In this document: positions 1 to 64,000 of the stretch, in pieces
Position numbering within the stretch: the stretch's first letter is position 1
Layout: each line of letters begins with the position of its first letter
Virus record (IMG/VR): IMGVR_UViG_3300014656_000022
Span: 9,544-73,543 of that record
Strand: one strand, 5' to 3'
Length of the DNA: 64,000 nucleotides
Origin: a virus
Lineage: Duplodnaviria > Caudoviricetes
The notes under the pieces: generated by a model
What the model was told of the DNA's origin: nothing
What the model saw: only the letters and a program-made list of their open reading frames with translations
The model's database searches: none
Made by a program: the position numbers and the translations under genes

Positions 1-136
1 TAACTTCTGATAGATAGGCCTCTTGGGTCTGAAACCCAGAAGAAGAAATCGATACCTGAAGATCCTTTGCTATCTTCTCTAATTTTCCCTTTAGGAGAGA
101 ACTGTCATCGTCCTGCAGAAATCTATTTCCTGACAT
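1..136 (-). CDS. 5' part of a virion-module gene running off the window edge (MSGNRFLQDDDSSLLKGKLEK...)
   Basis: ATG at 136-134 overlaps the upstream TAA (TAATG coupling); frame open to position 1. Confidence 0.6.
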   Translation of the reverse strand, partial: MSGNRFLQDDDSSLLKGKLEKIAKDLQVSISSSGFQTQEAYLSEV

Positions 137-2214
137 TATTCTTCAAACTTCCCTATCTTCTTAGACCCACCCATGAGAGTATATTCTTCCACAGCAGGAG
201 ACAAGTTCAAGTATGCACTATTTCTTCTAAGAATTATGAGGAGATAGCACTCAGAGTATGAAACAATGTCATTCTCTTGGTCCTCTTCCATTACAATAAC
301 ATGATTTTCATTCCGCCTGATAGATAAATCTCCTGTGAGGTCAACTACTTGAAGACCTCCAACTGACGTAAAAGCCCCATATGGAGGATCTGGTCTCACT
401 GATGTGCTAGACGCCATAGGTGTATAACTAACAGTAAAGATATCGGATTCGGATGCTCCAACAATTTGTATTTTAAATGTCATTGGATTATTATTGTTAG
501 GAGTTTTCAGTGCAGTGGTAGTAATAGGAGAAGCTTGTCTCCACCCTATAGTAGAAGTTACATTCCCATCTAAGTTATCGATTTCAATTCCATTTCTGTA
601 GACAATTACATCTCCATCTCCTTCGCCGCCATAGTCACAAACTGTGTAGAACATTGTCTGTCCTACGTCATTTATTGCTGCAGATGTTGTACTCTTCTCT
701 GTGAGAAATAGTCTCTCATGGTGAATTCTAGTGGTTGCAAGAGGAAGAATGCTAAACCTGATAGTTCTAACTAGAATACCATCTGCGTTATAATCTCTCT
801 TTACTATCCAATATTCAATACTCCCTAGATAAATATCGTCATCATCTCCATCGTATGTAGTGCTTGTATACTCTATCTCTCCTGAGAGAGAACTAATGAC
901 TGGTCTACTCTCTAGTGTCTTGAGACCTAGATTGCTCTTTCCTTCTAGTCTGAGAGGAGTAGATACATATACTCCAGTATCTCTATATCTAGCTAACCCT
1001 ATATTAATATTGTCGAAACCAGTAGTAAAAGCATATCCTGTGTAGACTTGAGCTTCTTCCTTAGAGATTTTAGCTAAATCCTTACCTTTCTTGGAGGAGA
1101 TAATATCTGAGAGATTGTCTGAGATTCCAGATAGCTTCATCATTCCTTCATTCCTAGAAGGAAGCTTATCTTCTACTCTCATTAGCTGGTTAAACAATGT
1201 GTCATTCTGAAGATGTTGTAAGCTTTCGAGTCTTCCATTCTCGTTTCTAAAGACGAGAGTAATTTTTCTAGTAAGGATTTTCCTTGTCTGAACACCTATC
1301 GACCCCTCAAAATAAATATCTGGTTCTGAAAGAATCTTTGTTATTCCATCACTATCAAGGAAATAAATGCTCTCTAAATAAAGCCCTTGTTTAAGGACTG
1401 GTTCAATCTGAATCCAGTTAATCTCTCTCTTTATTCCTAGGTCCAACTCTAGCTTTATATTGATGCTCTTCTGGGTATTGGTAAAATATACTGATTGAAT
1501 CCAGTAGGTTCCTTTGATTCTGTCAATAACATTCTGAAGCTTAAGTGTTGGGCTCTCAAAGATAGCTTCACTCTGTGGTGTATCTGCGTCAAATATTTGT
1601 CTAATGGCAGATATAGAATAGGTCTCCTGACTCTCTGTAGCAAGCAGTAATCTCTCCCCAGTTAGGTCTATGTAGGCATCGTAGCTCGAATCGATAGTTT
1701 CTTTTGACCTCGGGTCCAGGAAAAGAGTTTGATTCTCCTTCTTTCTGGGAGTTCTTTCTAACCTGCTTTCGCGAAATGTCGTGAACACTGAAGACCCAAA
1801 CCCATAGGTGTTACTACCAAGAGTCTCATAGAGAGATATCTTGCTCTCAAGCTCTGCTACTCCTGCTCGAAGATTCTTGAGGATTACATCTCTAACAATA
1901 GCTTCATGAGCTTTTTGGACTTCATCAATCTTGTTGGCTTCTTCGAAAGCTGCCGAGAGATCGTCTTCTACTCGGTCTAGCATATAATTATGCTTCTCAG
2001 AACTAATAGTCTCACCTGGACCTACAGGAAAGACTTGTAGTGTAGGTTGTAGAATAGTACTAGTCAGTTCTCTAATGAGTCCTTCTAACCTCTGTGTAAA
2101 CTCATCTACAGTACGTATTTGGCCAGCATTCTTCTTTCTATTGAGGAGCTTAATAATCTGATCGGCTTGTCGCTTTCCAATGAGTCCATTGAACTTATCT
2201 AGGTATTCTGCCAT
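136..2214 (-). CDS. Virion structural protein, baseplate/fibre region, 692 aa, function unknown
   Basis: Long ORF, TAATG-coupled at both ends; helical N-terminus then beta-rich body; distal to baseplate genes. Confidence 0.6.
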   Translation of the reverse strand: MAEYLDKFNGLIGKRQADQIIKLLNRKKNAGQIRTVDEFTQRLEGLIRELTSTILQPTLQVFPVGPGETISSEKHNYMLDRVEDDLSAAFEEANKIDEVQKAHEAIVRDVILKNLRAGVAELESKISLYETLGSNTYGFGSSVFTTFRESRLERTPRKKENQTLFLDPRSKETIDSSYDAYIDLTGERLLLATESQETYSISAIRQIFDADTPQSEAIFESPTLKLQNVIDRIKGTYWIQSVYFTNTQKSINIKLELDLGIKREINWIQIEPVLKQGLYLESIYFLDSDGITKILSEPDIYFEGSIGVQTRKILTRKITLVFRNENGRLESLQHLQNDTLFNQLMRVEDKLPSRNEGMMKLSGISDNLSDIISSKKGKDLAKISKEEAQVYTGYAFTTGFDNINIGLARYRDTGVYVSTPLRLEGKSNLGLKTLESRPVISSLSGEIEYTSTTYDGDDDDIYLGSIEYWIVKRDYNADGILVRTIRFSILPLATTRIHHERLFLTEKSTTSAAINDVGQTMFYTVCDYGGEGDGDVIVYRNGIEIDNLDGNVTSTIGWRQASPITTTALKTPNNNNPMTFKIQIVGASESDIFTVSYTPMASSTSVRPDPPYGAFTSVGGLQVVDLTGDLSIRRNENHVIVMEEDQENDIVSYSECYLLIILRRNSAYLNLSPAVEEYTLMGGSKKIGKFEE

Positions 2215-2669
2215 TAGATACGTTCCTCACTAATATACCAAGATATTCTCCCAGTCTGGACATCTAATTCTAGACAAAGCCATTTCCATAGATCAGCTGT
2301 AGTAAACTCATAGACACAAAACTCTTCATAACCAAGATCAAGATCATATAGGAGACTCAAAACTGTTTCGTCCTCTGTTTCAAACGCGATGAGATAGTTG
2401 TCCCGTGAGAGAATCTCTTTCTCTATTCTCCTCTTAGTAAAATGTCCTGCAGATGTAAATAAAGGTACTTCCCAAGTGTCTGATTGCCAATAGGTTCCAT
2501 CTCCTAAAATAGAGAGACTCTTCCCTTGATGACTAAGAGACACTCCATTCATATTGGTTAATCTACCGCCCTGCCAAGTAGCTTTACCAGAACTAACTAA
2601 GTGATCGAACCCTTCTTCAACTGTTCCATCGTCAAAGTGCTTGATCCACCCATTAAGAGGTATAGACAT
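2214..2669 (-). CDS. Hypothetical protein, about 151 aa (MSIPLNGWIK...)
   Basis: Start moved to ATG 2669, which overlaps the upstream gene end by 17 nt; the track start at 2780 lies deep inside the upstream gene. Confidence 0.6.
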   Translation of the reverse strand: MSIPLNGWIKHFDDGTVEEGFDHLVSSGKATWQGGRLTNMNGVSLSHQGKSLSILGDGTYWQSDTWEVPLFTSAGHFTKRRIEKEILSRDNYLIAFETEDETVLSLLYDLDLGYEEFCVYEFTTADLWKWLCLELDVQTGRISWYISEERI

Positions 2670-3201
2670 AAGTGAGCTTACTCTTGAATTGCCGTTCACC
2701 GAGAACTCCTTCATCTGAGGGAACACTAACCCTACATTTAAAGCTAGGCCAAGTAGTACAATCAGCTGGAATGACACCATCTGCTGGCATTGAAGGAGTA
2801 GAGTTCATACTTGAACTCAAGAGAACTCCATTAGCTGAACTATCGCCCCTACTAGTACAAAAGACGCTATAGTCATTATCATACTTAGAGCTAACAGTAG
2901 GCCACTTCCCGGATGGAAAGCTTCCTGCTGCATCCATATTAACCTGGAAACCACCAAAAGCTCCTGCGGTTTCCCCATCTCCCCAGGAGAGAAGCTCTAT
3001 GAGGTCTAGAGCAGCAGTAGAGTCACCTGTATATCCAGAATCTACAGCAGAAAGAAATAGCCTACAGTTAGAAAGTTGGTAGTCCCCATCATGCTCAATA
3101 GAGATAGTTTGAACTGTAGTGGTACTTCCTGCTCCTGCAGTTCCGTGATCAATACTAGTTATAGCTACAGCACTGACCTTCCATGTTATATTAACTGCCA
3201 T
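2653..3201 (-). CDS. Hypothetical beta-rich virion protein, 182 aa
   Basis: ORF in operon orientation with Ser/Thr/Gly-rich beta-strand composition. Confidence 0.6.
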   Translation of the reverse strand: MAVNITWKVSAVAITSIDHGTAGAGSTTTVQTISIEHDGDYQLSNCRLFLSAVDSGYTGDSTAALDLIELLSWGDGETAGAFGGFQVNMDAAGSFPSGKWPTVSSKYDNDYSVFCTSRGDSSANGVLLSSSMNSTPSMPADGVIPADCTTWPSFKCRVSVPSDEGVLGERQFKSKLTYVYTS

Positions 3202-3209
3202 TTATTCTC

Positions 3210-5486
3210 CTATACAACTGCAAAAACATTAGTAATTCCAGAGTCTTGCATACTAATAGATGGAAGAAATATTTTTGCTTTGATCCTTCGTACAGTCTCT
3301 GCTTCTACTCCTCTAGCTCCAATCTCTAAGGGTCCTATCGCTTGAGTTACTAGAGGTTGAAATGTATCTCCATCCATTTTACCACCGATAACAGAGATAT
3401 AGTAGATGACATTCGGAGTTAATCCAGTGATTTGACAGGAGTTCCCATTATCTATATGAACAATTGGAGTAAGGTTAGCTAGAGACCAAGCTCCTGTATT
3501 CTGAGTTGAGGTATAGACTTGATAAACTATATCATCTATATTTCCGTATCCAGTCCAGTAAAGAGTTATTGCCCCCGTGCTAAAAGAAAGATTAGTGATA
3601 TCTATTTCGATACCATAAGCCCTAACTACTGGATAGACTCCTAATGCTGTATGTCTTTCTACTACACTCCTTACTTGTCCCATAGTAAAGGTTCCACCAG
3701 CTTCTTCTAGAACTGTTACCGGTACTTCTATTAAGTATGAAGCATTACCAGGATATGGGGTGCCGTCGTAGTTGGATAAATCCCAGAACCATCCTACATC
3801 TTCCTGAATATCTTGAGCTTCTCCAAGGAAGTTAACATTGATTCCTCCTCCTCTTCTCCTAGAATCAATAATAGTTAAGCTGTCAATGCCTTGAGCTTCC
3901 CCTATACTTACTGTTCCTAGGACTAAGAAGATACCATCTCCCTCGGTGGAATATTCGTCAATAAAAACCTCATAGCTTGAGTCATCTAACCAAGTAGGTT
4001 TTGCTTCAAAGTAAAGAGTTTTCCCTCCTATAGTCTGGGTAGTATTGTCAAAGCTTGTCCAATTGCTCTCTGTGACCTTCCCATACTCATTCAATTTCAA
4101 GTAGTAGAGAGTCTGTGTCCTAGTTGTTAAAATGGTGTCTGGATAGATAAAGAAGACTACTGGAGTAGTTTGGATGCTTCTATTTTGAATCGGGTTAAAG
4201 TTAGCTAGGGTAAACTCATATGCTGTTTCTTCATAGTTATATGAAGCAGTTATCTCATAGTCCTCACTAAGAGTTAATCCATCGATTAGAACAAATCCTT
4301 GTCTATAATCTACGGACCGAATTCCTACTTGACTGGTCTCACTCCAGATTTCATAGGTAGCTCCATTAGAAGCTATTTCTCCTTCCAAGCTCAAATCTGT
4401 CGTATATGCAGCTAGAGCATCTCCATCTTCATCATCTATGAGAATGGTCAACCAGAGGTCTTCTACTTCGTCTTCATGAACTAAGTCATGGTCTAGCTTT
4501 AGAAGAGAAGACGATAGGACATTCGGTGTTTCAGTTGATTGTTTATATGGATAGAGAGGAGACCAGCTCTGGGTTAGAAACTCTGCTATGTGATACTTAT
4601 AGAGATTCCCATCACTTAGAGTAGCGAAGAATGAACCATTTGAGACCTTTATATACCAAGGATCAGCTGTATCACTCCCTGCTGGAGAAAGAATCCTCAA
4701 TCTAGCAGAATTCCTAGTCTTGTAAGCATAGTCTCCTATCCCAGGTAGATAGATTTCATACGTATTCTCTAACTCATTAATAAGATAAACTTTTCTCCCG
4801 TCCTGGATAATCTCTAGGTCTTCGTCTAAGTCTTCATAAGATGCAATCCCATATATAGGTTCGCTGGACAATAGGTCTGTATATGTATAGATAACTCCGT
4901 CTATTCTAACGGTATATCTAATGAAGTAGACTATATAGTCTGTAGAAGATACGAAACTATTCTCCAGGTTTGAATAGACTATTCCCTTTGCATAATCAAT
5001 ACTGGTTTCAAACACTTCTGTCTGCTGTTGATATTCGTCCAAGATAGAAATAGATAGGAGAGACACTCCACTAGCAGTGGTAAGGTCTATATCACTAACT
5101 CGTTGAACTCTATCAGTGCTGATTACATGCTTGAAGAATAAAGGAGTTCCTTCGCGCGTGGAGAGACTATCAGTGAATACATCTGTAACTAAAAAATTAA
5201 GTGTATGTATCTCAAAATTATTGTCCGAAGAAATAGTTCTATATTCAGGTTCAAATTCTCTATTTGGAAAGAGAGATGTAGACCTATCTGAGATAGATAA
5301 ATTGTTAGCTACTTCTACAGCTGTTCCAGCGACATAAGCAATATTAGCTTTACTTGAAGATACACTTTCTCTAAAAAGTGGGATACCTCTTCTCTTAGTA
5401 ATATTTAGAAAACAATCTGTATCAATAGTCTTCTCTACTGAACTAATTTCAAAAGAATGTGAGAGACTAGATACTTGAATTGGCAT
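3210..5486 (-). CDS. Baseplate-region structural protein with C-terminal fibronectin type III-like domain
   Basis: ITNLSFSTGAITLYWTG...YQVY...ITGLTPNVIYYISV matches the FN3 W/Y/LxP..Y pattern (about 3390-3610). Confidence 0.6.
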   Translation of the reverse strand: MPIQVSSLSHSFEISSVEKTIDTDCFLNITKRRGIPLFRESVSSSKANIAYVAGTAVEVANNLSISDRSTSLFPNREFEPEYRTISSDNNFEIHTLNFLVTDVFTDSLSTREGTPLFFKHVISTDRVQRVSDIDLTTASGVSLLSISILDEYQQQTEVFETSIDYAKGIVYSNLENSFVSSTDYIVYFIRYTVRIDGVIYTYTDLLSSEPIYGIASYEDLDEDLEIIQDGRKVYLINELENTYEIYLPGIGDYAYKTRNSARLRILSPAGSDTADPWYIKVSNGSFFATLSDGNLYKYHIAEFLTQSWSPLYPYKQSTETPNVLSSSLLKLDHDLVHEDEVEDLWLTILIDDEDGDALAAYTTDLSLEGEIASNGATYEIWSETSQVGIRSVDYRQGFVLIDGLTLSEDYEITASYNYEETAYEFTLANFNPIQNRSIQTTPVVFFIYPDTILTTRTQTLYYLKLNEYGKVTESNWTSFDNTTQTIGGKTLYFEAKPTWLDDSSYEVFIDEYSTEGDGIFLVLGTVSIGEAQGIDSLTIIDSRRRGGGINVNFLGEAQDIQEDVGWFWDLSNYDGTPYPGNASYLIEVPVTVLEEAGGTFTMGQVRSVVERHTALGVYPVVRAYGIEIDITNLSFSTGAITLYWTGYGNIDDIVYQVYTSTQNTGAWSLANLTPIVHIDNGNSCQITGLTPNVIYYISVIGGKMDGDTFQPLVTQAIGPLEIGARGVEAETVRRIKAKIFLPSISMQDSGITNVFAVV

Positions 5487-5487
5487 C

Positions 5488-7530
5488 TTAGGCTACAACT
5501 GTTATCTCTTTCCAAGCTGTACCATTATAGTAATAAAGTTTGTGGTCTGTTCCATTCATGTAGATGTCTCCTTCTGCTGGAGAAGTAGTAGGAGCAGCAG
5601 CCTGTGGATGAATATGTAGTGCAGCCCTTCCACTAGCTGCACCAGAAGCATGACCTGTAAAGTATCCTCCATAACTAGTACTAGAATGACCATATACTGC
5701 ATAACTATTCACGCTGATACCTTCAACTCCAAAGGATGTACCAGTAGCTCGTACTCCAATTCCCCCACTGGCAGAAAAGTCGCCTCCAAGGGATACCCCC
5801 TGAGCAAAAACAGCTATATCAGCAGTAGAAATTGCATGAATACCATACTGTAGACCTGTTGTATATATTCCTGAACTCAAGGCAGCGCTAGCATAGACTC
5901 CATACTTCCCAGCAGCAGTTGCGATTCCAGCAACTCCTCCTCCTACAGTAGAGTATCCATAGACTCCATATTTTGTAGCAGCGGCGGTAGTTCCATATAT
6001 GCCATAATCACTTGTACTATTTGCTGTAAGAGTAGGCCAAGTAGCTCCAGAAAGCTCGGTAATTACTACCCCAGTAGCATTACTGTAATAAATGCTGGCT
6101 CCTGTAATATCTCCAAAATAGATTTTAAAACTATCATCAGTACAAGTTGCATCTAAGTAACTATCTGCTCCACTTGTATCTGCATTGGCTAATAGAAGAT
6201 GACCAAGCATTGCATTGTTATAGACATCCCTCTTTGTTGCCGCAGAAGTAGAACTTCCACCACGGCTCAGAAGAGAGGTATGAATATCATCCGCCCATCT
6301 TGAAGGAGGCCAAACGGGTAGATAGTCTGGATATCTAGCTGTATGACTAACATAGTTAGTATCAGGAGGATTCCTATTAGTTAGGTCATTATGACTAATG
6401 GTTGAGTCTAAGGTAGTCCCTTTATTGTGCTGATGTTTAAACATTGCAGCTCTAACTTGCCAGAGAGACCTAGTAATTGGAGAGCCACAACAAATAAGAA
6501 CTAAATCAGAGCTTTCATAGTTAGCCTTAACCTCTGTATCTGTATCTAGGGCATCAAAGTCAAAGCTACTAGAAGATATCTCTAGAGCATAATCTGCATG
6601 AGCATAACCAGGATCTGGTTTATAGAAAGATACCCCTTCAATAATAGTATCTTCTGCCGTACTCCATAGATAGAGGAACCCAGGAGGTAATTCATCTCCA
6701 GTAGACATAGTACTCCACACGTCTTGGATTTCCTTAGGAAGAGAATAGCGATAGTAGGCATCATCTAGAGCAGAAGTAGCTACTCCACTCTGCCAAAGAT
6801 AGTTATCCCCTCCAATTGCTGTAGCTATATTCGCAGCATGATAAGTAGCTAATGGATAATTAGCTGGTTTATCTGGCTCGCTATCTAAATCAATTGGACA
6901 TCTAGGAGGAAGGATTGCATAATAAGTTGTTCCATCTTTCTCAATTCTTAGGTTTATATATGTAGTCTGTCTAGGATCCGGGATAACAGAAGGAACTACT
7001 TCCTGGCCCAAATCCCATTCATTTACTGTATCTACAGTATATGCAAGGACTTCTGTCCCATCCATTGCAGCTGCAGAGTGGAACCTGCCTGTAGAGTCAT
7101 CTATATAATAGTTTCCACCACTTACAGCATCAAACTCACTGGTCTTTCTATCTCCTGAGAAACCTGTTCCTCCAGTAGTAACAGTAACGGTTCCTCCAGT
7201 GTCAGGGGGAAAGAGAAGATATCCATCTGTTTCAGTATCAAACCTATCTCCAACAGCATCATTGTAAACAAAGGCTTCAGTTGGTGGATATAGATTAGGA
7301 ATTAGATAACTAGCTTGTCCTATCATTCTAGCCAAGTTTGAGAGTTGTAGAGGATAGTTTGTAGATAGGATAGCATCCCCAGACTGATTCCAAGGGTCTC
7401 CAATGGCCTTCTCAAGAATGTTAGTGCCATTACGAGCTTGCTCTGTAATTGCATTTAGCTTAGCAGCTGTGGGTCTCTCCCCGTCTCCATGAGTAATCCT
7501 GAGAGGAAGTACTTTCCGCATTTTATCCAT
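5488..7530 (-). CDS. Putative tail fibre / receptor-binding protein
   Basis: C-terminal YGxYG-type repeats (YGIYG, YGVYG, YGVYA, YGIHA, YAVYG, YGGYF) and terminal GDIYMNGTDHKLYYYNGTAWKEI; lies after baseplate genes. Confidence 0.6.
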   Translation of the reverse strand: MDKMRKVLPLRITHGDGERPTAAKLNAITEQARNGTNILEKAIGDPWNQSGDAILSTNYPLQLSNLARMIGQASYLIPNLYPPTEAFVYNDAVGDRFDTETDGYLLFPPDTGGTVTVTTGGTGFSGDRKTSEFDAVSGGNYYIDDSTGRFHSAAAMDGTEVLAYTVDTVNEWDLGQEVVPSVIPDPRQTTYINLRIEKDGTTYYAILPPRCPIDLDSEPDKPANYPLATYHAANIATAIGGDNYLWQSGVATSALDDAYYRYSLPKEIQDVWSTMSTGDELPPGFLYLWSTAEDTIIEGVSFYKPDPGYAHADYALEISSSSFDFDALDTDTEVKANYESSDLVLICCGSPITRSLWQVRAAMFKHQHNKGTTLDSTISHNDLTNRNPPDTNYVSHTARYPDYLPVWPPSRWADDIHTSLLSRGGSSTSAATKRDVYNNAMLGHLLLANADTSGADSYLDATCTDDSFKIYFGDITGASIYYSNATGVVITELSGATWPTLTANSTSDYGIYGTTAAATKYGVYGYSTVGGGVAGIATAAGKYGVYASAALSSGIYTTGLQYGIHAISTADIAVFAQGVSLGGDFSASGGIGVRATGTSFGVEGISVNSYAVYGHSSTSYGGYFTGHASGAASGRAALHIHPQAAAPTTSPAEGDIYMNGTDHKLYYYNGTAWKEITVVA

Positions 7531-7623
7531 TTAAAATCTCCTAAAATTAGGCATCTTATTAGATTTTTTGTCTAAATAAAGATGTTTGAGTTTTTCTTTT
7601 GTTATTTGCAATTTGCTCACCTG

Positions 7624-10473
7624 CTAAACTCCATAATATCCCGAAGTAGTGTCATCATTATTTGGGTCCAAGTACGTCACAGAATCAAGTACTGACGCCA
7701 TAGTTATATTACTATCTCTCAATCTAAATCCAAGTGGGATATCGGCTGGAAGAGCCCCTGTTACCCAACTATGAATGAGACTGTATCCTGCCTCATCATG
7801 TCCCTCTACATCTCCTACTCTAGTTCTTCTATACCAGTTTAGATAGGTCTCTGTAGGATTAATCCCAGAAGCTAATTCAAACACACAAGCATCTGTATTT
7901 TGTGCTTGCATATAATCTGAATTATCTTGATCATCTACGTCTAAATGGGGGTCTGTGAGATGTGGACTCCCAGTCCAAGAACCTAAGGTAGTTGTAGATA
8001 TAGGATATAGTGCTTGCTCTGCTAGCTTCCCATCTGCAGATTGGCCAATAATAAGTCTAATCCATCCTACGAGCGCGCCATCTTCTGCCCAGCCAACTCC
8101 ATCTGCGCCTGCTGCTCTTACTTTTAAAATCAGAGGTTGAGTGTAATCAATTTCATCTATTGAGCTTTCAGGAAGGAACCCAGAGACTGTAATTCTGTCG
8201 TTACTATCTATATAGTTCCATCGACGTGTGTAGATTGGGCTTCCACTAAGACTTCCTATATACAAATCTGCTACCAAAGAACAATGGCTAACTACTCCTG
8301 GTAACTCATCATGAAACATAGAAGCTTCTATCCAGTGAGGAACATACTTCCTAACAATACGTTCCTTGAGATAAGTCTCATAATTATCAGCTACTCCAGA
8401 GGTTGCATCGATCTGATCGTCCGAAAAATCATTTAAGTTCCGGGGTTTCAAGAGTAGACCACTGGGAATATCATTGAGAACATCAGCATAATAGGTTCCA
8501 TCTACCGTATCTGGAAGAGCTACCATCATATCTACAGTATTAGAATAGACTCTTCTTCCAGTTCTAGGGTTTTGCGCAGAAGCTCTAATACTAGCTAGAG
8601 CATTCCCTACTAGCATATAGGACTTAGTATTGCTAGCGGGAGGAATAGGTAAAACAGTCCCTGTGTAAGTTACTGTTCCTGCAGATAGACCACTAGCAGT
8701 ATCTGTAGAGATTAGAGAAGGATATAGAGGAACAAATGGATATGGCGCTGGACCAGAGTCTCTCTCCCCCGTCAGTGGATTGATAACATCATCTCTATCA
8801 GAAGTAAGAATAATTGTCTTCTTGCCAGTAGTTAAGTCTCCAAGCTCATATGAAGCTATTCTGCCTAATTCTCCTAATAATCTATGAGTTTGTTCCCAGT
8901 CTACATCTGCAGTCCCTCCAGTAGTTATATCTTCTCCGTCAATCCAGGCTTGATAGTAACCACTGACTTCGTCTGCCGGAACACCTAGAGTAGGATCATC
9001 ACTATGGACCTTATAGAGACAAATACCACTTACCACTGTAGCTAACTCAATCCCGCTGACAATAACTTCTGTGTCTCCTCCATCTACTGAAACAGTGTCT
9101 GTATAGAAAGCTATATCATCTACTAAAGTAGGAGGGTTGTAGATAACTATTGCTTCACCATCTGGGTCTGTCTGAGCAGTTATTTCAGTTTGGCTACCTC
9201 CAAATGTTCCAACTGCTGGAGCAATCACCTCAAAGACAACATCTGTTCCCTCTAGAACAGTCCCTCCACTATTCCTGACTGTAGCTGTAAAAGTGCCAAT
9301 ATTGTTGCCAAGATAGATGAGATAGTAATCTCCGGATAGAGACAAGTCAGTATCTAGGGTAACAGAAGCAGGTTCTTCTATATCTGTGGAGAGAAGGATA
9401 AAGCCTCTATGACTGTGATTATGTAATGGATGAACATCAGCTGTAGAGCCAAGAATATAGTCTCTTCCAAAGTTTGGTTCATATTGAACAGCTGGAACCG
9501 TAGTGTAATGAATTCCTATTCTAGAACCTATGGAAGGGACTATCCCTGACCCACTAAAATCAGTTGGATCATAATTCCCGAACTCAAGAAGGCCATAATC
9601 TGAGTCTATCTTTACTTCGTAACCAGTTAGAGAGAAGTCCTCATAACCACTAATAATATCCCATTGAGTAGGAACAGCAGGGTCTAACCAAGACCAGACC
9701 TCATGTGTTTCCCAAGTATCAACAGGAGAGTATTTTATTCTAAATCCTTGATTCTTTCCTCCATCACTGATTCCCACTATTTCTAGGCCAGAGATTTGTT
9801 CTATTCCCTCAGGAGTGCCAGTAACAGTTATTGGAACACCTATAGTCCTGGAGAAGTTACTACTCAACCAGAGCCTATAGGGAGAATAGTCTGTATCTAT
9901 TATAAATTCTGGCTCAATTCCAGATGTAGTAAATTCTACTTTCTTGGCAAAATCTTGGTCTATGAGATGTCTTCCAGTAGAAGAGTCAAATCTATATCTT
10001 CTAATATGTAACGGTATCCCTGTTTTCGGAAGATAAGATAAGTCCAAATATTGCATACCACTAACAACATTCTGGGCTCGAAATAATTCAGTTTGATAAT
10101 CGTCACTATGAAAATACCACTCCTTGTCAAAGATGTAGTAATGTCCATGAGTTAGACGAGGGACCCATAACTCAGTATTATCAAGACTATATCTTTCTAT
10201 GTTCTGAAGAAGAAGATCATCTCCATCTCCATATCCAGATTGCCAATAGTCTTCTTCTAACCCCGATACAGATGGATCCCAGAGAGAAGAGATATATGCT
10301 GAACCTTCTATTTCTCTCGTTGTTGGCCACGTTCGAATATCCCATTTCCATCCTTCTACTAACTTATTAGACCCTGGATGTTCTTTAGTAGCCCAAGGAG
10401 AGTCTACTCCAATGGTCCTATCAGATACAAATTCGATTACATGTAGTAGAGTATCTGTATCAACAATAGTCAT
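7624..10473 (-). CDS. Large virion protein with bacterial Ig-like (Big_1-type) domain
   Basis: FTATVRNSGGTVLEGTDVVF...TAQTDPDGEAIVIY (about 9130-9310) matches the Big_1 pattern. Confidence 0.6.
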   Translation of the reverse strand: MTIVDTDTLLHVIEFVSDRTIGVDSPWATKEHPGSNKLVEGWKWDIRTWPTTREIEGSAYISSLWDPSVSGLEEDYWQSGYGDGDDLLLQNIERYSLDNTELWVPRLTHGHYYIFDKEWYFHSDDYQTELFRAQNVVSGMQYLDLSYLPKTGIPLHIRRYRFDSSTGRHLIDQDFAKKVEFTTSGIEPEFIIDTDYSPYRLWLSSNFSRTIGVPITVTGTPEGIEQISGLEIVGISDGGKNQGFRIKYSPVDTWETHEVWSWLDPAVPTQWDIISGYEDFSLTGYEVKIDSDYGLLEFGNYDPTDFSGSGIVPSIGSRIGIHYTTVPAVQYEPNFGRDYILGSTADVHPLHNHSHRGFILLSTDIEEPASVTLDTDLSLSGDYYLIYLGNNIGTFTATVRNSGGTVLEGTDVVFEVIAPAVGTFGGSQTEITAQTDPDGEAIVIYNPPTLVDDIAFYTDTVSVDGGDTEVIVSGIELATVVSGICLYKVHSDDPTLGVPADEVSGYYQAWIDGEDITTGGTADVDWEQTHRLLGELGRIASYELGDLTTGKKTIILTSDRDDVINPLTGERDSGPAPYPFVPLYPSLISTDTASGLSAGTVTYTGTVLPIPPASNTKSYMLVGNALASIRASAQNPRTGRRVYSNTVDMMVALPDTVDGTYYADVLNDIPSGLLLKPRNLNDFSDDQIDATSGVADNYETYLKERIVRKYVPHWIEASMFHDELPGVVSHCSLVADLYIGSLSGSPIYTRRWNYIDSNDRITVSGFLPESSIDEIDYTQPLILKVRAAGADGVGWAEDGALVGWIRLIIGQSADGKLAEQALYPISTTTLGSWTGSPHLTDPHLDVDDQDNSDYMQAQNTDACVFELASGINPTETYLNWYRRTRVGDVEGHDEAGYSLIHSWVTGALPADIPLGFRLRDSNITMASVLDSVTYLDPNNDDTTSGYYGV

Positions 10474-11361
10474 TTATGGTCCATAAGTACTTGGAAAAAC
10501 TGACAATAATTCGTTAACTACAAAAGCTCCTAGTTCTGTAGGAAGTCCAAGTTCTTCTTCTGTAGTGATTCTAAACAACTTTCTCTTGAAGTCATCTGAT
10601 TGTAAGTTGTGTATGATTACTGGACTCGCTCTAACAATAAACTCATCGTTTCTATATTGGTAGCGCACAACCGATCCAGAATCAGGGACAGAAGTCGTGA
10701 GGATAATACCATCTTCGAGGTTCACATAGTATTGTCCACTATGTCTCAAGTCGGTTTCTATGTAGACTCTTTCGCTTAGGCTTGTAGAACTAACAGAAAC
10801 AGTTCCTGCGACAAGATTCTCATTCTCTAACTTAACTAGAGCCCCTCTACCACTAATATCTTCTGAGGTTATTAGTGGGACGGAGGTTTGATTAAAGATT
10901 GTCATCGACCTGTCTTGCTCATTAACTCCGGAAAACAGAGTAGCTGTAAAGTAACTAGTTCCATTAATCTGGTCTACTAGCTCTTCGATAGTCCAAGCTC
11001 CTCCATCTAAATCATATCTATCTAATTCTAAGAGGACTATTCCTTCCCCATAGTCACTATAGAGAGTACACTTTGTTTCTTCAAAGGTAATAGCCGGGAA
11101 GGTGAGAACTGGAACTCCGGATCCTGAAAGAACCGGTTCAACAGTCATTGTGTTCGAGATGGATAGACCTAACTCTCTAGTAATACCATTAATGAGTCCA
11201 TGATAAGATGACCCAGCTCTATTAATAAATATGTCTAGAAGTCTTTGTTTATACTCGGGATTTCTTTCTTCCTCTAATCTTTTGAGACCAAGAAGAAGAC
11301 CCTGCTTATCAAATTCGTTATAAACAGCATGAGCCTCTGGTACGAGAAGAACGTTAGTCAT
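10474..11361 (-). CDS. Putative baseplate wedge protein (P2 gpI-like N-terminus)
   Basis: FDKQGLLLGLKRLEEERNPEYKQRL resembles the LDxxG...GlxR..E.d..YR.Rl motif of gpI/gpJ-type wedge proteins; gene order. Confidence 0.5.
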   Translation of the reverse strand: MTNVLLVPEAHAVYNEFDKQGLLLGLKRLEEERNPEYKQRLLDIFINRAGSSYHGLINGITRELGLSISNTMTVEPVLSGSGVPVLTFPAITFEETKCTLYSDYGEGIVLLELDRYDLDGGAWTIEELVDQINGTSYFTATLFSGVNEQDRSMTIFNQTSVPLITSEDISGRGALVKLENENLVAGTVSVSSTSLSERVYIETDLRHSGQYYVNLEDGIILTTSVPDSGSVVRYQYRNDEFIVRASPVIIHNLQSDDFKRKLFRITTEEELGLPTELGAFVVNELLSVFPSTYGP

Positions 11362-12952
11362 TGTTTATACTTACCTGAGTGTATGGTTCCTTAAAGTAAA
11401 TTATTTTGTTCTTATAGTCAACGAGCATTTGGTCTGTATGAAAATCGAGCTGATAGAAAGTATCAGATGTCTTGATCCATAGCTTCTGATTTGAGTCAAA
11501 GTCCATTCCTAAAATGGGATTAGATATAATATCACTGATGTCTATAGAACAAACTGGAAGCTTATAGTTGACTGAGACTATTACGCGATCTTTATGAGTT
11601 GTTCCATCATCTAAGTCTACTTCTAGAGCTAGTAGATATTCTCCTCGCTCGCCAGCAGAGATAGTTATCTCGCCTTCTATTTCTCTTCCTAATTCTCCTC
11701 CTGTTACCCAAAAGTCTGAACTCCAAGCTACAGGAGACCCATTCAATAACCCATACTTAACTCCTCCTGGAGTTTGATACCAAACACGATATCTATTGAT
11801 TTCCTGGAGTGCTCTTGCATGCCAAGGAAGAAAGACTATATCCTCTCCATAGAGGACCCATCGAGGTTCTATGTCTATTCTGACATAGGACCCAGGAGTT
11901 CTATCTCTAAGGAAAGAGATACCACTTACCATATCGGCTTCAGCTTCATAACAATATAGTTGTCCGCTGCTTGAAATAGCCCAGGCTCTACTAGTAAATG
12001 GTTGAATTACCATATCTACAAGGGAGACAGGATTATAATTTGAGTCCAATAGCTCCCAAGCTTCTTCTACATATTTATCTGTCATTCCAAGAATGAGCTG
12101 TTCCCATTCGTCCGTAATATATCTAATACGTTCTAACGAAGAGCCTTCAGAGGCCCACCCTAATCCCCAGAACTCGTCTATCTTTCTGCGCATATCAGAA
12201 TAGGCTGTATTCCAAAAGTCTATTCTATCTGTTGCATTAAAGTTAGCAGATTTGACTGTAAGGATTACATCATCTTCTATATCATGTGCTTCTATCTTCT
12301 CTATTGTCTTCCATTCTTTTTCAGTGTGCTGGGTCATATCCCATGGGAAAACGAGAGTCTCAGCATCTTCCTGCCCTCGTTTAGTTGTTCCTCTTACTGT
12401 TACCCTTCCCCTATATAGATTAGCATCTTCAACTCTAAGGTATTGAGATCCACCGCTAGCAGTAACCCAAAGCCATCCTCCATCGTCTAGATGATGTTCC
12501 CAGTCTCCTTCTATGCCAACTCCAGATGCTGTAAAGCTAAGTAGTTCATAATCTATGTTAGTTATAGAGTCTCCTAGAGTTACTCTAGAAGGGAGAGAGT
12601 TATACCATAGCTCCTCCAAGCTATTTAGGCTTGCCTGAGTAACCGAGAGCCATGATCCGTCTATATAGCCACTTACTGTAGGAGCTATCTCCTGGTCTAC
12701 AGCTGGATCAGATGTATCTACTGTAAAGGAGAATGTAGTAGGAAGTGTTACCTTGTAGAGAAGGTCTATCTCGTTTAGGTTAGCAGTTAATAGATATTGG
12801 TTATGCTTACTTCTAATGAGGCTCCTATCCATATATTCGAGAGTCTTCCCAAATGCATTTAAGAAGGTGAACCCTACAGATTGTTCGTGTCTTACCCTCG
12901 TTTCTGGGGGGTAGATATTTACTAAGTCTCGTGTGGCATTGCTTTTCTTCAT
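11354..12952 (-). CDS. Baseplate-region structural protein, 532 aa
   Basis: Long ORF directly downstream of baseplate J, overlapping the next gene. Confidence 0.55.
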   Translation of the reverse strand: MKKSNATRDLVNIYPPETRVRHEQSVGFTFLNAFGKTLEYMDRSLIRSKHNQYLLTANLNEIDLLYKVTLPTTFSFTVDTSDPAVDQEIAPTVSGYIDGSWLSVTQASLNSLEELWYNSLPSRVTLGDSITNIDYELLSFTASGVGIEGDWEHHLDDGGWLWVTASGGSQYLRVEDANLYRGRVTVRGTTKRGQEDAETLVFPWDMTQHTEKEWKTIEKIEAHDIEDDVILTVKSANFNATDRIDFWNTAYSDMRRKIDEFWGLGWASEGSSLERIRYITDEWEQLILGMTDKYVEEAWELLDSNYNPVSLVDMVIQPFTSRAWAISSSGQLYCYEAEADMVSGISFLRDRTPGSYVRIDIEPRWVLYGEDIVFLPWHARALQEINRYRVWYQTPGGVKYGLLNGSPVAWSSDFWVTGGELGREIEGEITISAGERGEYLLALEVDLDDGTTHKDRVIVSVNYKLPVCSIDISDIISNPILGMDFDSNQKLWIKTSDTFYQLDFHTDQMLVDYKNKIIYFKEPYTQVSINND

Positions 12953-14173
12953 TTACACACTGCGAAATAAAATAGGAGTAGCTCCTGCATATACATTCTC
13001 TACGAGTAGCTTCTCATCCTCATCTGGATCATAGTCTCCCAATAGTATCTCTCTTACCTTATTGTCCTCTAGAGTACTTGGTTTATGTAAGTATATTTTA
13101 TCAAATGGTTGATTAGCAACACCAATATTTTTAATTTCGTCTGAGGTTGACATGACTCTCTCCACTCCCTCATTGACAATAAAGTCCTCTGAGATATCAA
13201 GGTTATTAATATAATCAATCACATTTTGAGTAACTGCATTGATAATATTGTTCTTATCTGTAGTAGATATAGCTCTCTTGAAGGTTAAGGTTCCTATGAG
13301 AGACATCCCTGTCTCTATTGGTCCCCGAACATTGGTTACAATCCCCTGTGCAGCAACTTTAGAAACAGCTTCTGATACCATAGCAATTAGTGAATCAGAA
13401 ACAGTAGGAGTTGAGGCCTTTACTAGGACATCAAACGATCCTATACCCTTGAAATAAGGAATGATTATTACATCTGATATACCGGGGACTACTAAGGCAG
13501 CTAGTCTCACAGCAATAAGATTAGCTTGTTCTGATGAGACTACTTGATTTGCTATGCGATAACGATAGTTTGCGGCTGATTCTATTCCTCGTCCAGAAGA
13601 TATTTCAGATACGTTTCTTACTTTGAGAGAATCATTGAATGAGTCTACATAGTCTGTAAAGTCATGATATCTAAGCTGGTTTGCTCCAATATTGCTCGTG
13701 GTCCCAGTTCTGATTGCTTCTACTGAGACATATGCTTCACGAGAATCGAGTAAGAGATATGTAGCATTTGTTACTCTAAACTGAAGACCAGTACCACTGG
13801 TCCCTGTAGAAATGATTTGTCCAGCGGGAATGAGGATAGAGCTTCCTCCATTAATGTCTCCAAAGTAACCTGTGTCTACATAGAATTGTACAACTTTCTG
13901 AGATGAGGTAGCACTAGCTGGGATTTCTCCTAACTGAGGAACACCCATCATTGCGCCAATATAGCTCAGATACCTTCCTTCTGCCCCGTTCAAGAAAGCT
14001 TGGACATAGTTCTGATCGAATTGAGACCAGAGTTTTCCAAGCTTCTTTGAAAAAGCCTGAGCAAAAGCTCTCGTCTTACTACCAGGAGATGTCCTAGTAA
14101 TATTAGTATTATTTACTACATCATAGAGAATTTCCCCAAGGATTCTTTCTTCAGACAGAGCAAAGACTGGCAT
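12953..14173 (-). CDS. Baseplate J-like wedge protein
   Basis: AEGRYLSYIGAMMGVPQ; VSVEAIRTGTTSNIGAN; GRGIESAANYRYRI; VVPGISDV - characteristic Baseplate_J motifs. Confidence 0.85.
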   Translation of the reverse strand: MPVFALSEERILGEILYDVVNNTNITRTSPGSKTRAFAQAFSKKLGKLWSQFDQNYVQAFLNGAEGRYLSYIGAMMGVPQLGEIPASATSSQKVVQFYVDTGYFGDINGGSSILIPAGQIISTGTSGTGLQFRVTNATYLLLDSREAYVSVEAIRTGTTSNIGANQLRYHDFTDYVDSFNDSLKVRNVSEISSGRGIESAANYRYRIANQVVSSEQANLIAVRLAALVVPGISDVIIIPYFKGIGSFDVLVKASTPTVSDSLIAMVSEAVSKVAAQGIVTNVRGPIETGMSLIGTLTFKRAISTTDKNNIINAVTQNVIDYINNLDISEDFIVNEGVERVMSTSDEIKNIGVANQPFDKIYLHKPSTLEDNKVREILLGDYDPDEDEKLLVENVYAGATPILFRSV

Positions 14174-14652
14174 TAGTAAATATCTCCTGTAGCAACTCTT
14201 GGCAACAGATTAGGAAGTACCATTACACTATGTTCTATTGTATCAAAAGCAAGGGTTACAGTTAAGCTATCTCCTGGAACTAACCTATTATTAGCAGTAG
14301 CAAGTGTAAGGACCTGAATCATAATCATAACCCTATATATACCTATTGGAGTTACTCTAACAGATATCTCCTCTGGCCTAACAATACCTGCTGCAATTAG
14401 TTGATATTTAACCCTATTTTCTATACTCTTTCCCGTCTCCCTGGTATTAGCTTCTCCGACATAATCAGAAAGCTGACATCCAAGAGTTGGGTCTTTCTCC
14501 CAGTCAAGTAAAGAAGCTTTAGATATCGTAGCAATCTCGTTTTCCAGGGAACGTAAATGGTCATCACTAGTATCACCAATATCACCGTCATATCCTACGA
14601 CATAGTCATCTTCCCACGTCCAGTCGAGGTCTACTGTATCGAGATTTCCCAT
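14173..14652 (-). CDS. Baseplate wedge / sheath initiator (T4 gp25-like)
   Basis: GDIGDTSDDHLRSLENEI...WEKDPTLGCQLSDYVGE; size and position before baseplate J. Confidence 0.7.
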   Translation of the reverse strand: MGNLDTVDLDWTWEDDYVVGYDGDIGDTSDDHLRSLENEIATISKASLLDWEKDPTLGCQLSDYVGEANTRETGKSIENRVKYQLIAAGIVRPEEISVRVTPIGIYRVMIMIQVLTLATANNRLVPGDSLTVTLAFDTIEHSVMVLPNLLPRVATGDIY

Positions 14653-14675
14653 CTATCTGGACCTCCAATCACATT

Positions 14676-15023
14676 TTATCCTAAGGCTGCTATAAAGACA
14701 GGAAGAGAGTCTAATACTGTTGTGAGCATAGCTAATGGTGGATATGGAACCAACTGAGGAGCAGGGGTAACTAGAGTAGTTGGAATCATTTGAGAGAAGT
14801 CATTAATATGAGTAAAGATTCCTGCTTGTCTCTCATTCTCGCCAAGAGTCTGTTTATGGATAGACTCCCCAGCAATGGTGGTTCCAGTAGCATCTACAGA
14901 TACAAAGTTATCTTGAGATCCAACTATTGCTACGGCAGATGGAGTTATAACAATTCCAGCTGTGCTGTTCCTGTCTACTTTCCAAATTTGATAATCCTTC
15001 TTATTATCAGTCATCTTGGCCAC
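14676..15023 (-). CDS. Small baseplate protein, possibly spike-related
   Basis: Short beta-strand repeats in the N-half; lies between hub and gp25-like gene. Confidence 0.4.
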   Translation of the reverse strand: MAKMTDNKKDYQIWKVDRNSTAGIVITPSAVAIVGSQDNFVSVDATGTTIAGESIHKQTLGENERQAGIFTHINDFSQMIPTTLVTPAPQLVPYPPLAMLTTVLDSLPVFIAALG

Positions 15024-15421
15024 CCTCCACCGCTCAGCATTTTAAAATGATTATGATCTATGTCATTCTCTTCTGCTTGTTTCTTAGAGAAAATCATTTC
15101 CTTTCCAAGGATTTCAACATAGTATACATGTCTGGCACTAACCTTCCCTGTCCAAAATGCTCGACAAAACATTCCTGGTCTCAATTGACCCCATCTTCGA
15201 AAAACCTCATTGAGTTCTGGGACTACTGCGTGCCAAGCATTTTCTCCTCCTAGTAGTTCTTCTTTAGCTCCACCAAGAGGTTTTACTTGTACTTGGTTGT
15301 AATCGTTAACTTTTGCTACTAAACAATGAGTAATTCGTAGACCGATAGGATCTGGTTCTCCAGCTTTTGTGTTAACTGACTGAGAATGCTTCTGTTCAGG
15401 AGTTCTTGCTACGCCACCCAT
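15011..15421 (-). CDS. Small baseplate protein, possibly a spike OB-fold (gpV-N-like)
   Basis: CLVAKVNDYNQVQVKPL...LRPGMFCRAFW pattern; immediately after the hub gene with TAATG coupling. Confidence 0.4.
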   Translation of the reverse strand: MGGVARTPEQKHSQSVNTKAGEPDPIGLRITHCLVAKVNDYNQVQVKPLGGAKEELLGGENAWHAVVPELNEVFRRWGQLRPGMFCRAFWTGKVSARHVYYVEILGKEMIFSKKQAEENDIDHNHFKMLSGGGWPR

Positions 15422-18400
15422 TATTTTACCCTGCCCTCCACATTACTTGCCCACCAGCTTCCTTGTGGAGCGAACCAATTATTTGGATCAATCGTATCAT
15501 AGAAATGATCCAGATATAGAGGAGTGCTTTCATTGGCATCCTTAAACCATCTTCCTATACCTTGAATCCAACTACCGTCATTTCTCTTAGTTGGAAGTCC
15601 TCCAATAAGAGGTTTCCCTTGGAGAACGAGTGGAGAATAATGGAATAGGTGAGCCAATTGAGACCTACTTGTCAACTTTCTGAAAATGAATGTTCCAAGA
15701 AGACCATGAGTATTAATAGGATTCCCAACAGAGTTATCCACAGAGTCACTCATAGAACTTGCCATACTAAGCGTAGAAAGCCCCATTCCACCTATAGGAG
15801 CAGTTACAACTGAGAGAACATCTCCCATGTGACTAGCAGCTGTTACTAATCCAGCTGTTAATGTATCTCCTTTTATATTCTTACTTACTTCACCAAGAGC
15901 CATTCTAGCTCCTGCTCCTCCCATTAAAGTAGCCCCAATTCCAGGAAGAGACTGCATATTAATCCCTTTCATTGCAGCCTCAGCTACGAGACCCATAACA
16001 TCTTGTGTAGCCATGGTAACTATCTCATTGACGTGAATACACATAGCAGGAATAATTTCTGTAACAAATCCGTGTTGTTGAGAAAATCTATGAACAACTT
16101 GTTCTACCTCAACTGGGCCCCACATGTCGTTATACTCATCTGCGATATAGACAATATCATATGGACGAATCTTAGGATTACCCATAAGGATAAGAGAACC
16201 TCTATATCCTTCTTTGAGGCTCTCTTTTAATAATGCAGTGCAATATCTCTTTGCCATCTCCCAACCGACACAGTTTGGATATTGGGCAAAGATTTCTCTC
16301 TTTTCTTCATCTGGAATTCCAGCATCACACATGAGAGTAAATGTCTGAGCATCATCGAATTCAATTTGTCCAGTTTCTTCATTAACCTCTGCTCCATCGT
16401 CGTCATATTGAAGAGTAACTGTATTAAAAGTATTCCAAAAGGTGGAAGAGATTCTATTATCGATAATGTTACAAGTGCTACTAGCTAAATGATAGGACCT
16501 AAAGGGCTTAATAATCCCTCTGTCTTTTGCATATAGTCTCACATTTCTCTCTGTCCAGATCTTGAGAAGTTCTTTATTTATACTCTCTGCCCGTACAAGG
16601 TCCTGAGAGATTTTAGCTCGTCTATCTGTCTCTCTTAAAATGGCTACAGCAGATCCACCTCGTGCATCAGCAACAGCATTTTTAGTCGCTTCAGATGGTT
16701 CTTTATTTGGGTCTGTTGCCTCTGCTGCTACTTTAGCAGTCTCATCTTTAGAATTTGCTACCTGTTCCTTTAGTTGTTCTGCTTCAGACTTCTCTTCTGT
16801 AGTTGGATCCCGCGCAAAATAGAATTGGTCTGGAACCCCGAAGAACATAGTCATACGAGGTCCATATTCACCTTCATATGGGACAGGCCTACTAATCCAT
16901 CCAGGATGCCTATATGTCATCTCCTGGAATACATCCCAAATAGTAGTGTTATACATGACGAAAGGAACAGATCCACCATCGAACAATCCCAAGAGTCCTC
17001 TATTTCCAGTCGGAGCAAAGATATTGTCATCCTGTGGTTGTTTACTCCAAGTATATCTACTGGTAAGCAAACTTCTGAAAGTATCGCCAAGAGACCCTTC
17101 CCCTAATTCCCATCGACCAAAATGAGCTACTTCTGGGGCAGCTATTAAATTCTCTAAAATATCAGATGTCCTGCCAGATTTTGTATACCATCCACCAAAC
17201 TCTTTTACATCTCCGTAGATATTTTGAGCTAGCTCGATTGCAAAGCTTTGACAGGTAATTTGAACTAAATCTTCTGCACCTGAGAACTGAACATCTGTGA
17301 TTACCCCATTAATAACTGTCTCTAACTCTTGAGGATTATTATTGAAACCAAGACGAAGTTGCATTTGAGTTCCAGGTTGAAGCATGAGAGAGGCTATATT
17401 GTTCTCTTTTAAAGGATCTTCTATAGCAAATTTTCCACCAGGGTCTCTAGCTCTCTCCTGATTAGCGTCTCCTTTAAACTTCCTATTTGAGAGGACTCCT
17501 GAGATGTTCGTTAGAGTAATCATTACCAAATCGGCAGGAATCTTTGAACTTTGAATGACCTGTATGTCTACTACCTGACTATATGAATAGAAGTCATCAA
17601 AGGCATACTTTTTTCTTTCCCCCAAATCACTTTCGATAAAGTAGAGCTTAAATGTAGGATATGCACGCATGAGTGAATACCCCTGATCATTTATCATCTC
17701 CTTTTCAAATTGGTCGATACTACGAGTCAGGAGACTTTCATTAGCTGGATCTATATCATTGACTGGGCCAAGAGATTTTAACTCAAAGCCTTGAAGAGCC
17801 AATTCTGGATCCATTGTATATTCGATATTATTCTTTCTAATTTCAAAATGAAGATGGGCACCGGCAGAATAGCCTGTATTCCCTACTAATCCTATAACCT
17901 CCCCTTGGCTAATAGGGAGAGGGTTTTGTCCAGCAAAAGACTCATTCCCTAGTTCTCCACCGTGAAAAAGAAGAGACAGTCTCTGAATATATGGTTCCCA
18001 CTGCATATGTTTGTAGACAGTGTAATATCCATTTGGGTGCCTAATATGAACTTCTACAGTTGTTTCTATTGGTTTATTTCCTATTTTGTCTCCAACCTTG
18101 TCGTTAGGATTCCTTTTGAATAAAGGGTCTCCCTCTCTATAGGTATGCTCACTTTGTTTGAAGTCCTTGGTAATGAATACAATTTCTCCATCAGCTGCAG
18201 CTCTGACCTGCATTTTCTTTGTTTCTTCTGCGCCTAAAGAATGAGCAATATCAATCCCACTATGAGGCTTGCTGGAAATACCGCCTCTGATTTCTTTATA
18301 ATGAGAAGTAATCTTAGAAGTAGGTCTTGGAACATCAACAGGCCAAGCCCAGATTGGCATCTCACTTGCCTTTACAAGCTCTGTAGGTTGATAGTAGCTC

Positions 18401-21400
18401 TCCGGTTGACGGTTTAAACAATCAAGAGACATATTATGCTTACAGGCTCCAGCAGATGGAGATGCAAGAGGTTGAGCTTGTTTTCTCCCGGCGCCAGTAA
18501 TATTGTAGATATCTCTAGCCAGCTCAATAGCTGGAATTGTAATGGGGAGAAGGTCTCCTAATCCTGTTTGAAGTCTTGCGTAAACCGCAGAAGGGATTAT
18601 CTCTCCATCAAAATCGTTTGGTTGAATCAATCCATTATCTTTCTCTGCCCGATTCTGAAGTTCTAATTCTAAGGCCTTAGTATCTTCTCTTTCCAGTCGT
18701 GCATCTTGTTTGAGCTTCTGGTCAGCTTGCATTAGACCCGTACCCCAAGTCCGAGTTACCACATCCCCCCGAATTCGATTCTTTTTCTGCTGACCAAGAA
18801 TCTTTTCTTCGTAGACACTTTCTAACCAACTCTTAGTTGCTTTGAGTCTCACATCTCCCTGTGATGTCTGAATTGCGTTCTTAGCAGCTTCAATGATGGA
18901 CCCATCTACGATAGACCCTTTTATTTCTGCGGGGTTATAGAGATAGAAATCTGGTTGTATTAGAGCAGCAGCAGATAGATTCCTGAGACCTAAATTCTGC
19001 TTAGCAGCCATCTCTACAAGTGAGTCATTGAGTGTAGGATATTCAGCTTCTATGATATCTAATATCCCGTCCATTGGAAAATCAGGATAGGCATTACCAC
19101 CAGAAGATACACCAAAGTTATTGAGAGCATCTCTTATGTCTTTCATTTGGTCGAGCTGGATTAGACTAGACCTAAGAAGCTGAAGTAGAAAGTTATTAAT
19201 CCAGTCATTCCAGTCAGCAAATGCAGCTGTCAGGAAGTCATATAAAAGAGGAGTATGTTCCTTACGAAAGGTGCTCCTAATTTCCTCTAGAGCCTTAGCT
19301 CTATCTCCGCTTATTGGTCCTGTAGCTTCTACATAGAGGTCAAGAATTTCTGGAGTCTGTCTAGCAGTTTCAAGAAGACCACTATCTCCTAAGAGAGCAC
19401 TATTACCAAAAGCCCCAGGACCATATTCTGCCAGCTCAGCAAAAGCCTTGTCAGACCAGCTGAGTTCGGATTCTCCATTGGATCCCTTCTTTTGAAGAAA
19501 AGCAATATCATCTTGTGTCCCCTTGCTCTGAACAAAGACGTTGTATGTATCATCTTGGAATACATCTACTCCTATTACATCCTTGTTATCTAAGAGAAAA
19601 AGGCTAAATAGTCCTCCTAAAACAGATGAGAACTTATTCCCAGTTATACCTATATTAGTATTGAGTACATTCCATAATTCAGAAAGAGTAGTACCCATTT
19701 TGCTAGCAAGATACATACAGGTCTTCCATAGCATATAATCCTGTTTACTTTGCAATCCGTTGACCTTATAAACATCTGCTTTCTGATTAAAACGAAGTCT
19801 AGAAAACTCAGTGTCTGTACTCAAAAAACTGGGGACATCTGCTTCTATCGACGCTCGCGTTTTTATACTCAATCTTCCGTTCTCGTTTGTAACAGCACTC
19901 TTATCAAACTTGATATAGCTCATTAGCTTCTTAAATAAAAGTCTATGCACATCCCCTTTGCTAGTAATGGACTGTCCAGGAACTAATTGCTCGCGTGTGG
20001 AAGAAGTAACTGGATTATCTATTAGAGTTAAAACAGCAGAATAGGTTCCTGGTTGACCCTTAACTGTATCTATAGAGATATTCTCAAGGATAAACTCTTG
20101 CAGTCCACATGCGTTTATTAAGTTATTTACAACATTTACGTTTCTCAATCCAACAGGGACTCGTCTAAACTTTCTAGCCGTATCCTCATACATAGAATAG
20201 AAGTTAGAAATAGATTTAATTGAACTCTCATGAGTTGTCATCAAAGAGATTGATACAACCCCGTCTATACTCCCAATGTGTTGATATGTAGGATAGGGAT
20301 GACCAAGGAGAGGTATTCTGGCAAGAGTATTATCAAATGAAATTGATATTCCTACTGGAATGAATCCAGCATCTTCCAAATTCAGAGGAACAGTTCTCTT
20401 CATGAGAACTTGGACAGGCTCTGTATGCACTCCTTCTGCAGGTTCTTTGAAAAGAGTATCTATCCCTAGTTTACTTTCTACTATAGTAGGCTTACCAGTA
20501 GAATCCTGTATTGCTATGGGTGACCAGTCTTCACTCTGGTTCATGAGACTATCTAATCCAGCTAATTCCTCCTCCCGCGCAGATAGAAGACCAGTTATAA
20601 CTTTAGAGACTGAATCTGTATTAACATCTTCTCCCATAGATGTAGTTGACCCAAAGTCATCAGCCTTTAGGGGAATACCCTGTTTCTTTGCTTGTTTAGC
20701 TAATTCCTCTGCCATATCTGGAGCTACTCCAGACCATTCTGACCTACCACCTTCAATATCTTCTAATTGGTTGATTAGGGTTCTCAGAGTCTTTACATCT
20801 GCGTCAACCTTCTGATATCTCTTCCTGTCAAAGAGAGCAAATTCAGTTAGAGATAACTCTGTCTTATTAGCTAATTGATAAGTGCGAATATATAGCTCTC
20901 TGTTACCAGACTTCCTTGCTTGCTCAGCCAGATAGAGAGTTCTCCATGCTCTACTATCAGAAGGATCTAAAACAGGAATTGGGCTAAGTAGGTCTCTCTT
21001 GTATAGCCACTGTCTCATATAAGGTTGATAGTTGAACCAAACCGTGTTGAGGGATAATTGAATTATATCTGTGCTATCTCCAACTTTTTGGATTTCCAAT
21101 TGCTGGAGAGCAAGAACCATCTGGGTTTCTTGATTTCCGCCGAGAATAGAATTCCTAAGAAACTGGTTATCTACATACACAAAAGGAGTAACTCTAATTT
21201 GGCTAACAAAATCAGTTAGTTTAGGAAGGTCTTTTTCTACTAGATAAATAACTATATGAACTCTAATCTCAGAGAACCCAGATCGAAGCTTCTGAGACGA
21301 ACGAGTGCGTAGAGTTTGCCAAAAGTTATTATAGCTCTTTCTCTCTATATGTATCTGGTCAGGTGGGACAGTGAATGTTAGATCATTCAGCTTTAGAGTC

Positions 21401-21414
21401 CCTGTATCTGTCAC
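15421..21414 (-). CDS. Baseplate hub-like protein with internal M23 peptidoglycan peptidase, 1997 aa
   Basis: M23 motifs ITSHY, HSGIDIA, VRAAADGEIV, YTVYKHM, IGLVGNTGYSAGAHLHFEIR (about 17800-18330); C-terminal hub-like GSLILMGNPKIRPYDIVYI...VEQVVHRFS; GTG start overlapping upstream TGA. Confidence 0.75.
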   Translation of the reverse strand: MTDTGTLKLNDLTFTVPPDQIHIERKSYNNFWQTLRTRSSQKLRSGFSEIRVHIVIYLVEKDLPKLTDFVSQIRVTPFVYVDNQFLRNSILGGNQETQMVLALQQLEIQKVGDSTDIIQLSLNTVWFNYQPYMRQWLYKRDLLSPIPVLDPSDSRAWRTLYLAEQARKSGNRELYIRTYQLANKTELSLTEFALFDRKRYQKVDADVKTLRTLINQLEDIEGGRSEWSGVAPDMAEELAKQAKKQGIPLKADDFGSTTSMGEDVNTDSVSKVITGLLSAREEELAGLDSLMNQSEDWSPIAIQDSTGKPTIVESKLGIDTLFKEPAEGVHTEPVQVLMKRTVPLNLEDAGFIPVGISISFDNTLARIPLLGHPYPTYQHIGSIDGVVSISLMTTHESSIKSISNFYSMYEDTARKFRRVPVGLRNVNVVNNLINACGLQEFILENISIDTVKGQPGTYSAVLTLIDNPVTSSTREQLVPGQSITSKGDVHRLLFKKLMSYIKFDKSAVTNENGRLSIKTRASIEADVPSFLSTDTEFSRLRFNQKADVYKVNGLQSKQDYMLWKTCMYLASKMGTTLSELWNVLNTNIGITGNKFSSVLGGLFSLFLLDNKDVIGVDVFQDDTYNVFVQSKGTQDDIAFLQKKGSNGESELSWSDKAFAELAEYGPGAFGNSALLGDSGLLETARQTPEILDLYVEATGPISGDRAKALEEIRSTFRKEHTPLLYDFLTAAFADWNDWINNFLLQLLRSSLIQLDQMKDIRDALNNFGVSSGGNAYPDFPMDGILDIIEAEYPTLNDSLVEMAAKQNLGLRNLSAAALIQPDFYLYNPAEIKGSIVDGSIIEAAKNAIQTSQGDVRLKATKSWLESVYEEKILGQQKKNRIRGDVVTRTWGTGLMQADQKLKQDARLEREDTKALELELQNRAEKDNGLIQPNDFDGEIIPSAVYARLQTGLGDLLPITIPAIELARDIYNITGAGRKQAQPLASPSAGACKHNMSLDCLNRQPESYYQPTELVKASEMPIWAWPVDVPRPTSKITSHYKEIRGGISSKPHSGIDIAHSLGAEETKKMQVRAAADGEIVFITKDFKQSEHTYREGDPLFKRNPNDKVGDKIGNKPIETTVEVHIRHPNGYYTVYKHMQWEPYIQRLSLLFHGGELGNESFAGQNPLPISQGEVIGLVGNTGYSAGAHLHFEIRKNNIEYTMDPELALQGFELKSLGPVNDIDPANESLLTRSIDQFEKEMINDQGYSLMRAYPTFKLYFIESDLGERKKYAFDDFYSYSQVVDIQVIQSSKIPADLVMITLTNISGVLSNRKFKGDANQERARDPGGKFAIEDPLKENNIASLMLQPGTQMQLRLGFNNNPQELETVINGVITDVQFSGAEDLVQITCQSFAIELAQNIYGDVKEFGGWYTKSGRTSDILENLIAAPEVAHFGRWELGEGSLGDTFRSLLTSRYTWSKQPQDDNIFAPTGNRGLLGLFDGGSVPFVMYNTTIWDVFQEMTYRHPGWISRPVPYEGEYGPRMTMFFGVPDQFYFARDPTTEEKSEAEQLKEQVANSKDETAKVAAEATDPNKEPSEATKNAVADARGGSAVAILRETDRRAKISQDLVRAESINKELLKIWTERNVRLYAKDRGIIKPFRSYHLASSTCNIIDNRISSTFWNTFNTVTLQYDDDGAEVNEETGQIEFDDAQTFTLMCDAGIPDEEKREIFAQYPNCVGWEMAKRYCTALLKESLKEGYRGSLILMGNPKIRPYDIVYIADEYNDMWGPVEVEQVVHRFSQQHGFVTEIIPAMCIHVNEIVTMATQDVMGLVAEAAMKGINMQSLPGIGATLMGGAGARMALGEVSKNIKGDTLTAGLVTAASHMGDVLSVVTAPIGGMGLSTLSMASSMSDSVDNSVGNPINTHGLLGTFIFRKLTSRSQLAHLFHYSPLVLQGKPLIGGLPTKRNDGSWIQGIGRWFKDANESTPLYLDHFYDTIDPNNWFAPQGSWWASNVEGRVK

Positions 21415-24400
21415 TTGAGTATCTCATTCCCCTTATAGTTATTTAGATTACCTGGTGCCCTACGAATATTTAGATTAACAGAGGAACGACCAGATGTCAT
21501 TCTTCTGATTCGTTCAGAAAAATCAGATGTATTCATGGCATAGTTTCCAGCAGTTCTGACATCTACTTGGACAGAAGGTCTCATTATCCTTGCGCTATTT
21601 TGGTGCAACATAGGAGGAGCGGTTGGTTGACCAAGAGAATGTTCTGGAGCATGTATTATGTCGTCGGGAGTCAAATTAGACTTCTTGTTATTCATTTTGA
21701 TATTAGCTTTTAAACCTGACCCTGGACCAATAGAAGAAGGTGGGCTAGAAAGTGCAGTAGCTATTGCTAGAGACCCTGCAAATCCAAATCCAATAGCCTT
21801 ATGGTGTTTGATGATAGACTCTCCAAACCCTCCTAAGATATTCCTCATTGTATTATAAGCTACACTAGATTTACTCATAGACCCTTCTACTGCCTTAAAG
21901 AAGCTAGGAAGTCTCTGTTTGGTTACTGTAGCTTGACCTCTCAGTAACTTAGCTGCTTCTGATGCCCCGCTGATATCAGCTTGCTTGAGACTTCTGACTA
22001 CATTTCCCCATGTCTCCCCTAGTTCCATTCCTGGGATAGTTCGTCCTACTTTTACTCCACCTAGAGCTTTTTCAATTTCCTTGTAATTCTCTAGGACTAA
22101 ATCTCCTTGAAGCATCTTTTGAGCATGAGGAGCACGCTGAAAGAGGCTCTCAATGGGAGCAATTCCTTGTTCTATATCTCTATTTCTGAGGGATTGAGCT
22201 AAGTCTCCTAGTTGCTCTCTAAATCCTCCAGAAAGAACCTGCTCAGCTCTCAAGTGCTTTGCAGCTATTGGTTCTTGTTCGAGTGTATATAATAATTGTT
22301 GAGCATTAGCCAGTTCTTGGCCTTTGAGATGCTGTAGAACAGCTTGACGCGCTGCAGTAATCTCTGTAGATAAACGTGGAACGAATTCCTGAACAGTCCC
22401 TAACTTAGCGACATCAGCTAACATTTTCTCTTCTATGTTCAGAATGGTCATACCACCCTGACCCTTAGGTTTAAATATCTGAGTCCTAACCTGATTTTGA
22501 ACCCACCTGGTAGTATATTCATCAGCTGTCTGTTGGGTCTGTTTGAATATCTTTTGCTCTAAATCGGGAGATACGAGCTTAACAGCTACTTGGTCTGCAT
22601 CATAGTCTCCAGCCATGTTTACCATGAGGCCCAATTTGATAGCCTTATCTGATAAACCTTGGATTCTGGCATTGACTGGAATCGAAGACACCAGTGCAAC
22701 AGGCTCGTGGAGGCCAGGGATGACCTGTAGACGTGCTGGTTGAAACGAATGGGGGTGGACTATAGGGTGACGCCATCCAAGGCCTCCTACAGGCTTTCCT
22801 TGAAGAAGTTCCTCAGCCATTGTTTCAAAGCCTTTCTGAGTCCCGTACAGCTCTCTTCCTTCTTCTATTAGTTGCTTAGCTATTTCTTCAGAGATTCCAA
22901 TGACATTTGATTCTCTTAGTAAGGAAGCTCCAAGAGCTTCTCCTGGCTTTCCAGCCATTAGAAATCTGGTAGCTAGAAGCTTGTCTCCCTTACCTCCTAG
23001 GAGTCTTCCTATACCCTTTCCAGCAGGTGCAGCATGTTTGACCAGCTTAGATATAGCAGTATTGATTTCATTCCTCATCGCTACAGGAGAAGTTCCTACT
23101 ACATCTGTATACATCCCCGCACCTTTTTGAGCTAAGGACGCATATATATTAGTTAGTTCACTAGCTACTATCTTCCCACCGGCAGTCTTATATGGTCGCA
23201 TTCCCTCCAGATGAGTCACACTTGGAACCCAAATGTCTTTAAACTCTCCTCCTAAACGTAGTGCTCCTCCCTCTGGACCTAGTCCTTCCATCCAGGCCTT
23301 GAATCCAGCTCTTCTGTAGCCTATACCCTTTACATCGAATGAGGATAAGCCAGTAGGGACTTCTCCTGTTTGAAAGGACCTCAGAGATTGCATCAGAGAT
23401 TGGTGTATTGCTAGGCGCTGAGGATTTGTTTGTGCCCCCGTTAGAAGAAGGTCCTTTGCAAGCTCTTCTCCTAGTTGGCCAAAACCTCCTCCTGCAAGCA
23501 TTTCATATGCCCGGGGTTCAATAGAAGCCAACTTCCCTGAACCTAGAAGCTCTTTTGTCCTTCCATAGAATGGTTGAGCCATACCAATAGGTATCCCTGT
23601 TTCCATACCTGTAACAAGAGTACTGGGAAGTCTCGTTCTTCTTAGGAGAGTTTCATATTCTTTACCTTCTAAAGCTTCTGGAACAGCACCAAATATCTTT
23701 CCAAATTCGGCTGGAGAAGGTTCAGCAGATCTAGTCATAGCCATTAGCTGTGTAATGAGATTAACATGACGCAGTGGCCCCTCTCCTGCAGCTCTCTCGA
23801 ATAAGCGCATAGTGTGAACTGGACGCTTCCAGAACATTTCTTGAGCTGGAGTGAGATTCATTTGTTTACTCAAGAAGTTCTCTAGAGCAGTCATCATTTG
23901 CTTGTTATGTAACCCTCTGTTTTTCTTGAGAGTGTCCATATCAGCAACTATTCTAATACCCCGTTCTATTGCTTCGTCTTTCCATTCTGGAATAGTCGCC
24001 AATCCACTTTCTATTGCCCCTTGAGGAACAAAATGAAATCCAGCTCTTAGGTCTCCAAAGAACTTCTCAAATGCTGTCATCTCATGTCTTCTGCGGACAG
24101 AGAGTGTGGCAAACTCTCCCTTACCCTTATCCCAAAAAGGAGTTACTCCCAAGATTTCTTCTTTAAGCGGATCTGGCACATTATATGGAACCCCCTTGGT
24201 AGTCATTCCTAAAAAGGTTCCTGGAGTTAATTTATTCCCTTCTTGAAGCTGTTTGAGAGCTTCCATATTTGCTGTAGCTAAATGAATAGATGCAGTACTC
24301 TGCTGTCCTAGAGCTGCTGTTACATTCTTACTTGCAAGAACTGCTCCATCTCCGATTCCCATTCTCTCCATTTGCATGGCATACTTCTTTTCGCTTATGT

Positions 24401-25850
24401 AGGCTGTCCTCAAGTGAGGAGGCATAGCTTCTTTAGTCCAATGAGCTTCTCTTTCCATCCCCGTAGGAAGATGTCTAGAATAGAATGCAGCTCTATGTTC
24501 TCCCGGAATAAATTTCTCAGACCAAGCATATTTCTTAGCTGCTTCAGCAGCTTCAGGAGTTAACCCCCATTCTCGTAAGCTCTGCTCTACACGTCTGCTT
24601 ACATCTGCTGCTCCTGGAGTTGGCTGCCATCTTCTCATTTGGACTTCTGGGCCCATGACTATACCTTTAGCTATATCTACAGGAGAAGTCCCTGGTTGTA
24701 GACCACCAACTCTCATTGCTTCTAGAAGCTCTTCTCCTACAGCAGGTTCATGTCCGGGTTTGTAAACAAATTTCCCCAATTGGGGAGCTACACTTCGTTT
24801 CATAACAACCTGAACTGCTCCTCCACGAGTCTTCTGATAACTTGCAAGAACTGGATCATAGATGTTAGCTGGAAGGTTAGGCATAGTTTCCAGTTTATGA
24901 AGCCATTCTGTACGAAGAGAACTAATAGCTTGTTGTAAATCCATTCCTCTGAGTCTTCCACTCTTCATTGCAGGAACTATTTGTTCAGCGAATTCACGCA
25001 TGACAAATTCGTGTCTAGTCATCGTGGACAGAGAACGTGCTTCTGGGTCCCAGATAGCCATAGCAGGAGAAATGTACTTAGTACGAAGAGTCTTACCCTC
25101 TAAGAAAACTCCTTCAGATGTAAGAGGAAGCATTAAGCTAGCTCCCTCTTGAGCCCAGTTGAACTTGAGAACTTTATGTCCGGGGAAATCGGGACGTGTA
25201 TACTCCATTACTGTTCCAGTCTTACCTAACTCATTAGCTATATTGTCATATACGGTTCTAATTTCAGAAGGGAGAGCTTCTGTCCCCAGAGGAAGAGCTT
25301 CTGTCCCCAGGAGAGTCCCAGACCATCTTCTCTTTTGAAATGGAGTTAGGACTGGCACCTGTCCTGCAATTCCAAAATGTTTGGTAGATGCAGCTACATT
25401 ACTCTGAAAATGTCTGAGTACCTTCTGAACTCCAAAAGATTGTCCATGAACATGAAGAGCTTTTTGGAGAGATCCTTCTATATCTGCACCGGCAGATCTC
25501 ATCTTCTGAGTTACAGAGGCTAACTTCTTGGCAGTAATAGGATCAGCAAATCTTATTGCCTGGTCCCATGCTCCTTGAACGAGCTTAGGAATCTCCCCGG
25601 AAGGAACTCTTTCTTGTGTCAGAGATGTACTGAGGCCCCTTATATAATCTAGATGTCCTTGAATCGGAAGATCTGGAACAGCTGTGATTCCAGCTTGTCT
25701 TGCAGCTATAGCTATAGGGTTCTCAGCAACAGCAGATACACCAGTAAATGGTCTGGACTTAGCAAACTTATATCCTGCATATGCAGTAGTTCCTGCTATA
25801 GGTGCTCCTATAATAGCAGCTGATAGAAAACTATTATTTTTCTCTGCCAT
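21411..25850 (-). CDS. Putative single-chain two-barrel (DPBB) RNA polymerase, probably virion-associated, 1479 aa
   Basis: beta'-like series IGISEEIAKQL...KPVGGLGWRHPIVH...NMAGDYDADQVAV (DYDAD at 22593-22607); beta-like series HLRTAY...GIGDGAVLAS...SVRRRHEMTAFEKFFG...GIRIVAD, in the correct order. Confidence 0.75.
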   Translation of the reverse strand: MAEKNNSFLSAAIIGAPIAGTTAYAGYKFAKSRPFTGVSAVAENPIAIAARQAGITAVPDLPIQGHLDYIRGLSTSLTQERVPSGEIPKLVQGAWDQAIRFADPITAKKLASVTQKMRSAGADIEGSLQKALHVHGQSFGVQKVLRHFQSNVAASTKHFGIAGQVPVLTPFQKRRWSGTLLGTEALPLGTEALPSEIRTVYDNIANELGKTGTVMEYTRPDFPGHKVLKFNWAQEGASLMLPLTSEGVFLEGKTLRTKYISPAMAIWDPEARSLSTMTRHEFVMREFAEQIVPAMKSGRLRGMDLQQAISSLRTEWLHKLETMPNLPANIYDPVLASYQKTRGGAVQVVMKRSVAPQLGKFVYKPGHEPAVGEELLEAMRVGGLQPGTSPVDIAKGIVMGPEVQMRRWQPTPGAADVSRRVEQSLREWGLTPEAAEAAKKYAWSEKFIPGEHRAAFYSRHLPTGMEREAHWTKEAMPPHLRTAYISEKKYAMQMERMGIGDGAVLASKNVTAALGQQSTASIHLATANMEALKQLQEGNKLTPGTFLGMTTKGVPYNVPDPLKEEILGVTPFWDKGKGEFATLSVRRRHEMTAFEKFFGDLRAGFHFVPQGAIESGLATIPEWKDEAIERGIRIVADMDTLKKNRGLHNKQMMTALENFLSKQMNLTPAQEMFWKRPVHTMRLFERAAGEGPLRHVNLITQLMAMTRSAEPSPAEFGKIFGAVPEALEGKEYETLLRRTRLPSTLVTGMETGIPIGMAQPFYGRTKELLGSGKLASIEPRAYEMLAGGGFGQLGEELAKDLLLTGAQTNPQRLAIHQSLMQSLRSFQTGEVPTGLSSFDVKGIGYRRAGFKAWMEGLGPEGGALRLGGEFKDIWVPSVTHLEGMRPYKTAGGKIVASELTNIYASLAQKGAGMYTDVVGTSPVAMRNEINTAISKLVKHAAPAGKGIGRLLGGKGDKLLATRFLMAGKPGEALGASLLRESNVIGISEEIAKQLIEEGRELYGTQKGFETMAEELLQGKPVGGLGWRHPIVHPHSFQPARLQVIPGLHEPVALVSSIPVNARIQGLSDKAIKLGLMVNMAGDYDADQVAVKLVSPDLEQKIFKQTQQTADEYTTRWVQNQVRTQIFKPKGQGGMTILNIEEKMLADVAKLGTVQEFVPRLSTEITAARQAVLQHLKGQELANAQQLLYTLEQEPIAAKHLRAEQVLSGGFREQLGDLAQSLRNRDIEQGIAPIESLFQRAPHAQKMLQGDLVLENYKEIEKALGGVKVGRTIPGMELGETWGNVVRSLKQADISGASEAAKLLRGQATVTKQRLPSFFKAVEGSMSKSSVAYNTMRNILGGFGESIIKHHKAIGFGFAGSLAIATALSSPPSSIGPGSGLKANIKMNNKKSNLTPDDIIHAPEHSLGQPTAPPMLHQNSARIMRPSVQVDVRTAGNYAMNTSDFSERIRRMTSGRSSVNLNIRRAPGNLNNYKGNEILK
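25273..25310. repeat. Tandem duplication, 21-nt period, encoding LGTEALP twice
   Basis: agagcttctgtccccag occurs exactly at 25273-25289 and 25294-25310. Confidence 0.95.
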
Positions 25851-28800
25851 AATCTTCCTGATGATCTATATTAACTACTAGACCACCATTTCCCCATGTG
25901 GTCCGTGTAAAGATAGATGCTTTCATTTGATTAGCCATAAGTAACTCATCTATTCTACTTCTCATTTCATCTGCTGATAAGTCTGGAGGGTTTAATACTT
26001 CTTCTACAGCTTCTTCGTTAATATAAGGCTTGTTCATGAGAGTTTGAGCTTGAGAAGGCCATAGATTATAATCATGTTGGTCCTCTCCAAGACTTTGAAC
26101 TACTTTGAGCTTTAAATCTTCGAGATCAACAGATGGATGCCAACCAACAAAGTCCATTCCTGGAAGAGGTATATTTGGTAGAATCTTTGTCCTTCTATAC
26201 CAATCTCCATACTTTTCGTCAGACAATCTGGTTTCTATGAACTCCCCCATTTCCTTCTTGGATGAAGGGTATCCTTCTACTTTAGCTTCAGAGTATATCT
26301 GCTCTACATATTCGCTTGCTTCACTAAGCTGGTCTTCCGTTAATAAATTAGCTTTCTCTGCTCTTCTTACGTCATCTGCAAAGGCTAATTGCCATCTAGC
26401 TATGTATAGTGCTTTCTCGTTCTCTGGGACCATTTGAAGGATACGAGCCCTTTCTTCTCCTGATTCAGCTTCTGCGAAAGCATTAAAGTAATCTCTTTCC
26501 CGCCGTGGGAGAGATCTAAAGATAGAACTATAGTTCCTCGTATATGGATTGATCCCAAATAGAGTTTCATCCTTCTTAGATTCAAATTCTTTTGTAGCTT
26601 TTGTATCTTCTGCCAGACGGGCAATATTAGCTAGGCGTGAGTATTTGACATATTTGAGAACATCAAAATACTCCTCTAATTCTCTCCTACTTTGAATGTG
26701 TCCAGGAACTCCTTTGAATCCAAGAGATGCAGCAGTTAGATAAGCAGATGGTCTAACGAAGTGAGTGTATGGATGTTGCCAGAATGCACTTTGTGTCCCA
26801 TATAATTGCTCTCTTTCATAGCTTTCAATAGCTGTTCTCTCATGAACTAACTTTGCACCAGGAGAAACAGGAGTCATCTGATCCAACGCTGTCTCTGCAT
26901 TGTGAGACAACAGTTCCCAGTATCCTCCAAATAGCTTTTTAAAGAGTCCTGGTTCTTCTACTCCAGCTTTCTTTATTTCATTGAGCTGGGTAAGAAGACT
27001 GCTTGATTCCTCGCTAGATCTTTTAATTCCCCCCGTTGGGGAAAGATATTGGTATTCTCTAAATTCCTTTCTCTGTTTCTTAGCCTTTATCTGTTCTAGG
27101 GTCTGTTGAAAGAGATTCTCTTCATAATCTGTCCAGTCTCTTCTCTTTCTAGCAGCTCTAACCATAGATAGGTGTTTTCCATACTTTTCACTATATGGAG
27201 CTACATCAGCTAGGATTTTCCAACGATGAATTAATGGATATTTGCTTGGTTCAATCCCCTCTAACTCTGGATAACGTGCCTCATATCCGACTCCTGGAAG
27301 CCTTAACTCACCTTCGGGGACCTTGGCCCAAGGATCTCCTGTTCTAAAGTCAGGCGACTTATCTCCAGCTCCTGGAAGCCATTCTGCGGCCATATTAGGA
27401 ATTGGGTTATATAAAGGAATTTGGCGACGACGGTGGGGGAAGAAACGTCTCCAAGCTTCTGTCGCACCAAGGCCACCACCTATCTCTAGGTCCCAATACT
27501 CTCTTTCATATCCTGCAATTCTACGCGCACTCTCTAATTGCATTTCTTGGTCAAACAAGTCAGGGGTGCCAGTTAGAGCTTCTTTAATAGAAGTTGCAGT
27601 AAAGCCAAAAAGTCCTGCCATTTCTGTCATTCGATATACCTGTTCTCCAATAGTTCCCTTAATTCCAAATGGAGTAACAGGAGGAGGACCTGGTTGTTCT
27701 CCTATTTCTGTAGCAATACGTTGTCCATATCTGGGAGATGGGGCTATTACTCCGCCTTCCGTTCTCCAATCTTCTTCGTGCATATACACAGGAGGTTTGA
27801 TTACTCTACCAAGAGTATTGGCTAAGATAGGTCCAATGAGCGGTACGTCTTCAAATGGCGAGCTGGAAACTGGATATGGCCGATCTTGATAGTGTCTCTG
27901 TTCTAATTCATAGGTAAATTCTTTCTTCCAGAATTTTTCTAGAGGCGAAATAGTTCCTTCTTCTCGTCCCCAGATACCTTTCTCTCTGGCCCTCATGAGC
28001 ATTCTGGGAAACCAATGTGGACGAAAATAAGTTTCATTACTGTTGTGAAGCGTAAAACCTGGACTAAGAAAGCTTTCATCTTCCTCTACCTGAAAGTCAT
28101 AAACAATGCCTTCATAATGTTCTTGAAAGATAGAATGTATTGAAATTGCAAATCCACCATCTACTTCAGTATATCCATACTGTCGCTCTGGCAGTTTGGT
28201 TATTTCTCCAACTTTCAGTAACTTAAGTGGTATTACCTGATTAAGTAAGTAAGTACTTGTCTTTGGTATTCTAAGCTCTTGGACTAAATACCCTTTTTGG
28301 GTTTTAGTTATTTTTCCAAGAGCAGCAAATATGTGCAACCTTGATAATAAAAGTTGCATCTGTCTCAGTAGAGGACAAGGATGCATCCCTATTCGAATTG
28401 CATTATCTCTAATAGATCCATCCCCTTTAATAACACCTTCCAGGAAACCAAGGATAAATCCGTTCGGAGCATCAAAAATTTCTGGATTTAGACGTTTTGT
28501 ACCTTCTTTTGCTAAACCGGGTACAAGCCACTTTATTAGTTTTGCTACCAAAGAGCTATACAGTATAACTTCAATACCATTCTTACTAGTAGAATGTGTG
28601 TAGATTTTGAGACCAAATAGTCTCTTTGCTAAATCTTGTAAAGTATCGACATATTCTTTTTCTTCCCGATGTAATGCAAATGTGATTCGTCTACTAGTTA
28701 CACTTCCTTCAGCAGCATAAAATCCACAAAATAAACCAAGGGAATAGTCCAGTGACAATATAGGCAAAAGATTATCTGGGACAAGTCTTTTACGAAATAA

Positions 28801-30981
28801 AAGCCCTTGTTTTTTATGCTTACGAATATCTGCTAGCCTATATCTAATTTGTGAATACGTCAGATTATATTTTTCTTGTAAATATAACAGTTTCTCTTTT
28901 CTAGATTTGCTTTTAGGGGAAAACTGACCCCACTCTAGAATCTCTAAATCAGCTTCTAGACCTTTGCAGTCCTTAAAAGGCCTAAACCATCTACCATTTA
29001 AAAACGTAAAACCAGAAATACGTTCTAGATCGACTGTCTTAGTAATCTCACGAGGAGAATAATATGGCATAAATAGTCTGTATCTTCCATCTTTCTTTAT
29101 AGACGAGCTTGGCATCCACATTTTTTGTGGCTTGGTTTTGTCTAGCTTAAAATAATATGGACAATAGACAACTAGTAACTGATGGTTTCCGGTAATACTT
29201 GTTAATGCTTCCTGTCCATAACTTGTACTAAATTTGTAAACTTGTTCGTTTACTTCTCTAGTAAAAACCTTAAGAACACGGACAGATCTCCCCTTCTTGT
29301 TTAAGAGTTTATGTCCAGGTCGTATTAATTCAGCGTTTTCCAAAGTGCCATCTGATAATATTAAACAAGCCTGTTTTGTTAGACATCCTTCAAACGCAGA
29401 TCGTCCCGCTTCCCACCATCTACCACGCCTAACAGCAATTTCTTGCCTACCTGAATAAATATCTTCCAATTCTTCTGGACTCTTCTCAGGTATTAATGCG
29501 CCTGGTAGAAATGGGGCAACTAGAGCTAATCCTGCTAGTGCTCCCCCAATTGCAGCTAGCTTAGTTGGGCCTAATTTCCACCCCAATTTTCTAAAAGCTA
29601 ATTGCTCTCCTCCTTCAACTATTGGCTCAAATAATCTTCTCCAAGCTTTTCCTAGAGTATCAGAACGATAGTAGAGACTCTCTGGACCTGCTAGAGCCAT
29701 CTTTCTCATAGTCCTGGAAGCTATATTCTTTCCAGTTCCAAATTCTCTTGCAGATAGCTCAGCTACTGTTAGGGCTTCATGGGCTGACATACCTCTAGCC
29801 TGAAGAGTTGTCATCTGTACGAGCTTGGCTCCATATGCAATTCCTCCAGCTCCAAGGGCTCCCATTAGAGGAAAAGCTAGCAGCTTTTGAAGAGAAGTAC
29901 TACCTGGAGCTACTTCTTCTTGAAACTCTCTATATCTCTGTAGACCTGATATTTGAGCTATACGTGAAGCAGCTATATTAGCTTTCACTCCAGCTGTAGC
30001 TATTCCAGCAGTAATCCCCTCATCCAGAATAGTGCCAGAGAGAGTGTCAGACCTTCTTACGGCCCAATCCAACATCTGGTAGCCCATATAAGCAGCAGGT
30101 AAGGCAATGCCAAACTTGCCCACCATTCGGGCAAACATTTCTCCACCAGTGCCAGATTTAACAGCTAATTTAGGAAGGTACTTTGCTCCCGGAAGGCCCT
30201 CTATAAGTCCATAGGGCATTTCCAGTAGACGGTTGAAACGACCTACAAGCTCAGTTCCTAAGGCTCCAGCCCATCTACCTGTATAACCTAACCTCGTCTG
30301 AGCACCAATAATCTGAGAAGGTAATCCTTCGATGAGAGGATTTAGAATATTGGGCTTATCGAAGAAAGGTTGTCTAAAGGTAAAGATATGCTGTGGAGAA
30401 GGAATTTTGGCTCCTAATCCTACTGTCCACCCAGCTCCTACCCATGAACTGGTAGTTAAGGATTTGCCTAAGGGGTCCCATACAGAAAGAGGAGTTCTGA
30501 TAGCACTAGCATAACGTAGAGCTACTTCTTCTCCCTGGCCCCAAAAGAGTCTTCCTCCTCTTAGGGTAACTCCTTCTCTTTGTAGTCTAGCTTTACTAAG
30601 TAAATCTAAAGAATGAATATAATCTGTAAGATGGACATTCTTCCTAAACATAGAGGGAGAAACGTGAGTCCCTCTTTGAACTGCACTTTCAAACTGAGAA
30701 AAGAAGTTTGAAAGCTGAAAGGTTCTAAGAACGCCTCCTGGAGAATAAGATTCTATTCCTCTGAGACTAGCTACATACTTATCCCAGACTCTCCCACTCT
30801 TCGTAGGAATCCATCCAGCGGCTAGAACTCCTCCTGTAATCAGTCCAGCTGTGAGAATATTGTTTGTAGATTCTTCGTAAAAGTTACGAGGCTGTCCTGT
30901 TAGGTATGATTGCTGAGTTTGAGTAGAAAGGGAAGGAGAATAGTAGCTCCTTAATTGATTAGAAGATAGAAAAGTAGGCAT
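25834..30981 (-). CDS. Tape-measure-like virion protein with intein (1715 aa precursor, about 1267 aa spliced)
   Basis: First long gene after two tail chaperones; several hydrophobic Gly/Ala segments; contains an intein. Confidence 0.55.
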   Translation of the reverse strand: MPTFLSSNQLRSYYSPSLSTQTQQSYLTGQPRNFYEESTNNILTAGLITGGVLAAGWIPTKSGRVWDKYVASLRGIESYSPGGVLRTFQLSNFFSQFESAVQRGTHVSPSMFRKNVHLTDYIHSLDLLSKARLQREGVTLRGGRLFWGQGEEVALRYASAIRTPLSVWDPLGKSLTTSSWVGAGWTVGLGAKIPSPQHIFTFRQPFFDKPNILNPLIEGLPSQIIGAQTRLGYTGRWAGALGTELVGRFNRLLEMPYGLIEGLPGAKYLPKLAVKSGTGGEMFARMVGKFGIALPAAYMGYQMLDWAVRRSDTLSGTILDEGITAGIATAGVKANIAASRIAQISGLQRYREFQEEVAPGSTSLQKLLAFPLMGALGAGGIAYGAKLVQMTTLQARGMSAHEALTVAELSAREFGTGKNIASRTMRKMALAGPESLYYRSDTLGKAWRRLFEPIVEGGEQLAFRKLGWKLGPTKLAAIGGALAGLALVAPFLPGALIPEKSPEELEDIYSGRQEIAVRRGRWWEAGRSAFEGCLTKQACLILSDGTLENAELIRPGHKLLNKKGRSVRVLKVFTREVNEQVYKFSTSYGQEALTSITGNHQLLVVYCPYYFKLDKTKPQKMWMPSSSIKKDGRYRLFMPYYSPREITKTVDLERISGFTFLNGRWFRPFKDCKGLEADLEILEWGQFSPKSKSRKEKLLYLQEKYNLTYSQIRYRLADIRKHKKQGLLFRKRLVPDNLLPILSLDYSLGLFCGFYAAEGSVTSRRITFALHREEKEYVDTLQDLAKRLFGLKIYTHSTSKNGIEVILYSSLVAKLIKWLVPGLAKEGTKRLNPEIFDAPNGFILGFLEGVIKGDGSIRDNAIRIGMHPCPLLRQMQLLLSRLHIFAALGKITKTQKGYLVQELRIPKTSTYLLNQVIPLKLLKVGEITKLPERQYGYTEVDGGFAISIHSIFQEHYEGIVYDFQVEEDESFLSPGFTLHNSNETYFRPHWFPRMLMRAREKGIWGREEGTISPLEKFWKKEFTYELEQRHYQDRPYPVSSSPFEDVPLIGPILANTLGRVIKPPVYMHEEDWRTEGGVIAPSPRYGQRIATEIGEQPGPPPVTPFGIKGTIGEQVYRMTEMAGLFGFTATSIKEALTGTPDLFDQEMQLESARRIAGYEREYWDLEIGGGLGATEAWRRFFPHRRRQIPLYNPIPNMAAEWLPGAGDKSPDFRTGDPWAKVPEGELRLPGVGYEARYPELEGIEPSKYPLIHRWKILADVAPYSEKYGKHLSMVRAARKRRDWTDYEENLFQQTLEQIKAKKQRKEFREYQYLSPTGGIKRSSEESSSLLTQLNEIKKAGVEEPGLFKKLFGGYWELLSHNAETALDQMTPVSPGAKLVHERTAIESYEREQLYGTQSAFWQHPYTHFVRPSAYLTAASLGFKGVPGHIQSRRELEEYFDVLKYVKYSRLANIARLAEDTKATKEFESKKDETLFGINPYTRNYSSIFRSLPRRERDYFNAFAEAESGEERARILQMVPENEKALYIARWQLAFADDVRRAEKANLLTEDQLSEASEYVEQIYSEAKVEGYPSSKKEMGEFIETRLSDEKYGDWYRRTKILPNIPLPGMDFVGWHPSVDLEDLKLKVVQSLGEDQHDYNLWPSQAQTLMNKPYINEEAVEEVLNPPDLSADEMRSRIDELLMANQMKASIFTRTTWGNGGLVVNIDHQEDYGREK
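28042..29385 (-). mobile_element. Intein with LAGLIDADG homing endonuclease (448 aa) in the tape-measure-like gene
   Basis: AFEG|CLTKQA ... VYDFQVEEDESFLSPGFTLHN|SNETYF; endonuclease motifs FCGFYAAEG and FLEGVIKGDG. Confidence 0.92.
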
Positions 30982-30982
30982 A

Positions 30983-31894
30983 TCATTTGTGTTTGCGGCG
31001 TCTCTTTATTTTTTTCCTCTCTTCTAGAGCTTTTGCCATATCCTTTTTAAACTGAACCTTCTCTTGTTCTAATTTCTTTCTTAGATTCTCTTTATTTTTC
31101 TCTGCCCTCTCCTGAGCTATTCTGAGTCTATCTTCATCAGAGTAAATTACTATTTCTTTCCCTTCTTTTAACTGCTCTATATAGTCTTGATATACTCCTA
31201 CTGTTTGTTTAGCCATCATGATTTTATCATGGTCTGGGCCAAGTTCAGTATCGTGAGCTTGCATTTCCTTCTTGGTAATAATAGTTCTCTCAGTAGCTGT
31301 TGGTGGCAAAGGAGGAGGAACTAGAGGTTTTTGCTGGTCTTCATAGACTTGTTTAGGATTAACCATTCTGGGTGGTTTGATTCTTTGTTTTTGAGGTTCA
31401 GGAGAAAGTATTACTACGGGTTCAGTTAATATACCCGCCTGAATGAGCAATCTCTCTGCTTGTGCAACACGTATGACAAATGTGTCATAGTTCATACCAT
31501 ATACATCTTCTGGCTTATATGAAGGAAAAGCACGACAGATAGTTCCTACCATGTCATGTATTCCTGAATCAACTCGTCTCCTAGCTATATCTAAGTCCAG
31601 ATTAAATTGTTCAGCTGATGAGGGTCCTGAATATGCTCTAATAGCAGAAACAGTAGAGGATACTTCTCCCGCTGGAAGAAGATTAAAGAAGTCTAAATAG
31701 GACTGGTCTAATACACACTTTTTGAAGATTTCATCTTCTATTTGCTCATAAGGATAAGTCTTACTTCCAATGAGGTTTTCATATTCTAGATATTCTCCAA
31801 GAGTAAGGAGCCTAAATGGGATAGCTTTACCACCCGGGAGTTGGATGGCATATGCTGGACCATACTGCTCTCTGAGCCGCAGCAGCTCTTTCAT
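30983..31894 (-). CDS. Tail assembly chaperone-like protein 2 with charged C-terminal extension
   Basis: IPFRLLTLGEY...EDEIFKKCVL...AGEVSS parallels the upstream chaperone; lies between tube genes and TMP. Confidence 0.6.
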   Translation of the reverse strand: MKELLRLREQYGPAYAIQLPGGKAIPFRLLTLGEYLEYENLIGSKTYPYEQIEDEIFKKCVLDQSYLDFFNLLPAGEVSSTVSAIRAYSGPSSAEQFNLDLDIARRRVDSGIHDMVGTICRAFPSYKPEDVYGMNYDTFVIRVAQAERLLIQAGILTEPVVILSPEPQKQRIKPPRMVNPKQVYEDQQKPLVPPPLPPTATERTIITKKEMQAHDTELGPDHDKIMMAKQTVGVYQDYIEQLKEGKEIVIYSDEDRLRIAQERAEKNKENLRKKLEQEKVQFKKDMAKALEERKKIKRRRKHK

Positions 31895-31896
31895 TG

Positions 31897-32307
31897 TTAG
31901 AGCCGAGCAACTAACTGAGCAGCAACCTGAGGAGCAACAAAGTTAGACTGTTGCATAATTTGTTCGTGGAGAGTAGAAAAGCTTCCTGCTTTCCTTTGAA
32001 GAGCTTCCTTTCCACCTTGGGATACCCAGAGAAGACATTTCTTTACAACTGTTTCTTCTACAGCTAAAGCAGAAGTCTGCTGTTGAGATAGATCTATTTG
32101 GAGCTGGACAAACTCTTGCCTGCTTACTGGTCTCCAAATGAATAACTCTGTCTCTGAGAATCCTGATAGAAGAATTTCTCCATACTTCTGTTTCCAGGCC
32201 ACAATCTCTGTCTCTGCTGGTGCTCCTTCAAACCCTGCTAAAGCCTCTGTTAGCTTCCTTTCTGACGTTTGTTCCTCAACTGGTACTTGTTCTGTAGCTT
32301 CTTCCAT
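31897..32307 (-). CDS. Tail assembly chaperone-like protein 1
   Basis: IVAWKQKYG...FIWRPVSRQEF...EETVVKKCLL...AGSFSTL; size and position typical of a chaperone. Confidence 0.65.
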   Translation of the reverse strand: MEEATEQVPVEEQTSERKLTEALAGFEGAPAETEIVAWKQKYGEILLSGFSETELFIWRPVSRQEFVQLQIDLSQQQTSALAVEETVVKKCLLWVSQGGKEALQRKAGSFSTLHEQIMQQSNFVAPQVAAQLVARL

Positions 32308-32315
32308 AACCTCTC

Positions 32316-33101
32316 CTATTTGATATCTTTCGCAAAGAATTGATAGACTTCCTGTACAGGAGTTCCATCCATTCCTATTTGCTTAGAGTTTCCCAATATG
32401 TGTACATCTACGATCTTCTGGATAGTGTGATGAATACGATCATCTCCAACATAGTCTCCAAAAACGACGTAAATGTCAAATGGATTTAGCTTAGCAACGT
32501 CACACCTTCTATTGTCGGTAATATCGATAGTTCCACCATCGATTGCGTATGTAGTCTGGCCTTCTTTGCCCCAAACATAGTTCTCAAAGGCTTCAAAGAT
32601 ACTCTCTGCTCCCTTTGTCTCTCCTTCTTGCCTGGACCGATTCGAAAAGCCAGAAAGAGATAATTGGGCTTCTCTTGCAAGGGCTCCTAGATACTTGGTA
32701 TCCGAAGTGAGTGGATTATTTCCATTAACTACCTGTTCAATATTTCTATATTGAGCCATTTCTCGTGCTGGAACTCCTGATGGAAGACCGTCAGCGTTTC
32801 CATTAGTTGGGTCAAAGATAGGAACTTCACCATTCATAGCTTTATATCTATTCAGGATGAGCCATAGATATCCAGCTTCTTTGAAGTTAATAGAGAACTG
32901 ACCTTGGACGAGGACATTTCCTTTACTCACCGCGTCAAAGAGTTCAGATGCATAGCCATATAAAGGAGTCTTACTCTGATGGACAGCAAAGGATAAAGAA
33001 GTTAACTCATCTACTAGGACATCTCCTATATAAAGAGTGCATTGCGCACTTGAAAAAAAATCGTTATCGTAGACTCCTCTCCTACTTATCCAGTCACCCA
33101 T
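32316..33101 (-). CDS. Tail tube-like protein (paralogue 3)
   Basis: FFSSAQCTLYIGDVLVDELTSLSFAVHQSKTPLYGY...KGNVLVQGQF aligns with the tube gene's FSGVDMKAVFNNQVIAEIQAISYSVTREKAPLY...RGKRGIAGTL. Confidence 0.7.
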   Translation of the reverse strand: MGDWISRRGVYDNDFFSSAQCTLYIGDVLVDELTSLSFAVHQSKTPLYGYASELFDAVSKGNVLVQGQFSINFKEAGYLWLILNRYKAMNGEVPIFDPTNGNADGLPSGVPAREMAQYRNIEQVVNGNNPLTSDTKYLGALAREAQLSLSGFSNRSRQEGETKGAESIFEAFENYVWGKEGQTTYAIDGGTIDITDNRRCDVAKLNPFDIYVVFGDYVGDDRIHHTIQKIVDVHILGNSKQIGMDGTPVQEVYQFFAKDIK

Positions 33102-35444
33102 TTATCTACCTCTATACTTTCTTTGTATTCCAACTTTATTTAAATAGGCTAAATATTGGTCTCTCCCCGAAATTAGAAGACTGCTACCTGAAACCTCTTG
33201 TTTATTCAGCATATATCCTTTATCCAACTGAGATAGTTTTCTACGGCCGACAGCAGTCATAATATCTATATCTCTGGCTACAAATTGCATAACGCTTTCA
33301 CTAAGTAAGTCCTCAATAGAGAACGTTATACCATCGTTTACAAATTCGAGGCCATATATTCCCATTCTTGAGACGCTTCCATATTCATTAGCAAAAACAA
33401 TAGTACAGTCAATTGGAGGCAATTGGTCTGGGATTAGACTAGATAGTTCTGTATCTAAGATAGTTTCTCCATAATACTTTGCGTGGTCCATAGACCTGAG
33501 AAGAACAGCTAATGCATGCTCACTGAAGGTAGTAAATATCATACTACCAGCAATTGTATTATGTACTGCAATAAAATTACAAATAAACTGATGTCTATCT
33601 TCTACTTCTAGATCATAGACTGCTAATTTTCCAACTTGCTCTTTTTTAACGACCTTGATCTCTTGGTATTCTGGCGGTAGACTTGTTAATAAATCCGCAA
33701 TATGAGAATGGACCCAATAGTTAAGTTCTGAATCGTTAAGAACCCTAGCAATACTTAAAGCCCTTTTAATACTTAAGGGCCGGTTCTTTTGATAAAGATT
33801 AAACTTAATACCTAATTGCTTTGTGGGAAACCCTTGACGTTTGCTAGCCTTTTTAACTTCTGCAATAAATTCCTTGGGTTCTTCTGTTAAAATAGCTAGA
33901 CTTCGAGAAAGAATTAAGTCTTGGTAAGGTCTAATTCGCTCATCCTTACCAAAAATACCTACCAAGGAAACAAACTTATAAAGATTAAAGCTATCAGAAA
34001 TAACTAGTTTATATGCATCATGCTTGCTAATTATTGAAGGTCGACCTCCTACCTTTCCAACCTCTGCACTCTTGTTCTTAAGACAATGTATGCCTAACTT
34101 ACTTAACAACAATCTGACTCCATCTATTAATTCTTCAGATGTAGAACAATAAGATGCTTCTATGTATTTTAAGTCTTTAGATATTGAATATCCACCGTCG
34201 GTAGAAAAAAGATATTGGAGATAAAGAATAATTTGTCGTCTAGAGAGATTAGCTAAAAAATCATTAGGGACAAACTTCTGATGACTATATTTGTCATACA
34301 AGCCATATCGTAAAAGTGCTTCATGTAATGAATTATATTTTCTAAGCTTCCAGGATGTTTTACCTGTACCTGTACAAACGCTAATTCTTCTGTCTATACA
34401 ACCCTTTTTCTGAACATCTGTAAATGGTATTTCTAGAGACTTGAGGATATTACTAGTTTCCTCCCCAATAGTTAGCATCTCCTCGTTTTTAATAGATAAA
34501 GTAATCCGATGTTCGATACTATTATTTGCTTTTGGATATCGATGTAAACCCCCATCACCAGTTAACAATGCAATAAGTTTAAGTAAATAATCTGGGATAT
34601 CATTATCTTCTTCTGGAACGGGGGTATATCCGACAGATAATACCTTATCTCCGACAATTAGCTCGTTTGCCTTTGTCCAACCACTTGGAGTAAGAACAGG
34701 ATGATCACAAGAAGCTGAAAGAGTATATCCATTTTCAAACGTTAGCTTAACGCATTCTTTATATCTTTGAGCAAAAGACCCAAGTACCTTATTATAGGTT
34801 TTGGCTGTAGATTGTACTAAGTCTCCTGGCAAAACATCTGCTACACTTATATAGCCCCTATCTTTGACAAGTACTTTTTCTGTAGCAGGTAAACATCTTT
34901 GACCTCGACAATAACCCTTAACGTAGCTCTGTCCCATTGCTCGCACTGGATATTTCTCTCTATGAGATTGAACAGAGAGGGTTTGTAGAGTTGCTAGAGT
35001 AACGGTTTCTACATGGTCCTCAAGTGCTTGTTGTTGATTTAAAATGTACTCTTCTAAATGGCTTATCTCTTGTTCAAGCCTCACAACATCAGGATGATAA
35101 GTTGGGTCTGTAGGCCCACTTTGGTATCGATTAATAAGAGTCCTTCTACCCGCTATTTCACTTTCAATGTTGGTAATATCATCGTTGATTATTTTACTAT
35201 CACTATCTTGTACTTTATACATATGTACTACTACTTTGATATCTGCCCCGGCGTAAGAGCTTCCTAGCCAATCTATATAGGTATAGTCGTCCTTATATCC
35301 TCTTAGACTCTCAGAAAGTCTAGAGTTTCCTGCTCCATTTCTCAAATCAGTGAGACCAACATCAGTACTTTGTGTTCCAGCTTTAGAACTAATAGTTGGA
35401 ATTTTTACAGTTGAACTGGGAGGAGAAGATTTGTATTCAGTCAT
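33102..35444 (-). CDS. Tail tube-like protein (paralogue 2) with coiled-coil insert and intein
   Basis: YAGADIKVV...LQTLSVQSHREKYPVRAMG...RGQR|TIAGSMIF...LPPIDCTIVFANEYG matches the adjacent tube gene. Confidence 0.75.
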   Translation of the reverse strand: MTEYKSSPPSSTVKIPTISSKAGTQSTDVGLTDLRNGAGNSRLSESLRGYKDDYTYIDWLGSSYAGADIKVVVHMYKVQDSDSKIINDDITNIESEIAGRRTLINRYQSGPTDPTYHPDVVRLEQEISHLEEYILNQQQALEDHVETVTLATLQTLSVQSHREKYPVRAMGQSYVKGYCRGQRCLPATEKVLVKDRGYISVADVLPGDLVQSTAKTYNKVLGSFAQRYKECVKLTFENGYTLSASCDHPVLTPSGWTKANELIVGDKVLSVGYTPVPEEDNDIPDYLLKLIALLTGDGGLHRYPKANNSIEHRITLSIKNEEMLTIGEETSNILKSLEIPFTDVQKKGCIDRRISVCTGTGKTSWKLRKYNSLHEALLRYGLYDKYSHQKFVPNDFLANLSRRQIILYLQYLFSTDGGYSISKDLKYIEASYCSTSEELIDGVRLLLSKLGIHCLKNKSAEVGKVGGRPSIISKHDAYKLVISDSFNLYKFVSLVGIFGKDERIRPYQDLILSRSLAILTEEPKEFIAEVKKASKRQGFPTKQLGIKFNLYQKNRPLSIKRALSIARVLNDSELNYWVHSHIADLLTSLPPEYQEIKVVKKEQVGKLAVYDLEVEDRHQFICNFIAVHNTIAGSMIFTTFSEHALAVLLRSMDHAKYYGETILDTELSSLIPDQLPPIDCTIVFANEYGSVSRMGIYGLEFVNDGITFSIEDLLSESVMQFVARDIDIMTAVGRRKLSQLDKGYMLNKQEVSGSSLLISGRDQYLAYLNKVGIQRKYRGR
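33558..34895 (-). mobile_element. Intein with LAGLIDADG homing endonuclease (446 aa) in tube paralogue 2
   Basis: RGQR|CLPATEKV ... VYDLEVEDRHQFICNFIAVHN|TIAG; motifs LIALLTGDGG and YLQYLFSTDGG. Confidence 0.93.
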
Positions 35445-35447
35445 TAT

Positions 35448-35474
35448 GAAGAAAGTGAGGGGATTGGACCCTCA
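35448..35474 (-). terminator. Possible weak intrinsic terminator after the main tube gene
   Basis: Minus-strand tgaggg-tccaatc-ccctca hairpin followed by ctttcttc. Confidence 0.45.
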
Positions 35475-35480
35475 AAGAAA

Positions 35481-36173
35481 TTAGGAAGAAGTATTATACA
35501 ACTCATCTGTCTTTGGACTTCTTACAGGCTGCCAAGGACTTATAGTTCTTGCAACATAGGTATTCTGCATTTCTGAAACGATATCATCAATGCTTACACC
35601 ATAGCCTTCATTCAAAATCTCAGCTCCATAGATACGCATTACAGCAAAGCTTCCATATTCATTAGCAGCTGCAAGAGTAATATCAAATGGAGGAATCTGG
35701 TCAGTAAACCATGGAGCACGGGCAGCTTGGTCTCCGTCAACACTAGTAATATTACTTTCGCCAAGAGTGACTGCATATTCATCCCAATCAATTGGAGAAC
35801 CAGGATCATTTACAGTAGCAATTGGAACCTGAGTGAGTAAATCATTAGTACTAGTATTAGGAATAAAGTCATCCAAATCAGACATAAATGGTAAATATGC
35901 TCTACCATCTTTCTCTGCTATGACACCAAAAGCATCTAGAAGAGCATGTCTATCAAACATTAGGAAGATGAGAGTCCCTGCAATACCCCTCTTACCCCGT
36001 GAGAAGCTACGAGGATCAGCAGAGCCCATTGTGTACAGAGGAGCTTTCTCCCGAGTAACACTGTAACTAATTGCCTGAATTTCAGCAATCACTTGATTGT
36101 TGAACACAGCCTTCATGTCTACACCACTAAAGCTGTGATATCCTCTGGCAAACTGTGAAACTTGACCAGCCAT
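35481..36173 (-). CDS. Major tail tube protein
   Basis: Directly after the sheath gene; FSGVD..., EIQAISYSVTREKAPLYTMG, FSRGKRGIAGTLIF, IPPFDITLAAANEYG; ggagg RBS upstream. Confidence 0.8.
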   Translation of the reverse strand: MAGQVSQFARGYHSFSGVDMKAVFNNQVIAEIQAISYSVTREKAPLYTMGSADPRSFSRGKRGIAGTLIFLMFDRHALLDAFGVIAEKDGRAYLPFMSDLDDFIPNTSTNDLLTQVPIATVNDPGSPIDWDEYAVTLGESNITSVDGDQAARAPWFTDQIPPFDITLAAANEYGSFAVMRIYGAEILNEGYGVSIDDIVSEMQNTYVARTISPWQPVRSPKTDELYNTSS

Positions 36174-36183
36174 TTATTCCTCC

Positions 36184-38061
36184 TTATACCGCAGCTAGAG
36201 CTACGACAATAGTAATTCTACGTAACTCAAATGCTGGTACTAATTTTAGTTCAAGAGTTGCTTGACCAAGAACGCGCTGAGCAGGAGTAATAATCAGATT
36301 GTATTCGTATCTCCTGATTAGCTTATTCTTTACAGATAATTGGAGTGATTTTCCAATTGCAGTATCTAGCGCAGCAACTTGAGCACCAGATAAATCTTCA
36401 CCAAGATATACATCACACTTAACCCGAATATCATCTATAGTTGCCTTTACCTGGCGAACAGTAGAGAGTCTCTGATAATCACTATCAGGTCTCGCAGCTG
36501 TAGGAGCATCTGTTACAACAATTCCCTTTGGCTTTTGATGGAAAGTAACATATCTCTTCCCAGCTAGAAGATCGAGTTTGGTTAGTCTCAACCTTGCTGG
36601 TAGTCTCACACCAGGAACAACCTTATTCATTGGCGAGCTAGAAGCAGGAAGCTTAGAATAGAAACCTGCATATACAGCTGCACCAGTAGCGTTATATGCT
36701 GTAGTCTGAGATGGATTTGCTAGGACAGCATAACTTGCAACGATATTAATATATTTGCCAATATCAATTAGATGATCATTGTCATCTTTTTGCTGTGTAC
36801 CATCAATAAATCCATCATCGGTTGCAATAAATCCACCACCAGCAAGACCTTCTACACCATCAATTACATGACCAGGGATGCCACCAGAAGTAATCTTTCC
36901 AGCCATCCATTTGTTTCCTAGAAGACCAGTCCCATTGACAGATACAACAGACCTTCCAGAACCGTCTGTGGTTAGAGTAGGAACAGTGCCTACCCAAGCA
37001 GACATCCCGACTGGAGCAAAAGAAGCAGGTGGAAGAACACCAATGTTTCCAGTAACGTCTACGCTATTCTGAGCCATATTCCAACAGAAATTAGCCATTT
37101 GGTGAGCAAAGTTTACTTCATGGAAGTCACTGAAAGTCAGAGCTGTTCCATCTGTTTTCAGAGTTGAGCTAGCAGATCCAGCAGAAGGATAGAGTTGTGC
37201 TCCTGAGAAACTATTCAGGAGAGTTGGATCAGCAGGGAACCACCACCAGAAATAATTCTTACCTAAATATTCTTCTGTATAGACTCTTCCAAGAACATCA
37301 TCAGTTGCTCCTGGATCAGGATAAGTAGAAATAGCGGTAAGAGTCCTAGTAGTAATAGTAGCTGCAGCCATATCCATTACATTGAGATCATCCATGTAGA
37401 CATTCATTGGTACAACAATGTCAATGTCTGCATCTTCGAGGTTCTGATAAGCTGTATAGAGAGCTTCCCACATTTCCATTCTTGAGAGATTTAGTCCATC
37501 TGTACCAGCCGTATAACTAGCACCAGAGACGCCTTCTGCGGCTGCAAGAGTTACAGGAACCGCAAGAGTTCCAATATCGTTAGCTCCAGTAGTAGCTGTA
37601 CCAGTTACACTTACCTCGGTAAGGTCAACTCTTTCATCTGGATAGGAAGGATAGTTATCATAAACTAACTCTCCATCTGATACGCGCCAAACACGAAGAC
37701 GAAGTTCTGTATCATCCCAGAAAATTTCGTAGTCTGTACCAGCAGAGTCATCCTTAGCGATAGTCTCAATAGTTAGTCCGGTTCCTACAGTAGCTAGAAC
37801 AGCTGAAGTAGCACCGACACGATATAGATTGGGATTCTTTGCCCCACCTTGGGTAGCCTCATAGAGACCACGAATGAGATTACCGCTCTTAGCAAATAGT
37901 CTCACACTATCAGATGCCCTCTGAACTCTATGTAGAGTATCTGAAACACCCTGTGAGGCAGTTCCTAGGACTAAAGTAACTGGGTCAGAACTAACGGGGA
38001 GAACAATAAGATTACCATCTTGTTCTTCTTTATATACACCCGAGAGATATGTAAAAGCCAT
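36184..38061 (-). CDS. Tail sheath protein (contractile tail)
   Basis: MAFTYLSGVYKEEQD N-terminus, TLVLGTASQG, YTAGTDG; C-terminus VVTDAPT...DYQRLSTVR...LKLVPAFELRRITI. Confidence 0.9.
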   Translation of the reverse strand: MAFTYLSGVYKEEQDGNLIVLPVSSDPVTLVLGTASQGVSDTLHRVQRASDSVRLFAKSGNLIRGLYEATQGGAKNPNLYRVGATSAVLATVGTGLTIETIAKDDSAGTDYEIFWDDTELRLRVWRVSDGELVYDNYPSYPDERVDLTEVSVTGTATTGANDIGTLAVPVTLAAAEGVSGASYTAGTDGLNLSRMEMWEALYTAYQNLEDADIDIVVPMNVYMDDLNVMDMAAATITTRTLTAISTYPDPGATDDVLGRVYTEEYLGKNYFWWWFPADPTLLNSFSGAQLYPSAGSASSTLKTDGTALTFSDFHEVNFAHQMANFCWNMAQNSVDVTGNIGVLPPASFAPVGMSAWVGTVPTLTTDGSGRSVVSVNGTGLLGNKWMAGKITSGGIPGHVIDGVEGLAGGGFIATDDGFIDGTQQKDDNDHLIDIGKYINIVASYAVLANPSQTTAYNATGAAVYAGFYSKLPASSSPMNKVVPGVRLPARLRLTKLDLLAGKRYVTFHQKPKGIVVTDAPTAARPDSDYQRLSTVRQVKATIDDIRVKCDVYLGEDLSGAQVAALDTAIGKSLQLSVKNKLIRRYEYNLIITPAQRVLGQATLELKLVPAFELRRITIVVALAAV

Positions 38062-38064
38062 CTG

Positions 38065-38787
38065 TTATTCCTCCAAAAAGTCTCTCTTGGTCACGAGAGT
38101 AATAATGATTTCCTCCAGTGTTTTTTCACTCGTAGTCTTCAGTTTCTCTGTTCTGACAAAATAGTCAATCGGTCTACCATACCATTTGTTATCTTTTACC
38201 GTAACTACAATATCATTACTTTGCCCTTTGTATATCACTCTCTGAATACCACTTATGACAAACCACCAGGTATAGTCATCCATGAGATTTTCAAACCATT
38301 CGGCACGCTGATTAGCAACTTTATTTGTACGTGCCCAACATGTGAAACGAACAATATTGTCATACCACATGCCAGTAATCATTTTCTTATATCCAGGAAA
38401 CGTTGGGTCATCTAGTGACTCACGTAATCTGGGTCTCAGATTTTTTACATCTCCCTCTCCAGGGGCCCCCTGAGAAAAGGACCCTGGTTCTCGTTTCATG
38501 AGAGAAAATGTAATTGTTGGTGTCTCATTCTCAAAATCTGGTTCCTCTTCTGTAAAATTAACTTTGTTTATATCGAGTGTTCCAGCTCTGGTTTCATAGT
38601 TGACAATAGCTTGACGTACTAGTTCATAGAACTCCTTGAGGCTCTTTACTGTCCCGGGAGTCTTTATCCGAGTAGTCATCCTTGGAGCTTCAATAGTCTG
38701 ACTCTTTAAGAAGTCATATATAGTATTGACTTGAATCCTAACTTGACTCTCAGTTAAACTACTATTTAGTAAGTCTTCTAATGCCAT
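38065..38787 (-). CDS. Putative tail terminator / neck protein
   Basis: Position immediately before the sheath; VRFTCWARTNKVANQRAEWFENLM pattern. Confidence 0.5.
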   Translation of the reverse strand: MALEDLLNSSLTESQVRIQVNTIYDFLKSQTIEAPRMTTRIKTPGTVKSLKEFYELVRQAIVNYETRAGTLDINKVNFTEEEPDFENETPTITFSLMKREPGSFSQGAPGEGDVKNLRPRLRESLDDPTFPGYKKMITGMWYDNIVRFTCWARTNKVANQRAEWFENLMDDYTWWFVISGIQRVIYKGQSNDIVVTVKDNKWYGRPIDYFVRTEKLKTTSEKTLEEIIITLVTKRDFLEE

Positions 38788-39387
38788 TTATCCAACAGAC
38801 CCATTGAGAAACTTTGTTTTCTGTTTATGGGCCGCAACCTTCCAAAATTCTAATCTACCTTCATCTGCTCGGAAATCTATGAGACTCTCTATTCTATAGA
38901 GAATAGTCCTTCTATAGGGAAGGACTGGACTTCCTTCATTATCTAGGGCAATTTCTACAATTCTATCCTTCTCAGTTATATCTACCCTAGAACGAATATA
39001 GAATATCACGAGAGGAATATTGAGCAAGCTTGGTACTGTAGGTACTACTCTTGTAGCTAAGGAAGAATCTCCCTCTAGGATAACTTTATAGGTATCTACG
39101 AGGATTTCGTCCCAAAAATATCCTTCCCCGAAACAGAAAGTGCAAAATGTATCTATATCAGGTTCTCCAGTCAAAGGGGATTTACATGGACAAGGAGTAA
39201 GGTCCCCATTGTTATCTCTTCTCATCTTGCGAAGAGCAACAGGTCTTGCCTTGGCAATTTCAGGCCATTTTCCATCAAACATATTGTTTAGCTCTTCTCT
39301 CATAGAAGGCTCTGTTCGACCGCTATAATAAGGGTCTGAAAGGCTCGTATCTATTGTGTATGGGTTCCAAATAGCCATTTCTACCAC
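38788..39387 (-). CDS. Putative head-closure (stopper) protein
   Basis: CPC...CTFCFGEG cysteine motif and neck position. Confidence 0.5.
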   Translation of the reverse strand: MVEMAIWNPYTIDTSLSDPYYSGRTEPSMREELNNMFDGKWPEIAKARPVALRKMRRDNNGDLTPCPCKSPLTGEPDIDTFCTFCFGEGYFWDEILVDTYKVILEGDSSLATRVVPTVPSLLNIPLVIFYIRSRVDITEKDRIVEIALDNEGSPVLPYRRTILYRIESLIDFRADEGRLEFWKVAAHKQKTKFLNGSVG

Positions 39388-40361
39388 CAGCGTTTGACAT
39401 ATGTCTTCTTATAGCGTCGTCTATATAATTGACCCTGTTGGTTATTTGTAGCGGGAATTCGCCTATTTACACCTCCGTCACTATCACCTTCCCATATCCT
39501 CGCTGGAGCAATCCTATCTGGGTCATATATACCCTTGATAACCATTGAGGGTTGAGAAGACTTCTTTGCTTGACCTCTAGAAAGAACTTGCGGTTCCCAG
39601 CGCGCCATACAGTTACGGAGATCATCCATTGTATTCTGGAGACCTCTAGTGTCATACTCCACTGATAAATCGGCTAGAGATTTACTACGAAGGATATTTG
39701 AAGCAGTGTTCTGTAGAAGCATATATGATGCAAGACAGGTAACATATTCTCTACGCGCGTGATCAAATAAAGAGCTGTCACTAGTAGTTGTAGCCCAAGT
39801 TAGGGCATCTGCTTCTATACTTGCTTCTAGATTAGCTAGTTGAAGAGTGTCATCAGGGATATTCCTTATATATGCCCCGACCTTGAGCCTCATCTTTCTT
39901 GTGCTCGTATATGCAGGACTTATAGTAGTTAAGAAGTTAAACGAGTATTCTCCATCCATGCTGGTTCCATCCAGAGCTTGTAAACCAGAGACAATATTAA
40001 CTTCTACAAAGTTATTATTATACAGTTGACTGGGAAGCTCATAGATAACTCCAGAAGCAGTTACATCAAAGGAGAAAAGTGCGGAGATACGTTGTACAGT
40101 CAGGTCTCCATTCCATTGATGTTTCCAAGTTCCTCCTGGCCCAGAGAGGGGAACAGTATAGTCATAGCTATATATCCCATCTCCAAGATAGGTAGGTATA
40201 CCAGAAGCTACTGTAGCATTAGCGGGTAAGTAGACCTCTACTGTTGGGTCATAGATATTGAGATGAGGATATGTTACTTCAGCTGTATCTCCCAAGTCAT
40301 CTTTAAATTGACTACGGAGGGTAATAATCTGACCAGCTCTGACTTCATGTTGACTTGTCAT
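39381..40361 (-). CDS. Putative head-tail adaptor with N-terminal Ig-like domain
   Basis: YLGDGIYSYDYTVP...GTWKHQW Ig-like half, then adaptor-like helical region (ARREYVTCLASY...KSLADLSVEY). Confidence 0.5.
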   Translation of the reverse strand: MTSQHEVRAGQIITLRSQFKDDLGDTAEVTYPHLNIYDPTVEVYLPANATVASGIPTYLGDGIYSYDYTVPLSGPGGTWKHQWNGDLTVQRISALFSFDVTASGVIYELPSQLYNNNFVEVNIVSGLQALDGTSMDGEYSFNFLTTISPAYTSTRKMRLKVGAYIRNIPDDTLQLANLEASIEADALTWATTTSDSSLFDHARREYVTCLASYMLLQNTASNILRSKSLADLSVEYDTRGLQNTMDDLRNCMARWEPQVLSRGQAKKSSQPSMVIKGIYDPDRIAPARIWEGDSDGGVNRRIPATNNQQGQLYRRRYKKTYVKRWW

Positions 40362-40370
40362 TTTCCCTCC

Positions 40371-41117
40371 TTAGATTTTAATCTTTAGATACTTCCCGTC
40401 TAGCTCAAACAGCTTAAATAAGTTTCCTACTGCTTGAGCATTTACAGAAGGATGATCTGTTGCAACAGAAGTAACTACTTCAATAGCATTATTATTTACA
40501 CTATCAGGATCTACTTCTTTGTTAAATTCAATTACTATTTCCTCTAGGTCTGTATCCTGCTCTATTGTATGATTTGCAGGAGTGGTCTTAACAATAGTAA
40601 GAGGTCCTGCAGTAGTTGTAAAATTTATTGCTTGTGGACTAGAAGCTAAGATAGATGTTGAGATAGTAGATGGAAGTGTTTCTATTGATCCACTTCCTGT
40701 AGTAAATCCCCAACTAATGAATCCAGATACAGTATTACCGTCATTATCTAATGGAGCTGATATGTTTACGTAATATTCGGTATGTGGAGCTAATGGTCTA
40801 GTTGGAGTAAATGTTAATCTAGTGGACACTCCAGAAACTACATCAAATGAGTATTCCCCCTGAACAATCCCCCTATATCCTGGAGACATGAGAAAGTCAT
40901 CTAAGTCTCCCTGAGAGACATTATCTGGTTCTATTAGTAGAGCTAATCCTTCTCCTACAAACTGGTCTGTGTCTGGCCCTTCAACAAAAAAGTTTTCTTC
41001 TAAGTCATCTGTATCCATATGCAAATCAAAGTCTGTCCAGACTGCGCTTGCAAGTGGAACGTTGACCCCAGAAGCAGGGGGGAAATAATCACTGATAATG
41101 TCTGCCAGATTGGCCAT
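40371..41117 (-). CDS. Virion protein with two SbsA-like Ig (Big_5) domains
   Basis: YFPPASGVNVPL...LTFTPTRPLAPHTEYYVNI...WGFTTG and IVKTTPAN...IVIEFNKEVDPDSV. Confidence 0.7.
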   Translation of the reverse strand: MANLADIISDYFPPASGVNVPLASAVWTDFDLHMDTDDLEENFFVEGPDTDQFVGEGLALLIEPDNVSQGDLDDFLMSPGYRGIVQGEYSFDVVSGVSTRLTFTPTRPLAPHTEYYVNISAPLDNDGNTVSGFISWGFTTGSGSIETLPSTISTSILASSPQAINFTTTAGPLTIVKTTPANHTIEQDTDLEEIVIEFNKEVDPDSVNNNAIEVVTSVATDHPSVNAQAVGNLFKLFELDGKYLKIKI

Positions 41118-41118
41118 A

Positions 41119-41715
41119 CTAGAGATCCTGGTCTAGCGGAATTAGAACTACCTCATCTTCCTCTTCGAATTCTACAACATCCCCGACTCGTGTCGAGATC
41201 TTGGGACCAGAATCTACTAGACTATCTGCTGGGACATCTCCCCCAGGAAAGAGAGATTGAACCTGCTTGCTCTGTATTGCTAAATGCTCTTCTAGAGCCT
41301 GTAGAACACTCTTGCGTCCTTTTCCAGTTTGTTCTAATTTGAGAGCTGCTCTAGTCTCTTGAAGAGACATTTCTGGGACTAATCTCTTAACTGTTGCATG
41401 ATGCCCAGAGAGAATATTCCTAACCTTATTCTCATCTACTACTACTTGCTTAGGTTCTACAGGAGGACTCCATGTAATTGTGGTAGCTTCTAGCTTAACA
41501 GCATTGATTAACTCGTCCTTATTATCTACAAGAAGTATTCCTCTTCTCATATTATAGAGGACCTGATTCCTCTCCTTTTCTGAGAGATTTTGGACAGAGA
41601 GTTCTCTTGGACCTGGGTCATCAAAAGTAAATGGTATCCAATTCTTCTTATCTCTATTTTCATCTCCGATAAAACACATTGAAATTCTACTCTCTGGATT
41701 CCATTGAACTTGCAT
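41119..41715 (-). CDS. Hypothetical protein between MCP and neck genes
   Basis: 198-aa ORF with an RBS-like purine tract, after the MCP terminator. Confidence 0.6.
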   Translation of the reverse strand: MQVQWNPESRISMCFIGDENRDKKNWIPFTFDDPGPRELSVQNLSEKERNQVLYNMRRGILLVDNKDELINAVKLEATTITWSPPVEPKQVVVDENKVRNILSGHHATVKRLVPEMSLQETRAALKLEQTGKGRKSVLQALEEHLAIQSKQVQSLFPGGDVPADSLVDSGPKISTRVGDVVEFEEEDEVVLIPLDQDL

Positions 41716-41729
41716 AAAGTTCCCCTTTC

Positions 41730-41764
41730 TTTAAAGAAAGAGAGGGGCACATTGGCCCCTCTCT
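41730..41764 (-). terminator. Intrinsic terminator after the major capsid gene
   Basis: 10-bp stem agagaggggc / gcccctctct followed by ttcttt on the minus strand. Confidence 0.75.
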
Positions 41765-41790
41765 AGATTATCCTATTCTATCAGGTCCCC

Positions 41791-43023
41791 TTAGAGAACG
41801 CTAGCAGTTGGGCTGATAGCGGTTACACTGCCAGAAACATCAATGGTAGCAGAAGCAGGCAGTACAATCTCGTTGGGTACGATATGAACATTCTTGAGAC
41901 AAGCAATAGCTTTGCCTTCGTTGAGAATGCCAATACCATATCGTTCCTTCAGCTTAATCTTTCGGATGTCAGTCCGTGGATCTTCAAACTCTTCTGTCAT
42001 GACATCATGAGCTACAGCCATTACACCTAGTTCAGCTGAATCGAACATGTAGATATCAGACAGCTTTCTCCGTGGGTCATATCTAACGAATGGAGAAACA
42101 ATAATCCGGAAAGGAATATTAAAGTAACTAGGTAATACAGGAGCACTGGTAATAGTCTGTGAATATCCCTCTAGAGGAGTAGCAGTTTCACCTGCAGCAT
42201 TCCCCCCTGGAGTAATAGTCTGACCACCAGACATACCAAGACCACCATGTGAACTTGCTTCCCAAGGAGCCCGCCCTGCTGGATTACCAGTGTGAGAGGC
42301 AAAGAAAACTCCACCACCACTATTCAGAACGAAAGCTCGAAGAGTTGCATCCTTAACACACATTACCCATGTAAGTGGATGCATGAGAAGTGTATTAGGG
42401 GTGAAACCTTGATTAATTACTTGAGCATACCCATCAAAGAGATCATCCATAGTTAGAGACCCATTGGCCCCACCTGAGAGGTCCCGACCAGTGCAAACAC
42501 CTAAGATTGAACTAGTAGGAGCTATGTTGTCAAATACAGGTTGACCCATTGCTCGGATATAGTTAAAAATCTTTACCTCTTTATGCCGAGCGAGGGCGCG
42601 ACCAGCCTGTCTGAGAAGCATCCCGATGACATCAAACTGGGAGTACATGATCATCTCTTCTGAGACCTTTACGGCTAGACCACATTTCCCAATGTTAGCT
42701 GTCACAGTAGCTCCACCCATGGTGGGACTACGTTCTGGATACTCTCCCATTTCACCGATATCAGCAGCTTGCATAGCTCCAATAGCGGGGAAAGAGATAG
42801 TTGGACCATAAGTATAATTGATACGTTGAAGCAAACTAGCACCAATAGTTAGTGGTTCGAGTGCTTCTTTCACAATATTACTTATGACCTTGGGCATAAG
42901 GATGGAGGCATTTGGCGATGCCAAGGCATCCTCTAATTTGATTTGGGTGCCGTCGAGAGCCCGCCCACTATTCCTCCAAAGGAATTCGAGCTGTCTGGCA
43001 TCTTCAATTTTTACGTTAGACAT
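41791..43023 (-). CDS. Major capsid protein (HK97-like fold)
   Basis: LMPKVISNIVKEALEP, EMGEYPE, GKCGLAVKVSEEMI...QAGRALARHKE, KLKERYGIGIL; follows protease and precedes a terminator. Confidence 0.9.
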   Translation of the reverse strand: MSNVKIEDARQLEFLWRNSGRALDGTQIKLEDALASPNASILMPKVISNIVKEALEPLTIGASLLQRINYTYGPTISFPAIGAMQAADIGEMGEYPERSPTMGGATVTANIGKCGLAVKVSEEMIMYSQFDVIGMLLRQAGRALARHKEVKIFNYIRAMGQPVFDNIAPTSSILGVCTGRDLSGGANGSLTMDDLFDGYAQVINQGFTPNTLLMHPLTWVMCVKDATLRAFVLNSGGGVFFASHTGNPAGRAPWEASSHGGLGMSGGQTITPGGNAAGETATPLEGYSQTITSAPVLPSYFNIPFRIIVSPFVRYDPRRKLSDIYMFDSAELGVMAVAHDVMTEEFEDPRTDIRKIKLKERYGIGILNEGKAIACLKNVHIVPNEIVLPASATIDVSGSVTAISPTASVL

Positions 43024-43047
43024 GGTGTTACCTTTGTCCTCCTCTCC

Positions 43048-44289
43048 TTAACGGGAAATTAGATTAATTCTTACAACTAGATTTGCGCCACCAGCATAAT
43101 GTACATTACCTGGTGCCCCACCGGTTGCTGAACCGGGCATCTGATCCATCTGGCCAGCGTAAGCTGGGAGAGAACCAGCAGCATCTGTAGATAGACTTGG
43201 ATAAGCAGTACGAACTCGATCGAGAGCATCCTTACCTAGAACATCCTCTCTTTCGATTACCTGTCCAAGAATATCGGCAAAAGTGTCGAAGTTATCAGTC
43301 TCAGCATCACCATAGGTCTTTGCGGTAGCTACAACAAAGTTTGAGTCTGAGTTGCACTTAACAAAACAACCTGGTGTTAGGTCACCAAGAGCACAAGCAA
43401 ACTTGGAGACATTAGTACCAGTTGGAGCTGATCCATAGTGATAGAAGTTGACATCGTAGTGACCAAGAACATCTGCTGATGCATAACAGTAGAAGTAGCC
43501 ATTTACTAGGTCGACATAGTAATCACCCATCTGGGTAATATCAGCCATTGCATCCTTCTCTACCGCAAAACGGGTAGAGGCATCACCACCGGTAATGGTA
43601 ATAGGAGTACGCATGGTATTCTTAGCCATTGGAAGTAGGCCAGTAAATGATCCAGCATCAGTCAGGAGAGCAATATTAGTACTTGCATCCCTGCTACTCT
43701 GAATAATATCAGTGCCTACAGATGAAAGAGCTGGAACTAGAGGTAGCTCAATGACATAGTCACAGAGTACACCCGCACGATGCTGGAGATTGAAGTTATG
43801 TCTCATATACCCAGCAGGATTGGTCCCATCATCATATGAGCTTGCATCACCAGCCCATTTCCAGAAAGGATAAGGAGCCACACCGATTGGCTTGCTTACC
43901 GCGAGTGCACCAAGTCCTCTTCCCATAAAGCTAGTTACTGCAGATACTAGAAAAGTCCCAATATTAGCAGTTAGAAGAGCTGAGCCAGTACGGACATCAA
44001 TTACGCCTGCTTCTACGTCGTTAGCAGCGTAAGTAATACTTGCACTACCAAGTCCATATTGGGCTGGAACTAGCTTAGAATCATTATCTAAAGCTAGAGC
44101 CTTTCCAGGCATACAGACCATCCACTCTGAGAAATACTTCTCGAAAAACTGAACTGGTAGCCAACATGCAGGCCACCATTCACCATGAGGGCGATCACCC
44201 TCAGAGTAGTCAACGACTGGAATAATATTGCCAATTTGGTCATAGGCTTTGTGGTTAGGATCGTATCGACCCAAAGTGTCAAAAGACAT
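43048..44289 (-). CDS. Putative capsid decoration / head structural protein
   Basis: Between protease and MCP; PIGVAPY, LTPGCFVKC...ILGQVI pattern; ggagg RBS. Confidence 0.55.
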   Translation of the reverse strand: MSFDTLGRYDPNHKAYDQIGNIIPVVDYSEGDRPHGEWWPACWLPVQFFEKYFSEWMVCMPGKALALDNDSKLVPAQYGLGSASITYAANDVEAGVIDVRTGSALLTANIGTFLVSAVTSFMGRGLGALAVSKPIGVAPYPFWKWAGDASSYDDGTNPAGYMRHNFNLQHRAGVLCDYVIELPLVPALSSVGTDIIQSSRDASTNIALLTDAGSFTGLLPMAKNTMRTPITITGGDASTRFAVEKDAMADITQMGDYYVDLVNGYFYCYASADVLGHYDVNFYHYGSAPTGTNVSKFACALGDLTPGCFVKCNSDSNFVVATAKTYGDAETDNFDTFADILGQVIEREDVLGKDALDRVRTAYPSLSTDAAGSLPAYAGQMDQMPGSATGGAPGNVHYAGGANLVVRINLISR

Positions 44290-44306
44290 GAATTACCTCC
44301 GGTAAG

Positions 44307-46388
44307 TTATCCGTTATCAGTTGGGAGCTTTCCCATAGCTTGACAACGTTGAATATATTTAGCAGCAGCAGTAGGTCCTTGACCTGGAGAAAAAAGTAGC
44401 TTGAGATATTGTTCTTCAATTTTTCCTAAATCCTCTGGAGTCACAACCTGCTCCTTTATCTCATCTTGTACTTGAGTAGGGTCATCTACTATTTCAGTTG
44501 GTGTTCTACTCATTCCATCACCGATTTTATTAACAATTCCCTGGAAGTCAACAAGTTCTGCAAGATTAATTGTTTCTGTATCTAGAACCTCGTCTGTAAG
44601 AGTAGCAAAATCTCTTTCTTTAACTTCCTTGTCATTCAGATTCTGAAGAATTGCTAAATGCATTTCCTTGGCTTTCCTAACCTGTTTGACACTCTCTACA
44701 AGCTTTTCTTTGAGAGTCTCAGTGTCTTTAAACATGGCCATATGCTCTTGTTTGAGAGTTTCGATTTCATCTCTCAATTCACCAATCTTTTCCTCGTTTT
44801 GAATAATTTCTTCTAGAAGTTTGTCTTCACAAACTGGGCTAAGAGCTAATTCTTCATTCACTAAGGCAAGAACTAAATTGTCTTTTCCAACCATTGTAGC
44901 AAGCCGCTTAAGAATACCCTGAAGTACTTTTAGTTCTTCGGCTTCAAAAACCGCTTCACCGTCCTTTTCAAAAGGCTTACCATCTTCGAGAGCTTCAATG
45001 AGCATATGCATAATTCTGCTATGCTGATAACTATCTTGAGTTGGCTGTTGAGTCTCATCTTTTGATTTGGTATCACATCCTAGCTTTTTAGCTTTTCTAG
45101 AGACACAAGCAAGAATTGTGCTTTTGTCTCCAGGACCTTTATATCGACCAATGAGTCTTCTTGCAGCAACTACATGAGCGCAATCAGGAACCGGAAAACT
45201 CTTATTTGGTCCACAGAAAGTTGACTTAGAGAGATCCTTTCGCTGCTTAGTAGAGAGTTTTGCATCCTCAATTTCCTTCAGAAATGAGTCCCGCACATCT
45301 TCGCTTTCAGGAGCTAATTCTCCATCAGTAATTGCTCCTTGGACTTCTGCCCATAGAAGTTCGTAGAATTGTTCCTCTTGTTCGTCTGTAAGAGTTTCAG
45401 CGTCCATGAGTACGGTTAAGATATCTTCTTGAGTTTCTTCTTGAGTTGAATCTTCAACAATAGTTTCATCTACTGGAGTTTCAACCTGATCTCCAACCTC
45501 TTGGGAGTTGTCAAGAGCGTCCATTAATCTCTCCTTAAATTGAGGGAATGAAGGTGCAACCTCATATACCCTACCAGTATTAGCAATTTCGATTTCATCT
45601 TTAATTCCGTTACAGTTTAACTGAAGAACCTTGCTATGTCTATCAGCTGGGAAATTTACTACTGAATATTCATCATAAATCAGGTCACCAGCAATAATGA
45701 AACAAGGAGCACCGTCATATATAGCTCCTGGTGTATGTTCGCATTTGCCAGATTCTGTCCAATCTTGTCTACAGGTAGAACAAATAGCTTGATTAGTAGT
45801 AGCTCCTACAGAGCCTGTTAGATAACGACCATCTAAGAACTTTGTAATAGCAGCTTGGTCAGTAATATTTGCTAGTATCTGAAGATATCCTAACCCTTCA
45901 TAGGTGCTATCACGGATAATTGAATCCCGTAAAAGAGAGCAAACAGTATCTACCGCCATTCCAAATGGCAATTTTCCTGCAATGAAGTCTTGTAGAAGAA
46001 CATCATTCAGAATGCCAATTTCTTTCCCTGCTCGATTCTTTATATGGATGCCTTTAACCAGGTCAAATTGATCTCTTACTACCCCAGAAGTATCTACATA
46101 AATAGAATCTATGATCCGCCCAATGGGATCACTGTGTTCCTGATGATGTACGAGAACTGGTTTGGCATAGTTCTCAATAAAGGTAGGTGCTCCCTTTTTC
46201 ATTCTGTCGGGGAGATAAAACCCATTATTTCTTGTGATAATTCCAGCATGAGTTGCAGCAATAGAAACTTGAAGTCCTTGAGGATGCATACTCATGGATG
46301 AATATGAACTTAGGTTATCATTCACCCGAGTCATACTCTCATCTGTAAACCTGAAAGTTACTAGATCGTTAATACGTAAGAAGTTCAC
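44307..46388 (-). CDS. Prohead protease fused to scaffold-like acidic/coiled-coil region
   Basis: AATHAG, PVLVHHQEHSDPIGRI, YLTGSVG, CSTC...CEH, EYSVVNFPAD; acidic linker; heptad-rich C-terminus; GTG start. Confidence 0.75.
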   Translation of the reverse strand: MNFLRINDLVTFRFTDESMTRVNDNLSSYSSMSMHPQGLQVSIAATHAGIITRNNGFYLPDRMKKGAPTFIENYAKPVLVHHQEHSDPIGRIIDSIYVDTSGVVRDQFDLVKGIHIKNRAGKEIGILNDVLLQDFIAGKLPFGMAVDTVCSLLRDSIIRDSTYEGLGYLQILANITDQAAITKFLDGRYLTGSVGATTNQAICSTCRQDWTESGKCEHTPGAIYDGAPCFIIAGDLIYDEYSVVNFPADRHSKVLQLNCNGIKDEIEIANTGRVYEVAPSFPQFKERLMDALDNSQEVGDQVETPVDETIVEDSTQEETQEDILTVLMDAETLTDEQEEQFYELLWAEVQGAITDGELAPESEDVRDSFLKEIEDAKLSTKQRKDLSKSTFCGPNKSFPVPDCAHVVAARRLIGRYKGPGDKSTILACVSRKAKKLGCDTKSKDETQQPTQDSYQHSRIMHMLIEALEDGKPFEKDGEAVFEAEELKVLQGILKRLATMVGKDNLVLALVNEELALSPVCEDKLLEEIIQNEEKIGELRDEIETLKQEHMAMFKDTETLKEKLVESVKQVRKAKEMHLAILQNLNDKEVKERDFATLTDEVLDTETINLAELVDFQGIVNKIGDGMSRTPTEIVDDPTQVQDEIKEQVVTPEDLGKIEEQYLKLLFSPGQGPTAAAKYIQRCQAMGKLPTDNG

Positions 46389-46421
46389 TTATTTACACCT
46401 CTTGAATATATATACAGCAAA

Positions 46422-49400
46422 TTATTTACCTTTCAAACCGTTAGAACAGATTGCAAGGGCAGATAACTCAATTTTGTCTTCACTCCATCCTGGATGGTCC
46501 TGTTCTAGTCTTGTTTTTACTTTTTGAACATAATGTTCTAACTTAACTTTATTTTGAGTAGTTATATCTTGAAGAACATGATCGCAGGCTGTCTCTGCCT
46601 GAATTTCAAGTTGTTCTTCGCTCCAGTCTGGATGTTGGACTCTAAGTCTTGTTTTAGTTTTCATCACACACTTAACAAATTGAGCCTTCTTTGATTTAGG
46701 TCCAAGAGTAGACTTGGTCTTCTTATGTGCATCCTGGACACTGGTTTCCGTAGCTAAGAGGACACACCCACAATTTGCATGAAATGGAGGAATGTCATCT
46801 ATATCCATGAGACTTGGATTATATAGCTCCCTTGAACGAGCGAGACAATCGTCACAGGGTTCTGGAGTAGTATTCTCTAGTTTGAGACTTACTACTTCTG
46901 TATCTCTCCATCTAACTAGTTGACCAAAACCATATCCTTTTCGGACTTCGACATCTTCAATAAAAGCTGTCCTGTAACGCAATGCACTAAAAACAGACCT
47001 GGTATTTAGAGCTATATTACTAAGAGGCTCCAGATTATCTACCCTTTTTTGAAGAAGAGAAACAATGTCATTGGTTAGCTTGGTAACAAAATGATTTGCA
47101 CGCTCAGTAAAAATAGTTCTAGCATAAGCAGTTCTTTGAATAAATTCAGGTCCTACAGCTCCACCCTGATGCAAATACCCACTTCTAAATGCAACAACCT
47201 GCTCAGCAATGAGTTGCTGAATAGTTGTTTCCATCTGGGCTCTAATTAGTTGCCCGACCCAATCATGTTCTAGTTGTCCCTTGATTTGAACATGAGCTAT
47301 AGCTCCCTCTGTAATCAAATCGAACGTATTGGCTAAATACCCATCTCTAGACTTTGGCCTAGATGGTCTTGTTGTAACGACGTTCTTCTTTTGTTTTGCT
47401 TTAGCAATAGCAGCTTTTTGCTTCTCTAATTCTATGTCCTTTTCTTGGGTCTCTGTCTTTGCAGTTTGTATATCAGACTCGGTTGTAATGAGAGAACTGG
47501 ACCTAGCTACAGCCTTAGCGAGTGCGCTCCACGGCTCATCCAGACTTTGTATTAATAGTTTGGGTTCTTCGTAGAGTTTCCAGTTGGTTCTGTTCCATTC
47601 TGGAAATTCATCACCACCGTCTCTCTCAGCTTCAATGTCTTCTCTTGATGGGATACGAAGAGGTTCTAAACCACAACCCAGCCTTCTTGTTTCGTCAAGA
47701 GTAATAATGTTCTTATTAAATTGGTCAGCATAGTGAGCTTCCTTTTTAATTTGAACATCAATATCTATTTCTTTAAAGCGGAGAAAACATTTATTTTCCT
47801 CATTGAGAACATCATCTCCATATGTACTCTCTAATAGTAGCTCATTTATAACATAGGTGTTAAAGAAGGTTTCAAAGACTTGTTGATAATCCTTTACACT
47901 GTCGATCAGGTTTCTAGAAAGATTATCGCTAGTACTTCTGTTTACAGTATTCCCCTGGATCGTCACTTTTCCATTACGTCTTGTGATATAAAGATGATGA
48001 GGAACATTGTAACAATAGATACCACCAGAATATTCTTTACTAGTAATCATTTGTGATTGAACTAGTCTATGTTGAACACTGGTTCTTGGAGAAGAAATAT
48101 AGACTCTCCACATTGGGTTTTTACCCCACGCTGCTTGGTCTTGTTCTACAAGAACAACTTTAGCATTATATCCTAAGGATAATGCTAAAATTTGAACATC
48201 ATCTGCCAACCCCTTGCTAGACGTATAGTAAGTCTTAAATTTACCTAGACCTTCATCCCACCCATCTCCTATAACCAAGGCCTGTAGAAGAGCTTCTCTA
48301 GCCTTTTGAGGCCACTCTAAGGCAAATAAAGGTATCCGCTTGTTTTTTGATCCATGCGGTACGTTCTTTCTAAGAAAAGAATATAAAGTTTTACCGTATA
48401 TCTTAATGCCAGACTGATTACTTTTTTTACTCTTGATTTTACTATAAGAAAGTCCTATTCGATCAGCATTTTGACAAATTAGGTCTAAATTTGCCCCTTT
48501 ATTTTGAGATATAAGTGTTCGATAGAAACCCTTGTTACCGTTAGATTTATCTATACATCCCTCAGAAATAAAGTAACCTAAGAATTCTGCAAAATCTACA
48601 AGCTGGCACGAAATACTCTTGCAAGGACCACCTCTTTTCGCTTTAGAAGCCTTGATAAAAAATCTATCTTTAGTTAAATTTTTATCTTCAAGAGGAGCAC
48701 TTTCTAAGACATAAAACTCTGTTCCATATTTATTATCTAATAACTCTTTTGCTTCAATAATCTCCCAACTATCTCTCCACTTAGCCTTAACCCACATTCT
48801 GTGGTGAGGAGTTACTTGAATATCTAAATGCTGACCCTGAATATGAATCATTTCTCCAGTATAATCATTAGCATATTTATAGTTAGCAAAACGATATTCT
48901 ACTTTCCATATATCTGGATTGAAGACAGCTATTTTCTCTTTTGTGTGGTCGATTTCGTAATGATATTTCCACCCATTCTCTGTTAAAGTTTGAGTGTCAT
49001 CTGAATAACATTCGCCTTCTCCGAGATCTACACTAGAAATACCAAGACCAGCTATTACCCTTTGTTTAAAATGTTTGAGATACCCTTCAGCCCTGAGTGC
49101 TCTTCCTTCAGCCCCAATAGCTTTAATATCATGCCTTTCTGGGGTAACTATTCCTCCTTCTGTAGGCATACGTTGAATCTCTGCTTTTACTACATCAATC
49201 TCTTTATACCCATCTTCTGTATATCCTGCTGGAGACTCTGGAGTACCTACTTTGTACTGGAAAAGAGGAAATAAATGTTGATAAATGAGTAGCTCTAAAT
49301 TTTCCTCAATTTTGCGAAGAGCACGAATATCATCTAAAACCGGGACCAAAAGAGGTGTTCCGTAAAGGAAGCCATCTTTTCTATCGTGGTAGAAATGGAT

Positions 49401-49991
49401 TACATCCTCTGGTTTATAGGTTCGATATGATCCATCTGGCATATGTTGCCGCCATTTGGATACTTTATTCCCAACCAGTTGACATTCCATTGTTTCAGCA
49501 GGAACAGGAAAGTATGCTGCTACTGGCTCTAGCTCTTTATTTGTTTGTGGGAGAGTTCTAATTTTTCCTCCAGATGCCTTTGTCTTTCTCACTTTTAAGA
49601 GAAAAGCATTAGATTTAAGGATTAAAGAAGCTCCAACCGCTCTGAAAAGCATCTTAGTTGAAAGACCAGAAGCCTGTTCTGTTTGAGCTAAACGAGTCTT
49701 TATGTAAGTAATAGTTTGCAGATTGGGACCAACCATATCCCAACCCTCTTTAAACATGAGTGCTGTCTTCTTAGCTATTGCTTGTCTGACAAAGGCTTCT
49801 GTATCCAGCACCTTTCCTAATTCGACTAAGTCATATTCCGGAACCTGAAAGGCTGATCTTCCTGTTCCATAAAGAGAACTATATGAAAGGACAGGATTCT
49901 TTACTGCAGGAATAAGAACAGGTTTAGAAGTCCGGGGGATATTGACTTGAGGCTCAGGAATCTTCTCCTGAATCTTAACTGTATCTTCCAA
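46422..49991 (-). CDS. Portal protein with intein and C-terminal gpF-like extension
   Basis: DVIHFYHDR...GTPLLVPVLDDIRALRKIEE...PLFQYKVG; TTG start with gggagg RBS; PPFHANCGC near the C-terminus. Confidence 0.85.
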   Translation of the reverse strand: MEDTVKIQEKIPEPQVNIPRTSKPVLIPAVKNPVLSYSSLYGTGRSAFQVPEYDLVELGKVLDTEAFVRQAIAKKTALMFKEGWDMVGPNLQTITYIKTRLAQTEQASGLSTKMLFRAVGASLILKSNAFLLKVRKTKASGGKIRTLPQTNKELEPVAAYFPVPAETMECQLVGNKVSKWRQHMPDGSYRTYKPEDVIHFYHDRKDGFLYGTPLLVPVLDDIRALRKIEENLELLIYQHLFPLFQYKVGTPESPAGYTEDGYKEIDVVKAEIQRMPTEGGIVTPERHDIKAIGAEGRALRAEGYLKHFKQRVIAGLGISSVDLGEGECYSDDTQTLTENGWKYHYEIDHTKEKIAVFNPDIWKVEYRFANYKYANDYTGEMIHIQGQHLDIQVTPHHRMWVKAKWRDSWEIIEAKELLDNKYGTEFYVLESAPLEDKNLTKDRFFIKASKAKRGGPCKSISCQLVDFAEFLGYFISEGCIDKSNGNKGFYRTLISQNKGANLDLICQNADRIGLSYSKIKSKKSNQSGIKIYGKTLYSFLRKNVPHGSKNKRIPLFALEWPQKAREALLQALVIGDGWDEGLGKFKTYYTSSKGLADDVQILALSLGYNAKVVLVEQDQAAWGKNPMWRVYISSPRTSVQHRLVQSQMITSKEYSGGIYCYNVPHHLYITRRNGKVTIQGNTVNRSTSDNLSRNLIDSVKDYQQVFETFFNTYVINELLLESTYGDDVLNEENKCFLRFKEIDIDVQIKKEAHYADQFNKNIITLDETRRLGCGLEPLRIPSREDIEAERDGGDEFPEWNRTNWKLYEEPKLLIQSLDEPWSALAKAVARSSSLITTESDIQTAKTETQEKDIELEKQKAAIAKAKQKKNVVTTRPSRPKSRDGYLANTFDLITEGAIAHVQIKGQLEHDWVGQLIRAQMETTIQQLIAEQVVAFRSGYLHQGGAVGPEFIQRTAYARTIFTERANHFVTKLTNDIVSLLQKRVDNLEPLSNIALNTRSVFSALRYRTAFIEDVEVRKGYGFGQLVRWRDTEVVSLKLENTTPEPCDDCLARSRELYNPSLMDIDDIPPFHANCGCVLLATETSVQDAHKKTKSTLGPKSKKAQFVKCVMKTKTRLRVQHPDWSEEQLEIQAETACDHVLQDITTQNKVKLEHYVQKVKTRLEQDHPGWSEDKIELSALAICSNGLKGK
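47949..49010 (-). mobile_element. Intein with LAGLIDADG homing endonuclease (354 aa) in portal
   Basis: GEGE|CYSDDTQTLT ... IYCYNVPHHLYITRRNGKVTIQGN|TVNRS; motifs FLGYFISEG and LLQALVIGDG. Confidence 0.92.
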
Positions 49992-50004
49992 AGCTGCCTC
50001 CCGA

Positions 50005-51825
50005 TTAGGCCTTATTTAGCTCTTCAAGCCACTTGTTGACTTGTGCAGCTTGAACCTTTGTAGTCTCAAAAGTACACTTGAAAACAACTCTTGATGGTAT
50101 AGTAATTCTCTCCACCGTTTTAGCAATAGTTGTATCCAGTGTGTCATCTCCGGTTAATCTTATCAGGGAATTTAATTTCTGCATAGCTTGATTATCATTA
50201 GGTGTACTGTTTGGATCAAAAGGAGCGCCAGAAGGACTTGTCCCTCCAGCTCTTACCAAAGCATCTAATGCATCTTGGATATCATCTCCGTTTTCTTCGA
50301 TATGTACATTTCCTTGATCGTCCGTCCAAATAGCAATCCCTTGTTTAGTTGGATAAAGAGCGGCAAAATCTAATGGTTCTTCGTTACAAGACCGCTTGCC
50401 TCTAATTAACTCTATGATAGCTGCTATCATCTCAATTAATTTAATGATTTCAAGCTTCTTAAACATTTTACTCATAGCAATGTCAGTGGCTCCAGTAAGA
50501 GACTTGAGAAGCTTTTGAAGCTCTCCTCCGAGATCCTGGACGAGTTGTTCTATGATATCTATTGCTTCTTTAATATATCCAAGAAGAGCAGTAAAGATAC
50601 TTCGGATATATCCCTTGAACTTAGCTATAGTAGCTCTAGCTTTCTGAATCTCGGTATAAGATTGCTCTTTTTGAGCTTCTTTAACACCATCTCTTGCTGT
50701 ATTCAGTCTCTTGTTATATTCAGCTTTTTGAGCTTCATCTGTAAGATCATAGTTCTTCCTATCAGCTTTGACACTAGCCAAATTAGCCTTAGCCTCATCT
50801 ACAGCTTCTTGTTCCATTTTGTTGACTTGGTGGAATGGGTTAATATCTACGGTCCCGCCCCAAGAAAGATCTGGTCTCTCCCATTCACCTATAGTTATAT
50901 CTTTACCAGCTTCATGAGAAGCCATTTTGGTCTGAGGAATGCCATAGAGAGAAGCGTCAGGAGTCATATGAGTTCTACCTTTGACTCCTTTAATAGTTAA
51001 CTCACTTTTCTTATTTCCTACTCCTCCTTTGGGACCAATACTTACATTTGCTGGAGGAGATTGAAATAGATCGCTATAGTCCAATTTGTCTAAAAAGGCA
51101 ACCATTGCATCAATTGCGCATTGCATTGGTCTAACGATGAGCATTGCGTATTGAGTAAGAGTATTTAGAACTGATTGAAGAAATGGTGTCATTAATGGAG
51201 CTATGAGATTGAGAATCATTCCGAAACTACTACTCAACTCTATAGCTAGCTTAGCTAGGACAGCCATTAGAGAGGCAATCATTCTCTGTAAATCAGGAAT
51301 ACAAAAAAAGTCTGTGAAAAACTGTTGGAGTTTACAGATATCTGCTACTGCATTATCTAGATTAAAGAAGTCTTGGAGACCTAGAAGTTGGTTCAGCATA
51401 CTCTCATATGTTTTGCCAACTCTTTCCCAATGCTCTCTCATCTCATCCCACATTTTAGTCCAATAAGCTTCAGCCGAATCAAATCTAAATTCGCAAGGAA
51501 AACATTCTTTCATCCTTTTTGCAAGTAGGTCTGCTACTGGGTCACCAACATAATGATATTCTGGAGCAGGATATCCTCCCAAAGAGTCATACGGTTCACC
51601 ACCTTCTGCAGCAAGAGCTTGACCACGAGTAGAAAACTTTCCTGTCTTAATAGCCTCACCCTTATCTACTTGATCAATAAAGGCTTGAGAAACGATCCTC
51701 ATATTATTCAAAATTGGTGTCATCAGGGCAAAGACACTCTCGTCTGTGACACAATAATGAGCCGCTCTCTCAAACTTCTTGGTAATAGTGAAACAATCTT
51801 GTGTATGAATGATAGGGAAAGCCAT
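50005..51825 (-). CDS. Hypothetical helical protein, 606 aa
   Basis: Long ORF coupled to its upstream neighbour; amphipathic helices, scattered Cys, central coiled coil. Confidence 0.6.
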   Translation of the reverse strand: MAFPIIHTQDCFTITKKFERAAHYCVTDESVFALMTPILNNMRIVSQAFIDQVDKGEAIKTGKFSTRGQALAAEGGEPYDSLGGYPAPEYHYVGDPVADLLAKRMKECFPCEFRFDSAEAYWTKMWDEMREHWERVGKTYESMLNQLLGLQDFFNLDNAVADICKLQQFFTDFFCIPDLQRMIASLMAVLAKLAIELSSSFGMILNLIAPLMTPFLQSVLNTLTQYAMLIVRPMQCAIDAMVAFLDKLDYSDLFQSPPANVSIGPKGGVGNKKSELTIKGVKGRTHMTPDASLYGIPQTKMASHEAGKDITIGEWERPDLSWGGTVDINPFHQVNKMEQEAVDEAKANLASVKADRKNYDLTDEAQKAEYNKRLNTARDGVKEAQKEQSYTEIQKARATIAKFKGYIRSIFTALLGYIKEAIDIIEQLVQDLGGELQKLLKSLTGATDIAMSKMFKKLEIIKLIEMIAAIIELIRGKRSCNEEPLDFAALYPTKQGIAIWTDDQGNVHIEENGDDIQDALDALVRAGGTSPSGAPFDPNSTPNDNQAMQKLNSLIRLTGDDTLDTTIAKTVERITIPSRVVFKCTFETTKVQAAQVNKWLEELNKA

Positions 51826-52652
51826 TACTGTTCCTTCTCTCGCTCGGAAGTAGCCTTAGCTGCATTAACGTTCTGTGGAACCTGAGGTGGAGCAATAGTA
51901 AGATACTTAGGTGGTCTTTCTCCAAGAACAGGAGTCCCAGTAGCAGTAATATCAGCAATCTTGAATCCCTCTGGAAGAGGAATAATTTCATCTGGAACAG
52001 CTGACATTGCGATTCCAACAATACCACCTATTGATGAAATTCCAGGCTTAATAAAGTTTTTCCAAATAAAGTTAACTAGAATCTTAATTAGAACATCTTG
52101 TAACTCAAGTATATTAATTGGCTCAATCAAGGTCCCTCTCTTATCTAACTCTGGACGAAGACCACCATCTCTAGCAGCAGCTGTTCCATACCCTCCTAGT
52201 CCAGCTGTTACCTTAGATTCTGAGAGCTTAGAATCTAGTCTAGCTTTCTTAATCTCTTCATCGTCTATGAGAACTTGTCTCCCAATAGATTCTCCTTTGA
52301 GTCTCTGGTTCTCCTTACAAGCTTTGTATTGCTCATATGTAATCTTAGTTGGGTCAGCGGTTGGATAGACCCTTTTCATTGCGGTAATTGCGTCGGCATC
52401 TACACTCGGATTGAGAGAAATAATCATTCCTTCTGCTCTCAAATCAGCCTTAGCTTGTGTAGCAGCTGCTAATAGATTTACAGCCTGTGCAAGCTTTTTA
52501 ACTTTATCTAAATCATTCTCTATTTCTTCCAGGGTTGTCCCTGGAACGGAAAGAGGAGTAATGAGTCCGGGCTCTACAGCAGGAGGAAATCTCTGGATAT
52601 TAGGTCTAAACTCAAGGATATCCCTGCTATCTTCATCAATGTATCTAGTCAT
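51825..52652 (-). CDS. Hypothetical protein, 275 aa, with hydrophobic C-terminal segment
   Basis: TAATG-coupled ORF; ILIKILVNFIW...GGIVGIAMSAV. Confidence 0.6.
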   Translation of the reverse strand: MTRYIDEDSRDILEFRPNIQRFPPAVEPGLITPLSVPGTTLEEIENDLDKVKKLAQAVNLLAAATQAKADLRAEGMIISLNPSVDADAITAMKRVYPTADPTKITYEQYKACKENQRLKGESIGRQVLIDDEEIKKARLDSKLSESKVTAGLGGYGTAAARDGGLRPELDKRGTLIEPINILELQDVLIKILVNFIWKNFIKPGISSIGGIVGIAMSAVPDEIIPLPEGFKIADITATGTPVLGERPPKYLTIAPPQVPQNVNAAKATSEREKEQ

Positions 52653-53071
52653 TAGCCCTCTGTAAATGCAATACGAAGCTTCATATTCTGGAAGGACTTA
52701 ACCTCCGAATGAGAAGGAACTTGCACTCGCACCCAAAAGGGAAGATAAGTACTACTGTCAGCTAAATCAGATAGAGATATAGAAGCCCCTGCAGTAACAG
52801 TAGTCCACTGAGCTGCAATCGGTTGGGTATCCCCAACATAGAGTTTCCAGCTATATCCATTGCTACCATCGACAATCTCGTCTCCTCCATCGATTGGCTG
52901 AACAGTTATATTGGTATACGACCTAACAGGATCATCATTTCTGATATAGTATTTCTTTTCAACTATCCCGCCAAAAGTTCCATCAACTGCAACAGCAAGT
53001 GGATTTGAAAAGGTTCCGTCAATACTAAAAGACGAACCAGGAGTAGTAGATTCATAGATAGCAAGTGCCAT
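52652..53071 (-). CDS. Hypothetical beta-sandwich protein, 139 aa
   Basis: ORF after terL with aggag RBS. Confidence 0.6.
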   Translation of the reverse strand: MALAIYESTTPGSSFSIDGTFSNPLAVAVDGTFGGIVEKKYYIRNDDPVRSYTNITVQPIDGGDEIVDGSNGYSWKLYVGDTQPIAAQWTTVTAGASISLSDLADSSTYLPFWVRVQVPSHSEVKSFQNMKLRIAFTEG

Positions 53072-53079
53072 AAGAACTC

Positions 53080-56000
53080 CTAAATATTCTTTCTCTGTGG
53101 TTTCTTTATCCTAGGTCTCAGTCCAAACTTCATTTGAGCATCTCTTTCAGCTTGAGCAAGAGACCTAATTTTTGGTCTGGGCTGGTCATGTCCAAATCCA
53201 GGCCAATACCATAACCCAACCGAAGTTTCTCTGACAAGATGAGCACCAGGCATCTCCTGGTTGACACCCAACAAAGAAGTCTTCTCTATTCCAACCGTTC
53301 TACTCATTTCTGGCTTTGAGTTTGGTTTCTGTCTTTCATCTGATTTCATAGTTAAAGATATGTCCTGATCAGGAAGTGATTTCTCACCAAATTGACCAGA
53401 GAAAGCTATATCAGCAGAATACTTCGGTTTTCCAAATGGTGTCAACTCCATAGTGAAAGCAACTACTGAAAGCATGAGCCCGTCAAGTGTATGATCTCCA
53501 ATAGATTCATCTAGTGCTCCATATACAGGTACTCCTGCTGTAGTTTTCCTTTGAATAATGTATCCAGATAGTTGTCTCTCTAACTCTTCATCTGAATCAG
53601 AGAACTTAATATCTCCTGATTCAAACCTTCTAACAGTGCTTTCTACTAACCAAGCTTTTGCTGGTTTCTTTATTGGTTGCTTAGTAAATAAATCTCTTGT
53701 TTCTATTGTTCCACCAAACTCATATTTATGAACAATATCTTTCAATCTTGCATCAGGATGGTTCCTTCCTTTATTTCCATCAGCAGCACTATCATATCCA
53801 TATTTACGAAGGACTTCCCATTGTGTCGATCCATATCCTGAGTCGATATAGATAGCAATAGGTCTCCAAATCCTGTTTAGTTCAGCTATCTTTTGACAAG
53901 CAGCTAACTGAGTCCACCCTACCTTAGAAACAATACATCTGTCTACTACTTGAAAGATATTTCTAACAGGATTAAATCCAAGAACAACTATTGATGTGCC
54001 AATCTTAGTATCATTCCAGTCAACCCCAATAGTATATTTCCATCCTTGGGTGTAAGGGATACTTCCATATCTATAAGGAGACTTTGCGTGTTGGATATAG
54101 GCATTCTGGAATACACCTTGTTCTTGTTCACCAAATTCTGCTAGAGCCTCATGGATGTATCCAAGCTCTGTAAGTTGCTCCTTATACATCTGTTCCATTT
54201 CTGTATTCCACATTGGGTTAACAGATGAGGGGAAATAAAACTCTTTCCACAATGTAGAGAAACAAGTCTGAAAGAACTTCTCCCGCTTTCCAGAAGGAGT
54301 AGAACTCATCCAAACAGATGCATTCGGGTAGTTTGTAATGATTGATAGGGCCGCATCCATATCTGCAACCGCTAGATAATCTGCTTCGTCAAATACTAAG
54401 AGGTCAGCATGTTGTCCGCGAACAGCAGCAGCATTTCCACCAGATTTGGTTCCTGCAGTATTATGAAGAACTATACCATTAGCAACAAAATTATTTGTAC
54501 CGTCTCCAACAGAAAGATCGTAAGTAGTAGCTTTACCAATAGGTTCTATGCTCCGTATTTTATTGTAGGAGATGTCTGCAACGTCAACATCCCGTGTGTT
54601 TTTACAAGCTTCCAAACACTTCTCATAACAAATACCTTTAGCTGAAAGGTCTACTAAATCGAGCAGCTTTCTCGTATAGGCTTTTGATTTTATACATAGT
54701 TTATATAAATCATATCTTGAATGAATAACTCTCTGGTTTGTTGCAATCGGAGTATCTTTTCCCGCTTGTTTCTTACAGCGGATATGAGCTTTAATCCCAA
54801 AAGAGTTCAATAGATTTCTTACCCCAAAAACGAGTTCCTTGCTAATACTGCAAAAACCAGCAGTTCCATCTGATTGCAAAAACCCATCAGTTTCTAATAA
54901 GCCTTTTAAAAGACCTAATCGAATAGAAGAAGACTCATTAATTAATACTTGGGGAATAAACTTATTAATAGAAGTTTTATCATTAAGGCCATACTTGTAA
55001 ATCAATGCAGTTAGTTCTGTGTATGGTTTGTCCTGACATCTTCGATGTGGTACATTCATCCTCTTTCGAAGAGTATATTCTTTACTACCAGTTACTGAAT
55101 GAATTTGACTCCTATAACCAATCTTTAATTCAGCTAATGTATCTTCAAATTGCTTTTGAATCAGTGGATTCTTAGAAGTAAATCGTGGCCCTCCATCTGC
55201 AAGAGTCTTTTTGGTTATATTCCCATCTCCAAGAATTAATCCTAATAAGTAAGCTAATCTATCAGGCTGAGCACTAGAGGGAGGAAACTTAAAGTCATTA
55301 GCTATAGCTACATGATCTCCAACTGTTAACTCTTTCAAAGCTATCCATTTCTGGTTCTTTGTCCAAAAAGGATGATCTTCTGAGACTGTGACTTCATGTC
55401 CACTATTTAAGACTACTCTATAAACATCTTTATAGTTTGGAGCATAGACATATGTTACGGGAAGAAAAGTAAGATTATTATCCTCTTGTTTTGAAAGCAC
55501 TCGATCTTTTAAGGTAACGTCTTCTATATTTACTAATCCACGAGAAGTTACTATCTGTGTCCCAGCAACACAAGAGAAGCCCTTAATAATAGACTTATTA
55601 TTTAGCTCCATAGTATACATTGGAGCCTTAACATAACGACTCAGAGCATTTGTAGTTCCGGGATTTGATTTGATTAATTGCTCAAGACGTTTGAAAACTA
55701 AGTCAACCTGTGACTGATATGGAGCGATAACTATTACATCAAAGCCATCGTCCTGGGTCTTCCCTGGCTTAGTAAACATATTGTATAGGATAGCTACTGC
55801 TAGAGCTTCACTCTTACCAATTTGCCGACCCGCGCGGAATACCTTCCTCCGTGCCTGACACCGGGTCATGAGAGCCTGATATGGCCTATGATACCTGGAC
55901 TGGCCAAGAATACTCTCACCAGGATGGTTACCTACCCACTCATTGTACTCTTCGGGGTTCTTTCTTTTCCAAATTTCCCCGTCTGGGTCCAGACAATGCC

Positions 56001-56211
56001 AATCAAGTGTCTCTGCAGCCCATCTAACAGGATCTAATACAGATAAAGCTGTATCCTGTTCTGAAGTTTCTCCAAATAAGGAAAGCTGTTCATAGTCTGG
56101 TATGCCAGTACATTTGATTTTAAACTTTTGGCCTGCAACTAATTTGTGTTTGCTTTTATATCCTTTAATACAATTGAGACAGGTCTTGTCACACTGGGTA
56201 AGGTCTAACAC
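53080..56211 (-). CDS. terL: Terminase large subunit with intein
   Basis: Walker A AGRQIGKS, Walker B LLVFDEAD, motif MSSTP, nuclease IGVDWN and DHTLDG. Confidence 0.95.
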   Translation of the reverse strand: MLDLTQCDKTCLNCIKGYKSKHKLVAGQKFKIKCTGIPDYEQLSLFGETSEQDTALSVLDPVRWAAETLDWHCLDPDGEIWKRKNPEEYNEWVGNHPGESILGQSRYHRPYQALMTRCQARRKVFRAGRQIGKSEALAVAILYNMFTKPGKTQDDGFDVIVIAPYQSQVDLVFKRLEQLIKSNPGTTNALSRYVKAPMYTMELNNKSIIKGFSCVAGTQIVTSRGLVNIEDVTLKDRVLSKQEDNNLTFLPVTYVYAPNYKDVYRVVLNSGHEVTVSEDHPFWTKNQKWIALKELTVGDHVAIANDFKFPPSSAQPDRLAYLLGLILGDGNITKKTLADGGPRFTSKNPLIQKQFEDTLAELKIGYRSQIHSVTGSKEYTLRKRMNVPHRRCQDKPYTELTALIYKYGLNDKTSINKFIPQVLINESSSIRLGLLKGLLETDGFLQSDGTAGFCSISKELVFGVRNLLNSFGIKAHIRCKKQAGKDTPIATNQRVIHSRYDLYKLCIKSKAYTRKLLDLVDLSAKGICYEKCLEACKNTRDVDVADISYNKIRSIEPIGKATTYDLSVGDGTNNFVANGIVLHNTAGTKSGGNAAAVRGQHADLLVFDEADYLAVADMDAALSIITNYPNASVWMSSTPSGKREKFFQTCFSTLWKEFYFPSSVNPMWNTEMEQMYKEQLTELGYIHEALAEFGEQEQGVFQNAYIQHAKSPYRYGSIPYTQGWKYTIGVDWNDTKIGTSIVVLGFNPVRNIFQVVDRCIVSKVGWTQLAACQKIAELNRIWRPIAIYIDSGYGSTQWEVLRKYGYDSAADGNKGRNHPDARLKDIVHKYEFGGTIETRDLFTKQPIKKPAKAWLVESTVRRFESGDIKFSDSDEELERQLSGYIIQRKTTAGVPVYGALDESIGDHTLDGLMLSVVAFTMELTPFGKPKYSADIAFSGQFGEKSLPDQDISLTMKSDERQKPNSKPEMSRTVGIEKTSLLGVNQEMPGAHLVRETSVGLWYWPGFGHDQPRPKIRSLAQAERDAQMKFGLRPRIKKPQRKNI
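54460..55575 (-). mobile_element. Intein with LAGLIDADG homing endonuclease (about 372 aa) in terL
   Basis: KGF|SCVAGTQIV ... TYDLSVGDGTNNFVANGIVLHN|TAGTK; motifs LLGLILGDG and LLKGLLETDG; the N-junction could be Ser 55575 or Cys 55572. Confidence 0.92.
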
Positions 56212-56571
56212 TTATCTAAACATTCCTCTAATTCTATGAAATGGTTTATTTGCAAGCATTTTAGCAGCATACATCCGAGCTGGTCTGTTTAGACCACCAG
56301 CCATACCTCCCAGCATTGCTCCAGTAGCCATCCCACCCATTATGCTAGCGTTATCAGAAAATGCTCCATATTGTGCTCCAACCCCAGCTCCTATTAATGC
56401 CCCCATTCCTGCTGGAGTCTTAGCAACCATTCTAGCTAACCCAAGATGTTGTAAGCCTACAGCTCCTGCTGCAGTTTGCATTGGCCCAGCCATTCCAAGA
56501 GCACCGTGTCCAATCCCACCTAAATAGTTACCAAAACCAGTTACTCCTCTTCCTAACAAACCTGGCATCAT
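56212..56571 (-). CDS. Glycine-zipper hydrophobic protein, 119 aa
   Basis: GALIGAGVGAQYGA and GGMATGAMLGGMAGG GxxxG arrays. Confidence 0.65.
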   Translation of the reverse strand: MMPGLLGRGVTGFGNYLGGIGHGALGMAGPMQTAAGAVGLQHLGLARMVAKTPAGMGALIGAGVGAQYGAFSDNASIMGGMATGAMLGGMAGGLNRPARMYAAKMLANKPFHRIRGMFR

Positions 56572-56577
56572 TTCCTC

Positions 56578-57387
56578 CTAACGATGATAGAGACTTCCTT
56601 CGGCACCTAAAGCTGACCTACCGTTAATATGCGAATTCTGAAGAGCCATAGCACTTCGTTGTCTCATTGTAGCACCTGTATTAAATGGGTCTATATTACC
56701 CCCACCTAACTCTACTTTTCTCAATTGCTTCCTATATTGTCTAGCTCCCTCCCCAAACATATAGGTTCCAGCTCCAATTAAAGCTGCAGGAGCTAAGACA
56801 CCAGTAGCTGTAGCAAGTCCAGGAAGAAATTTCATAGCAGCAGAGAAAGCAAACCACTCAATAGCTGCACCTGCTCCACCTTTCACTGCCCCAAGAGTCC
56901 CACCTTCTTGGTAACCTTCATAAGCTGCATGAGCAGTAAATGCAACAGGAAGCAATCTTCCAGCTATTCCTAGCTTCCCTACTCTCGATAGGACACTCTT
57001 CATCCCCACTCTTCCAATATTCTTGGGAAGTAGCTCTCCCGCATGTTCACCGATTACTCTCGCATTAGACATAAATGCAGCTCTTTCAGCTCTGAGAGTT
57101 GCCAGGTCTCCTTTCAATCCAAGGATGCCAGTATATGACCCTGGCTTAGGAATCATAGAAGAATAGACTTTCCTTGCTTGTGCCATTCCGGCAGCTTCGT
57201 GAGCTGGAACCTTAACTTTGAGCCAATCAGGCATCTTTGATTTACCAGCGATGCCAATACCAAATGACTCAGCAAATCCTTGTGCTCCAGCTAAACCAGG
57301 CCCTGTTGATGTTAAGGCAGTATAGAACTTTGTAGAAGCTGACCGAGCACCCTGCCATTTCCCTCGAATACTATCCATATCAACCAT
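56578..57387 (-). CDS. Gly/Ala-rich hydrophobic protein, 269 aa
   Basis: Multiple hydrophobic segments (GGTLGAVKGGAGAA, GVLAPAALIGAGTY). Confidence 0.65.
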   Translation of the reverse strand: MVDMDSIRGKWQGARSASTKFYTALTSTGPGLAGAQGFAESFGIGIAGKSKMPDWLKVKVPAHEAAGMAQARKVYSSMIPKPGSYTGILGLKGDLATLRAERAAFMSNARVIGEHAGELLPKNIGRVGMKSVLSRVGKLGIAGRLLPVAFTAHAAYEGYQEGGTLGAVKGGAGAAIEWFAFSAAMKFLPGLATATGVLAPAALIGAGTYMFGEGARQYRKQLRKVELGGGNIDPFNTGATMRQRSAMALQNSHINGRSALGAEGSLYHR

Positions 57388-58048
57388 TATGTCTTCCCTG
57401 ATGGAGTCCTTGTGTCAATCCATATGTACTGGTCATGAAAGCTCTATGCATTGGTCCCGCCATTTGAGGAAAGGTTCCTGTCTGACCCATTGGAGAGATA
57501 CCTCCTCCTAATTGTCTGGACCTCGCTTGTCTATTATAACTAACCTGTAATTGCATACCAGCTGTTGGATCAGAAAGAGCATTAGCTCTATCATATATCC
57601 CCCCCATTGTAAAAGTGTTTTGTGGAAGTCCACCAACAGCTCCTATTTGATTAGCAGCTGTATTCCTCCAATTTACCCCAAAGGCCCCGAGGAGAGATCC
57701 ACCTGTATATAGTAGACCTGCCCCACCTACTACACCTGGAATTCCAACAGCAGTTGTGAGACCCCCTGGAATAGCTTTACCTATATTTAATCCAGCTTTA
57801 GCTACGTCCCTAGTTAATCCCCCCATAAATTTAGAAGTCCCAGGAAACTTTCCTATTAACATTCCAGCTCCTGCTCCTAGAGTTCCTCCAATGAGAGCAC
57901 CTCTCGTAGCTCCTCCCCAGAAGGTATCTCCAGATTGGACAGCTCCAGATATACCTCCTCCCCAAAAACCAAGAGAAGCTCCCGTAGCAGCTCCTGCTGA
58001 TCCAGGATAACGTTTACCAAATTTGAGTATCGAATCTATAAACGCCAT
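57380..58048 (-). CDS. Glycine-zipper hydrophobic protein, 222 aa
   Basis: GAATGASLGFWGGGISGA and GALIGGTLGAGAG arrays. Confidence 0.65.
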   Translation of the reverse strand: MAFIDSILKFGKRYPGSAGAATGASLGFWGGGISGAVQSGDTFWGGATRGALIGGTLGAGAGMLIGKFPGTSKFMGGLTRDVAKAGLNIGKAIPGGLTTAVGIPGVVGGAGLLYTGGSLLGAFGVNWRNTAANQIGAVGGLPQNTFTMGGIYDRANALSDPTAGMQLQVSYNRQARSRQLGGGISPMGQTGTFPQMAGPMHRAFMTSTYGLTQGLHQGRHNG

Positions 58049-58071
58049 AGTTCACCTATCGTAACACTATT

Positions 58072-61000
58072 TTAACTACCTGGTATCTTACCAGTCTGTT
58101 TAGTATGTCTAGTTCCAGGACGAACTCCATGTTGCCAAGCTTGCTGAACTCCATCTGAATGAGCCTGTTGCCATTTCTGCTGTCTCTGAACTTGTTTTGG
58201 AAGAGGAGGGGGCCCAGATTTTTTTGGCAAAGGAGGTGGTTGAGATTTGAGTCTAATTCCTAAGGCTTCCGAATATTGTTGTTTGAGAATTTCCCTTTTT
58301 GTAGTTAAGTCCTCTATTGTATGTACAGGTAACCTCTCAGCAATTTTCTGACCAGACTTGAGAGGAGCAAGTCTTTCTGTCAAAGAAGTAAGTCCTTTTT
58401 CTGCTCTCACGAGCTGAGTTAGGCTAGTTGTACTCCCAGAATAATATCTGGATTCTATAGCGGCAGCAAGATACTCTTCAAAAGCATAAGGGTTTCCTGC
58501 ATAACCTTTTCCAGCACCAAGAAGCCACTCTCCTACTTTTTCTGTAGCCTGAGCTTGAGTTCTAATTGTTTCACGAAGACCTAATTCAGAAACAGCCATA
58601 TGGAAACTCTCATGAGCACGAGTCCCTGCCATAACCTGTTCAAATGGTACCCCTAGAACCTTTGCTTGCTGTTGCACTCCTAACTCACTAACGAATCCAA
58701 TACCTTGTAATTTTGAAGCATGAGCTGCTGTTATCTCTTCCCGCATTTTTTCAAAGGCGCTAGTAAAAGCTTTTCTTTCTGTCTGAGGAAGTCCGAGAAC
58801 AGCTTTTTCTGCTTGAGACCTAAACGCTCCCCAGAACCCGGTTAATTCTGTTCTAGCAATTTGTGCGCCTGCTGCTCGCTTCCCATAACTCTTAGCAAAT
58901 ACTTCTCCAAGAATCTTTGGAACTTCAATAAATCCACTACCAAAACCGGTCATTTGTCTACGTTGTCGACCAGCCAGACCTCGATGCTGGAACCCTTCTA
59001 TGGTATTATAGCTGTCATCCTTACCAGAGAAGGCATTTACCAATAGAGCAATTCCACCAAGAGTTATACCTCCAGCAAGAACCCCCTTCCAGGGAATTCG
59101 TACCCCTTGAGAAACAATAGCTCTTTCTCCAGCTCCAGTGATAGCTTTAGCTGGAGTTACGCCTGCTCCAGATTTTGCAATAGCCTCTACAGTTCTCTTA
59201 GATACGACACTTGCATTACTGGCTGCCTCAGCAGCAAATGTATTTATAGCAGGCCTAGGAGCCCAAGAACTAAAGCCACTTCTAATCTCAGGAGGTCTAT
59301 ATACCCTCGATAATCTCTTTTTGACCACGTTTTGTCGAAGTACGGTAGCACCAGTTCTTCTCTCTTCTATTATCCCAGGTACTCTAGAAGCTAATGGACT
59401 ATCTAATCCGGCTCTATTAGGTGCTCCTATAGGATTATTGCTGTCTAAAACAGAGAAAGTGATAGTTGTACGCCCACTAATAAATTTTGCTAAACGAGGA
59501 TGCTGCCGAGCTAGCAATTCTTCATATGTTTGTTCTAGAGAACGTAGAGATTGTTCCGACAAAGTTTCTCTCGAAGTCTCCCATCCTGTCCACCGTCCCC
59601 AACTTGGACCACCTCTCTGAATCCACCGCTTCGTAGGGACATTGGTAAGCTCGGCTTTTCCCGCAATTGTCTCAAGGAGAATGGGTTCTATTCCTTGTTG
59701 CCCAGAAAAAGGGATAGTTGTCTTTCTTGGAAGATTAATCCCAGCAGTTAGGGACTGGGATAACCCTAATTTCGTTTCTACAAAGACATTAGTGCTCTTG
59801 AAGCCTTTGACATCATATAATGCATTAATAGGATATCCAAGACTTTTAGCTGATTTCGTTACTTCTGCAACACGTAAGCCCCTATTAGTTCTTAGAGAAG
59901 ACCTAGCATTACAAGATTCCATCACTATCTTGTAACCTTGCTGTTCGGGTAAATGCTTTCCAATCCATGCTGCTGAAGCTATCTCATATTTACCAGTTGC
60001 AGGATTATAAATTCCAAACCCAGTTCCTCCCACACCGTGTCCAGAAAAGAAAATATTCCGCCTACCTGATTCTTGAACAGTTCTTATGGCTTCTGGCCAA
60101 GACGAAACTACTCTAGTCTCTACACCTAGCTTTTCTAAAGCAACAGAACTCCCTTTGTCTTGCCAATAGAACTCAGGGTCTCCAACTAAGTTGAGCCAAT
60201 CAGCCCCAACTTTTAAATGAGTGGTATAACTAGTTACTTGAGCAATTCGACTAGCTTGAGAAATGGCAGGCGCAGAAGGTAATACTCCTCCACTCAATAA
60301 ACTAAGAGAAAGACCAATATTTAGAGACCAAGACTTGAGAAGACCAATCCATCCACTACCAAAGTCCGTATTCCGCTGGCGTAGCCCCCCGGCTATTCCG
60401 TCATGTCGTAAACCCTCGATAACATTGAAGTTATCGTCTCTTCCTGAAAAACTGTTAATTATCAGGGGAATAGAGAGAAGGGCTCCAGCCCCCATTCCTG
60501 CCTTGAATTTATTCTTTCGAAGAAACTTCCCTGTCTTTTCTAGGAGAGACCAATCTCTAACGGTAGAATAGGTTTCTTTTATCCCGCCTGGAGGAAGAGT
60601 TTTGAGTCCATATTCTTGTAGTAAGTTTCTTAGTCCAGTAGAGAACTCTGTAGTTATTCCTGATTCTGATGCTTGAAGGACGAGGTTTTCTAATGGTCTA
60701 CCCGCCTTTGCCTGAGAAAGTAGCTTGTCTCTAAGAGAGAGTCTTCCCCACCGTTTAACGAGAGCTGTTTCCGCCTCTGAAGAAAGATTCCAGTTGAATC
60801 CTGCTATTTCTCTGGTTGTTTGGATATCTACAGAGGATAGGTGAGCACCTACTGGAGCTTGTCCAGTTAGAATTTCATAAATAGTTGATTGTTTCCACCC
60901 AGAAAATTTATATCCCTCTGTAGCAAGAAATCTGGCTTGAGCTGCCACCGATGCACCAGATTTGCGTACTTCTGCTGCATTTTGATAATAGGACCTTGCT

Positions 61001-61506
61001 TGTTCCCAGAGTTTTGGCTCAACGAGGGGCTTGTACTTCTCCTGACCGATAATGCCAGCCAATCTGACAGATGTCTCATGTCCAATGTCTCTAATCTTGA
61101 GACTTCCAAAGGCTTCTTGATATTGCTTCTCTAATCCATACTTCTCTGCCCGCGTGAGAAGCATAGGAATATCAAATCCACGAGTTCTGGTTTCTCCTAG
61201 GACCTGCGGAGCTATTTCATATCCAATATTCCATCCAGCTACAGTAGACCCTTTAGCACCCTTCAGGACGCCCAAAAATTGGCTGAGAGCCTCTCTTTCA
61301 GTTAGGGTAGGGGGGTAGGTAGCCTTCAGTGGATTCCAGACGTTACGAGCCGACCAGGAAGACATCTTTGTCCCTGGGACTGGATGGGCAGATAGGGTCT
61401 TCTCTCCATAGGAAATGGAGTAGATTGAGGAATAGTGACCTGAGAGAGACCCAGCCTCTATATCGAATACGAAGGGCCTATTCACCTGGTCCTTCCCACT
61501 CCGCAT
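58072..61506 (-). CDS. Multidomain protein: DEDDh exonuclease + caspase/CHAT-like protease + HExxH metallopeptidase
   Basis: VFDIE / GWNI...GFD / AHLSSVD; IFFSGHG...VMESCN; AHESFH...FEEYLA; two TM-like helices each followed by a 35-aa repeat. Confidence 0.75.
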   Translation of the reverse strand: MRSGKDQVNRPFVFDIEAGSLSGHYSSIYSISYGEKTLSAHPVPGTKMSSWSARNVWNPLKATYPPTLTEREALSQFLGVLKGAKGSTVAGWNIGYEIAPQVLGETRTRGFDIPMLLTRAEKYGLEKQYQEAFGSLKIRDIGHETSVRLAGIIGQEKYKPLVEPKLWEQARSYYQNAAEVRKSGASVAAQARFLATEGYKFSGWKQSTIYEILTGQAPVGAHLSSVDIQTTREIAGFNWNLSSEAETALVKRWGRLSLRDKLLSQAKAGRPLENLVLQASESGITTEFSTGLRNLLQEYGLKTLPPGGIKETYSTVRDWSLLEKTGKFLRKNKFKAGMGAGALLSIPLIINSFSGRDDNFNVIEGLRHDGIAGGLRQRNTDFGSGWIGLLKSWSLNIGLSLSLLSGGVLPSAPAISQASRIAQVTSYTTHLKVGADWLNLVGDPEFYWQDKGSSVALEKLGVETRVVSSWPEAIRTVQESGRRNIFFSGHGVGGTGFGIYNPATGKYEIASAAWIGKHLPEQQGYKIVMESCNARSSLRTNRGLRVAEVTKSAKSLGYPINALYDVKGFKSTNVFVETKLGLSQSLTAGINLPRKTTIPFSGQQGIEPILLETIAGKAELTNVPTKRWIQRGGPSWGRWTGWETSRETLSEQSLRSLEQTYEELLARQHPRLAKFISGRTTITFSVLDSNNPIGAPNRAGLDSPLASRVPGIIEERRTGATVLRQNVVKKRLSRVYRPPEIRSGFSSWAPRPAINTFAAEAASNASVVSKRTVEAIAKSGAGVTPAKAITGAGERAIVSQGVRIPWKGVLAGGITLGGIALLVNAFSGKDDSYNTIEGFQHRGLAGRQRRQMTGFGSGFIEVPKILGEVFAKSYGKRAAGAQIARTELTGFWGAFRSQAEKAVLGLPQTERKAFTSAFEKMREEITAAHASKLQGIGFVSELGVQQQAKVLGVPFEQVMAGTRAHESFHMAVSELGLRETIRTQAQATEKVGEWLLGAGKGYAGNPYAFEEYLAAAIESRYYSGSTTSLTQLVRAEKGLTSLTERLAPLKSGQKIAERLPVHTIEDLTTKREILKQQYSEALGIRLKSQPPPLPKKSGPPPLPKQVQRQQKWQQAHSDGVQQAWQHGVRPGTRHTKQTGKIPGS
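58927..60450 (-). repeat. Two copies of a 35-aa module (60346-60450 and 58927-59031)
   Basis: FSGRDDNFNVIEGLRHDGIAGGLRQRNTDFGSGWI vs FSGKDDSYNTIEGFQHRGLAGRQRRQMTGFGSGFI, 20/35 identical by hand. Confidence 0.9.
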
Positions 61507-62230
61507 CGATTATATCCTGAGGAGAAAGAGCTGGTTGACCTCCTGAATCCATCGTTCTCTGTAATTCTCTCAGTTTTGCATGAAGTAGGGCCTGTTGAGA
61601 TGAAGTGTCAGAATCATCTCTCTGTTTGAGAGCAGCTTCCTTCTTATACTTCTCTTGTCTATCCCCGACCATTAGTTTGATTATCTTTGATTTACGGGCA
61701 AGAAGCTTTTCTCTTATCTCTATGAAAGGAGAAATCTGTTTCTGAACTACTGGGAGACCTTCTCTATTTACCCCCACGGTTTGGTCAATAATCATCTCCG
61801 CATTTCCTGGTTTCGCGAGGGACATATTAATTCTCATCAATCTAATCTCTATCTCAGCTAATTCATTCACATATCCAATTTCAGTAAAGTTCTCTGGATC
61901 TACATCATATTCCTCAAAGTATCTGATTGCCCATTCCTTGAGAAGCTGACTTTCTAAAATGCAAACTTTTCCTACGGGAGATTTCCCTATCTGAGAAAGA
62001 GGACATCTTTCAGCGAAGGGACAGAAATCTGTTCCTCCACAAAATATTGGCACCATAGCAAAGGAACCAGTAGATAGCTTCTGAAGATGCTTCTGAATAC
62101 GAAGAGCTTCCTTTTCGGTGAGCTGCAACTCGTACTCATCCAAATCATGCTTCAAAAAACGGAGATAGGTCTTCTTAGTTAACTTCTCTGATATCTCAAC
62201 CTTCTCAATAGGGACTAACTCTTTACTCAT
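61478..62230 (-). CDS. Hypothetical protein with Cys cluster, possible terminase small subunit
   Basis: C-x5-C-x5-C-x12-C cluster then helical region; near the operon start upstream of terL; terS call is positional only. Confidence 0.4.
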   Translation of the reverse strand: MSKELVPIEKVEISEKLTKKTYLRFLKHDLDEYELQLTEKEALRIQKHLQKLSTGSFAMVPIFCGGTDFCPFAERCPLSQIGKSPVGKVCILESQLLKEWAIRYFEEYDVDPENFTEIGYVNELAEIEIRLMRINMSLAKPGNAEMIIDQTVGVNREGLPVVQKQISPFIEIREKLLARKSKIIKLMVGDRQEKYKKEAALKQRDDSDTSSQQALLHAKLRELQRTMDSGGQPALSPQDIIDAEWEGPGE

Positions 62231-62477
62231 TAGGAGTCCTACCTTCCACTACATCAACAATGTCATGAATCTCTATTATCCTATCACGAATCTCTTCATA
62301 GTCCTCACTTGTAAATAAATCTAGAGACCTCTGATAATCCTTACAATTCTGTCCCATTATCCTTCTCAAATGATAGGTTCTCTCAACCCCACTATCATCT
62401 AATCTATCCTTCAATTCAGATAGCTTTCTACGTAGTAATTCTAATTCCTGCACTAATTGTTCTCCAGGAGTTAACAT
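62223..62477 (-). CDS. Small helical hypothetical protein, first gene of the leftward operon
   Basis: 84-aa ORF overlapping the next gene start. Confidence 0.6.
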   Translation of the reverse strand: MLTPGEQLVQELELLRRKLSELKDRLDDSGVERTYHLRRIMGQNCKDYQRSLDLFTSEDYEEIRDRIIEIHDIVDVVEGRTPNE

Positions 62478-62489
62478 GTTGAAAAGGTT

Positions 62490-62518
62490 AGCATAAAAGT
62501 TGCTCTAAAGGGAGTAAA
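62490..62518 (-). promoter_or_regulatory. Possible sigma70-like promoter for the leftward operon
   Basis: TTTACT (62518-62513), 17-nt spacer, TATGCT (62495-62490), AT-rich upstream; 12 nt before ATG with no SD. Confidence 0.35.
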
Positions 62519-62676
62519 TTTAGAAATAAAATTTCCCTATAGGGCCGAAACTGAAACATTTTCAGCAGGGTACCTATATAGATTATCCCTATCCTTGGGA
62601 CCCCTATTGTTCGAGTACCCCGGGTCGACTTTCACAGTCTATAGAAATTCTTCTTGGATTGTGAGAGTTAGACCTA

Positions 62677-62733
62677 TAACTAGGGAAGGAATTAGTTCTT
62701 TCCCGCCTTTTAAAGAAAGAGAGAGAAGAGATG
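62677..62733 (+). promoter_or_regulatory. Hairpin + purine-rich RBS leader, copy 1 (other copies about 62975-63025 and 63743-63782; RBS part only at 63457-63473)
   Basis: TTAG-containing hairpin loop followed by ttt(t)aa(a)g..gagagaagagATGAA; copies 1 and 2 also share taactagg. Confidence 0.65.
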
Positions 62734-62904
62734 AAAGAAGAACAGAAAGTTGCTCTCGTTAAGTTGTCTCATGACATCGGTCTGGTGCTTGAAGGGACGG
62801 TAGACGATGGTTCGATTATGCGCCAGGAGCTGGACGCGGCCCGGAAGAAAATCAATGAGATCCTCGGCGTCGAACGTCTGCTGATCATGTTCCCGATCGA
62901 TTAG
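62731..62904 (+). CDS. Small hypothetical protein, 57 aa (MKEEQKVALVKLSHDIG...), below the ORF-track cutoff
   Basis: Open frame from ATG 62731 to TAG 62904 with the same RBS as neighbouring genes. Confidence 0.75.
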   Translation: MKEEQKVALVKLSHDIGLVLEGTVDDGSIMRQELDAARKKINEILGVERLLIMFPID

Positions 62905-62965
62905 GCCGAAACATCAGGGTTCTACCCCCTGGTGTCTAGTGGTTATACCACTACTGATGAGGTCT
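62903..62965 (+). ncRNA. Type II hammerhead ribozyme
   Basis: aggcc-GAAA-stem III (9 bp)-GUC cleavage triplet (C62936)-stem I uagugg/ccacua-CUGAUGA-ggucu; all core nucleotides and three stems present. Confidence 0.9.
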
Positions 62966-63022
62966 CTTATCAGTTAACTAGGTGGAATGGTTAGTCTATT
63001 CCCCGCTTTAAGGAGAGAAGAG

Positions 63023-63343
63023 ATGAAGAAGACTACTCAGAACATGTTAATCGGCGCTGGTGTTGGCTTTGGTCTCGGCTGCGTGGCTGGTGTCCTTCGG
63101 ATTGGGGCTGCCTTTTGCCCCCCGGTCTGGCCTGTGGCTGATGCCATCGTCGTTGGTAGCCTGGTCTACCAGGTGAGTGATGAGAACATCGGGCTCACTG
63201 CTATCGGAGCCACGGCTGGGTTTATCATGGGCCTTGGTGAGGTTGCAGTAGCTCCCGTGTCAACTGCCCTGATGTTGGCTCAGGTCCCTCTCTGTCCCCT
63301 CTTTGGGGCAGCTCTCGGCGCCGTGATCGGCCATCAGCAGTAG
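63023..63343 (+). CDS. Small glycine-zipper membrane protein, 106 aa
   Basis: Start moved to ATG 63023 behind aaggagagaagag; several hydrophobic GxxxG helices. Confidence 0.75.
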   Translation: MKKTTQNMLIGAGVGFGLGCVAGVLRIGAAFCPPVWPVADAIVVGSLVYQVSDENIGLTAIGATAGFIMGLGEVAVAPVSTALMLAQVPLCPLFGAALGAVIGHQQ

Positions 63344-63470
63344 TACTGTCTGATTGACCCCTCAAGCACCTGGTCAAGTGGGTAAACTGACCAATCCTGG
63401 TAATGTGTATGCCCTGGTGGACCAGGGTAAGCCTATGTCAGGCAGGGGCATACATACAAGGAGAGAAGAG

Positions 63471-63701
63471 ATGAAGAAATGGAGAGTATTGTGTGATCTA
63501 CCTCAGGGTGAGATGCCCTTCTTGCAGCCCTGGCAGCAGAGGACTGCTCGTCTGCTCGACGACCTGGAGAGCATCTATCCCGTGCCCTCAGATCCAGACT
63601 TGGATAAGTTCGGTGCTCTGAGTGAGTGGGTGGATACCGCACCCTTGCTGGGTTGCGAGGTACACTTCGTGCGACAGTTCATTGCCGAGAACATCTGCTA
63701 G
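63471..63701 (+). CDS. Small hypothetical protein, 76 aa (MKKWRVLCDL...)
   Basis: Start moved to ATG 63471 behind aaggagagaagag. Confidence 0.75.
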   Translation: MKKWRVLCDLPQGEMPFLQPWQQRTARLLDDLESIYPVPSDPDLDKFGALSEWVDTAPLLGCEVHFVRQFIAENIC

Positions 63702-63713
63702 TCCCTAGCGCCT

Positions 63714-63739
63714 TGAGGGGTTAAGCAATTAGCCCCTCA
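63714..63739 (+). other. 11-bp intergenic hairpin with GCAA tetraloop
   Basis: tgaggggttaa-gcaa-ttagcccctca (one G-U pair). Confidence 0.7.
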
Positions 63740-63779
63740 CACGGTGGGAATTAGCCCATCTACTTTAAGGAGAAGAGAG

Positions 63780-63953
63780 ATGAAGAAGAACCTGTTGGAC
63801 CAGATGAGTAAGGTCTTCAACCAGTACCACTACATGTGTAGGTGCATGGATGAGGGGGATGAGAACCACTGTGATACGGTGGTGTCCCACGAGATGCACT
63901 CTTTGTTCCTCCAGATGATTGTCCTCAAGAAGATGATGGAGAATATGAAGTGA
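63780..63953 (+). CDS. Small hypothetical protein, 57 aa (MKKNLLDQM...)
   Basis: Start moved to ATG 63780 behind aaggagaagagag. Confidence 0.7.
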   Translation: MKKNLLDQMSKVFNQYHYMCRCMDEGDENHCDTVVSHEMHSLFLQMIVLKKMMENMK

Positions 63954-64000
63954 ATACTACCGTAAAGCTTCCTGAGGGGTATATCCCCCCCGGAAGTGAA
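63950..64000 (+). CDS. Start of next gene, truncated by the window (MNTTVKLPEGYIPPEV...)
   Basis: GTG overlapping the previous TGA (GTGA), ggag upstream, frame open to the end. Confidence 0.45.
   Translation, partial: MNTTVKLPEGYIPPGSE

What the first reader, a model, noticed from the sequence alone, without database searches (positions are those of the whole stretch)
21411..25850. Divergent single-chain two-barrel RNA polymerase encoded inside the tail module
Seen: a 1479-aa ORF with two ordered motif series. The beta-like series is HLRTAY..GIGD(501)GAVLAS..SVRRRHEMTAFEK(596)FFG..GIRIVAD, versus NLLVAY..FEDAILIS..VAQKRKIQVGDKMAG..PVDIVLN in bacterial beta. The beta'-like series is GKGIGRLLGGK..IGISEEIAKQL..KPVGGLGWR(1027)HPIVH..NMAGD(1082)YDADQVAV, versus GRFRQNLLGKR..CGLPKKMALEL..HPVLLNRAPTLH..YNADFDGDQMAV. 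Established: the DxDxD triad (E. coli beta' D460/462/464), beta' R425, beta D814 and K1065 form the two-barrel active site, and single-chain phage versions exist (SPbeta YonO; crAss-like phi14:2 gp66, which is virion-packaged). Inference: a late-expressed RNAP, co-transcribed between tape measure and hub, is loaded into the virion (perhaps the tail) and ejected to transcribe early genes. The second beta lysine (K1073 equivalent) is not obviously conserved (DLRAG).
Basis: partly seen in the sequence, partly recalled or inferred. Interest (0 to 1): 0.95.

Follow-up and report, generated by a model that had tools for sequence, protein, structure and literature searches.

The report
Tail-module single-chain RNA polymerase of myoviruses
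A 1479-residue gene among the contractile-tail genes of an uncultured large phage is predicted with high confidence to fold as a one-chain version of the cell's RNA polymerase core with its catalytic residues intact. The phage probably carries it in the particle and injects it to start its own transcription, which has so far been shown only for a few unrelated phages.

Summary

- **Homologues:** Pfam, PHROGs, PDB sequences and cultured-phage tblastn find nothing. An exhaustive HMMER search finds 166 unannotated clusters of the same length.
- **Conserved residues (117 sequences):** D1082/D1084/D1086 and P1029 are 117/117, R1027 115/117, K596 112/117. Position 602 is K or R in 115/117, so the "missing" second lysine is conserved.
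- **Fold:** an AlphaFold model of residues 440-1240 (pLDDT 87.6) matches QDE-1 (Z 14.2), P74-26 gp62 (11.4), P23-45 gp96 (10.1) and cellular beta'. Its first half matches beta subunits.
- **Context:** all 13 IMG/VR relatives keep the order sheath, tubes, giant protein, this gene, M23/hub protein, baseplate. The neighbours are homologous to Acinetobacter phage ME3 gp035/037 and Bacillus phage 0305phi8-36 gp145/147. ME3 gp036 shares the fold and motifs. The C-terminal tail matches that of 0305phi8-36 gp146, a virion protein called the tape measure.

Verdict: a two-barrel RNA polymerase is close to certain from fold and residues. Virion delivery is inferred and untested. It is a new variant of the P23-45 theme, here in contractile-tailed phages. 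This scan holds similar notes from at least 46 other genomes.

The parts
21411..25850 (-). Whole ORF, 1479 aa plus stop (P0001): single-chain two-barrel RNA-polymerase-like protein
   Evidence: 166 homologous clusters
25773..25829 (-). N-terminal Gly/Ala-rich, moderately hydrophobic segment (aa 8-26)
   Evidence: Kyte-Doolittle 19-residue mean 1.29, below the usual transmembrane threshold. The position is conserved in the family: 35 of 115 members reach 1.5 at the N end and none in the middle
25359..25703 (-). N-terminal helical bundle (aa 50-164)
   Evidence: N-terminal model, pLDDT about 90; only generic helical-bundle matches
24567..25271 (-). Alpha/beta domain (aa 194-428) weakly resembling N-terminal parts of RNAP beta subunits; ends in the conserved RRPxQxxR motif
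   Evidence: VIA Z 6.0-6.8 to AR9 nvRNAP 7s00_c, vaccinia Rpo132 6rfl_B and Xanthomonas beta 6j9e_C. This is at noise level for any single row, but beta subunits recur among the matches. Conservation
23931..24413 (-). Beta-like double-psi barrel (aa about 480-640) with E/D501-G502, K596 and K/R602, followed by LKKN..LH..QM
   Evidence: Strands in the model. Model residues 27-333 match the beta subunits of ASFV, AR9, PhiKZ, Pol I and Xanthomonas at Z 8.1-9.5. Column counts
22971..23930 (-). Long, mostly helical connector (aa 641-960) with invariant F720 (FGAVPE), E778-P779-R780 and P876. Its last third aligns with beta' N-terminal regions
   Evidence: beta'-type alignments start at model residue 388, which is aa 827
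22566..22970 (-). Beta'-like double-psi barrel (aa 961-1095) with R1027-H-P
   Evidence: Foldseek top 50 are all bacterial beta' chains, E 1e-6 to 2e-5. VIA matches to DPBB domains at model 520-660
22593..22607 (-). Catalytic-type loop D1082-Y-D1084-A-D1086
   Evidence: 117/117 for each Asp. The loop lies between a short helix and the strand QVAVKL, as in beta' NADFDGDQMAV
22461..22520 (-). Candidate bridge helix (aa 1111-1130; R1122, Q1124, K1127 conserved)
   Evidence: Helix 672-686 of the model; conservation. The assignment is an inference
22254..22280 (-). Invariant E1191..P-I-S/A-x-K1198-H1199 motif, candidate trigger-loop or NTP-contact element
   Evidence: E1191 and K1198 117/117, H1199 107/117. 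The role is inferred
21741..21797 (-). C-terminal Gly/Ala-rich hydrophobic segment (aa 1352-1370)
   Evidence: Kyte-Doolittle mean 1.33; family median 1.48; 55 of 115 members reach 1.5
21414..21713 (-). Conserved C-terminal tail (aa about 1380-1479), homologous to the last ~90 residues of phage 0305phi8-36 gp146
   Evidence: hmmsearch E 8e-9. A profile search of the whole 0305phi8-36 genome gives this as its single hit, E 8.9e-9. hhalign probability 62%
25834..30981 (-). Upstream giant protein (1715 aa, intein-bearing, with hydrophobic segments). Homologue of ME3 gp035 and of 0305phi8-36 gp145 (a virion protein). Its end overlaps the start of the polymerase ORF by 17 nt
15421..21414 (-). Downstream giant protein (1997 aa) with an M23 peptidase. 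Homologue of the baseplate hub proteins ME3 gp037 and 0305phi8-36 gp147. Its GTG start overlaps the polymerase stop (GTGA)

Best explanation
P0001 is a catalytically competent, single-chain, two-barrel (double-psi beta-barrel) nucleotide polymerase, most likely a DNA-dependent RNA polymerase. It defines a large unannotated family confined to a lineage of large contractile-tailed phages related to Acinetobacter phage ME3 and Bacillus phage 0305phi8-36.

**Architecture, from N to C terminus**
- a hydrophobic segment
- a helical bundle
- a beta-N-terminal-like domain
- the beta-like barrel, supplying K596 and K/R602
- a 320-residue conserved helical connector
- the beta'-like barrel, supplying R1027 and the D1082/D1084/D1086 metal triad
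- bridge-helix-like and trigger-like elements
- a second hydrophobic segment
- a conserved C-terminal tail

**Shown here**
- the fold
- the colinear order of the two barrels
- invariance of the catalytic-type residues
- fixed synteny in the tail operon
- homology of the tail to the C-terminus of a virion protein

**Inferred**
- The gene is made late with the tail proteins.
- The protein is built into the tail or baseplate through its C-terminal tail, occupying or sharing the tape-measure slot.
- It is expelled ahead of the DNA on sheath contraction.
- Its hydrophobic segments and the neighbouring giant protein hold it at the membrane.
- It transcribes the first genes of the entering genome without the host polymerase, as shown for the tape-measure-fused polymerase gp96 of Thermus phage P23-45.
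For: **Fold**
- The model of aa 440-1240 has pLDDT 87.6 and pTM 0.85.
- A search that does not depend on Foldseek, against 48,161 PDB representatives, gives QDE-1 7y7p_A at Z 14.2 (318 residues, rmsd 4.3, spanning model 36-790). It also gives RDR2 at 11.6, P74-26 gp62 at 11.4 and P23-45 gp96 8h2m at 10.1 (282 residues, 16% identity, spanning 28-796).
- The same search finds beta'-type subunits on model 388-801 and beta-type subunits on model 27-333.
- The Foldseek top 50 are all bacterial beta' chains.

**Residues**
- In 117 sequences of about 25% mutual identity, D1082/D1084/D1086, P1029, E1191 and K1198 are 117/117.
- R1027 is 115, K596 is 112, position 602 is K/R in 115, K643 is 115 and Q651 is 112.
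- R1027-x-P lies 52 residues before DxDxD. This meets the [RK]xPx{20,100}DxDxD filter used in the survey of PMC10770324.

**Tail association**
- Gene order is identical in 13 of 13 IMG/VR relatives.
- The start overlaps the upstream gene by 17 nt and the stop overlaps the downstream start as GTGA.
- The flanking genes are homologous to 0305phi8-36 gp145 and gp147 and to ME3 gp035 and gp037. The 0305phi8-36 record marks gp145 and gp146 as virion proteins found by mass spectrometry.
- The C-terminal tail is homologous to that of gp146. The last 60 residues are the only part of that slot conserved across the 0305phi8-36 lineage (PMC2147016).

**Cultured relative**
- ME3 gp036 (1603 aa, A0A172Q021) matches the model in BFVD at E 2e-7, TMq 0.37.
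- It carries K-F-F..G-x-K, R-E-P..G..S.Q and GGDHDQD in the same order.

**Precedent:** P23-45 gp96 (PMC10770324).
Against: - No experiment or proteome places this family in a virion.
- 0305phi8-36 gp146, the link to virions, shares only the C-terminal tail and has no DxDxD.
- The polymerase core is a compact folded unit of about 1000 residues with a long structured connector. This is unlike the flat, clamp-less gp96, whose shape was proposed to allow passage through the tail. How it would travel through a tail tube is therefore unexplained.
- The terminal hydrophobic segments of the window protein score below the usual transmembrane threshold.
Convergence is inferred from single rigid superpositions that span both barrels.
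- Template and product (DNA or RNA) cannot be read from the sequence. [quoted passage not shown]
Confidence: 0.6

Rival explanations
1. It is an active two-barrel RNA polymerase but is not packaged. It is simply encoded in the tail operon and works inside the infected cell, for example on late genes, like the non-virion polymerases gp64 of P23-45 or YonO.
For: Nothing here shows virion presence directly. No other phage polymerase was found in a complete 188,653-bp relative: one copy of this family and no PF00623 or PF05183 match (positive control for PF05183). If the phage has only one polymerase, that enzyme might be needed intracellularly.
Against: The position between two virion or hub proteins is strictly conserved in 13/13 relatives, with overlapping stop and start codons. 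The hydrophobic segments at both ends and the C-terminal tail shared with virion protein gp146 have no obvious role in a cytoplasmic enzyme. A polymerase made only with late tail genes could not start the infection.
Confidence: 0.15
2. It is the tape-measure-slot or ejection protein of this lineage, and its polymerase domain serves mainly another purpose than gene expression. It could be a transcription-driven motor that pulls the long genome in, a primer-making enzyme for replication, or an RNA-dependent activity.
For: It is the positional counterpart of 0305phi8-36 gp146, called the tape measure from tail length, and shares its C-terminus (PMC2147016). [quoted passage not shown] Archaeal DNA polymerase D also matches, but weakly (Z 6.6).
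Against: Residues 190-1240 are globular with mixed alpha/beta structure at high confidence, not an extended helical ruler. The upstream 1715-aa protein, which follows the counterparts of the putative 0305phi8-36 tail-chaperone genes orf143/144 and has stronger hydrophobic segments, is at least as good a ruler candidate. Hardies et al. note that polymerase-driven entry would be slow for genomes of this size (PMC2147016).
Confidence: 0.15
3. It is a structural tail protein that descends from a polymerase but no longer catalyses anything.
For: Its counterpart in 0305phi8-36 (gp146) has no DxDxD. That phage carries a separate QDE-1-type polymerase (orf99), which shows the slot can be filled by a non-catalytic protein.
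Against: The Asp triad, the R-x-P motif, the two basic residues and several further polar residues are invariant or nearly so across 117 sequences that are otherwise only about 25% identical. That pattern is typical of an active enzyme.
Confidence: 0.05

Closest known systems
Thermus phage P23-45 gp96 (also P74-26, G20c, TSP4): virion two-barrel RNA polymerase fused to the tail tape measure protein (PMC10770324; PDB 8h2m, 8h2n)
   Same: Both are single-chain two-barrel polymerases encoded in the tail module, in or next to the tape-measure slot. The fold match is Z 10.1 over 282 residues spanning both barrels. Both have the [RK]xP...DxDxD signature. In both systems hydrophobic segments and a metallopeptidase belong to the same module.
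   Different: - gp96 is the N-terminal 1100 residues of a 5002-residue tape measure of a non-contractile tail. Here the polymerase is a separate 1479-aa ORF in a contractile-tail operon, and the M23 peptidase lies on the next gene.
- gp96 is flat, with a short disordered connector of about 67 residues. Here the connector is about 320 conserved, structured residues, partly like the beta' N-terminus.
- No sequence similarity is detectable.
QDE-1 / RDR2 / YonO-like single-subunit two-barrel polymerases (Pfam PF05183), including 0305phi8-36 orf99
   Same: This is the best structural match: QDE-1 at Z 14.2 and RDR2 at Z 11.6, with one superposition covering both barrels. Both are one polypeptide with the beta-like barrel before the beta'-like barrel.
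   Different: PF05183 does not match the protein or any of five related phage records, although it finds 0305phi8-36 orf99 at E 1e-20. Those enzymes are not encoded in tail modules and lack the terminal hydrophobic segments and the tape-measure-type C-terminal tail.
Acinetobacter phage vB_AbaM_ME3 gp036 (YP_009595868.1, annotated 'hypothetical protein')
   Same: It occupies the same slot between homologues of the two flanking giant proteins. Its predicted structure in BFVD matches this model at E 2e-7, TMq 0.37. It has the same order of K-F-F..G-x-K, R-x-P..G..S.Q and G-D-x-D-x-D motifs.
   Different: Sequence-profile similarity is not significant on its own (hhalign probability 4.9%; hmmsearch E 0.039 among ME3 ORFs). 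It is 124 residues longer. No function has been reported for it in the papers searched.
crAss-like phage phi14:2 gp66, virion-packaged two-barrel RNA polymerase (PDB 6vr4)
   Same: It is a virion-delivered, single-chain two-barrel polymerase that is part of a block of large virion proteins.
   Different: The structural match is only weak (Z 6.1). gp66 belongs to a podovirus-like phage and is packaged as head cargo, which I state from my own knowledge. There is no sequence similarity.
Bacillus phage 0305phi8-36 gp146, 'hypothetical tape measure protein', virion protein by mass spectrometry
   Same: It occupies the same slot and has a homologous C-terminal tail (E 8.9e-9 in a genome-wide search).
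   Different: It is 2537 aa, has no DxDxD, and matches no other part of the family profile.

Membership tests
Two-barrel (double-psi beta-barrel) RNA polymerase superfamily | Two DPBB domains, the beta-like one before the beta'-like one, facing each other | tested here: met
   Model pLDDT 87.6. Beta subunits match model 27-333 and beta' subunits match model 388-801. Single superpositions on QDE-1, gp62 and gp96 span both barrels. The Foldseek top 50 are all beta' chains.
Two-barrel (double-psi beta-barrel) RNA polymerase superfamily | Invariant DxDxD metal-binding loop in the beta'-like barrel | tested here: met
   D1082, D1084 and D1086 are each 117/117. The motif is present in essentially all 150 listed homologues that cover the region.
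Two-barrel (double-psi beta-barrel) RNA polymerase superfamily | Two conserved basic residues in the beta-like barrel | tested here: met
   K596 is 112/117. Position 602 is K in 110 and R in 5 of 117, and the window protein has R.
Two-barrel (double-psi beta-barrel) RNA polymerase superfamily | [RK]xP 20-100 residues before DxDxD (the filter used in PMC10770324 Supplementary Data 4) | tested here: met
   R1027-H-P1029 lies 52 residues before D1082. R is 115/117 and P is 117/117.
Two-barrel (double-psi beta-barrel) RNA polymerase superfamily | Bridge helix and trigger loop after the beta'-like barrel | tested here: inconclusive
   Conserved helices follow the barrel (R1122, Q1124, K1127; E1191, K1198, H1199), and the beta' alignments run to the end of the model. 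No residue-level superposition was available.
Two-barrel (double-psi beta-barrel) RNA polymerase superfamily | Template-dependent RNA synthesis | not testable with these tools
   Needs purified protein.
Tape-measure-fused virion RNAP of the P23-45 gp96 type | Polymerase and tape measure in one polypeptide | tested here: inconclusive
   It is a separate 1479-aa ORF without a long helical ruler. Its C-terminal tail is nevertheless that of the tape-measure-slot protein gp146 of 0305phi8-36.
Tape-measure-fused virion RNAP of the P23-45 gp96 type | Clamp-less flat architecture with a short connector between the barrels | tested here: not met
   The connector is about 320 residues, well folded and conserved. 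gp96 has about 67 disordered residues there.
Tape-measure-fused virion RNAP of the P23-45 gp96 type | Presence in the virion and transcription of pre-early genes | not testable with these tools
   Only indirect evidence: synteny and a shared tail with a virion protein.
QDE-1 / YonO-like RdRP family (Pfam PF05183) | Match to the family profile | tested here: not met
   No Pfam match at E up to 1. No match in five related records. The positive control, 0305phi8-36 orf99, matches at E 1e-20. The structural likeness is high (Z 14.2).
Phage tail tape measure protein | Long, extended alpha-helical protein between the tail chaperones and the hub | tested here: not met
   Residues 190-1240 are globular with mixed alpha/beta structure at high confidence. 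No tape-measure PHROG or Pfam match. Only the slot and the C-terminal tail are shared.

The most novel reading that the evidence does not exclude
A whole, widespread lineage of large contractile-tailed phages (166 clusters at 50% identity, including the cultured Acinetobacter phage ME3) keeps a complete cellular-type RNA polymerase in the tape-measure slot of the tail. The first protein through the contracted tail would then be a polymerase, anchored at the entry pore by its hydrophobic ends and the neighbouring giant protein. It would transcribe, and perhaps help pull in, the leading end of the genome. That would extend the P23-45 principle from one group of thermophilic siphoviruses to myoviruses. 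It would also raise the question of how a folded unit of about 1000 residues is stored in, and passes through, a tail tube.
Probability: 0.45. Interest if true: 0.85.

Novelty: new variant of a known kind. Interest (0 to 1): 0.72.

Why it matters
Virion-delivered polymerases free a phage from the host's transcription machinery at the most vulnerable moment of infection. Two-barrel versions have been shown experimentally for phiKZ/AR9-like jumbo phages (multisubunit enzymes), a crAss-like phage and P23-45. This family would add a large, environmentally widespread group of contractile-tailed phages.

It offers a cultured handle (ME3 gp036, currently annotated 'hypothetical protein'). It also gives a function to a gene that Pfam and PHROGs leave unmatched and that is annotated only as hypothetical in the one source and the one cultured-phage record seen here. 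It makes testable how a large enzyme is stored in and released from a contractile tail.

For the evolution of RNA polymerases, it is a new deep branch of the single-chain clade. Its fold is closest to the eukaryotic RNAi polymerases, yet its connector has beta'-N-terminal-like elements.

Tried and rejected
- **Sequence-level searches that found nothing for P0001:** Pfam at E up to 1, PHROGs, phmmer against PDB sequences, a 117-sequence profile against PDB sequences (only a weak EF-hand-like chance match at E 0.0056), and tblastn against 50,697 cultured-phage records. The ESM Atlas gave only an unnamed cluster at 0.88.
- **Word-indexed protein search:** it found only two homologues. The exhaustive HMMER search was needed.
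- **Pattern scan of 185,579 species genomes:** no relatives, so no prophage copy or host clue.
- **Search for a second polymerase in four relatives, one of them complete, and in the window's contig:**
  - the family profile finds one copy each
  - PF00623 finds none, with the control working
  - PF05183 finds none, with the control working
  - PF00940 finds none, but its control did not ring, so that result is uninformative
- **A 758-aa ORF (3210-5486) and its 761-aa relative carrying DxDxD:** considered as a non-virion polymerase and rejected. The motif is at different, unconserved places and the protein has no polymerase-like match.
- **ME3 798-aa ORF (224453-226849):** examined as a possible identity of the second ME3 BFVD hit, A0A172Q0S6. 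It has no DxDxD and no relative in this lineage. Left open.
- **hhalign of the family against ME3 gp036 and 0305phi8-36 gp146:** probabilities 4.9% and 62%. The ME3 link therefore rests on the fold match and the motifs.
- **Complex prediction:** hub residues 1240-1800 with the C-terminal tail (aa 1375-1479) gave no verdict (score 0.02). This is no evidence either way.
- **Supplements of PMC10770324:** searched for the family's motifs and for ME3 and 0305phi8-36, with no occurrences. The alignment file (Supplementary Data 3) is not held.

Full report
**Observation.** The minus-strand ORF 21411-25850 encodes 1479 residues. The start codon follows an AGGAAG and overlaps the end of the upstream 1715-aa ORF by 17 nt. 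The TGA stop overlaps the GTG start of the downstream 1997-aa ORF as GTGA. The three giant genes therefore form a tightly coupled block.

**Surroundings.** The window is part of a 73.5-kb IMG/VR viral contig, estimated 39% complete. All genes run on one strand in this order:
- terminase, portal and major head protein
- sheath (36184-38061)
- tube and two tube paralogues
- two small genes
- the 1715-aa protein, which carries a LAGLIDADG intein
- the target ORF
- a 1997-aa protein with an M23 peptidase and giant-'endolysin'/hub PHROG matches
- small genes
- baseplate wedge

It is a contractile-tail module.

**Homologues.** Pfam, PHROGs, PDB sequences and tblastn against cultured phages give nothing for the target. 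The word-indexed search found two relatives. An exhaustive HMMER search with residues 440-1240 found 166 clusters at 50% identity. Of these, 109 score below 1e-30, and almost all are 1430-1600 residues long. The library carries no names.

In an alignment of 117 sequences that are about 25% identical to the query, conservation is as follows:

| Residue or position | Conservation (of 117) |
|---|---|
| G548, R780, P876, P1029, D1082, D1084, D1086, E1191, K1198 | 117 (invariant) |
| R1027, K643 | 115 each |
| K596, Q651 | 112 each |
| Position 602 | K in 110, R in 5 |
| Position 501 | E or D in 94 |
| G502 | 116 |

R1027-x-P lies 52 residues before DxDxD. This satisfies the [RK]xPx{20,100}DxDxD filter used in the published survey of viral two-barrel polymerases.

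**Structure.** AlphaFold2 on residues 440-1240 with 52 aligned sequences gave pLDDT 87.6 and pTM 0.85. The Foldseek top 50 PDB matches are all bacterial RNA polymerase beta' chains, at E 1e-6 to 2e-5. The search of 48,161 PDB representatives that does not depend on Foldseek gave the following:

| Match | Z | Notes |
|---|---|---|
| QDE-1 | 14.2 | 318 residues, rmsd 4.3, model 36-790 |
| Plant RDR2 | 11.6 | |
| P74-26 gp62 (non-virion polymerase) | 11.4 | |
| Pol I largest subunit | 10.7 | |
| Archaeal A' | 10.3 | |
| P23-45 gp96 (virion polymerase) | 10.1 | 282 residues, 16% identity, model 28-796 |

Beta-type subunits (ASFV, AR9, PhiKZ, Pol I, Xanthomonas; Z 8.1-9.5) align to model 27-333. 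Beta'-type subunits align to model 388-801. Isolated DPBB domains align to 520-660.

Single rigid superpositions cover both barrels, so the mutual arrangement of the barrels resembles that of known single-chain enzymes. I could not obtain coordinates to measure the Asp-Lys distance.

Secondary structure places DYDAD in the loop before the strand QVAVKL, and RHP at the end of a strand. This matches NADFDGDQMAV and NRAPTLH of beta' (the beta' comparison is from established knowledge).

A second model, of residues 31-470, has pLDDT 82.9. It shows a helical bundle and then an alpha/beta domain whose best matches include N-terminal parts of beta subunits at Z 6-6.8. That is suggestive only.

Crassvirus gp66 (Z 6.1) and archaeal PolD (Z 6.6) match weakly.

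**Synteny and cultured relatives.** All 13 IMG/VR loci found with the family keep the same order from sheath to baseplate wedge. One of these contigs is a complete 188,653-bp genome with terminal repeats.

The sheath and hub proteins point to Acinetobacter phage ME3, Bacillus phage 0305phi8-36, Moorella phage MTATph1 and related Bacillus jumbo phages as the nearest cultured relatives. In ME3 the corresponding trio is gp035, gp036 and gp037. In 0305phi8-36 it is gp145, gp146 and gp147. The flanking proteins are clear homologues, at E 4e-52 and 7e-37 to ME3 and 2e-23 and 3e-17 to 0305phi8-36.

The middle gene has diverged much further.
- **ME3 gp036** (1603 aa, 'hypothetical protein') is not significant by profile alone. 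Its BFVD model (A0A172Q021, stored in two halves that sum to 1603 residues) matches my model at E 2e-7 and TMq 0.37. It also carries K-F-F..G-x-K, R-E-P..G..S.Q and GGDHDQD in the family's order.
- **0305phi8-36 gp146** (2537 aa) has no DxDxD. A profile search of its whole genome gives one hit, its last ~90 residues against the family's C-terminal tail, at E 8.9e-9.

Hardies et al. assigned the tape-measure role to orf146 from tail length. They noted that only the last 60 residues of this slot are conserved in the lineage (PMC2147016). The GenBank record marks gp145 and gp146 as virion proteins found by mass spectrometry.

That phage has a separate QDE-1-type polymerase, orf99 (PF05183 at E 1e-20). 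The lineage studied here has none detectable.

**Ends of the protein.** The two most hydrophobic 19-residue windows of the protein are residues 8-26 (1.29) and 1352-1370 (1.33). Both are below the usual transmembrane threshold. In 115 full-length relatives, 35 N-terminal and 55 C-terminal segments reach 1.5, but no internal segment does. These are position-conserved, moderately hydrophobic segments, not confident membrane helices. The upstream giant protein has stronger ones, up to 1.94.

**Mechanism.** What is shown is a polymerase fold with intact catalytic-type residues under strong selection, fixed in a tail operon, and carrying the C-terminal tail of a tape-measure-slot virion protein.

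What is inferred is incorporation into the tail or baseplate, ejection on contraction, and transcription of the first-entering genes. This follows the demonstrated case of P23-45 gp96, which is fused to the tape measure and transcribes pre-early genes (PMC10770324).

The main difficulty is geometry. Unlike the flat, clamp-less gp96, this enzyme has a 320-residue structured connector, and so it is bulky.

**Prior knowledge.** The literature searches found the P23-45 work, the crAss gp66 work, the jumbo-phage multisubunit enzymes and the 0305phi8-36 orf99 annotation. None describes this tail-module family or a function for ME3 gp036. ME3 and 0305phi8-36 are absent from the list of viruses with two polymerases in PMC10770324.

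Within this scan, 55 notes in at least 46 genomes describe similar tail-module polymerase candidates. They are unverified AI notes, not independent evidence. They do show that the pattern recurs.

**Verdict.** Virion delivery remains inferred. The finding is a new variant of a known kind.

Noticed in passing
window 25834-30981 (-), 33102-35444 (-), 46422-49991 (-), 53080-56211 (-): Structural genes of this phage seem unusually rich in inteins. The 1715-aa giant protein has LAGLIDADG_3 and Intein_splicing matches. The 780-aa tube paralogue, the 1189-aa portal and the 1043-aa terminase are oversized and hit unrelated PHROGs (helicase, thymidylate synthase, primase, terminase) in their middles, as intein-bearing proteins do. 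The DNA polymerase III alpha of a complete relative also carries one.
   Followed up: partly
L015:9173-13984 (+) = Acinetobacter phage vB_AbaM_ME3 gp036, YP_009595868.1: This cultured-phage 'hypothetical protein' appears to be a distant member of the same polymerase family. It has a BFVD fold match, plus R-E-P..G..S.Q and GGDHDQD at residue 1217. It is the obvious experimental model.
   Followed up: partly
BFVD entries A0A172Q0S6 (ME3, 798 aa), A0A7R7G2L5, A0A8S5SD80 ('Minor tail protein', Siphoviridae sp.), A0A075BUT7 (Microcystis phage MaMV-DC): Further viral proteins match the polymerase model over 490-1065 alignment columns. One is annotated as a minor tail protein of a siphovirus. A second ME3 protein also matches. 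This hints at more tail-associated or paired polymerases. The identity of the ME3 798-aa entry could not be settled.
   Followed up: partly
L016:13624-21237 (+) = Bacillus phage 0305phi8-36 gp146: The protein long called the tape measure of 0305phi8-36 shares only its last ~90 residues with the polymerase family and lacks DxDxD. Whether it is a decayed polymerase or an unrelated protein with the same hub-docking tail is open.
   Followed up: partly
window 58072-61506 (-): A 1144-aa ORF upstream of the terminase has no Pfam or PHROG match. Another first-stage note proposes exonuclease and peptidase motifs there. I did not examine this.
   Followed up: no
P0001 aa about 1270-1340 (window about 21830-22040): The family profile gives a weak EF-hand/calmodulin-like match in the C-terminal helical region (E 0.0056 against PDB sequences). 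It is probably chance.
   Followed up: no
P0001 aa 418-428, 641-652, 720-725, 777-780: Several strongly conserved motifs lie outside the two barrels and have no assigned role: RRPxQxxR, LKKNxxLHxxQM, FGAVPE and IEPR. The second follows the beta-like barrel where beta has its PSRMNxGQ motif, a comparison made from memory.
   Followed up: partly

Follow-up and report, generated by a model that had tools for sequence, protein, structure and literature searches.

A modular, cysteine-avoiding polyvalent protein encoded beside the DNA-packaging genes of a groundwater phage: a probable ejected effector array

Polyvalent proteins join unrelated catalytic domains, among them peptidases, kinases and nucleases, in one chain of variable architecture, are encoded by phages or conjugative elements near virion or transfer genes and are expected, in the parts of the survey drawn on here, to enter the virion and be injected for host takeover or counter-defence (Iyer, Burroughs, Anand, de Souza and Aravind, 2017, PMC5512222). 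The ejection proteins of N4 (gp50-gp52) and T7 (gp14-gp16) pair a large, loosely folded multi-domain head protein with small hydrophobic, membrane-active ones, and gp50-gp52 constitute a membrane-active ejection cassette that is stored as beads on a string (PMC13434306). The capsid-targeting sequences of T4 and the propeptides of the ejection proteins of giant phages are short conserved prohead-targeting peptides, which the prohead protease cuts after a glutamate (LxE, AxE or SxE; PMC5694885). The 1,144-residue protein described here, P0001, is encoded beside the DNA-packaging genes of a large groundwater phage, a contractile-tailed myovirus of the jumbo type, and is probably an effector array that is packaged in the virion and ejected, which would represent a new architectural type among polyvalent proteins. 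With the latter it shares the assembly of unrelated catalytic domains, the variable architecture and the location beside virion genes, but differs from those described in the same parts of the survey by an N-terminal DEDDh domain, a 35-residue junction before every cassette, a basic tail, a fixed genomic slot and near-total avoidance of cysteine (PMC5512222); the Pfam models MPTase-PolyVal and LPD23 find no match in it.

In the window, the 64,000-nucleotide stretch that was analysed, P0001 occupies positions 58072..61506 on the minus strand as an intact open reading frame of modular, polyvalent type within a tight, co-directional operon. The start codon is the ATG at 61506; an AGGA lies 9-12 nt ahead of it, leaving a spacer of 8 nt, and the reading frame shares 29 nt with the upstream gene. 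The database gene call, P0002, begins at Met48 and would drop the ExoI motif, which relatives keep. The reading frame and all of the motifs listed in the initial annotation are real and located where they were reported: DIE at residue 15 (61464), GWNI at 91, FD at 111, AHLSSVD at 221, FFSGHG at 486 (60051), VMESC at 528 with Cys532 at 59913-59911, HESFH at 965 (58614), the glutamate pair at 1010/1011 (58479-58474) and PPPLPK at 1090 and 1099. Judged by their conservation, these motifs are more than chance occurrences, since the Exo residues are kept across 40 sequences, HExxH is found in 31 of 32 copies and Cys532 is aligned in a relative. A Pfam scan of the whole protein was empty. The search for relatives retrieved 324 proteins, which are metagenomic, and none among 50,697 deposited phages.

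The N-terminal domain (aa 10-270; 60697..61479, minus strand) had been annotated as a DnaQ-like exonuclease, and this is borne out by conserved ExoI-III residues and by profile matches to solved structures, so that a DEDDh (DnaQ/PolB-exo-like) 3'-5' exonuclease is well supported. In the alignment of 40 sequences D15 and E17 of ExoI and N93 and D112 of ExoII are invariant, as is G91, which lies with N93 inside a PolB-like GWNI...GFD block, and H222 and D227 of ExoIII are at least 90% conserved. The DxE, GWNI...GFD and Hx4D motifs resemble those of DnaQ-like DEDDh enzymes of the TREX/RNase T type and of family-B polymerase exonucleases, and solved members of these groups are matched at E-values of 5.5e-6 to 1e-4. 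Family profiles match 9mrd (5.5e-6 for A1, 4.6e-4 for A2 and 1.7e-5 for A6), 9mrc, the T4 PolB exonuclease 1noy (1.1e-4) and archaeal PolB exonuclease domains, as well as, more weakly, the Cas2-DEDDh structure 8fyc (0.01) and DnaQ 8h18 (0.03), and some relatives pass the Pfam models DNA_pol_B_exo1, exo2 or RNase_H_2 at E≤1e-3. By contrast to the known DEDDh and PolB exonucleases, the domain carries a 19-residue insert between N93 and D112 of ExoII and a helical insert of ~100 residues between ExoII and ExoIII, and unlike the PolB exonuclease it is fused to junction modules, outside any polymerase.

Family-wide counts were drawn from the best 150 of the 324 relatives, which follow a common plan of exonuclease, one to seven variable cassettes, each after a 35-residue junction module, and a basic tail. 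The exonuclease, the sole universally conserved enzyme of the family, sits in slot 0 in 98 of 100 cases. Between the modules lie 509 segments that group into at least 115 communities, including a kinase, an SNase and an HExxH cassette in varying slots, and most cassette types belong to no known family. The alignments show that cassettes are shuffled at the junctions, with 47.7% of internal HSP ends falling no more than 10 aa from a module core against 13.6% at random. The comparison of domain content across relatives that the initial annotation had proposed yields a constant frame of exonuclease, junctions and tail in which the cassettes are swapped, a turnover that host defences presumably drive. 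The hypervariability of the cassettes within this frame is indirect evidence with which the designation as a polyvalent protein fits. A role as maturation protease for internal virion proteins, which had also been considered, finds no support, as either putative protease cassette occurs in only ~1/5 of the family members.

The middle cassette of P0001 (aa 398-801; 59104..60315, minus strand) is a candidate thiol hydrolase. In peptidases of clan CD the catalytic histidine, usually in a His-Gly pair, precedes the cysteine by 33-56 residues, and each ends a beta strand. Here the H490-G491 pair (60039-60034) lies 42 residues ahead of Cys532, and the structural model, which was built from a two-sequence alignment and has a mean pLDDT of 30, places His and Cys each after a predicted strand, its only usable pattern. 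Cys532 is the sole cysteine in all 1,144 residues and aligns, within the best-conserved block, with the sole cysteine of P0037, the one relative of this cassette (33% identity), in which both motif blocks are conserved. A lone cysteine that is kept in a cysteine-avoiding background points to a candidate catalytic residue. The clan-CD Pfam models PF11713, PF14252, PF00656 and PF12770 have no match at E≤10 in the genome searched, scans of Pfam, NCBIfam and the PDB were empty, and the look-alikes in the Atlas have a low language-model similarity (0.75-0.82). The earlier assignment to caspase/CHAT proteases is thus supported by no profile and by no usable model, and what speaks for a thiol enzyme is the His-Gly/Cys pattern, its spacing and the unique cysteine.

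The C cassette (aa 870-1085; 58252..58899, minus strand) is a candidate metal-dependent hydrolase with an HExxH motif (H965, E966 and H969) followed by E1010/E1011. The cassette is found in 30 of the 150 relatives; nearly all of its copies (31/32) keep HExxH, and 23/32 have an [ED]E[YFW] motif 24-53 aa downstream, at a distance of 40-53 in all but one. The model, with a pLDDT of 69 overall and 87-92 in the core, is all-helical and places HExxH in helix 955-974 and E1010/E1011 on helix 1008-1023. The zincin core fold, as outlined in the parts of the survey drawn on here, has a three-stranded sheet packed on the active-site helix (PMC5512222); in the model no strand precedes the HExxH helix. At E≤10 the zincin Pfam models PF18818 (MPTase-PolyVal), PF13699 and PF06114 have no match, and no peptidase was retrieved by the A6 profile from the PDB or by fold searches with Foldseek (PDB and BFVD) and VIA-align wide, the VIA rows spanning only the low-confidence first 78 residues. 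What speaks for the proposed zincin is thus the highly conserved HExxH...EE pattern, and neither the Pfam models nor the fold searches supported the assignment.

Two putative hydrolase cassettes in one chain, with highly conserved junctions exactly between the cassettes, raise the possibility of a self-processing polyprotein similar to MARTX toxins, in which the Cys532/His490 or the HExxH cassette would cut at the junctions, in the capsid or after ejection, and free the enzymes. Autoprocessing by the MPTase domain was indeed proposed for polyvalent proteins in the parts of the survey drawn on here (PMC5512222). MARTX and large clostridial toxins (Peptidase_C80) are likewise arrays of effector domains with an internal His...Cys domain, and the arrangement in P0001, a predicted hydrophobic strand followed by xHG and, 42 residues on, a second predicted strand followed by xxC, recalls the autoprocessing domains of clan CD. 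However, Pfam C80 is unmatched, the language-model similarity to these toxins is 0.75, and clan-CD and zincin profiles find nothing. Moreover, the cysteine cassette is present in 2/150 members and the HExxH cassette in a fifth of them, yet junctions occur in 144/150, indicating that a protease acting in cis is not the general reader of the junctions. Self-processing is therefore unlikely to explain the array.

The junction module is, by sequence, the most conserved element of the family, with 405 copies in 144 of the 150 best matches among the 324 relatives and one to seven per protein. Its core keeps I-E-G (I 85%, E 83%, G 94%). P0001 contains two copies on the minus strand, module 1 (aa 328-397; 60316..60525) with a Gly/Ala-rich hydrophobic helix at 336-354 and the core FSGRDDNFNVIEGLRHDGIAGGLRQRNTDFGSGW, and module 2 (aa 802-869; 58900..59103) with a hydrophobic helix at 808-826 and the core FSGKDDSYNTIEGFQHRGLAGRQRRQMTGFGSGF. 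The repetition of a hydrophobic helix plus 35-residue module, noticed in the initial annotation, was confirmed (aa 339-391 against 812-864, score 134 compared with 30 +/- 5 for shuffles). The two copies are 49% alike as protein and 55% as DNA, and only 10 of their 26 identical residues share a codon; the modules are thus conserved as protein and not as DNA, which argues for selection on the peptide. Our favoured guess is that the module serves as a docking or processing signal for a factor acting in trans, such as a prohead protease. The same phage encodes a prohead protease/scaffold protein with homology to gp123 of Bacillus phage 0305phi8-36, which is annotated there as HK97 gp4/P2 gpO type, and this gene and the conserved I-E-G of the core are reminiscent of the T4 targeting peptides (PMC5694885). 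In contrast to these, the module is internal, is repeated up to seven times and, at ~35 aa, extends far beyond what a cleavage site needs. A rather doubtful extension of this idea would make the module a universal cargo adaptor, a peptide signal sufficient in itself and kept as protein in hundreds of uncultured large phages, which loads any cassette following it into the capsid and then permits release of that cassette by cleavage at or near the conserved N-T-I-E-G. The array of P0001 would in this case also have its own clan-CD-like cysteine protease and be the phage counterpart of the MARTX autoprocessing arrays. The chain ends with a Pro-rich linker, the doubled PPPLPK and a conserved basic tail (aa 1086-1144; 58075..58251, minus strand), in which 10 K+R face 1 D+E; an HMM of the tail matches 103/150 family members and the relatives in loci L002-L004.

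The surroundings of the gene are also constant. Upstream lies a conserved 250-aa gene with a four-cysteine cluster (61478..62230, minus strand), which is homologous to 0305phi8-36 gp112 (E 3e-20), is 54-56% identical across the syntenic loci and may encode the small terminase. Downstream follow three small Gly-rich genes for Cys-free proteins of 222, 269 and 119 aa (56212..58048, minus strand; 57380-58048, 56578-57387 and 56212-56571), and then terL with an intein carrying a LAGLIDADG endonuclease (53080..56211, minus strand). The gene for P0001 lies upstream of terL, as had been noted, but is separated from it by the three small genes. The order of gp112-like gene, polyvalent gene, small proteins and terL is the same in loci L002-L004, where the flanks are 54-57% identical compared with 30-39% for the N-domain alone, and is found in 27/33 further viral contigs with no exception; in 18 of these 33 loci the module gene is preceded by the gp112-like gene.

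The Gly-rich neighbours (15-24% Gly, weakly hydrophobic) are candidate partners in ejection or in a channel. At its C-terminus the 269-aa protein is similar to 0305phi8-36 gp115 (E 4e-4). That phage has four small genes at the same position, all with Cys-free products, and virion mass spectrometry detected three of these products, gp113, gp114 and gp116. From the genes alone, P0001 and its three neighbours may be likened to the N4 and T7 ejection proteins, and Cys-free or nearly Cys-free sequences are common to both groups. They differ in that no sequence similarity connects them, in that the phage is a myovirus rather than a podovirus, and in the cargo, which consists of predicted hydrolases here and of RNA polymerase or lytic transglycosylase in N4 and T7. 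The adjacent Cys-free, Gly-rich hydrophobic proteins, together with Gly/Ala-rich hydrophobic helices ahead of 35-40% of the modules, both of P0001 included, would also suit a structural ejection or pilot protein, whose helix-module units and small neighbours form a trans-envelope conduit for DNA with the enzymes as accessories, as N4 gp51/gp52 and T7 gp14-16 form channels and are encoded beside a large ejected protein (PMC13434306). Such a role is rather unlikely, given that the helix is missing from about 60-65% of the modules, that the hydropathy of the helices (1.4-1.8) is borderline for membrane spans, and that, with alternating spans, one enzyme cassette and the next would come to lie on different sides of the membrane. 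Furthermore, 0305phi8-36 has the small proteins without a polyvalent gene, indicating that a conduit, if any, is independent of the polyvalent protein.

Across the family cysteine accounts for 26 of 168,626 residues (0.015%) and is absent from 133/150 proteins, while terL, the portal and the protease of the same phage have 1.35-1.7%. Likewise, T7 gp15 (747 aa) and gp16 (1,318 aa) and N4 gp50, gp51 and gp52 (3,500, 644 and 150 aa) have none, whereas the cytoplasmic enzymes of T7 and N4 have 1.1-2.7%; since the capsid proteins of N4 and 0305phi8-36 also lack cysteine, a low content marks virion or extracytoplasmic proteins more than ejected ones. This bears on whether P0001 could be a late enzyme that is never packaged or delivered and acts in the infected cell, trimming DNA ends at the terminase or degrading host nucleic acid. 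The proximity to terL and to the possible small terminase, and an exonuclease as the only universally conserved enzyme, are in line with this, and the exonuclease could indeed process DNA ends during packaging instead. Yet such an enzyme would have no reason for an avoidance of cysteine ~100-fold stronger than in the terminase, portal and protease of its own phage, a kinase, an SNase and dozens of unrelated swapped cassettes suit conflict effectors better than packaging, and both 0305phi8-36 and Moorella MTATph1 package their DNA without such a gene, making this role very unlikely.

The initial suggestion of an injected host-takeover or anti-defence effector, by contrast, fits the indirect evidence of our analysis, since the cassettes are hypervariable, the gene has a fixed place among those for virion proteins in the late packaging operon and cysteine is avoided as in the ejected proteins of T7 and N4. 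The virion proteins encoded at the same slot in 0305phi8-36 are a further indirect indicator of delivery. As an ejected effector array, P0001 would be a late product, like those of the head and packaging genes. Inside the capsid it would be stored, loosely folded like beads on a string, beside the three Gly-rich hydrophobic proteins, and it would accompany the DNA along the tail into the host, where its modules would act independently. The DEDDh exonuclease would then trim nucleic acids of the host, or ones linked to defence, at their 3' ends, and the cassettes could contribute a thiol-dependent hydrolase working via His490/Cys532 and a metal-dependent one working via HExxH and a glutamate, while exonuclease, junctions and tail would form the constant frame. 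Provided that ejection takes place, the family would be a rich and unexplored source of phage effectors for the first seconds of infection, in which as few as 150 proteins contain at least 115 cassette types that differ in sequence. The junction would then be a candidate for a natural tag with which foreign proteins could be brought into phage heads, an extension of the T4 capsid-targeting idea; were it a true adaptor, it would offer natural plug-and-play delivery of arbitrary proteins into bacteria. The near-absence of cysteine may also serve as a simple indicator, read from sequence, for proposing ejected proteins of uncultured phages. In the window the same property flags a 1,479-aa RNA-polymerase-like open reading frame and the three Gly-rich proteins.

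The single intact ORF at 58072-61506 on the minus strand encodes a protein of 1,144 aa (P0001), which is a new architectural variant of the phage polyvalent proteins and not a caspase in a morphogenesis operon. Single-sequence scans of Pfam, PHROGs, NCBIfam and the PDB with P0001 gave nothing significant, a word-index homologue search returned only the protein itself and one low-complexity match, a search of genome contigs with the single-protein query alone found nothing, and no relative was detected among 50,697 deposited phage records. HMMER, run exhaustively against 1.84 billion representatives, yielded 324 relatives, the best 150 of which provide the detailed counts, and mapping the relatives back onto the query resolved its anatomy. 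The N-terminal domain (aa 10-270) is common to about 95 of the best 150 relatives, while two copies of a junction module (approximately aa 328-397 and 802-869) belong to an element present in nearly all relatives, often in multiple copies. The middle cassette (aa 398-801) is found in one other protein only, the metagenomic relative P0037, and the C cassette (aa 870-1085) in a minority of relatives. The basic C-terminal tail is shared, by HMM, with 103 of the best 150; a tail common to the three small Gly-rich neighbouring proteins was rejected, as the tail HMM has no match in them. The initial annotation had described a polyvalent protein with DnaQ-like exonuclease, caspase/CHAT and zincin motifs. 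Each motif lies where it had been placed, which confirms the observation; its interpretation is supported in part.

The DEDDh pattern comprises the DxE of ExoI, an acidic residue in ExoII and the Hx4D of ExoIII. An alignment of 40 sequences shows no variation at D15, E17, N93 and D112 and conservation of 90% or more at H222 and D227, and three independently composed profiles match the solved DEDDh exonuclease 9mrd (E 5.5e-6, 4.6e-4 and 1.7e-5). More weakly, the profiles match family-B polymerases of T4 and archaea, in their exonuclease domains and via the GWNI...GFD block, and also Cas2-DEDDh and DnaQ. Some of the relatives match Pfam DNA_pol_B_exo1/exo2 and RNase_H_2 unaided. With its catalytic residues conserved and solved DEDDh members matched, the DnaQ-like assignment is upheld, and the prediction of a DEDDh exonuclease is sound. 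Between P0001 and the upstream gene the overlap is 29 nt, and an AGGA stands 9-12 nt ahead of the ATG, leaving a spacer of 8 nt. The database gene call for the same ORF (P0002; 1,097 aa) starts at Met48 and excludes the conserved ExoI motif, indicating that the public call is too short; with this start the exonuclease would be missed by automated annotation.

The junction module, a repeat that had been noted separately and is borne out here, was followed with an HMM built from the two copies of P0001, which found 405 copies in 144 of the best 150 relatives (one to seven each). Its core reads [FI]SGKDDxYNTIEGLxHGGxAxxxRxxxTDFGSGW, with the Asn conserved at 95%, both Gly at 94% each, the Arg at 96% and the Phe-Gly-Ser at 99, 96 and 98%, and a Gly/Ala-rich hydrophobic helix precedes approximately 35-40% of the copies, including both in P0001. 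No Pfam or PHROG model covers the module. The copies of P0001 are 49% identical as protein and 55% as DNA; of the 26 residues that they have in common, only 10 use the same codon, and identical DNA extends over 13 nt at most. Since the protein is conserved while the codons have diverged, selection acts on the junction peptide, and both a recent duplication and a DNA recombination site are ruled out. When the best 150 relatives are cut at the modules, a clustering with coverage limits places the 509 resulting segments in at least 115 sequence communities, of which 81 are singletons (single linkage collapsed into one cluster via the module flanks). The exonuclease occupies the first slot in 98 of 100 cases, and the slots of a kinase (58 proteins), an SNase (about 47) and the HExxH cassette vary. 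Of the internal HSP ends between family members, 47.7% fall within 10 residues of a module core, as compared with 13.6% for random positions, so that the module marks the boundaries of independently assorting cassettes. Because 35 conserved residues exceed the need of a protease site, the favoured function of the module is that of a signal for docking or processing, which a conserved partner would read in trans. The obvious candidate for such a reader is the prohead protease/scaffold, for which a candidate gene of 693 aa follows the portal gene (44307-46388, minus strand; homologue of gp123 of phage 0305phi8-36, E 3e-17). Precedents are the capsid-targeting sequences of T4 and the propeptides of giant phages, which are cut after Glu (PMC5694885). 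The 693-aa gene is also homologous to CDS0006 of Moorella phage MTATph1.

The middle cassette has P0037 as its only true relative (33% identity), its community in the clustering having been chained through the SNase segment of that protein. The best-conserved blocks between the two are I.F..HG..GTGF.I and GY.I.MESCNA.S.L.TN.G. Cys532 is the only cysteine of P0001, P0037 has one in 1,806 residues, and the two align. Since the family is nearly devoid of cysteine (26 in 168,626 residues of the best 150 relatives, or 0.015%, with 133 of the 150 having none), the retained Cys532 is very likely the catalytic nucleophile, and the cassette is termed here a candidate thiol-dependent enzyme. In clan CD the His precedes the Cys, is paired with a Gly and lies at a spacing compatible with 42 residues. 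Because the order, the His-Gly pair and the 42-residue spacing of His490 and Cys532 fit this clan, a clan-CD-like protease is the leading candidate for the identity of the cassette. Of the proposed caspase/CHAT dyad, the His-Gly and the sole Cys are retained in P0037, but even with a threshold of E<=10 none of the clan-CD Pfam models C80, DUF4347, C14 and CHAT matches the genome. No short relatives were found with the His/Cys core (aa 440-575) as query, and the language-model look-alikes DUF4347 (0.82) and Peptidase_C80 (0.75) are below a meaningful level. The Atlas leads DUF4347, C80 and LPD23 were likewise unconfirmed, the Pfam models, including LPD23, having no match in the genome. The AlphaFold model (pLDDT 30) is unusable and at most hints at a beta strand ahead of each of His490 and Cys532. 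A self-processing polyprotein of the MARTX type, which could draw on this candidate protease (confined to P0001 and P0037), appears improbable. Two further, otherwise Cys-free relatives, P0008 and P0052, share another rare cassette of about 720-755 aa, with one aligned Cys (aa 576 and aa 583, respectively) in E[IF]NCLS[FY]; this may be another thiol enzyme.

For the C cassette, an iterative search with the core only, among the best 150 relatives, found 32 copies in 30 proteins, with HExxH in 31 of the 32 (consensus TIxHERxHQ). In 23 copies the alignment extends far enough downstream, and these show an [ED]E[YFW] at a distance of 24-53 residues (all but one at 40-53). An apparent change of the catalytic Glu to Gly in three relatives was rejected, as these are misaligned HGDxHxxN loops of kinases. 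In the AlphaFold model (pLDDT 69 overall, 87-92 for the core at approximately aa 941-1025) the HExxH and the EE sit on two helices. It is helical throughout, without the three-stranded sheet by which the zincin core is defined (PMC5512222). Foldseek against the PDB and BFVD and the wide mode of VIA-align returned no peptidase and no credible match for this model, the VIA-align rows covering just its low-confidence first 78 residues, and the Pfam models for MPTase-PolyVal, PF13699 and M78 have no match in the genome. Motif and helical position leave the cassette a zincin candidate only. That the conserved motif has a function is certain, the best guess being a metal-dependent hydrolase.

The window forms the right-hand 64 kb of a viral IMG/VR record of 73.5 kb, for which CheckV gives a completeness of 39%, so that a full length of probably about 190 kb is expected for the genome. 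Among the genes of the record are those for a tail sheath and for a capsid protein 32-35% identical to those of the jumbo myoviruses 0305phi8-36 (Bacillus), ME3 (Acinetobacter) and MTATph1 (Moorella), and near-identical DNA is present in groundwater metagenomes of at least three studies. A cassette swap between strains was rejected, since the sequencing runs X3 and X4 carry the same gene at >99% identity, their lower word share being due to fragmented contigs; six SNPs (four non-synonymous) each rest on one low-depth contig. The gene lies in a co-directional, tightly packed operon encoding proteins of 84 and 250 aa, P0001, three small proteins, terL, proteins of 139, 275 and 606 aa and the portal. 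A scan for promoters and terminators gave counts equal to the shuffled expectation. In a 2025 groundwater metatranscriptome (X7), three short contigs are identical to 60934-61245 (N-domain), 61829-62056 (gp112-like gene) and 57778-57901 (222-aa gene), which is too little for a claim of transcription, with DNA carry-over possible.

The upstream 250-aa gene (61478-62230, minus strand) is homologous to gp112 of 0305phi8-36 (E 3e-20); it has Cys at 63, 64, 70 and 76 plus one more, coiled-coil-like ends and no family match, and its position suggests a small-terminase-like role. In 0305phi8-36 the small genes gp113-116 come directly after gp112 and precede terL; mass spectrometry detected three of their products, gp113, gp114 and gp116, in the virion. 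The C-terminus of the 269-aa Gly-rich protein (56578-57387) resembles gp115 (E 4e-4). This synteny indicates that the polyvalent gene is an addition to a block of genes for small virion proteins. The flanks of three viral contigs with the same gene order (L002-L004) are 54-57% identical; similarity of the polyvalent gene is limited to N-domain and modules, at 30-39%. With a degenerate DNA pattern of the module core, a further 33 viral contigs (16.5-199 kb) were identified, each with exactly one module-bearing ORF, and a gp112-like gene upstream and/or terL downstream was found in 27 of the 33, that is, wherever sequence was available. The terL (53080-56211, minus strand; 1,043 aa) contains an intein with a LAGLIDADG homing endonuclease (approximately aa 213-585), which terL of L002-L004 (661-685 aa) lacks. 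The portal (46422-49991, minus strand) is unusually long at 1,189 aa and, given a LAGLIDADG_3 match at aa 567-634, probably carries a second intein or homing endonuclease; its PHROG matches are typical of intein-bearing genes.

The avoidance of cysteine extends to the three Gly-rich neighbours (222, 269 and 119 aa; the first and last at 57380-58048 and 56212-56571), which have none; terL, portal, protease/scaffold and the 606-aa protein of the same phage contain 1.35-1.7%. The signal was calibrated on phages with known ejected proteins: T7 gp15 and gp16 have no Cys in 747 and 1,318 aa, and N4 gp50, gp51 and gp52 none in 3,500, 644 and 150 aa. The N4 proteins form an experimentally defined ejection cassette, in which gp50 is stored as beads on a string and both smaller proteins behave like membrane proteins; cysteine is not discussed there (PMC13434306). 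The cytoplasmic enzymes of T7 and N4 contain 1.1-2.7% Cys. Cysteine is also absent from some purely structural virion proteins, so that a low content is a safer sign of a "virion or extracytoplasmic" protein than of an "ejected" one. Of the rival readings, a conduit protein of mainly structural role is unlikely, self-processing slightly less probable still and a non-packaged late enzyme the least probable. Since late-operon position, virion neighbours, cargo of a kind typical of conflict effectors (PMC5512222) and hypervariable cassettes on a fixed frame agree, P0001 is probably a virion-delivered effector array. The analysis contributes the calibrated cysteine evidence, the single-cysteine argument and the constant synteny with the virion block of 0305phi8-36; what merits experiment is the junction module together with the cysteine rule. 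An RNA-polymerase-like ORF of 1,479 aa (21411-25850, minus strand) also has no Cys, like the N4 vRNAP (0 in 3,500 aa), and may be a virion-packaged, ejected polymerase; according to a review, 0305phi8-36 has a YonO-like RNAP (PMC7824862).

Follow-up and report, generated by a model that had tools for sequence, protein, structure and literature searches.

A compact type II hammerhead ribozyme at an early gene junction of a phage contig, with flanks predicted to mask its catalytic core

The first intergenic gap of a rightward, early-type gene block in the contig of a large, uncultured phage is occupied by a complete type II hammerhead ribozyme motif of 63 nt (62903–62965, plus strand), recognized by its sequence, its fold, a structural descriptor and a covariance model of our own. 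Coordinates refer to the window, that is, the whole stretch of DNA analysed: 64,000 nt, positions 9,544 to 73,543 of IMG/VR virus record IMGVR_UViG_3300014656_000022. Judged by its sequence, the site is a genuine type II hammerhead and falls into a compact subclass without the published pseudoknot. The self-cleaving RNA would probably cut the early transcript after C62936, separating the mRNA of the first early ORF (ORF1) from the downstream message. Type II hammerheads among phage genes have been known since 2011 (PMC3088659), and the window adds a clean example, not a new principle. What is mildly unusual here is that the neighbouring sequence can, in predicted folds, mask the catalytic core.

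The core is canonical at each of its 13 positions, as are the three helices, and the 21 stem pairs contain no mismatch. The motif begins with the 3′ strand of stem II, AGGCC (62903–62907), which pairs with GGUCU at 62961–62965, and continues with the core nucleotides G12, A13, A14 and A15.1, read from the sequence as GAAA (62908–62911). Stem III (62911–62935) is a 9-bp hairpin with a 7-nt loop, UUCUACC; its pairing, 62911–62919 with 62927–62935, includes one U·G and the A15.1–U16.1 pair, formed by A62911 and U62935. GUC lies at 62934–62936, with C62936, and not a G, as H17, and the hammerhead consensus, in which cleavage follows GUC, places the predicted scissile bond between C17 (62936) and U62937. 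Stem I (62937–62953), evident from sequence and fold, is the hairpin UAGUGGU-UAU-ACCACUA, in which 62937–62943 pair with 62947–62953, so that 6 bp and a closing U-A enclose the triloop UAU. The core strand CUGAUGA (C3–A9; 62954–62960) and the 5′ strand of stem II, GGUCU from G10.1 onward (62961–62965), complete the sequence, and the G10.1–C11.1 pair is present as G62961–C62907, closing stem II at the core. Stems I and III are hairpin-closed and stem II is open, both in the minimum free energy (MFE) structure of the 63-mer and in the descriptor match, which is the type II topology. The ribozyme overlaps the TAG stop codon of the 57-aa ORF1 (62902–62904) by 2 nt, A62903 being its middle base. 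The preliminary description of this DNA, made from the letters alone, had anticipated these features: on re-reading, every hammerhead element that it listed lies at the coordinates it gave, its call of a complete type II hammerhead agrees with the canonical core and helices and with the 63-mer fold, the 5′ arm does include part of the TAG, and the next leader does begin 10 nt past the ribozyme (AACTAGG starts at 62976 and the ribozyme ends at 62965).

Folded in isolation, the 63-mer has as its MFE structure exactly the hammerhead three-way junction (−24.4 kcal/mol, z −2.5). On both strands of the whole 73,543-bp contig, a type II descriptor that demands the core, UH and the three stems returned this single site, with stems of 7/5/9 bp; a type I/III descriptor run over the contig gave only two 2-bp non-candidates. 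In 300 dinucleotide shuffles, descriptor matches averaged 0.17 per genome with 2/2/2-bp stems and 0.007 with 3/3/3, and none arose with 4/3/4; for the core pattern by itself, 0.05 occurrences in a window would be expected. A mere chance likeness to the hammerhead consensus, for which the only point is that the Rfam model RF02276 does not match the site, is on these figures vanishingly improbable; the unique match in the contig and the shuffle counts rule out a chance origin of the motif.

A search against the Rfam Hammerhead_II model, which the preliminary description had proposed as a check, failed to recover the site. At gathering thresholds, Rfam gave no match anywhere in the window, and RF02276, whose gathering score is 37 bits, did not match the site at E≤10 on a 301-nt segment or in a dedicated search of the contig. 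When Rfam was searched permissively with the same 301 nt, nothing appeared but RAGATH-1-hammerhead, in a partial match of 16 bits that spans GAAAC, stem III and GUC. In five unrelated viral records RF02276 does recover hammerheads of type II, with just 21–39 bits for the compact copies (in loci L087 and L013), and it also misses both perfect hammerheads of a distantly related locus, L127, described below. Its failure here reflects a limit of the model and not a defect of the site. Since RF02276 scores the compact, pseudoknot-less class poorly, annotation based on Rfam under-counts this subclass.

For comparison, viral type II hammerheads were gathered from IMG/VR by their core pattern (loci L002–L120, 119 hammerhead-bearing). 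The descriptor identified 106 well-formed type II hammerheads in 63 of these loci, frequently in arrays of up to nine. A covariance model, R1, built from 36 compact viral type II hammerheads, none of them from the lineage of the window phage, gives the window site 53.5 bits (E 1.3e-14), a value that falls among those of its own training members. Because the window meets the descriptor by which these members had been selected, the score speaks for typicality and is not independent proof. A count of covarying pairs on the model-fitted alignment is likewise largely circular, because the members were chosen for their pairing. Kinship between the window phage and the 119 hammerhead-bearing loci was considered and rejected, as tblastn with all ORFs of the contig detected no shared proteins.

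We define the compact subclass by a stem I hairpin of 17–18 nt with a triloop and a U·G or U-A closing pair, together with a 4-bp stem II; an A stands immediately 5′ of stem II in 35 of 38 members. The subclass is abundant and repeated in arrays in the IMG/VR sample. The window ribozyme fits it, with a stem I of 17 nt and 7 bp, a triloop, GGCC/GGUC as stem II, and A62903 as the preceding A. It shares the U of the class at the loop-closing position, with a U-A closing pair where the class has U·G. It deviates in that U62965 can pair with A62903 to form a fifth stem II pair, a U at this position being found in two of the 38 members.

The published type II consensus includes a pseudoknot of at least 4 bp between loop I and the sequence 3′ of stem II, on which rapid cleavage at low Mg2+ depends (PMC3088659). 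In the window, a pseudoknot between loop I and the tail was sought and rejected: three A-U pairs at best could form. Among the gathered hammerheads with a stem I hairpin of at least 21 nt, 67% have the potential for a pseudoknot of at least 4 bp, against 20% with shuffled tails, whereas the figures for a 17–18-nt stem I are 8% and 6% in shuffles, i.e. no signal. With the published pseudoknot absent, the compact subclass may not cleave fast at physiological Mg2+.

The linear contig, whose completeness CheckV puts at an estimated 39%, carries capsid, portal and intein-bearing structural genes as well as long leftward operons. In the window, Pfam matched nothing but structural genes, with capsid, portal and intein domains. 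Intein and/or LAGLIDADG homing-endonuclease domains were detected by Pfam in three structural or packaging genes, all on the minus strand: an intein in a DEAD-like ATPase (53080–56211), LAGLIDADG in the portal gene (46422–49991) and an intein in a 780-aa protein (33102–35444). The rightward, early-type block begins at approximately 62617 and holds four small ORFs before the contig ends; of its three visible junctions, one contains the ribozyme and the other two contain other hairpins.

ORF1 (62731–62904, plus strand) is followed by ORF2, which on the basis of its leader and hydropathy encodes a hydrophobic protein of 106 aa (63023–63343, plus strand). The rightward genes have a common leader, which places the start of ORF2 probably at 63023, behind that conserved leader, rather than at the upstream in-frame ATG at 62987. 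The leader of ORF2 (62976–63022, plus strand) consists of AACTAGG, a hairpin at 62981–63004 with a GGUUAG-type loop, and the Shine-Dalgarno region AAGGAGAGAAGAG. The ending TTTAAGGAGAGAAGAG-ATG-AAG-AA is common to the leaders of all four rightward genes (62976–63022, 62676–62730, 63741–63779 and 63454–63470), and in three of them a hairpin with an AAUUAG or GGUUAG loop precedes it. Upstream of ORF1 lies a motif, ACCCCGGGT (62617–62625, plus strand), for which 14 of 26 related loci have a conserved counterpart. A single copy of the palindrome, ACCCC(C)GGG(G)T, precedes the first early ORF by 35–114 nt in the window and likewise in L121, L122, L124–L127, L132, L133, L135, L138 and L140–L142. Candidate roles of ACCCCGGGT are those of an early promoter, an operator or a leader element.

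Between the four rightward ORFs, neither a sigma70-like promoter nor an intrinsic terminator was detected. PHROG and Pfam assigned no family to the flanking ORFs, a search of viral contigs with the ORF2 protein returned no relatives, and blastn of 61400–64000 against GenBank phages gave no match. Over the rest of the contig and the related loci, Rfam detected only two twister ribozymes in L125, a tRNA and a spurious miRNA-like hairpin.

Relatives of the window phage were found through the adjacent leftward gene for a 250-aa protein, which retrieved 11 viral and 20 metagenomic loci at 34–64% identity. The four early ORFs gave nothing significant by tblastn against these 31 loci; the early leader motif is conserved among the relatives although the early ORFs are not. 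Since the early ORFs are not conserved, any synteny or orthology with L127 and L125 is positional only. A search with model R1 found the hammerhead absent from 29 of the 31 loci. In L127 (47% identity), the order is a small first ORF, a hammerhead, a gene for a 96-aa membrane protein, a second hammerhead and the next ORF. Both are compact type II hammerheads on the minus strand (2076–2131 and 1706–1761), scoring 66.5 and 56.2 bits with model R1, and they leave 22 and 8 nt, respectively, before the start codon that follows. All three stems differ in sequence from those of the window ribozyme, with the pairing kept, and the second has a GUA cleavage site.

In L125 (55% identity), twister-P5 ribozymes of 44.2 and 37.6 bits (1231–1309 and ~905–975, minus strand) directly follow the stop codons of the first and second early ORFs, each about 33 nt before the next start. 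L122, L126 and L138 have other multi-hairpin modules at their early junctions, with no Rfam match. These three-hairpin modules of approximately 90–135 nt (minus strand; L122:4641–4778, L122:4104–4232, L126:4288–4398, L126:3902–3990, L138:1304–1415 and L138:2008–2143) comprise one hairpin of the form AGGGG...CCCCU, one that varies and often has CAUGGUG as its loop, and a GAGGGAAUGUCCCUC hairpin ahead of the ribosome-binding site; the modules of the three loci align poorly. Standing where relatives have ribozymes, they might serve as promoters, as binding sites for proteins or as a processing element not yet described. A partial hammerhead-like match of 18.7 bits in an early junction of L122 (3853–3912, minus strand) has GAC-GAAAC and CUGAUGU-GUC merely 14 nt apart, which leaves no room for stems I and III, and it looks like a decayed remnant of a hammerhead.

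On this comparative evidence, the lineage appears to place interchangeable self-cleaving ribozymes, with cleavage predicted from their sequences, at the junctions of its early operon. Hammerheads and twisters tend to share contexts (PMC6765202). A hammerhead, a twister or another structured RNA at the same junctions supports a need for a cut that is independent of ribozyme class.

The overlap with the stop codon of ORF1 has many counterparts. Among 109 viral type II hammerheads, an upstream ORF of at least 40 codons ends within −2 to +60 nt of the ribozyme start in 97 and within −2 to +4 nt in 71 (65%), with 22 overlapping the stop codon, and the next start codon lies at a median of 23 nt past the ribozyme. 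Abutting or overlapping a stop codon is thus ordinary for viral type II hammerheads and not special to the window. As these ribozymes start near the upstream stop, a terminating ribosome would cover their 5′ part; stop-adjacent starts in about two thirds of the 109 point to an interplay with terminating ribosomes that may be general.

That phage hammerheads cut long or early transcripts is the standard published hypothesis (PMC3088659; PMC6765202). The cut proposed here, with a 5′-OH on the downstream mRNA, is the same hypothesis; it fits the comparative context and is partly supported. We infer that transcription starting from the conserved leader upstream of ORF1 would read through the gap. 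Once the 5′ strand of stem II emerges, the three-way junction would form and the RNA would cut itself after C62936. The upstream product, the ORF1 mRNA, would then end in the 9-bp stem III hairpin with a 2′,3′-cyclic phosphate, and the downstream product, the mRNA of the membrane protein, would carry its 5′-OH directly on the 7-bp stem I hairpin. Type II topology puts stem III on the upstream 3′ end and stem I on the downstream 5′ end, so that both ends would be hairpin-capped. Joined solely by the 4–5 bp of stem II, the products would separate. After stem II melts, the tail CUUAUCAG may refold on CUGAUGAG beside stem I, as in the predicted centroid fold, locking the product and blocking re-ligation. 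The hairpin-protected ends of both products would allow the two messages separate stability and translation. For such a processing role speak the hammerheads of L127 and the twisters of L125, which follow the first and second early ORFs. Against it, the hairpin leader that separates ORF2 from the ribozyme may act as a promoter, in which case the 5′-OH end would be irrelevant to ORF2. More broadly, bacteria and phages carry thousands of hammerheads whose biological role is for the most part still to be proven (PMC6765202).

Within its native flanks, the predicted minimum of the RNA is not the hammerhead. The tail CUUAUCAG (62966–62973, plus strand) can pair with CUGAUGAG (62954–62961) in a helix of 8 bp with one G·U and a GUCU loop, which in the predicted fold masks the catalytic strand. 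A second competitor lies inside ORF1 (62864–62873, plus strand) and is predicted to pair with 62897–62909, which includes the 3′ strand of stem II as well as G12 and A13. The active fold lies 5.3–11.6 kcal/mol above the MFE: to force it takes 5.3 kcal/mol when just the tail is included and 7.9–11.6 kcal/mol when the flanks are longer. It is the MFE structure only when the 3′ end falls at 62963–62971, and then only without the upstream 43 nt. When 108 other viral hammerheads are treated alike, the misfolding penalty of the window ranks in the top 1–6%, and a fraction of about 0.0014 (0.14%) of composition-matched shuffled tails forms an anti-core helix of 8 bp. Nearest-neighbour energies ignore the stabilization of the hammerhead core and of tertiary contacts, and the modelled masking folds are best taken as a caution and a lead, not as proof of inactivity. 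Being thermodynamically favoured, the masking helices would probably limit cleavage to a short co-transcriptional window or leave it partial.

These folds suggest a reading in which the ribozyme is gated or attenuated: the helix with the coding region and the anti-core tail would mask the core, and the cut would take place in a brief interval during transcription or when ribosomes ending ORF1 melt the upstream helix. The cut fraction, and hence ORF2 expression, would then be tuned by the speed of transcription or by ORF1 translation. The rarity of the anti-core helix among shuffled tails, the narrow range of 3′ ends at which the active fold is the minimum and the outlying misfolding penalty all favour it, as does the overlap with the stop codon, by which a terminating ribosome must presumably cover the 5′ part of the ribozyme. 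Comparable tails also exist elsewhere, with AUCAG following the first hammerhead of L127 and an exact CRUCAG tail at offset 0, covarying with CUGAYGA, in four other members of the compact class. However, viral type II hammerheads as a whole show no enrichment of anti-core tails, a helix of at least 6 bp being present in 6 of 109 against 3.7 in shuffles; we therefore reject such tails as a general trait and confine them to a small subset. The energies, moreover, carry the omission noted above. We regard this reading, on the modelled folds, as unlikely, and it refines the main explanation rather than competing with it. The stronger statement, that this is a naturally gated hammerhead whose cut is set by transcription kinetics or by ribosomes at the overlapping stop, and that the CRUCAG-tailed compact subset shares the mechanism, is improbable on the same modelling. 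If it were true, gating would amount to a translation-coupled switch for the downstream membrane protein. Through its self-masking flanks, the site allows regulation of such ribozymes to be put to the test.

Processing of a joint transcript also has to be weighed against readings in which the downstream product plays no part. The hairpin leaders could give each early gene its own promoter, possibly for an RNA polymerase of the phage, with the hammerhead trimming read-through from ORF1 and leaving an irrelevant stub downstream; it would then substitute for a terminator and provide the ORF1 mRNA with a hairpin 3′ end. The AAGGAGAGAAGAG-ATG-AAG leader common to the four rightward genes, the lack of intrinsic terminators in the rightward block and the location of the window ribozyme upstream of the leader, not against the ribosome-binding site, are consistent with this, but the hammerheads of L127 leave no room for a promoter before the next start, and the twisters of L125 are similarly close. 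Such short spacing means that the downstream product must be mRNA in these relatives, and a ribozyme at one of the window's three visible junctions is no general substitute for terminators. We therefore consider such an arrangement improbable. It is very unlikely that the motif is an inactive relic, intact in sequence but misfolding in its context or devoid of a productive tertiary contact, and without present function. The missing pseudoknot, the strong competing folds, the absence of the hammerhead from most relatives and the apparent remnant in L122 would agree with a relic, but a core and 21 stem pairs without mismatch are unexpected under decay, and the compact class is abundant and arrayed. 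Cleavage that separates the ORF1 mRNA from the downstream message is accordingly the reading we prefer.

The closest known systems are the type II hammerheads of Perreault et al. 2011 (PMC3088659; RF02276), which have the same catalytic core and permuted topology, lie in intergenic positions among small phage genes and have the same proposed role. Unlike these, the window ribozyme lacks the consensus pseudoknot, carries a triloop on its 7-bp stem I and 4–5 bp in stem II, receives no score from RF02276 and is followed by a 3′ tail that can pair with its catalytic strand. Clustered hammerheads and twisters that flank single phage genes (PMC3088659; PMC6765202) occupy the same position, abutting a stop codon and preceding a gene, and their co-occurrence of classes is matched by the hammerheads of L127 and the twisters of L125. 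In contrast to such clusters, a single ribozyme is visible in the window contig, whose early block ends at the contig end.

In viroid and satellite RNAs, hammerhead activity is controlled by alternative folds, and the active fold of the window ribozyme is similarly predicted to compete with more stable helices, so that its cleavage would be kinetic. Those RNAs are replicating circular genomes that need both cleavage and ligation, whereas the window ribozyme is an mRNA element of a DNA phage with no sign of circularization. The glmS ribozyme, in turn, depends on a metabolite and destabilizes its own mRNA, its 5′-OH product being a substrate of RNase J1 in Bacillus. The window shares with glmS a self-cleavage, here predicted, in an mRNA leader that would yield a 5′-OH end setting the fate of the downstream message; it differs in that no ligand is indicated and in that the 5′-terminal hairpin would more likely protect the product.
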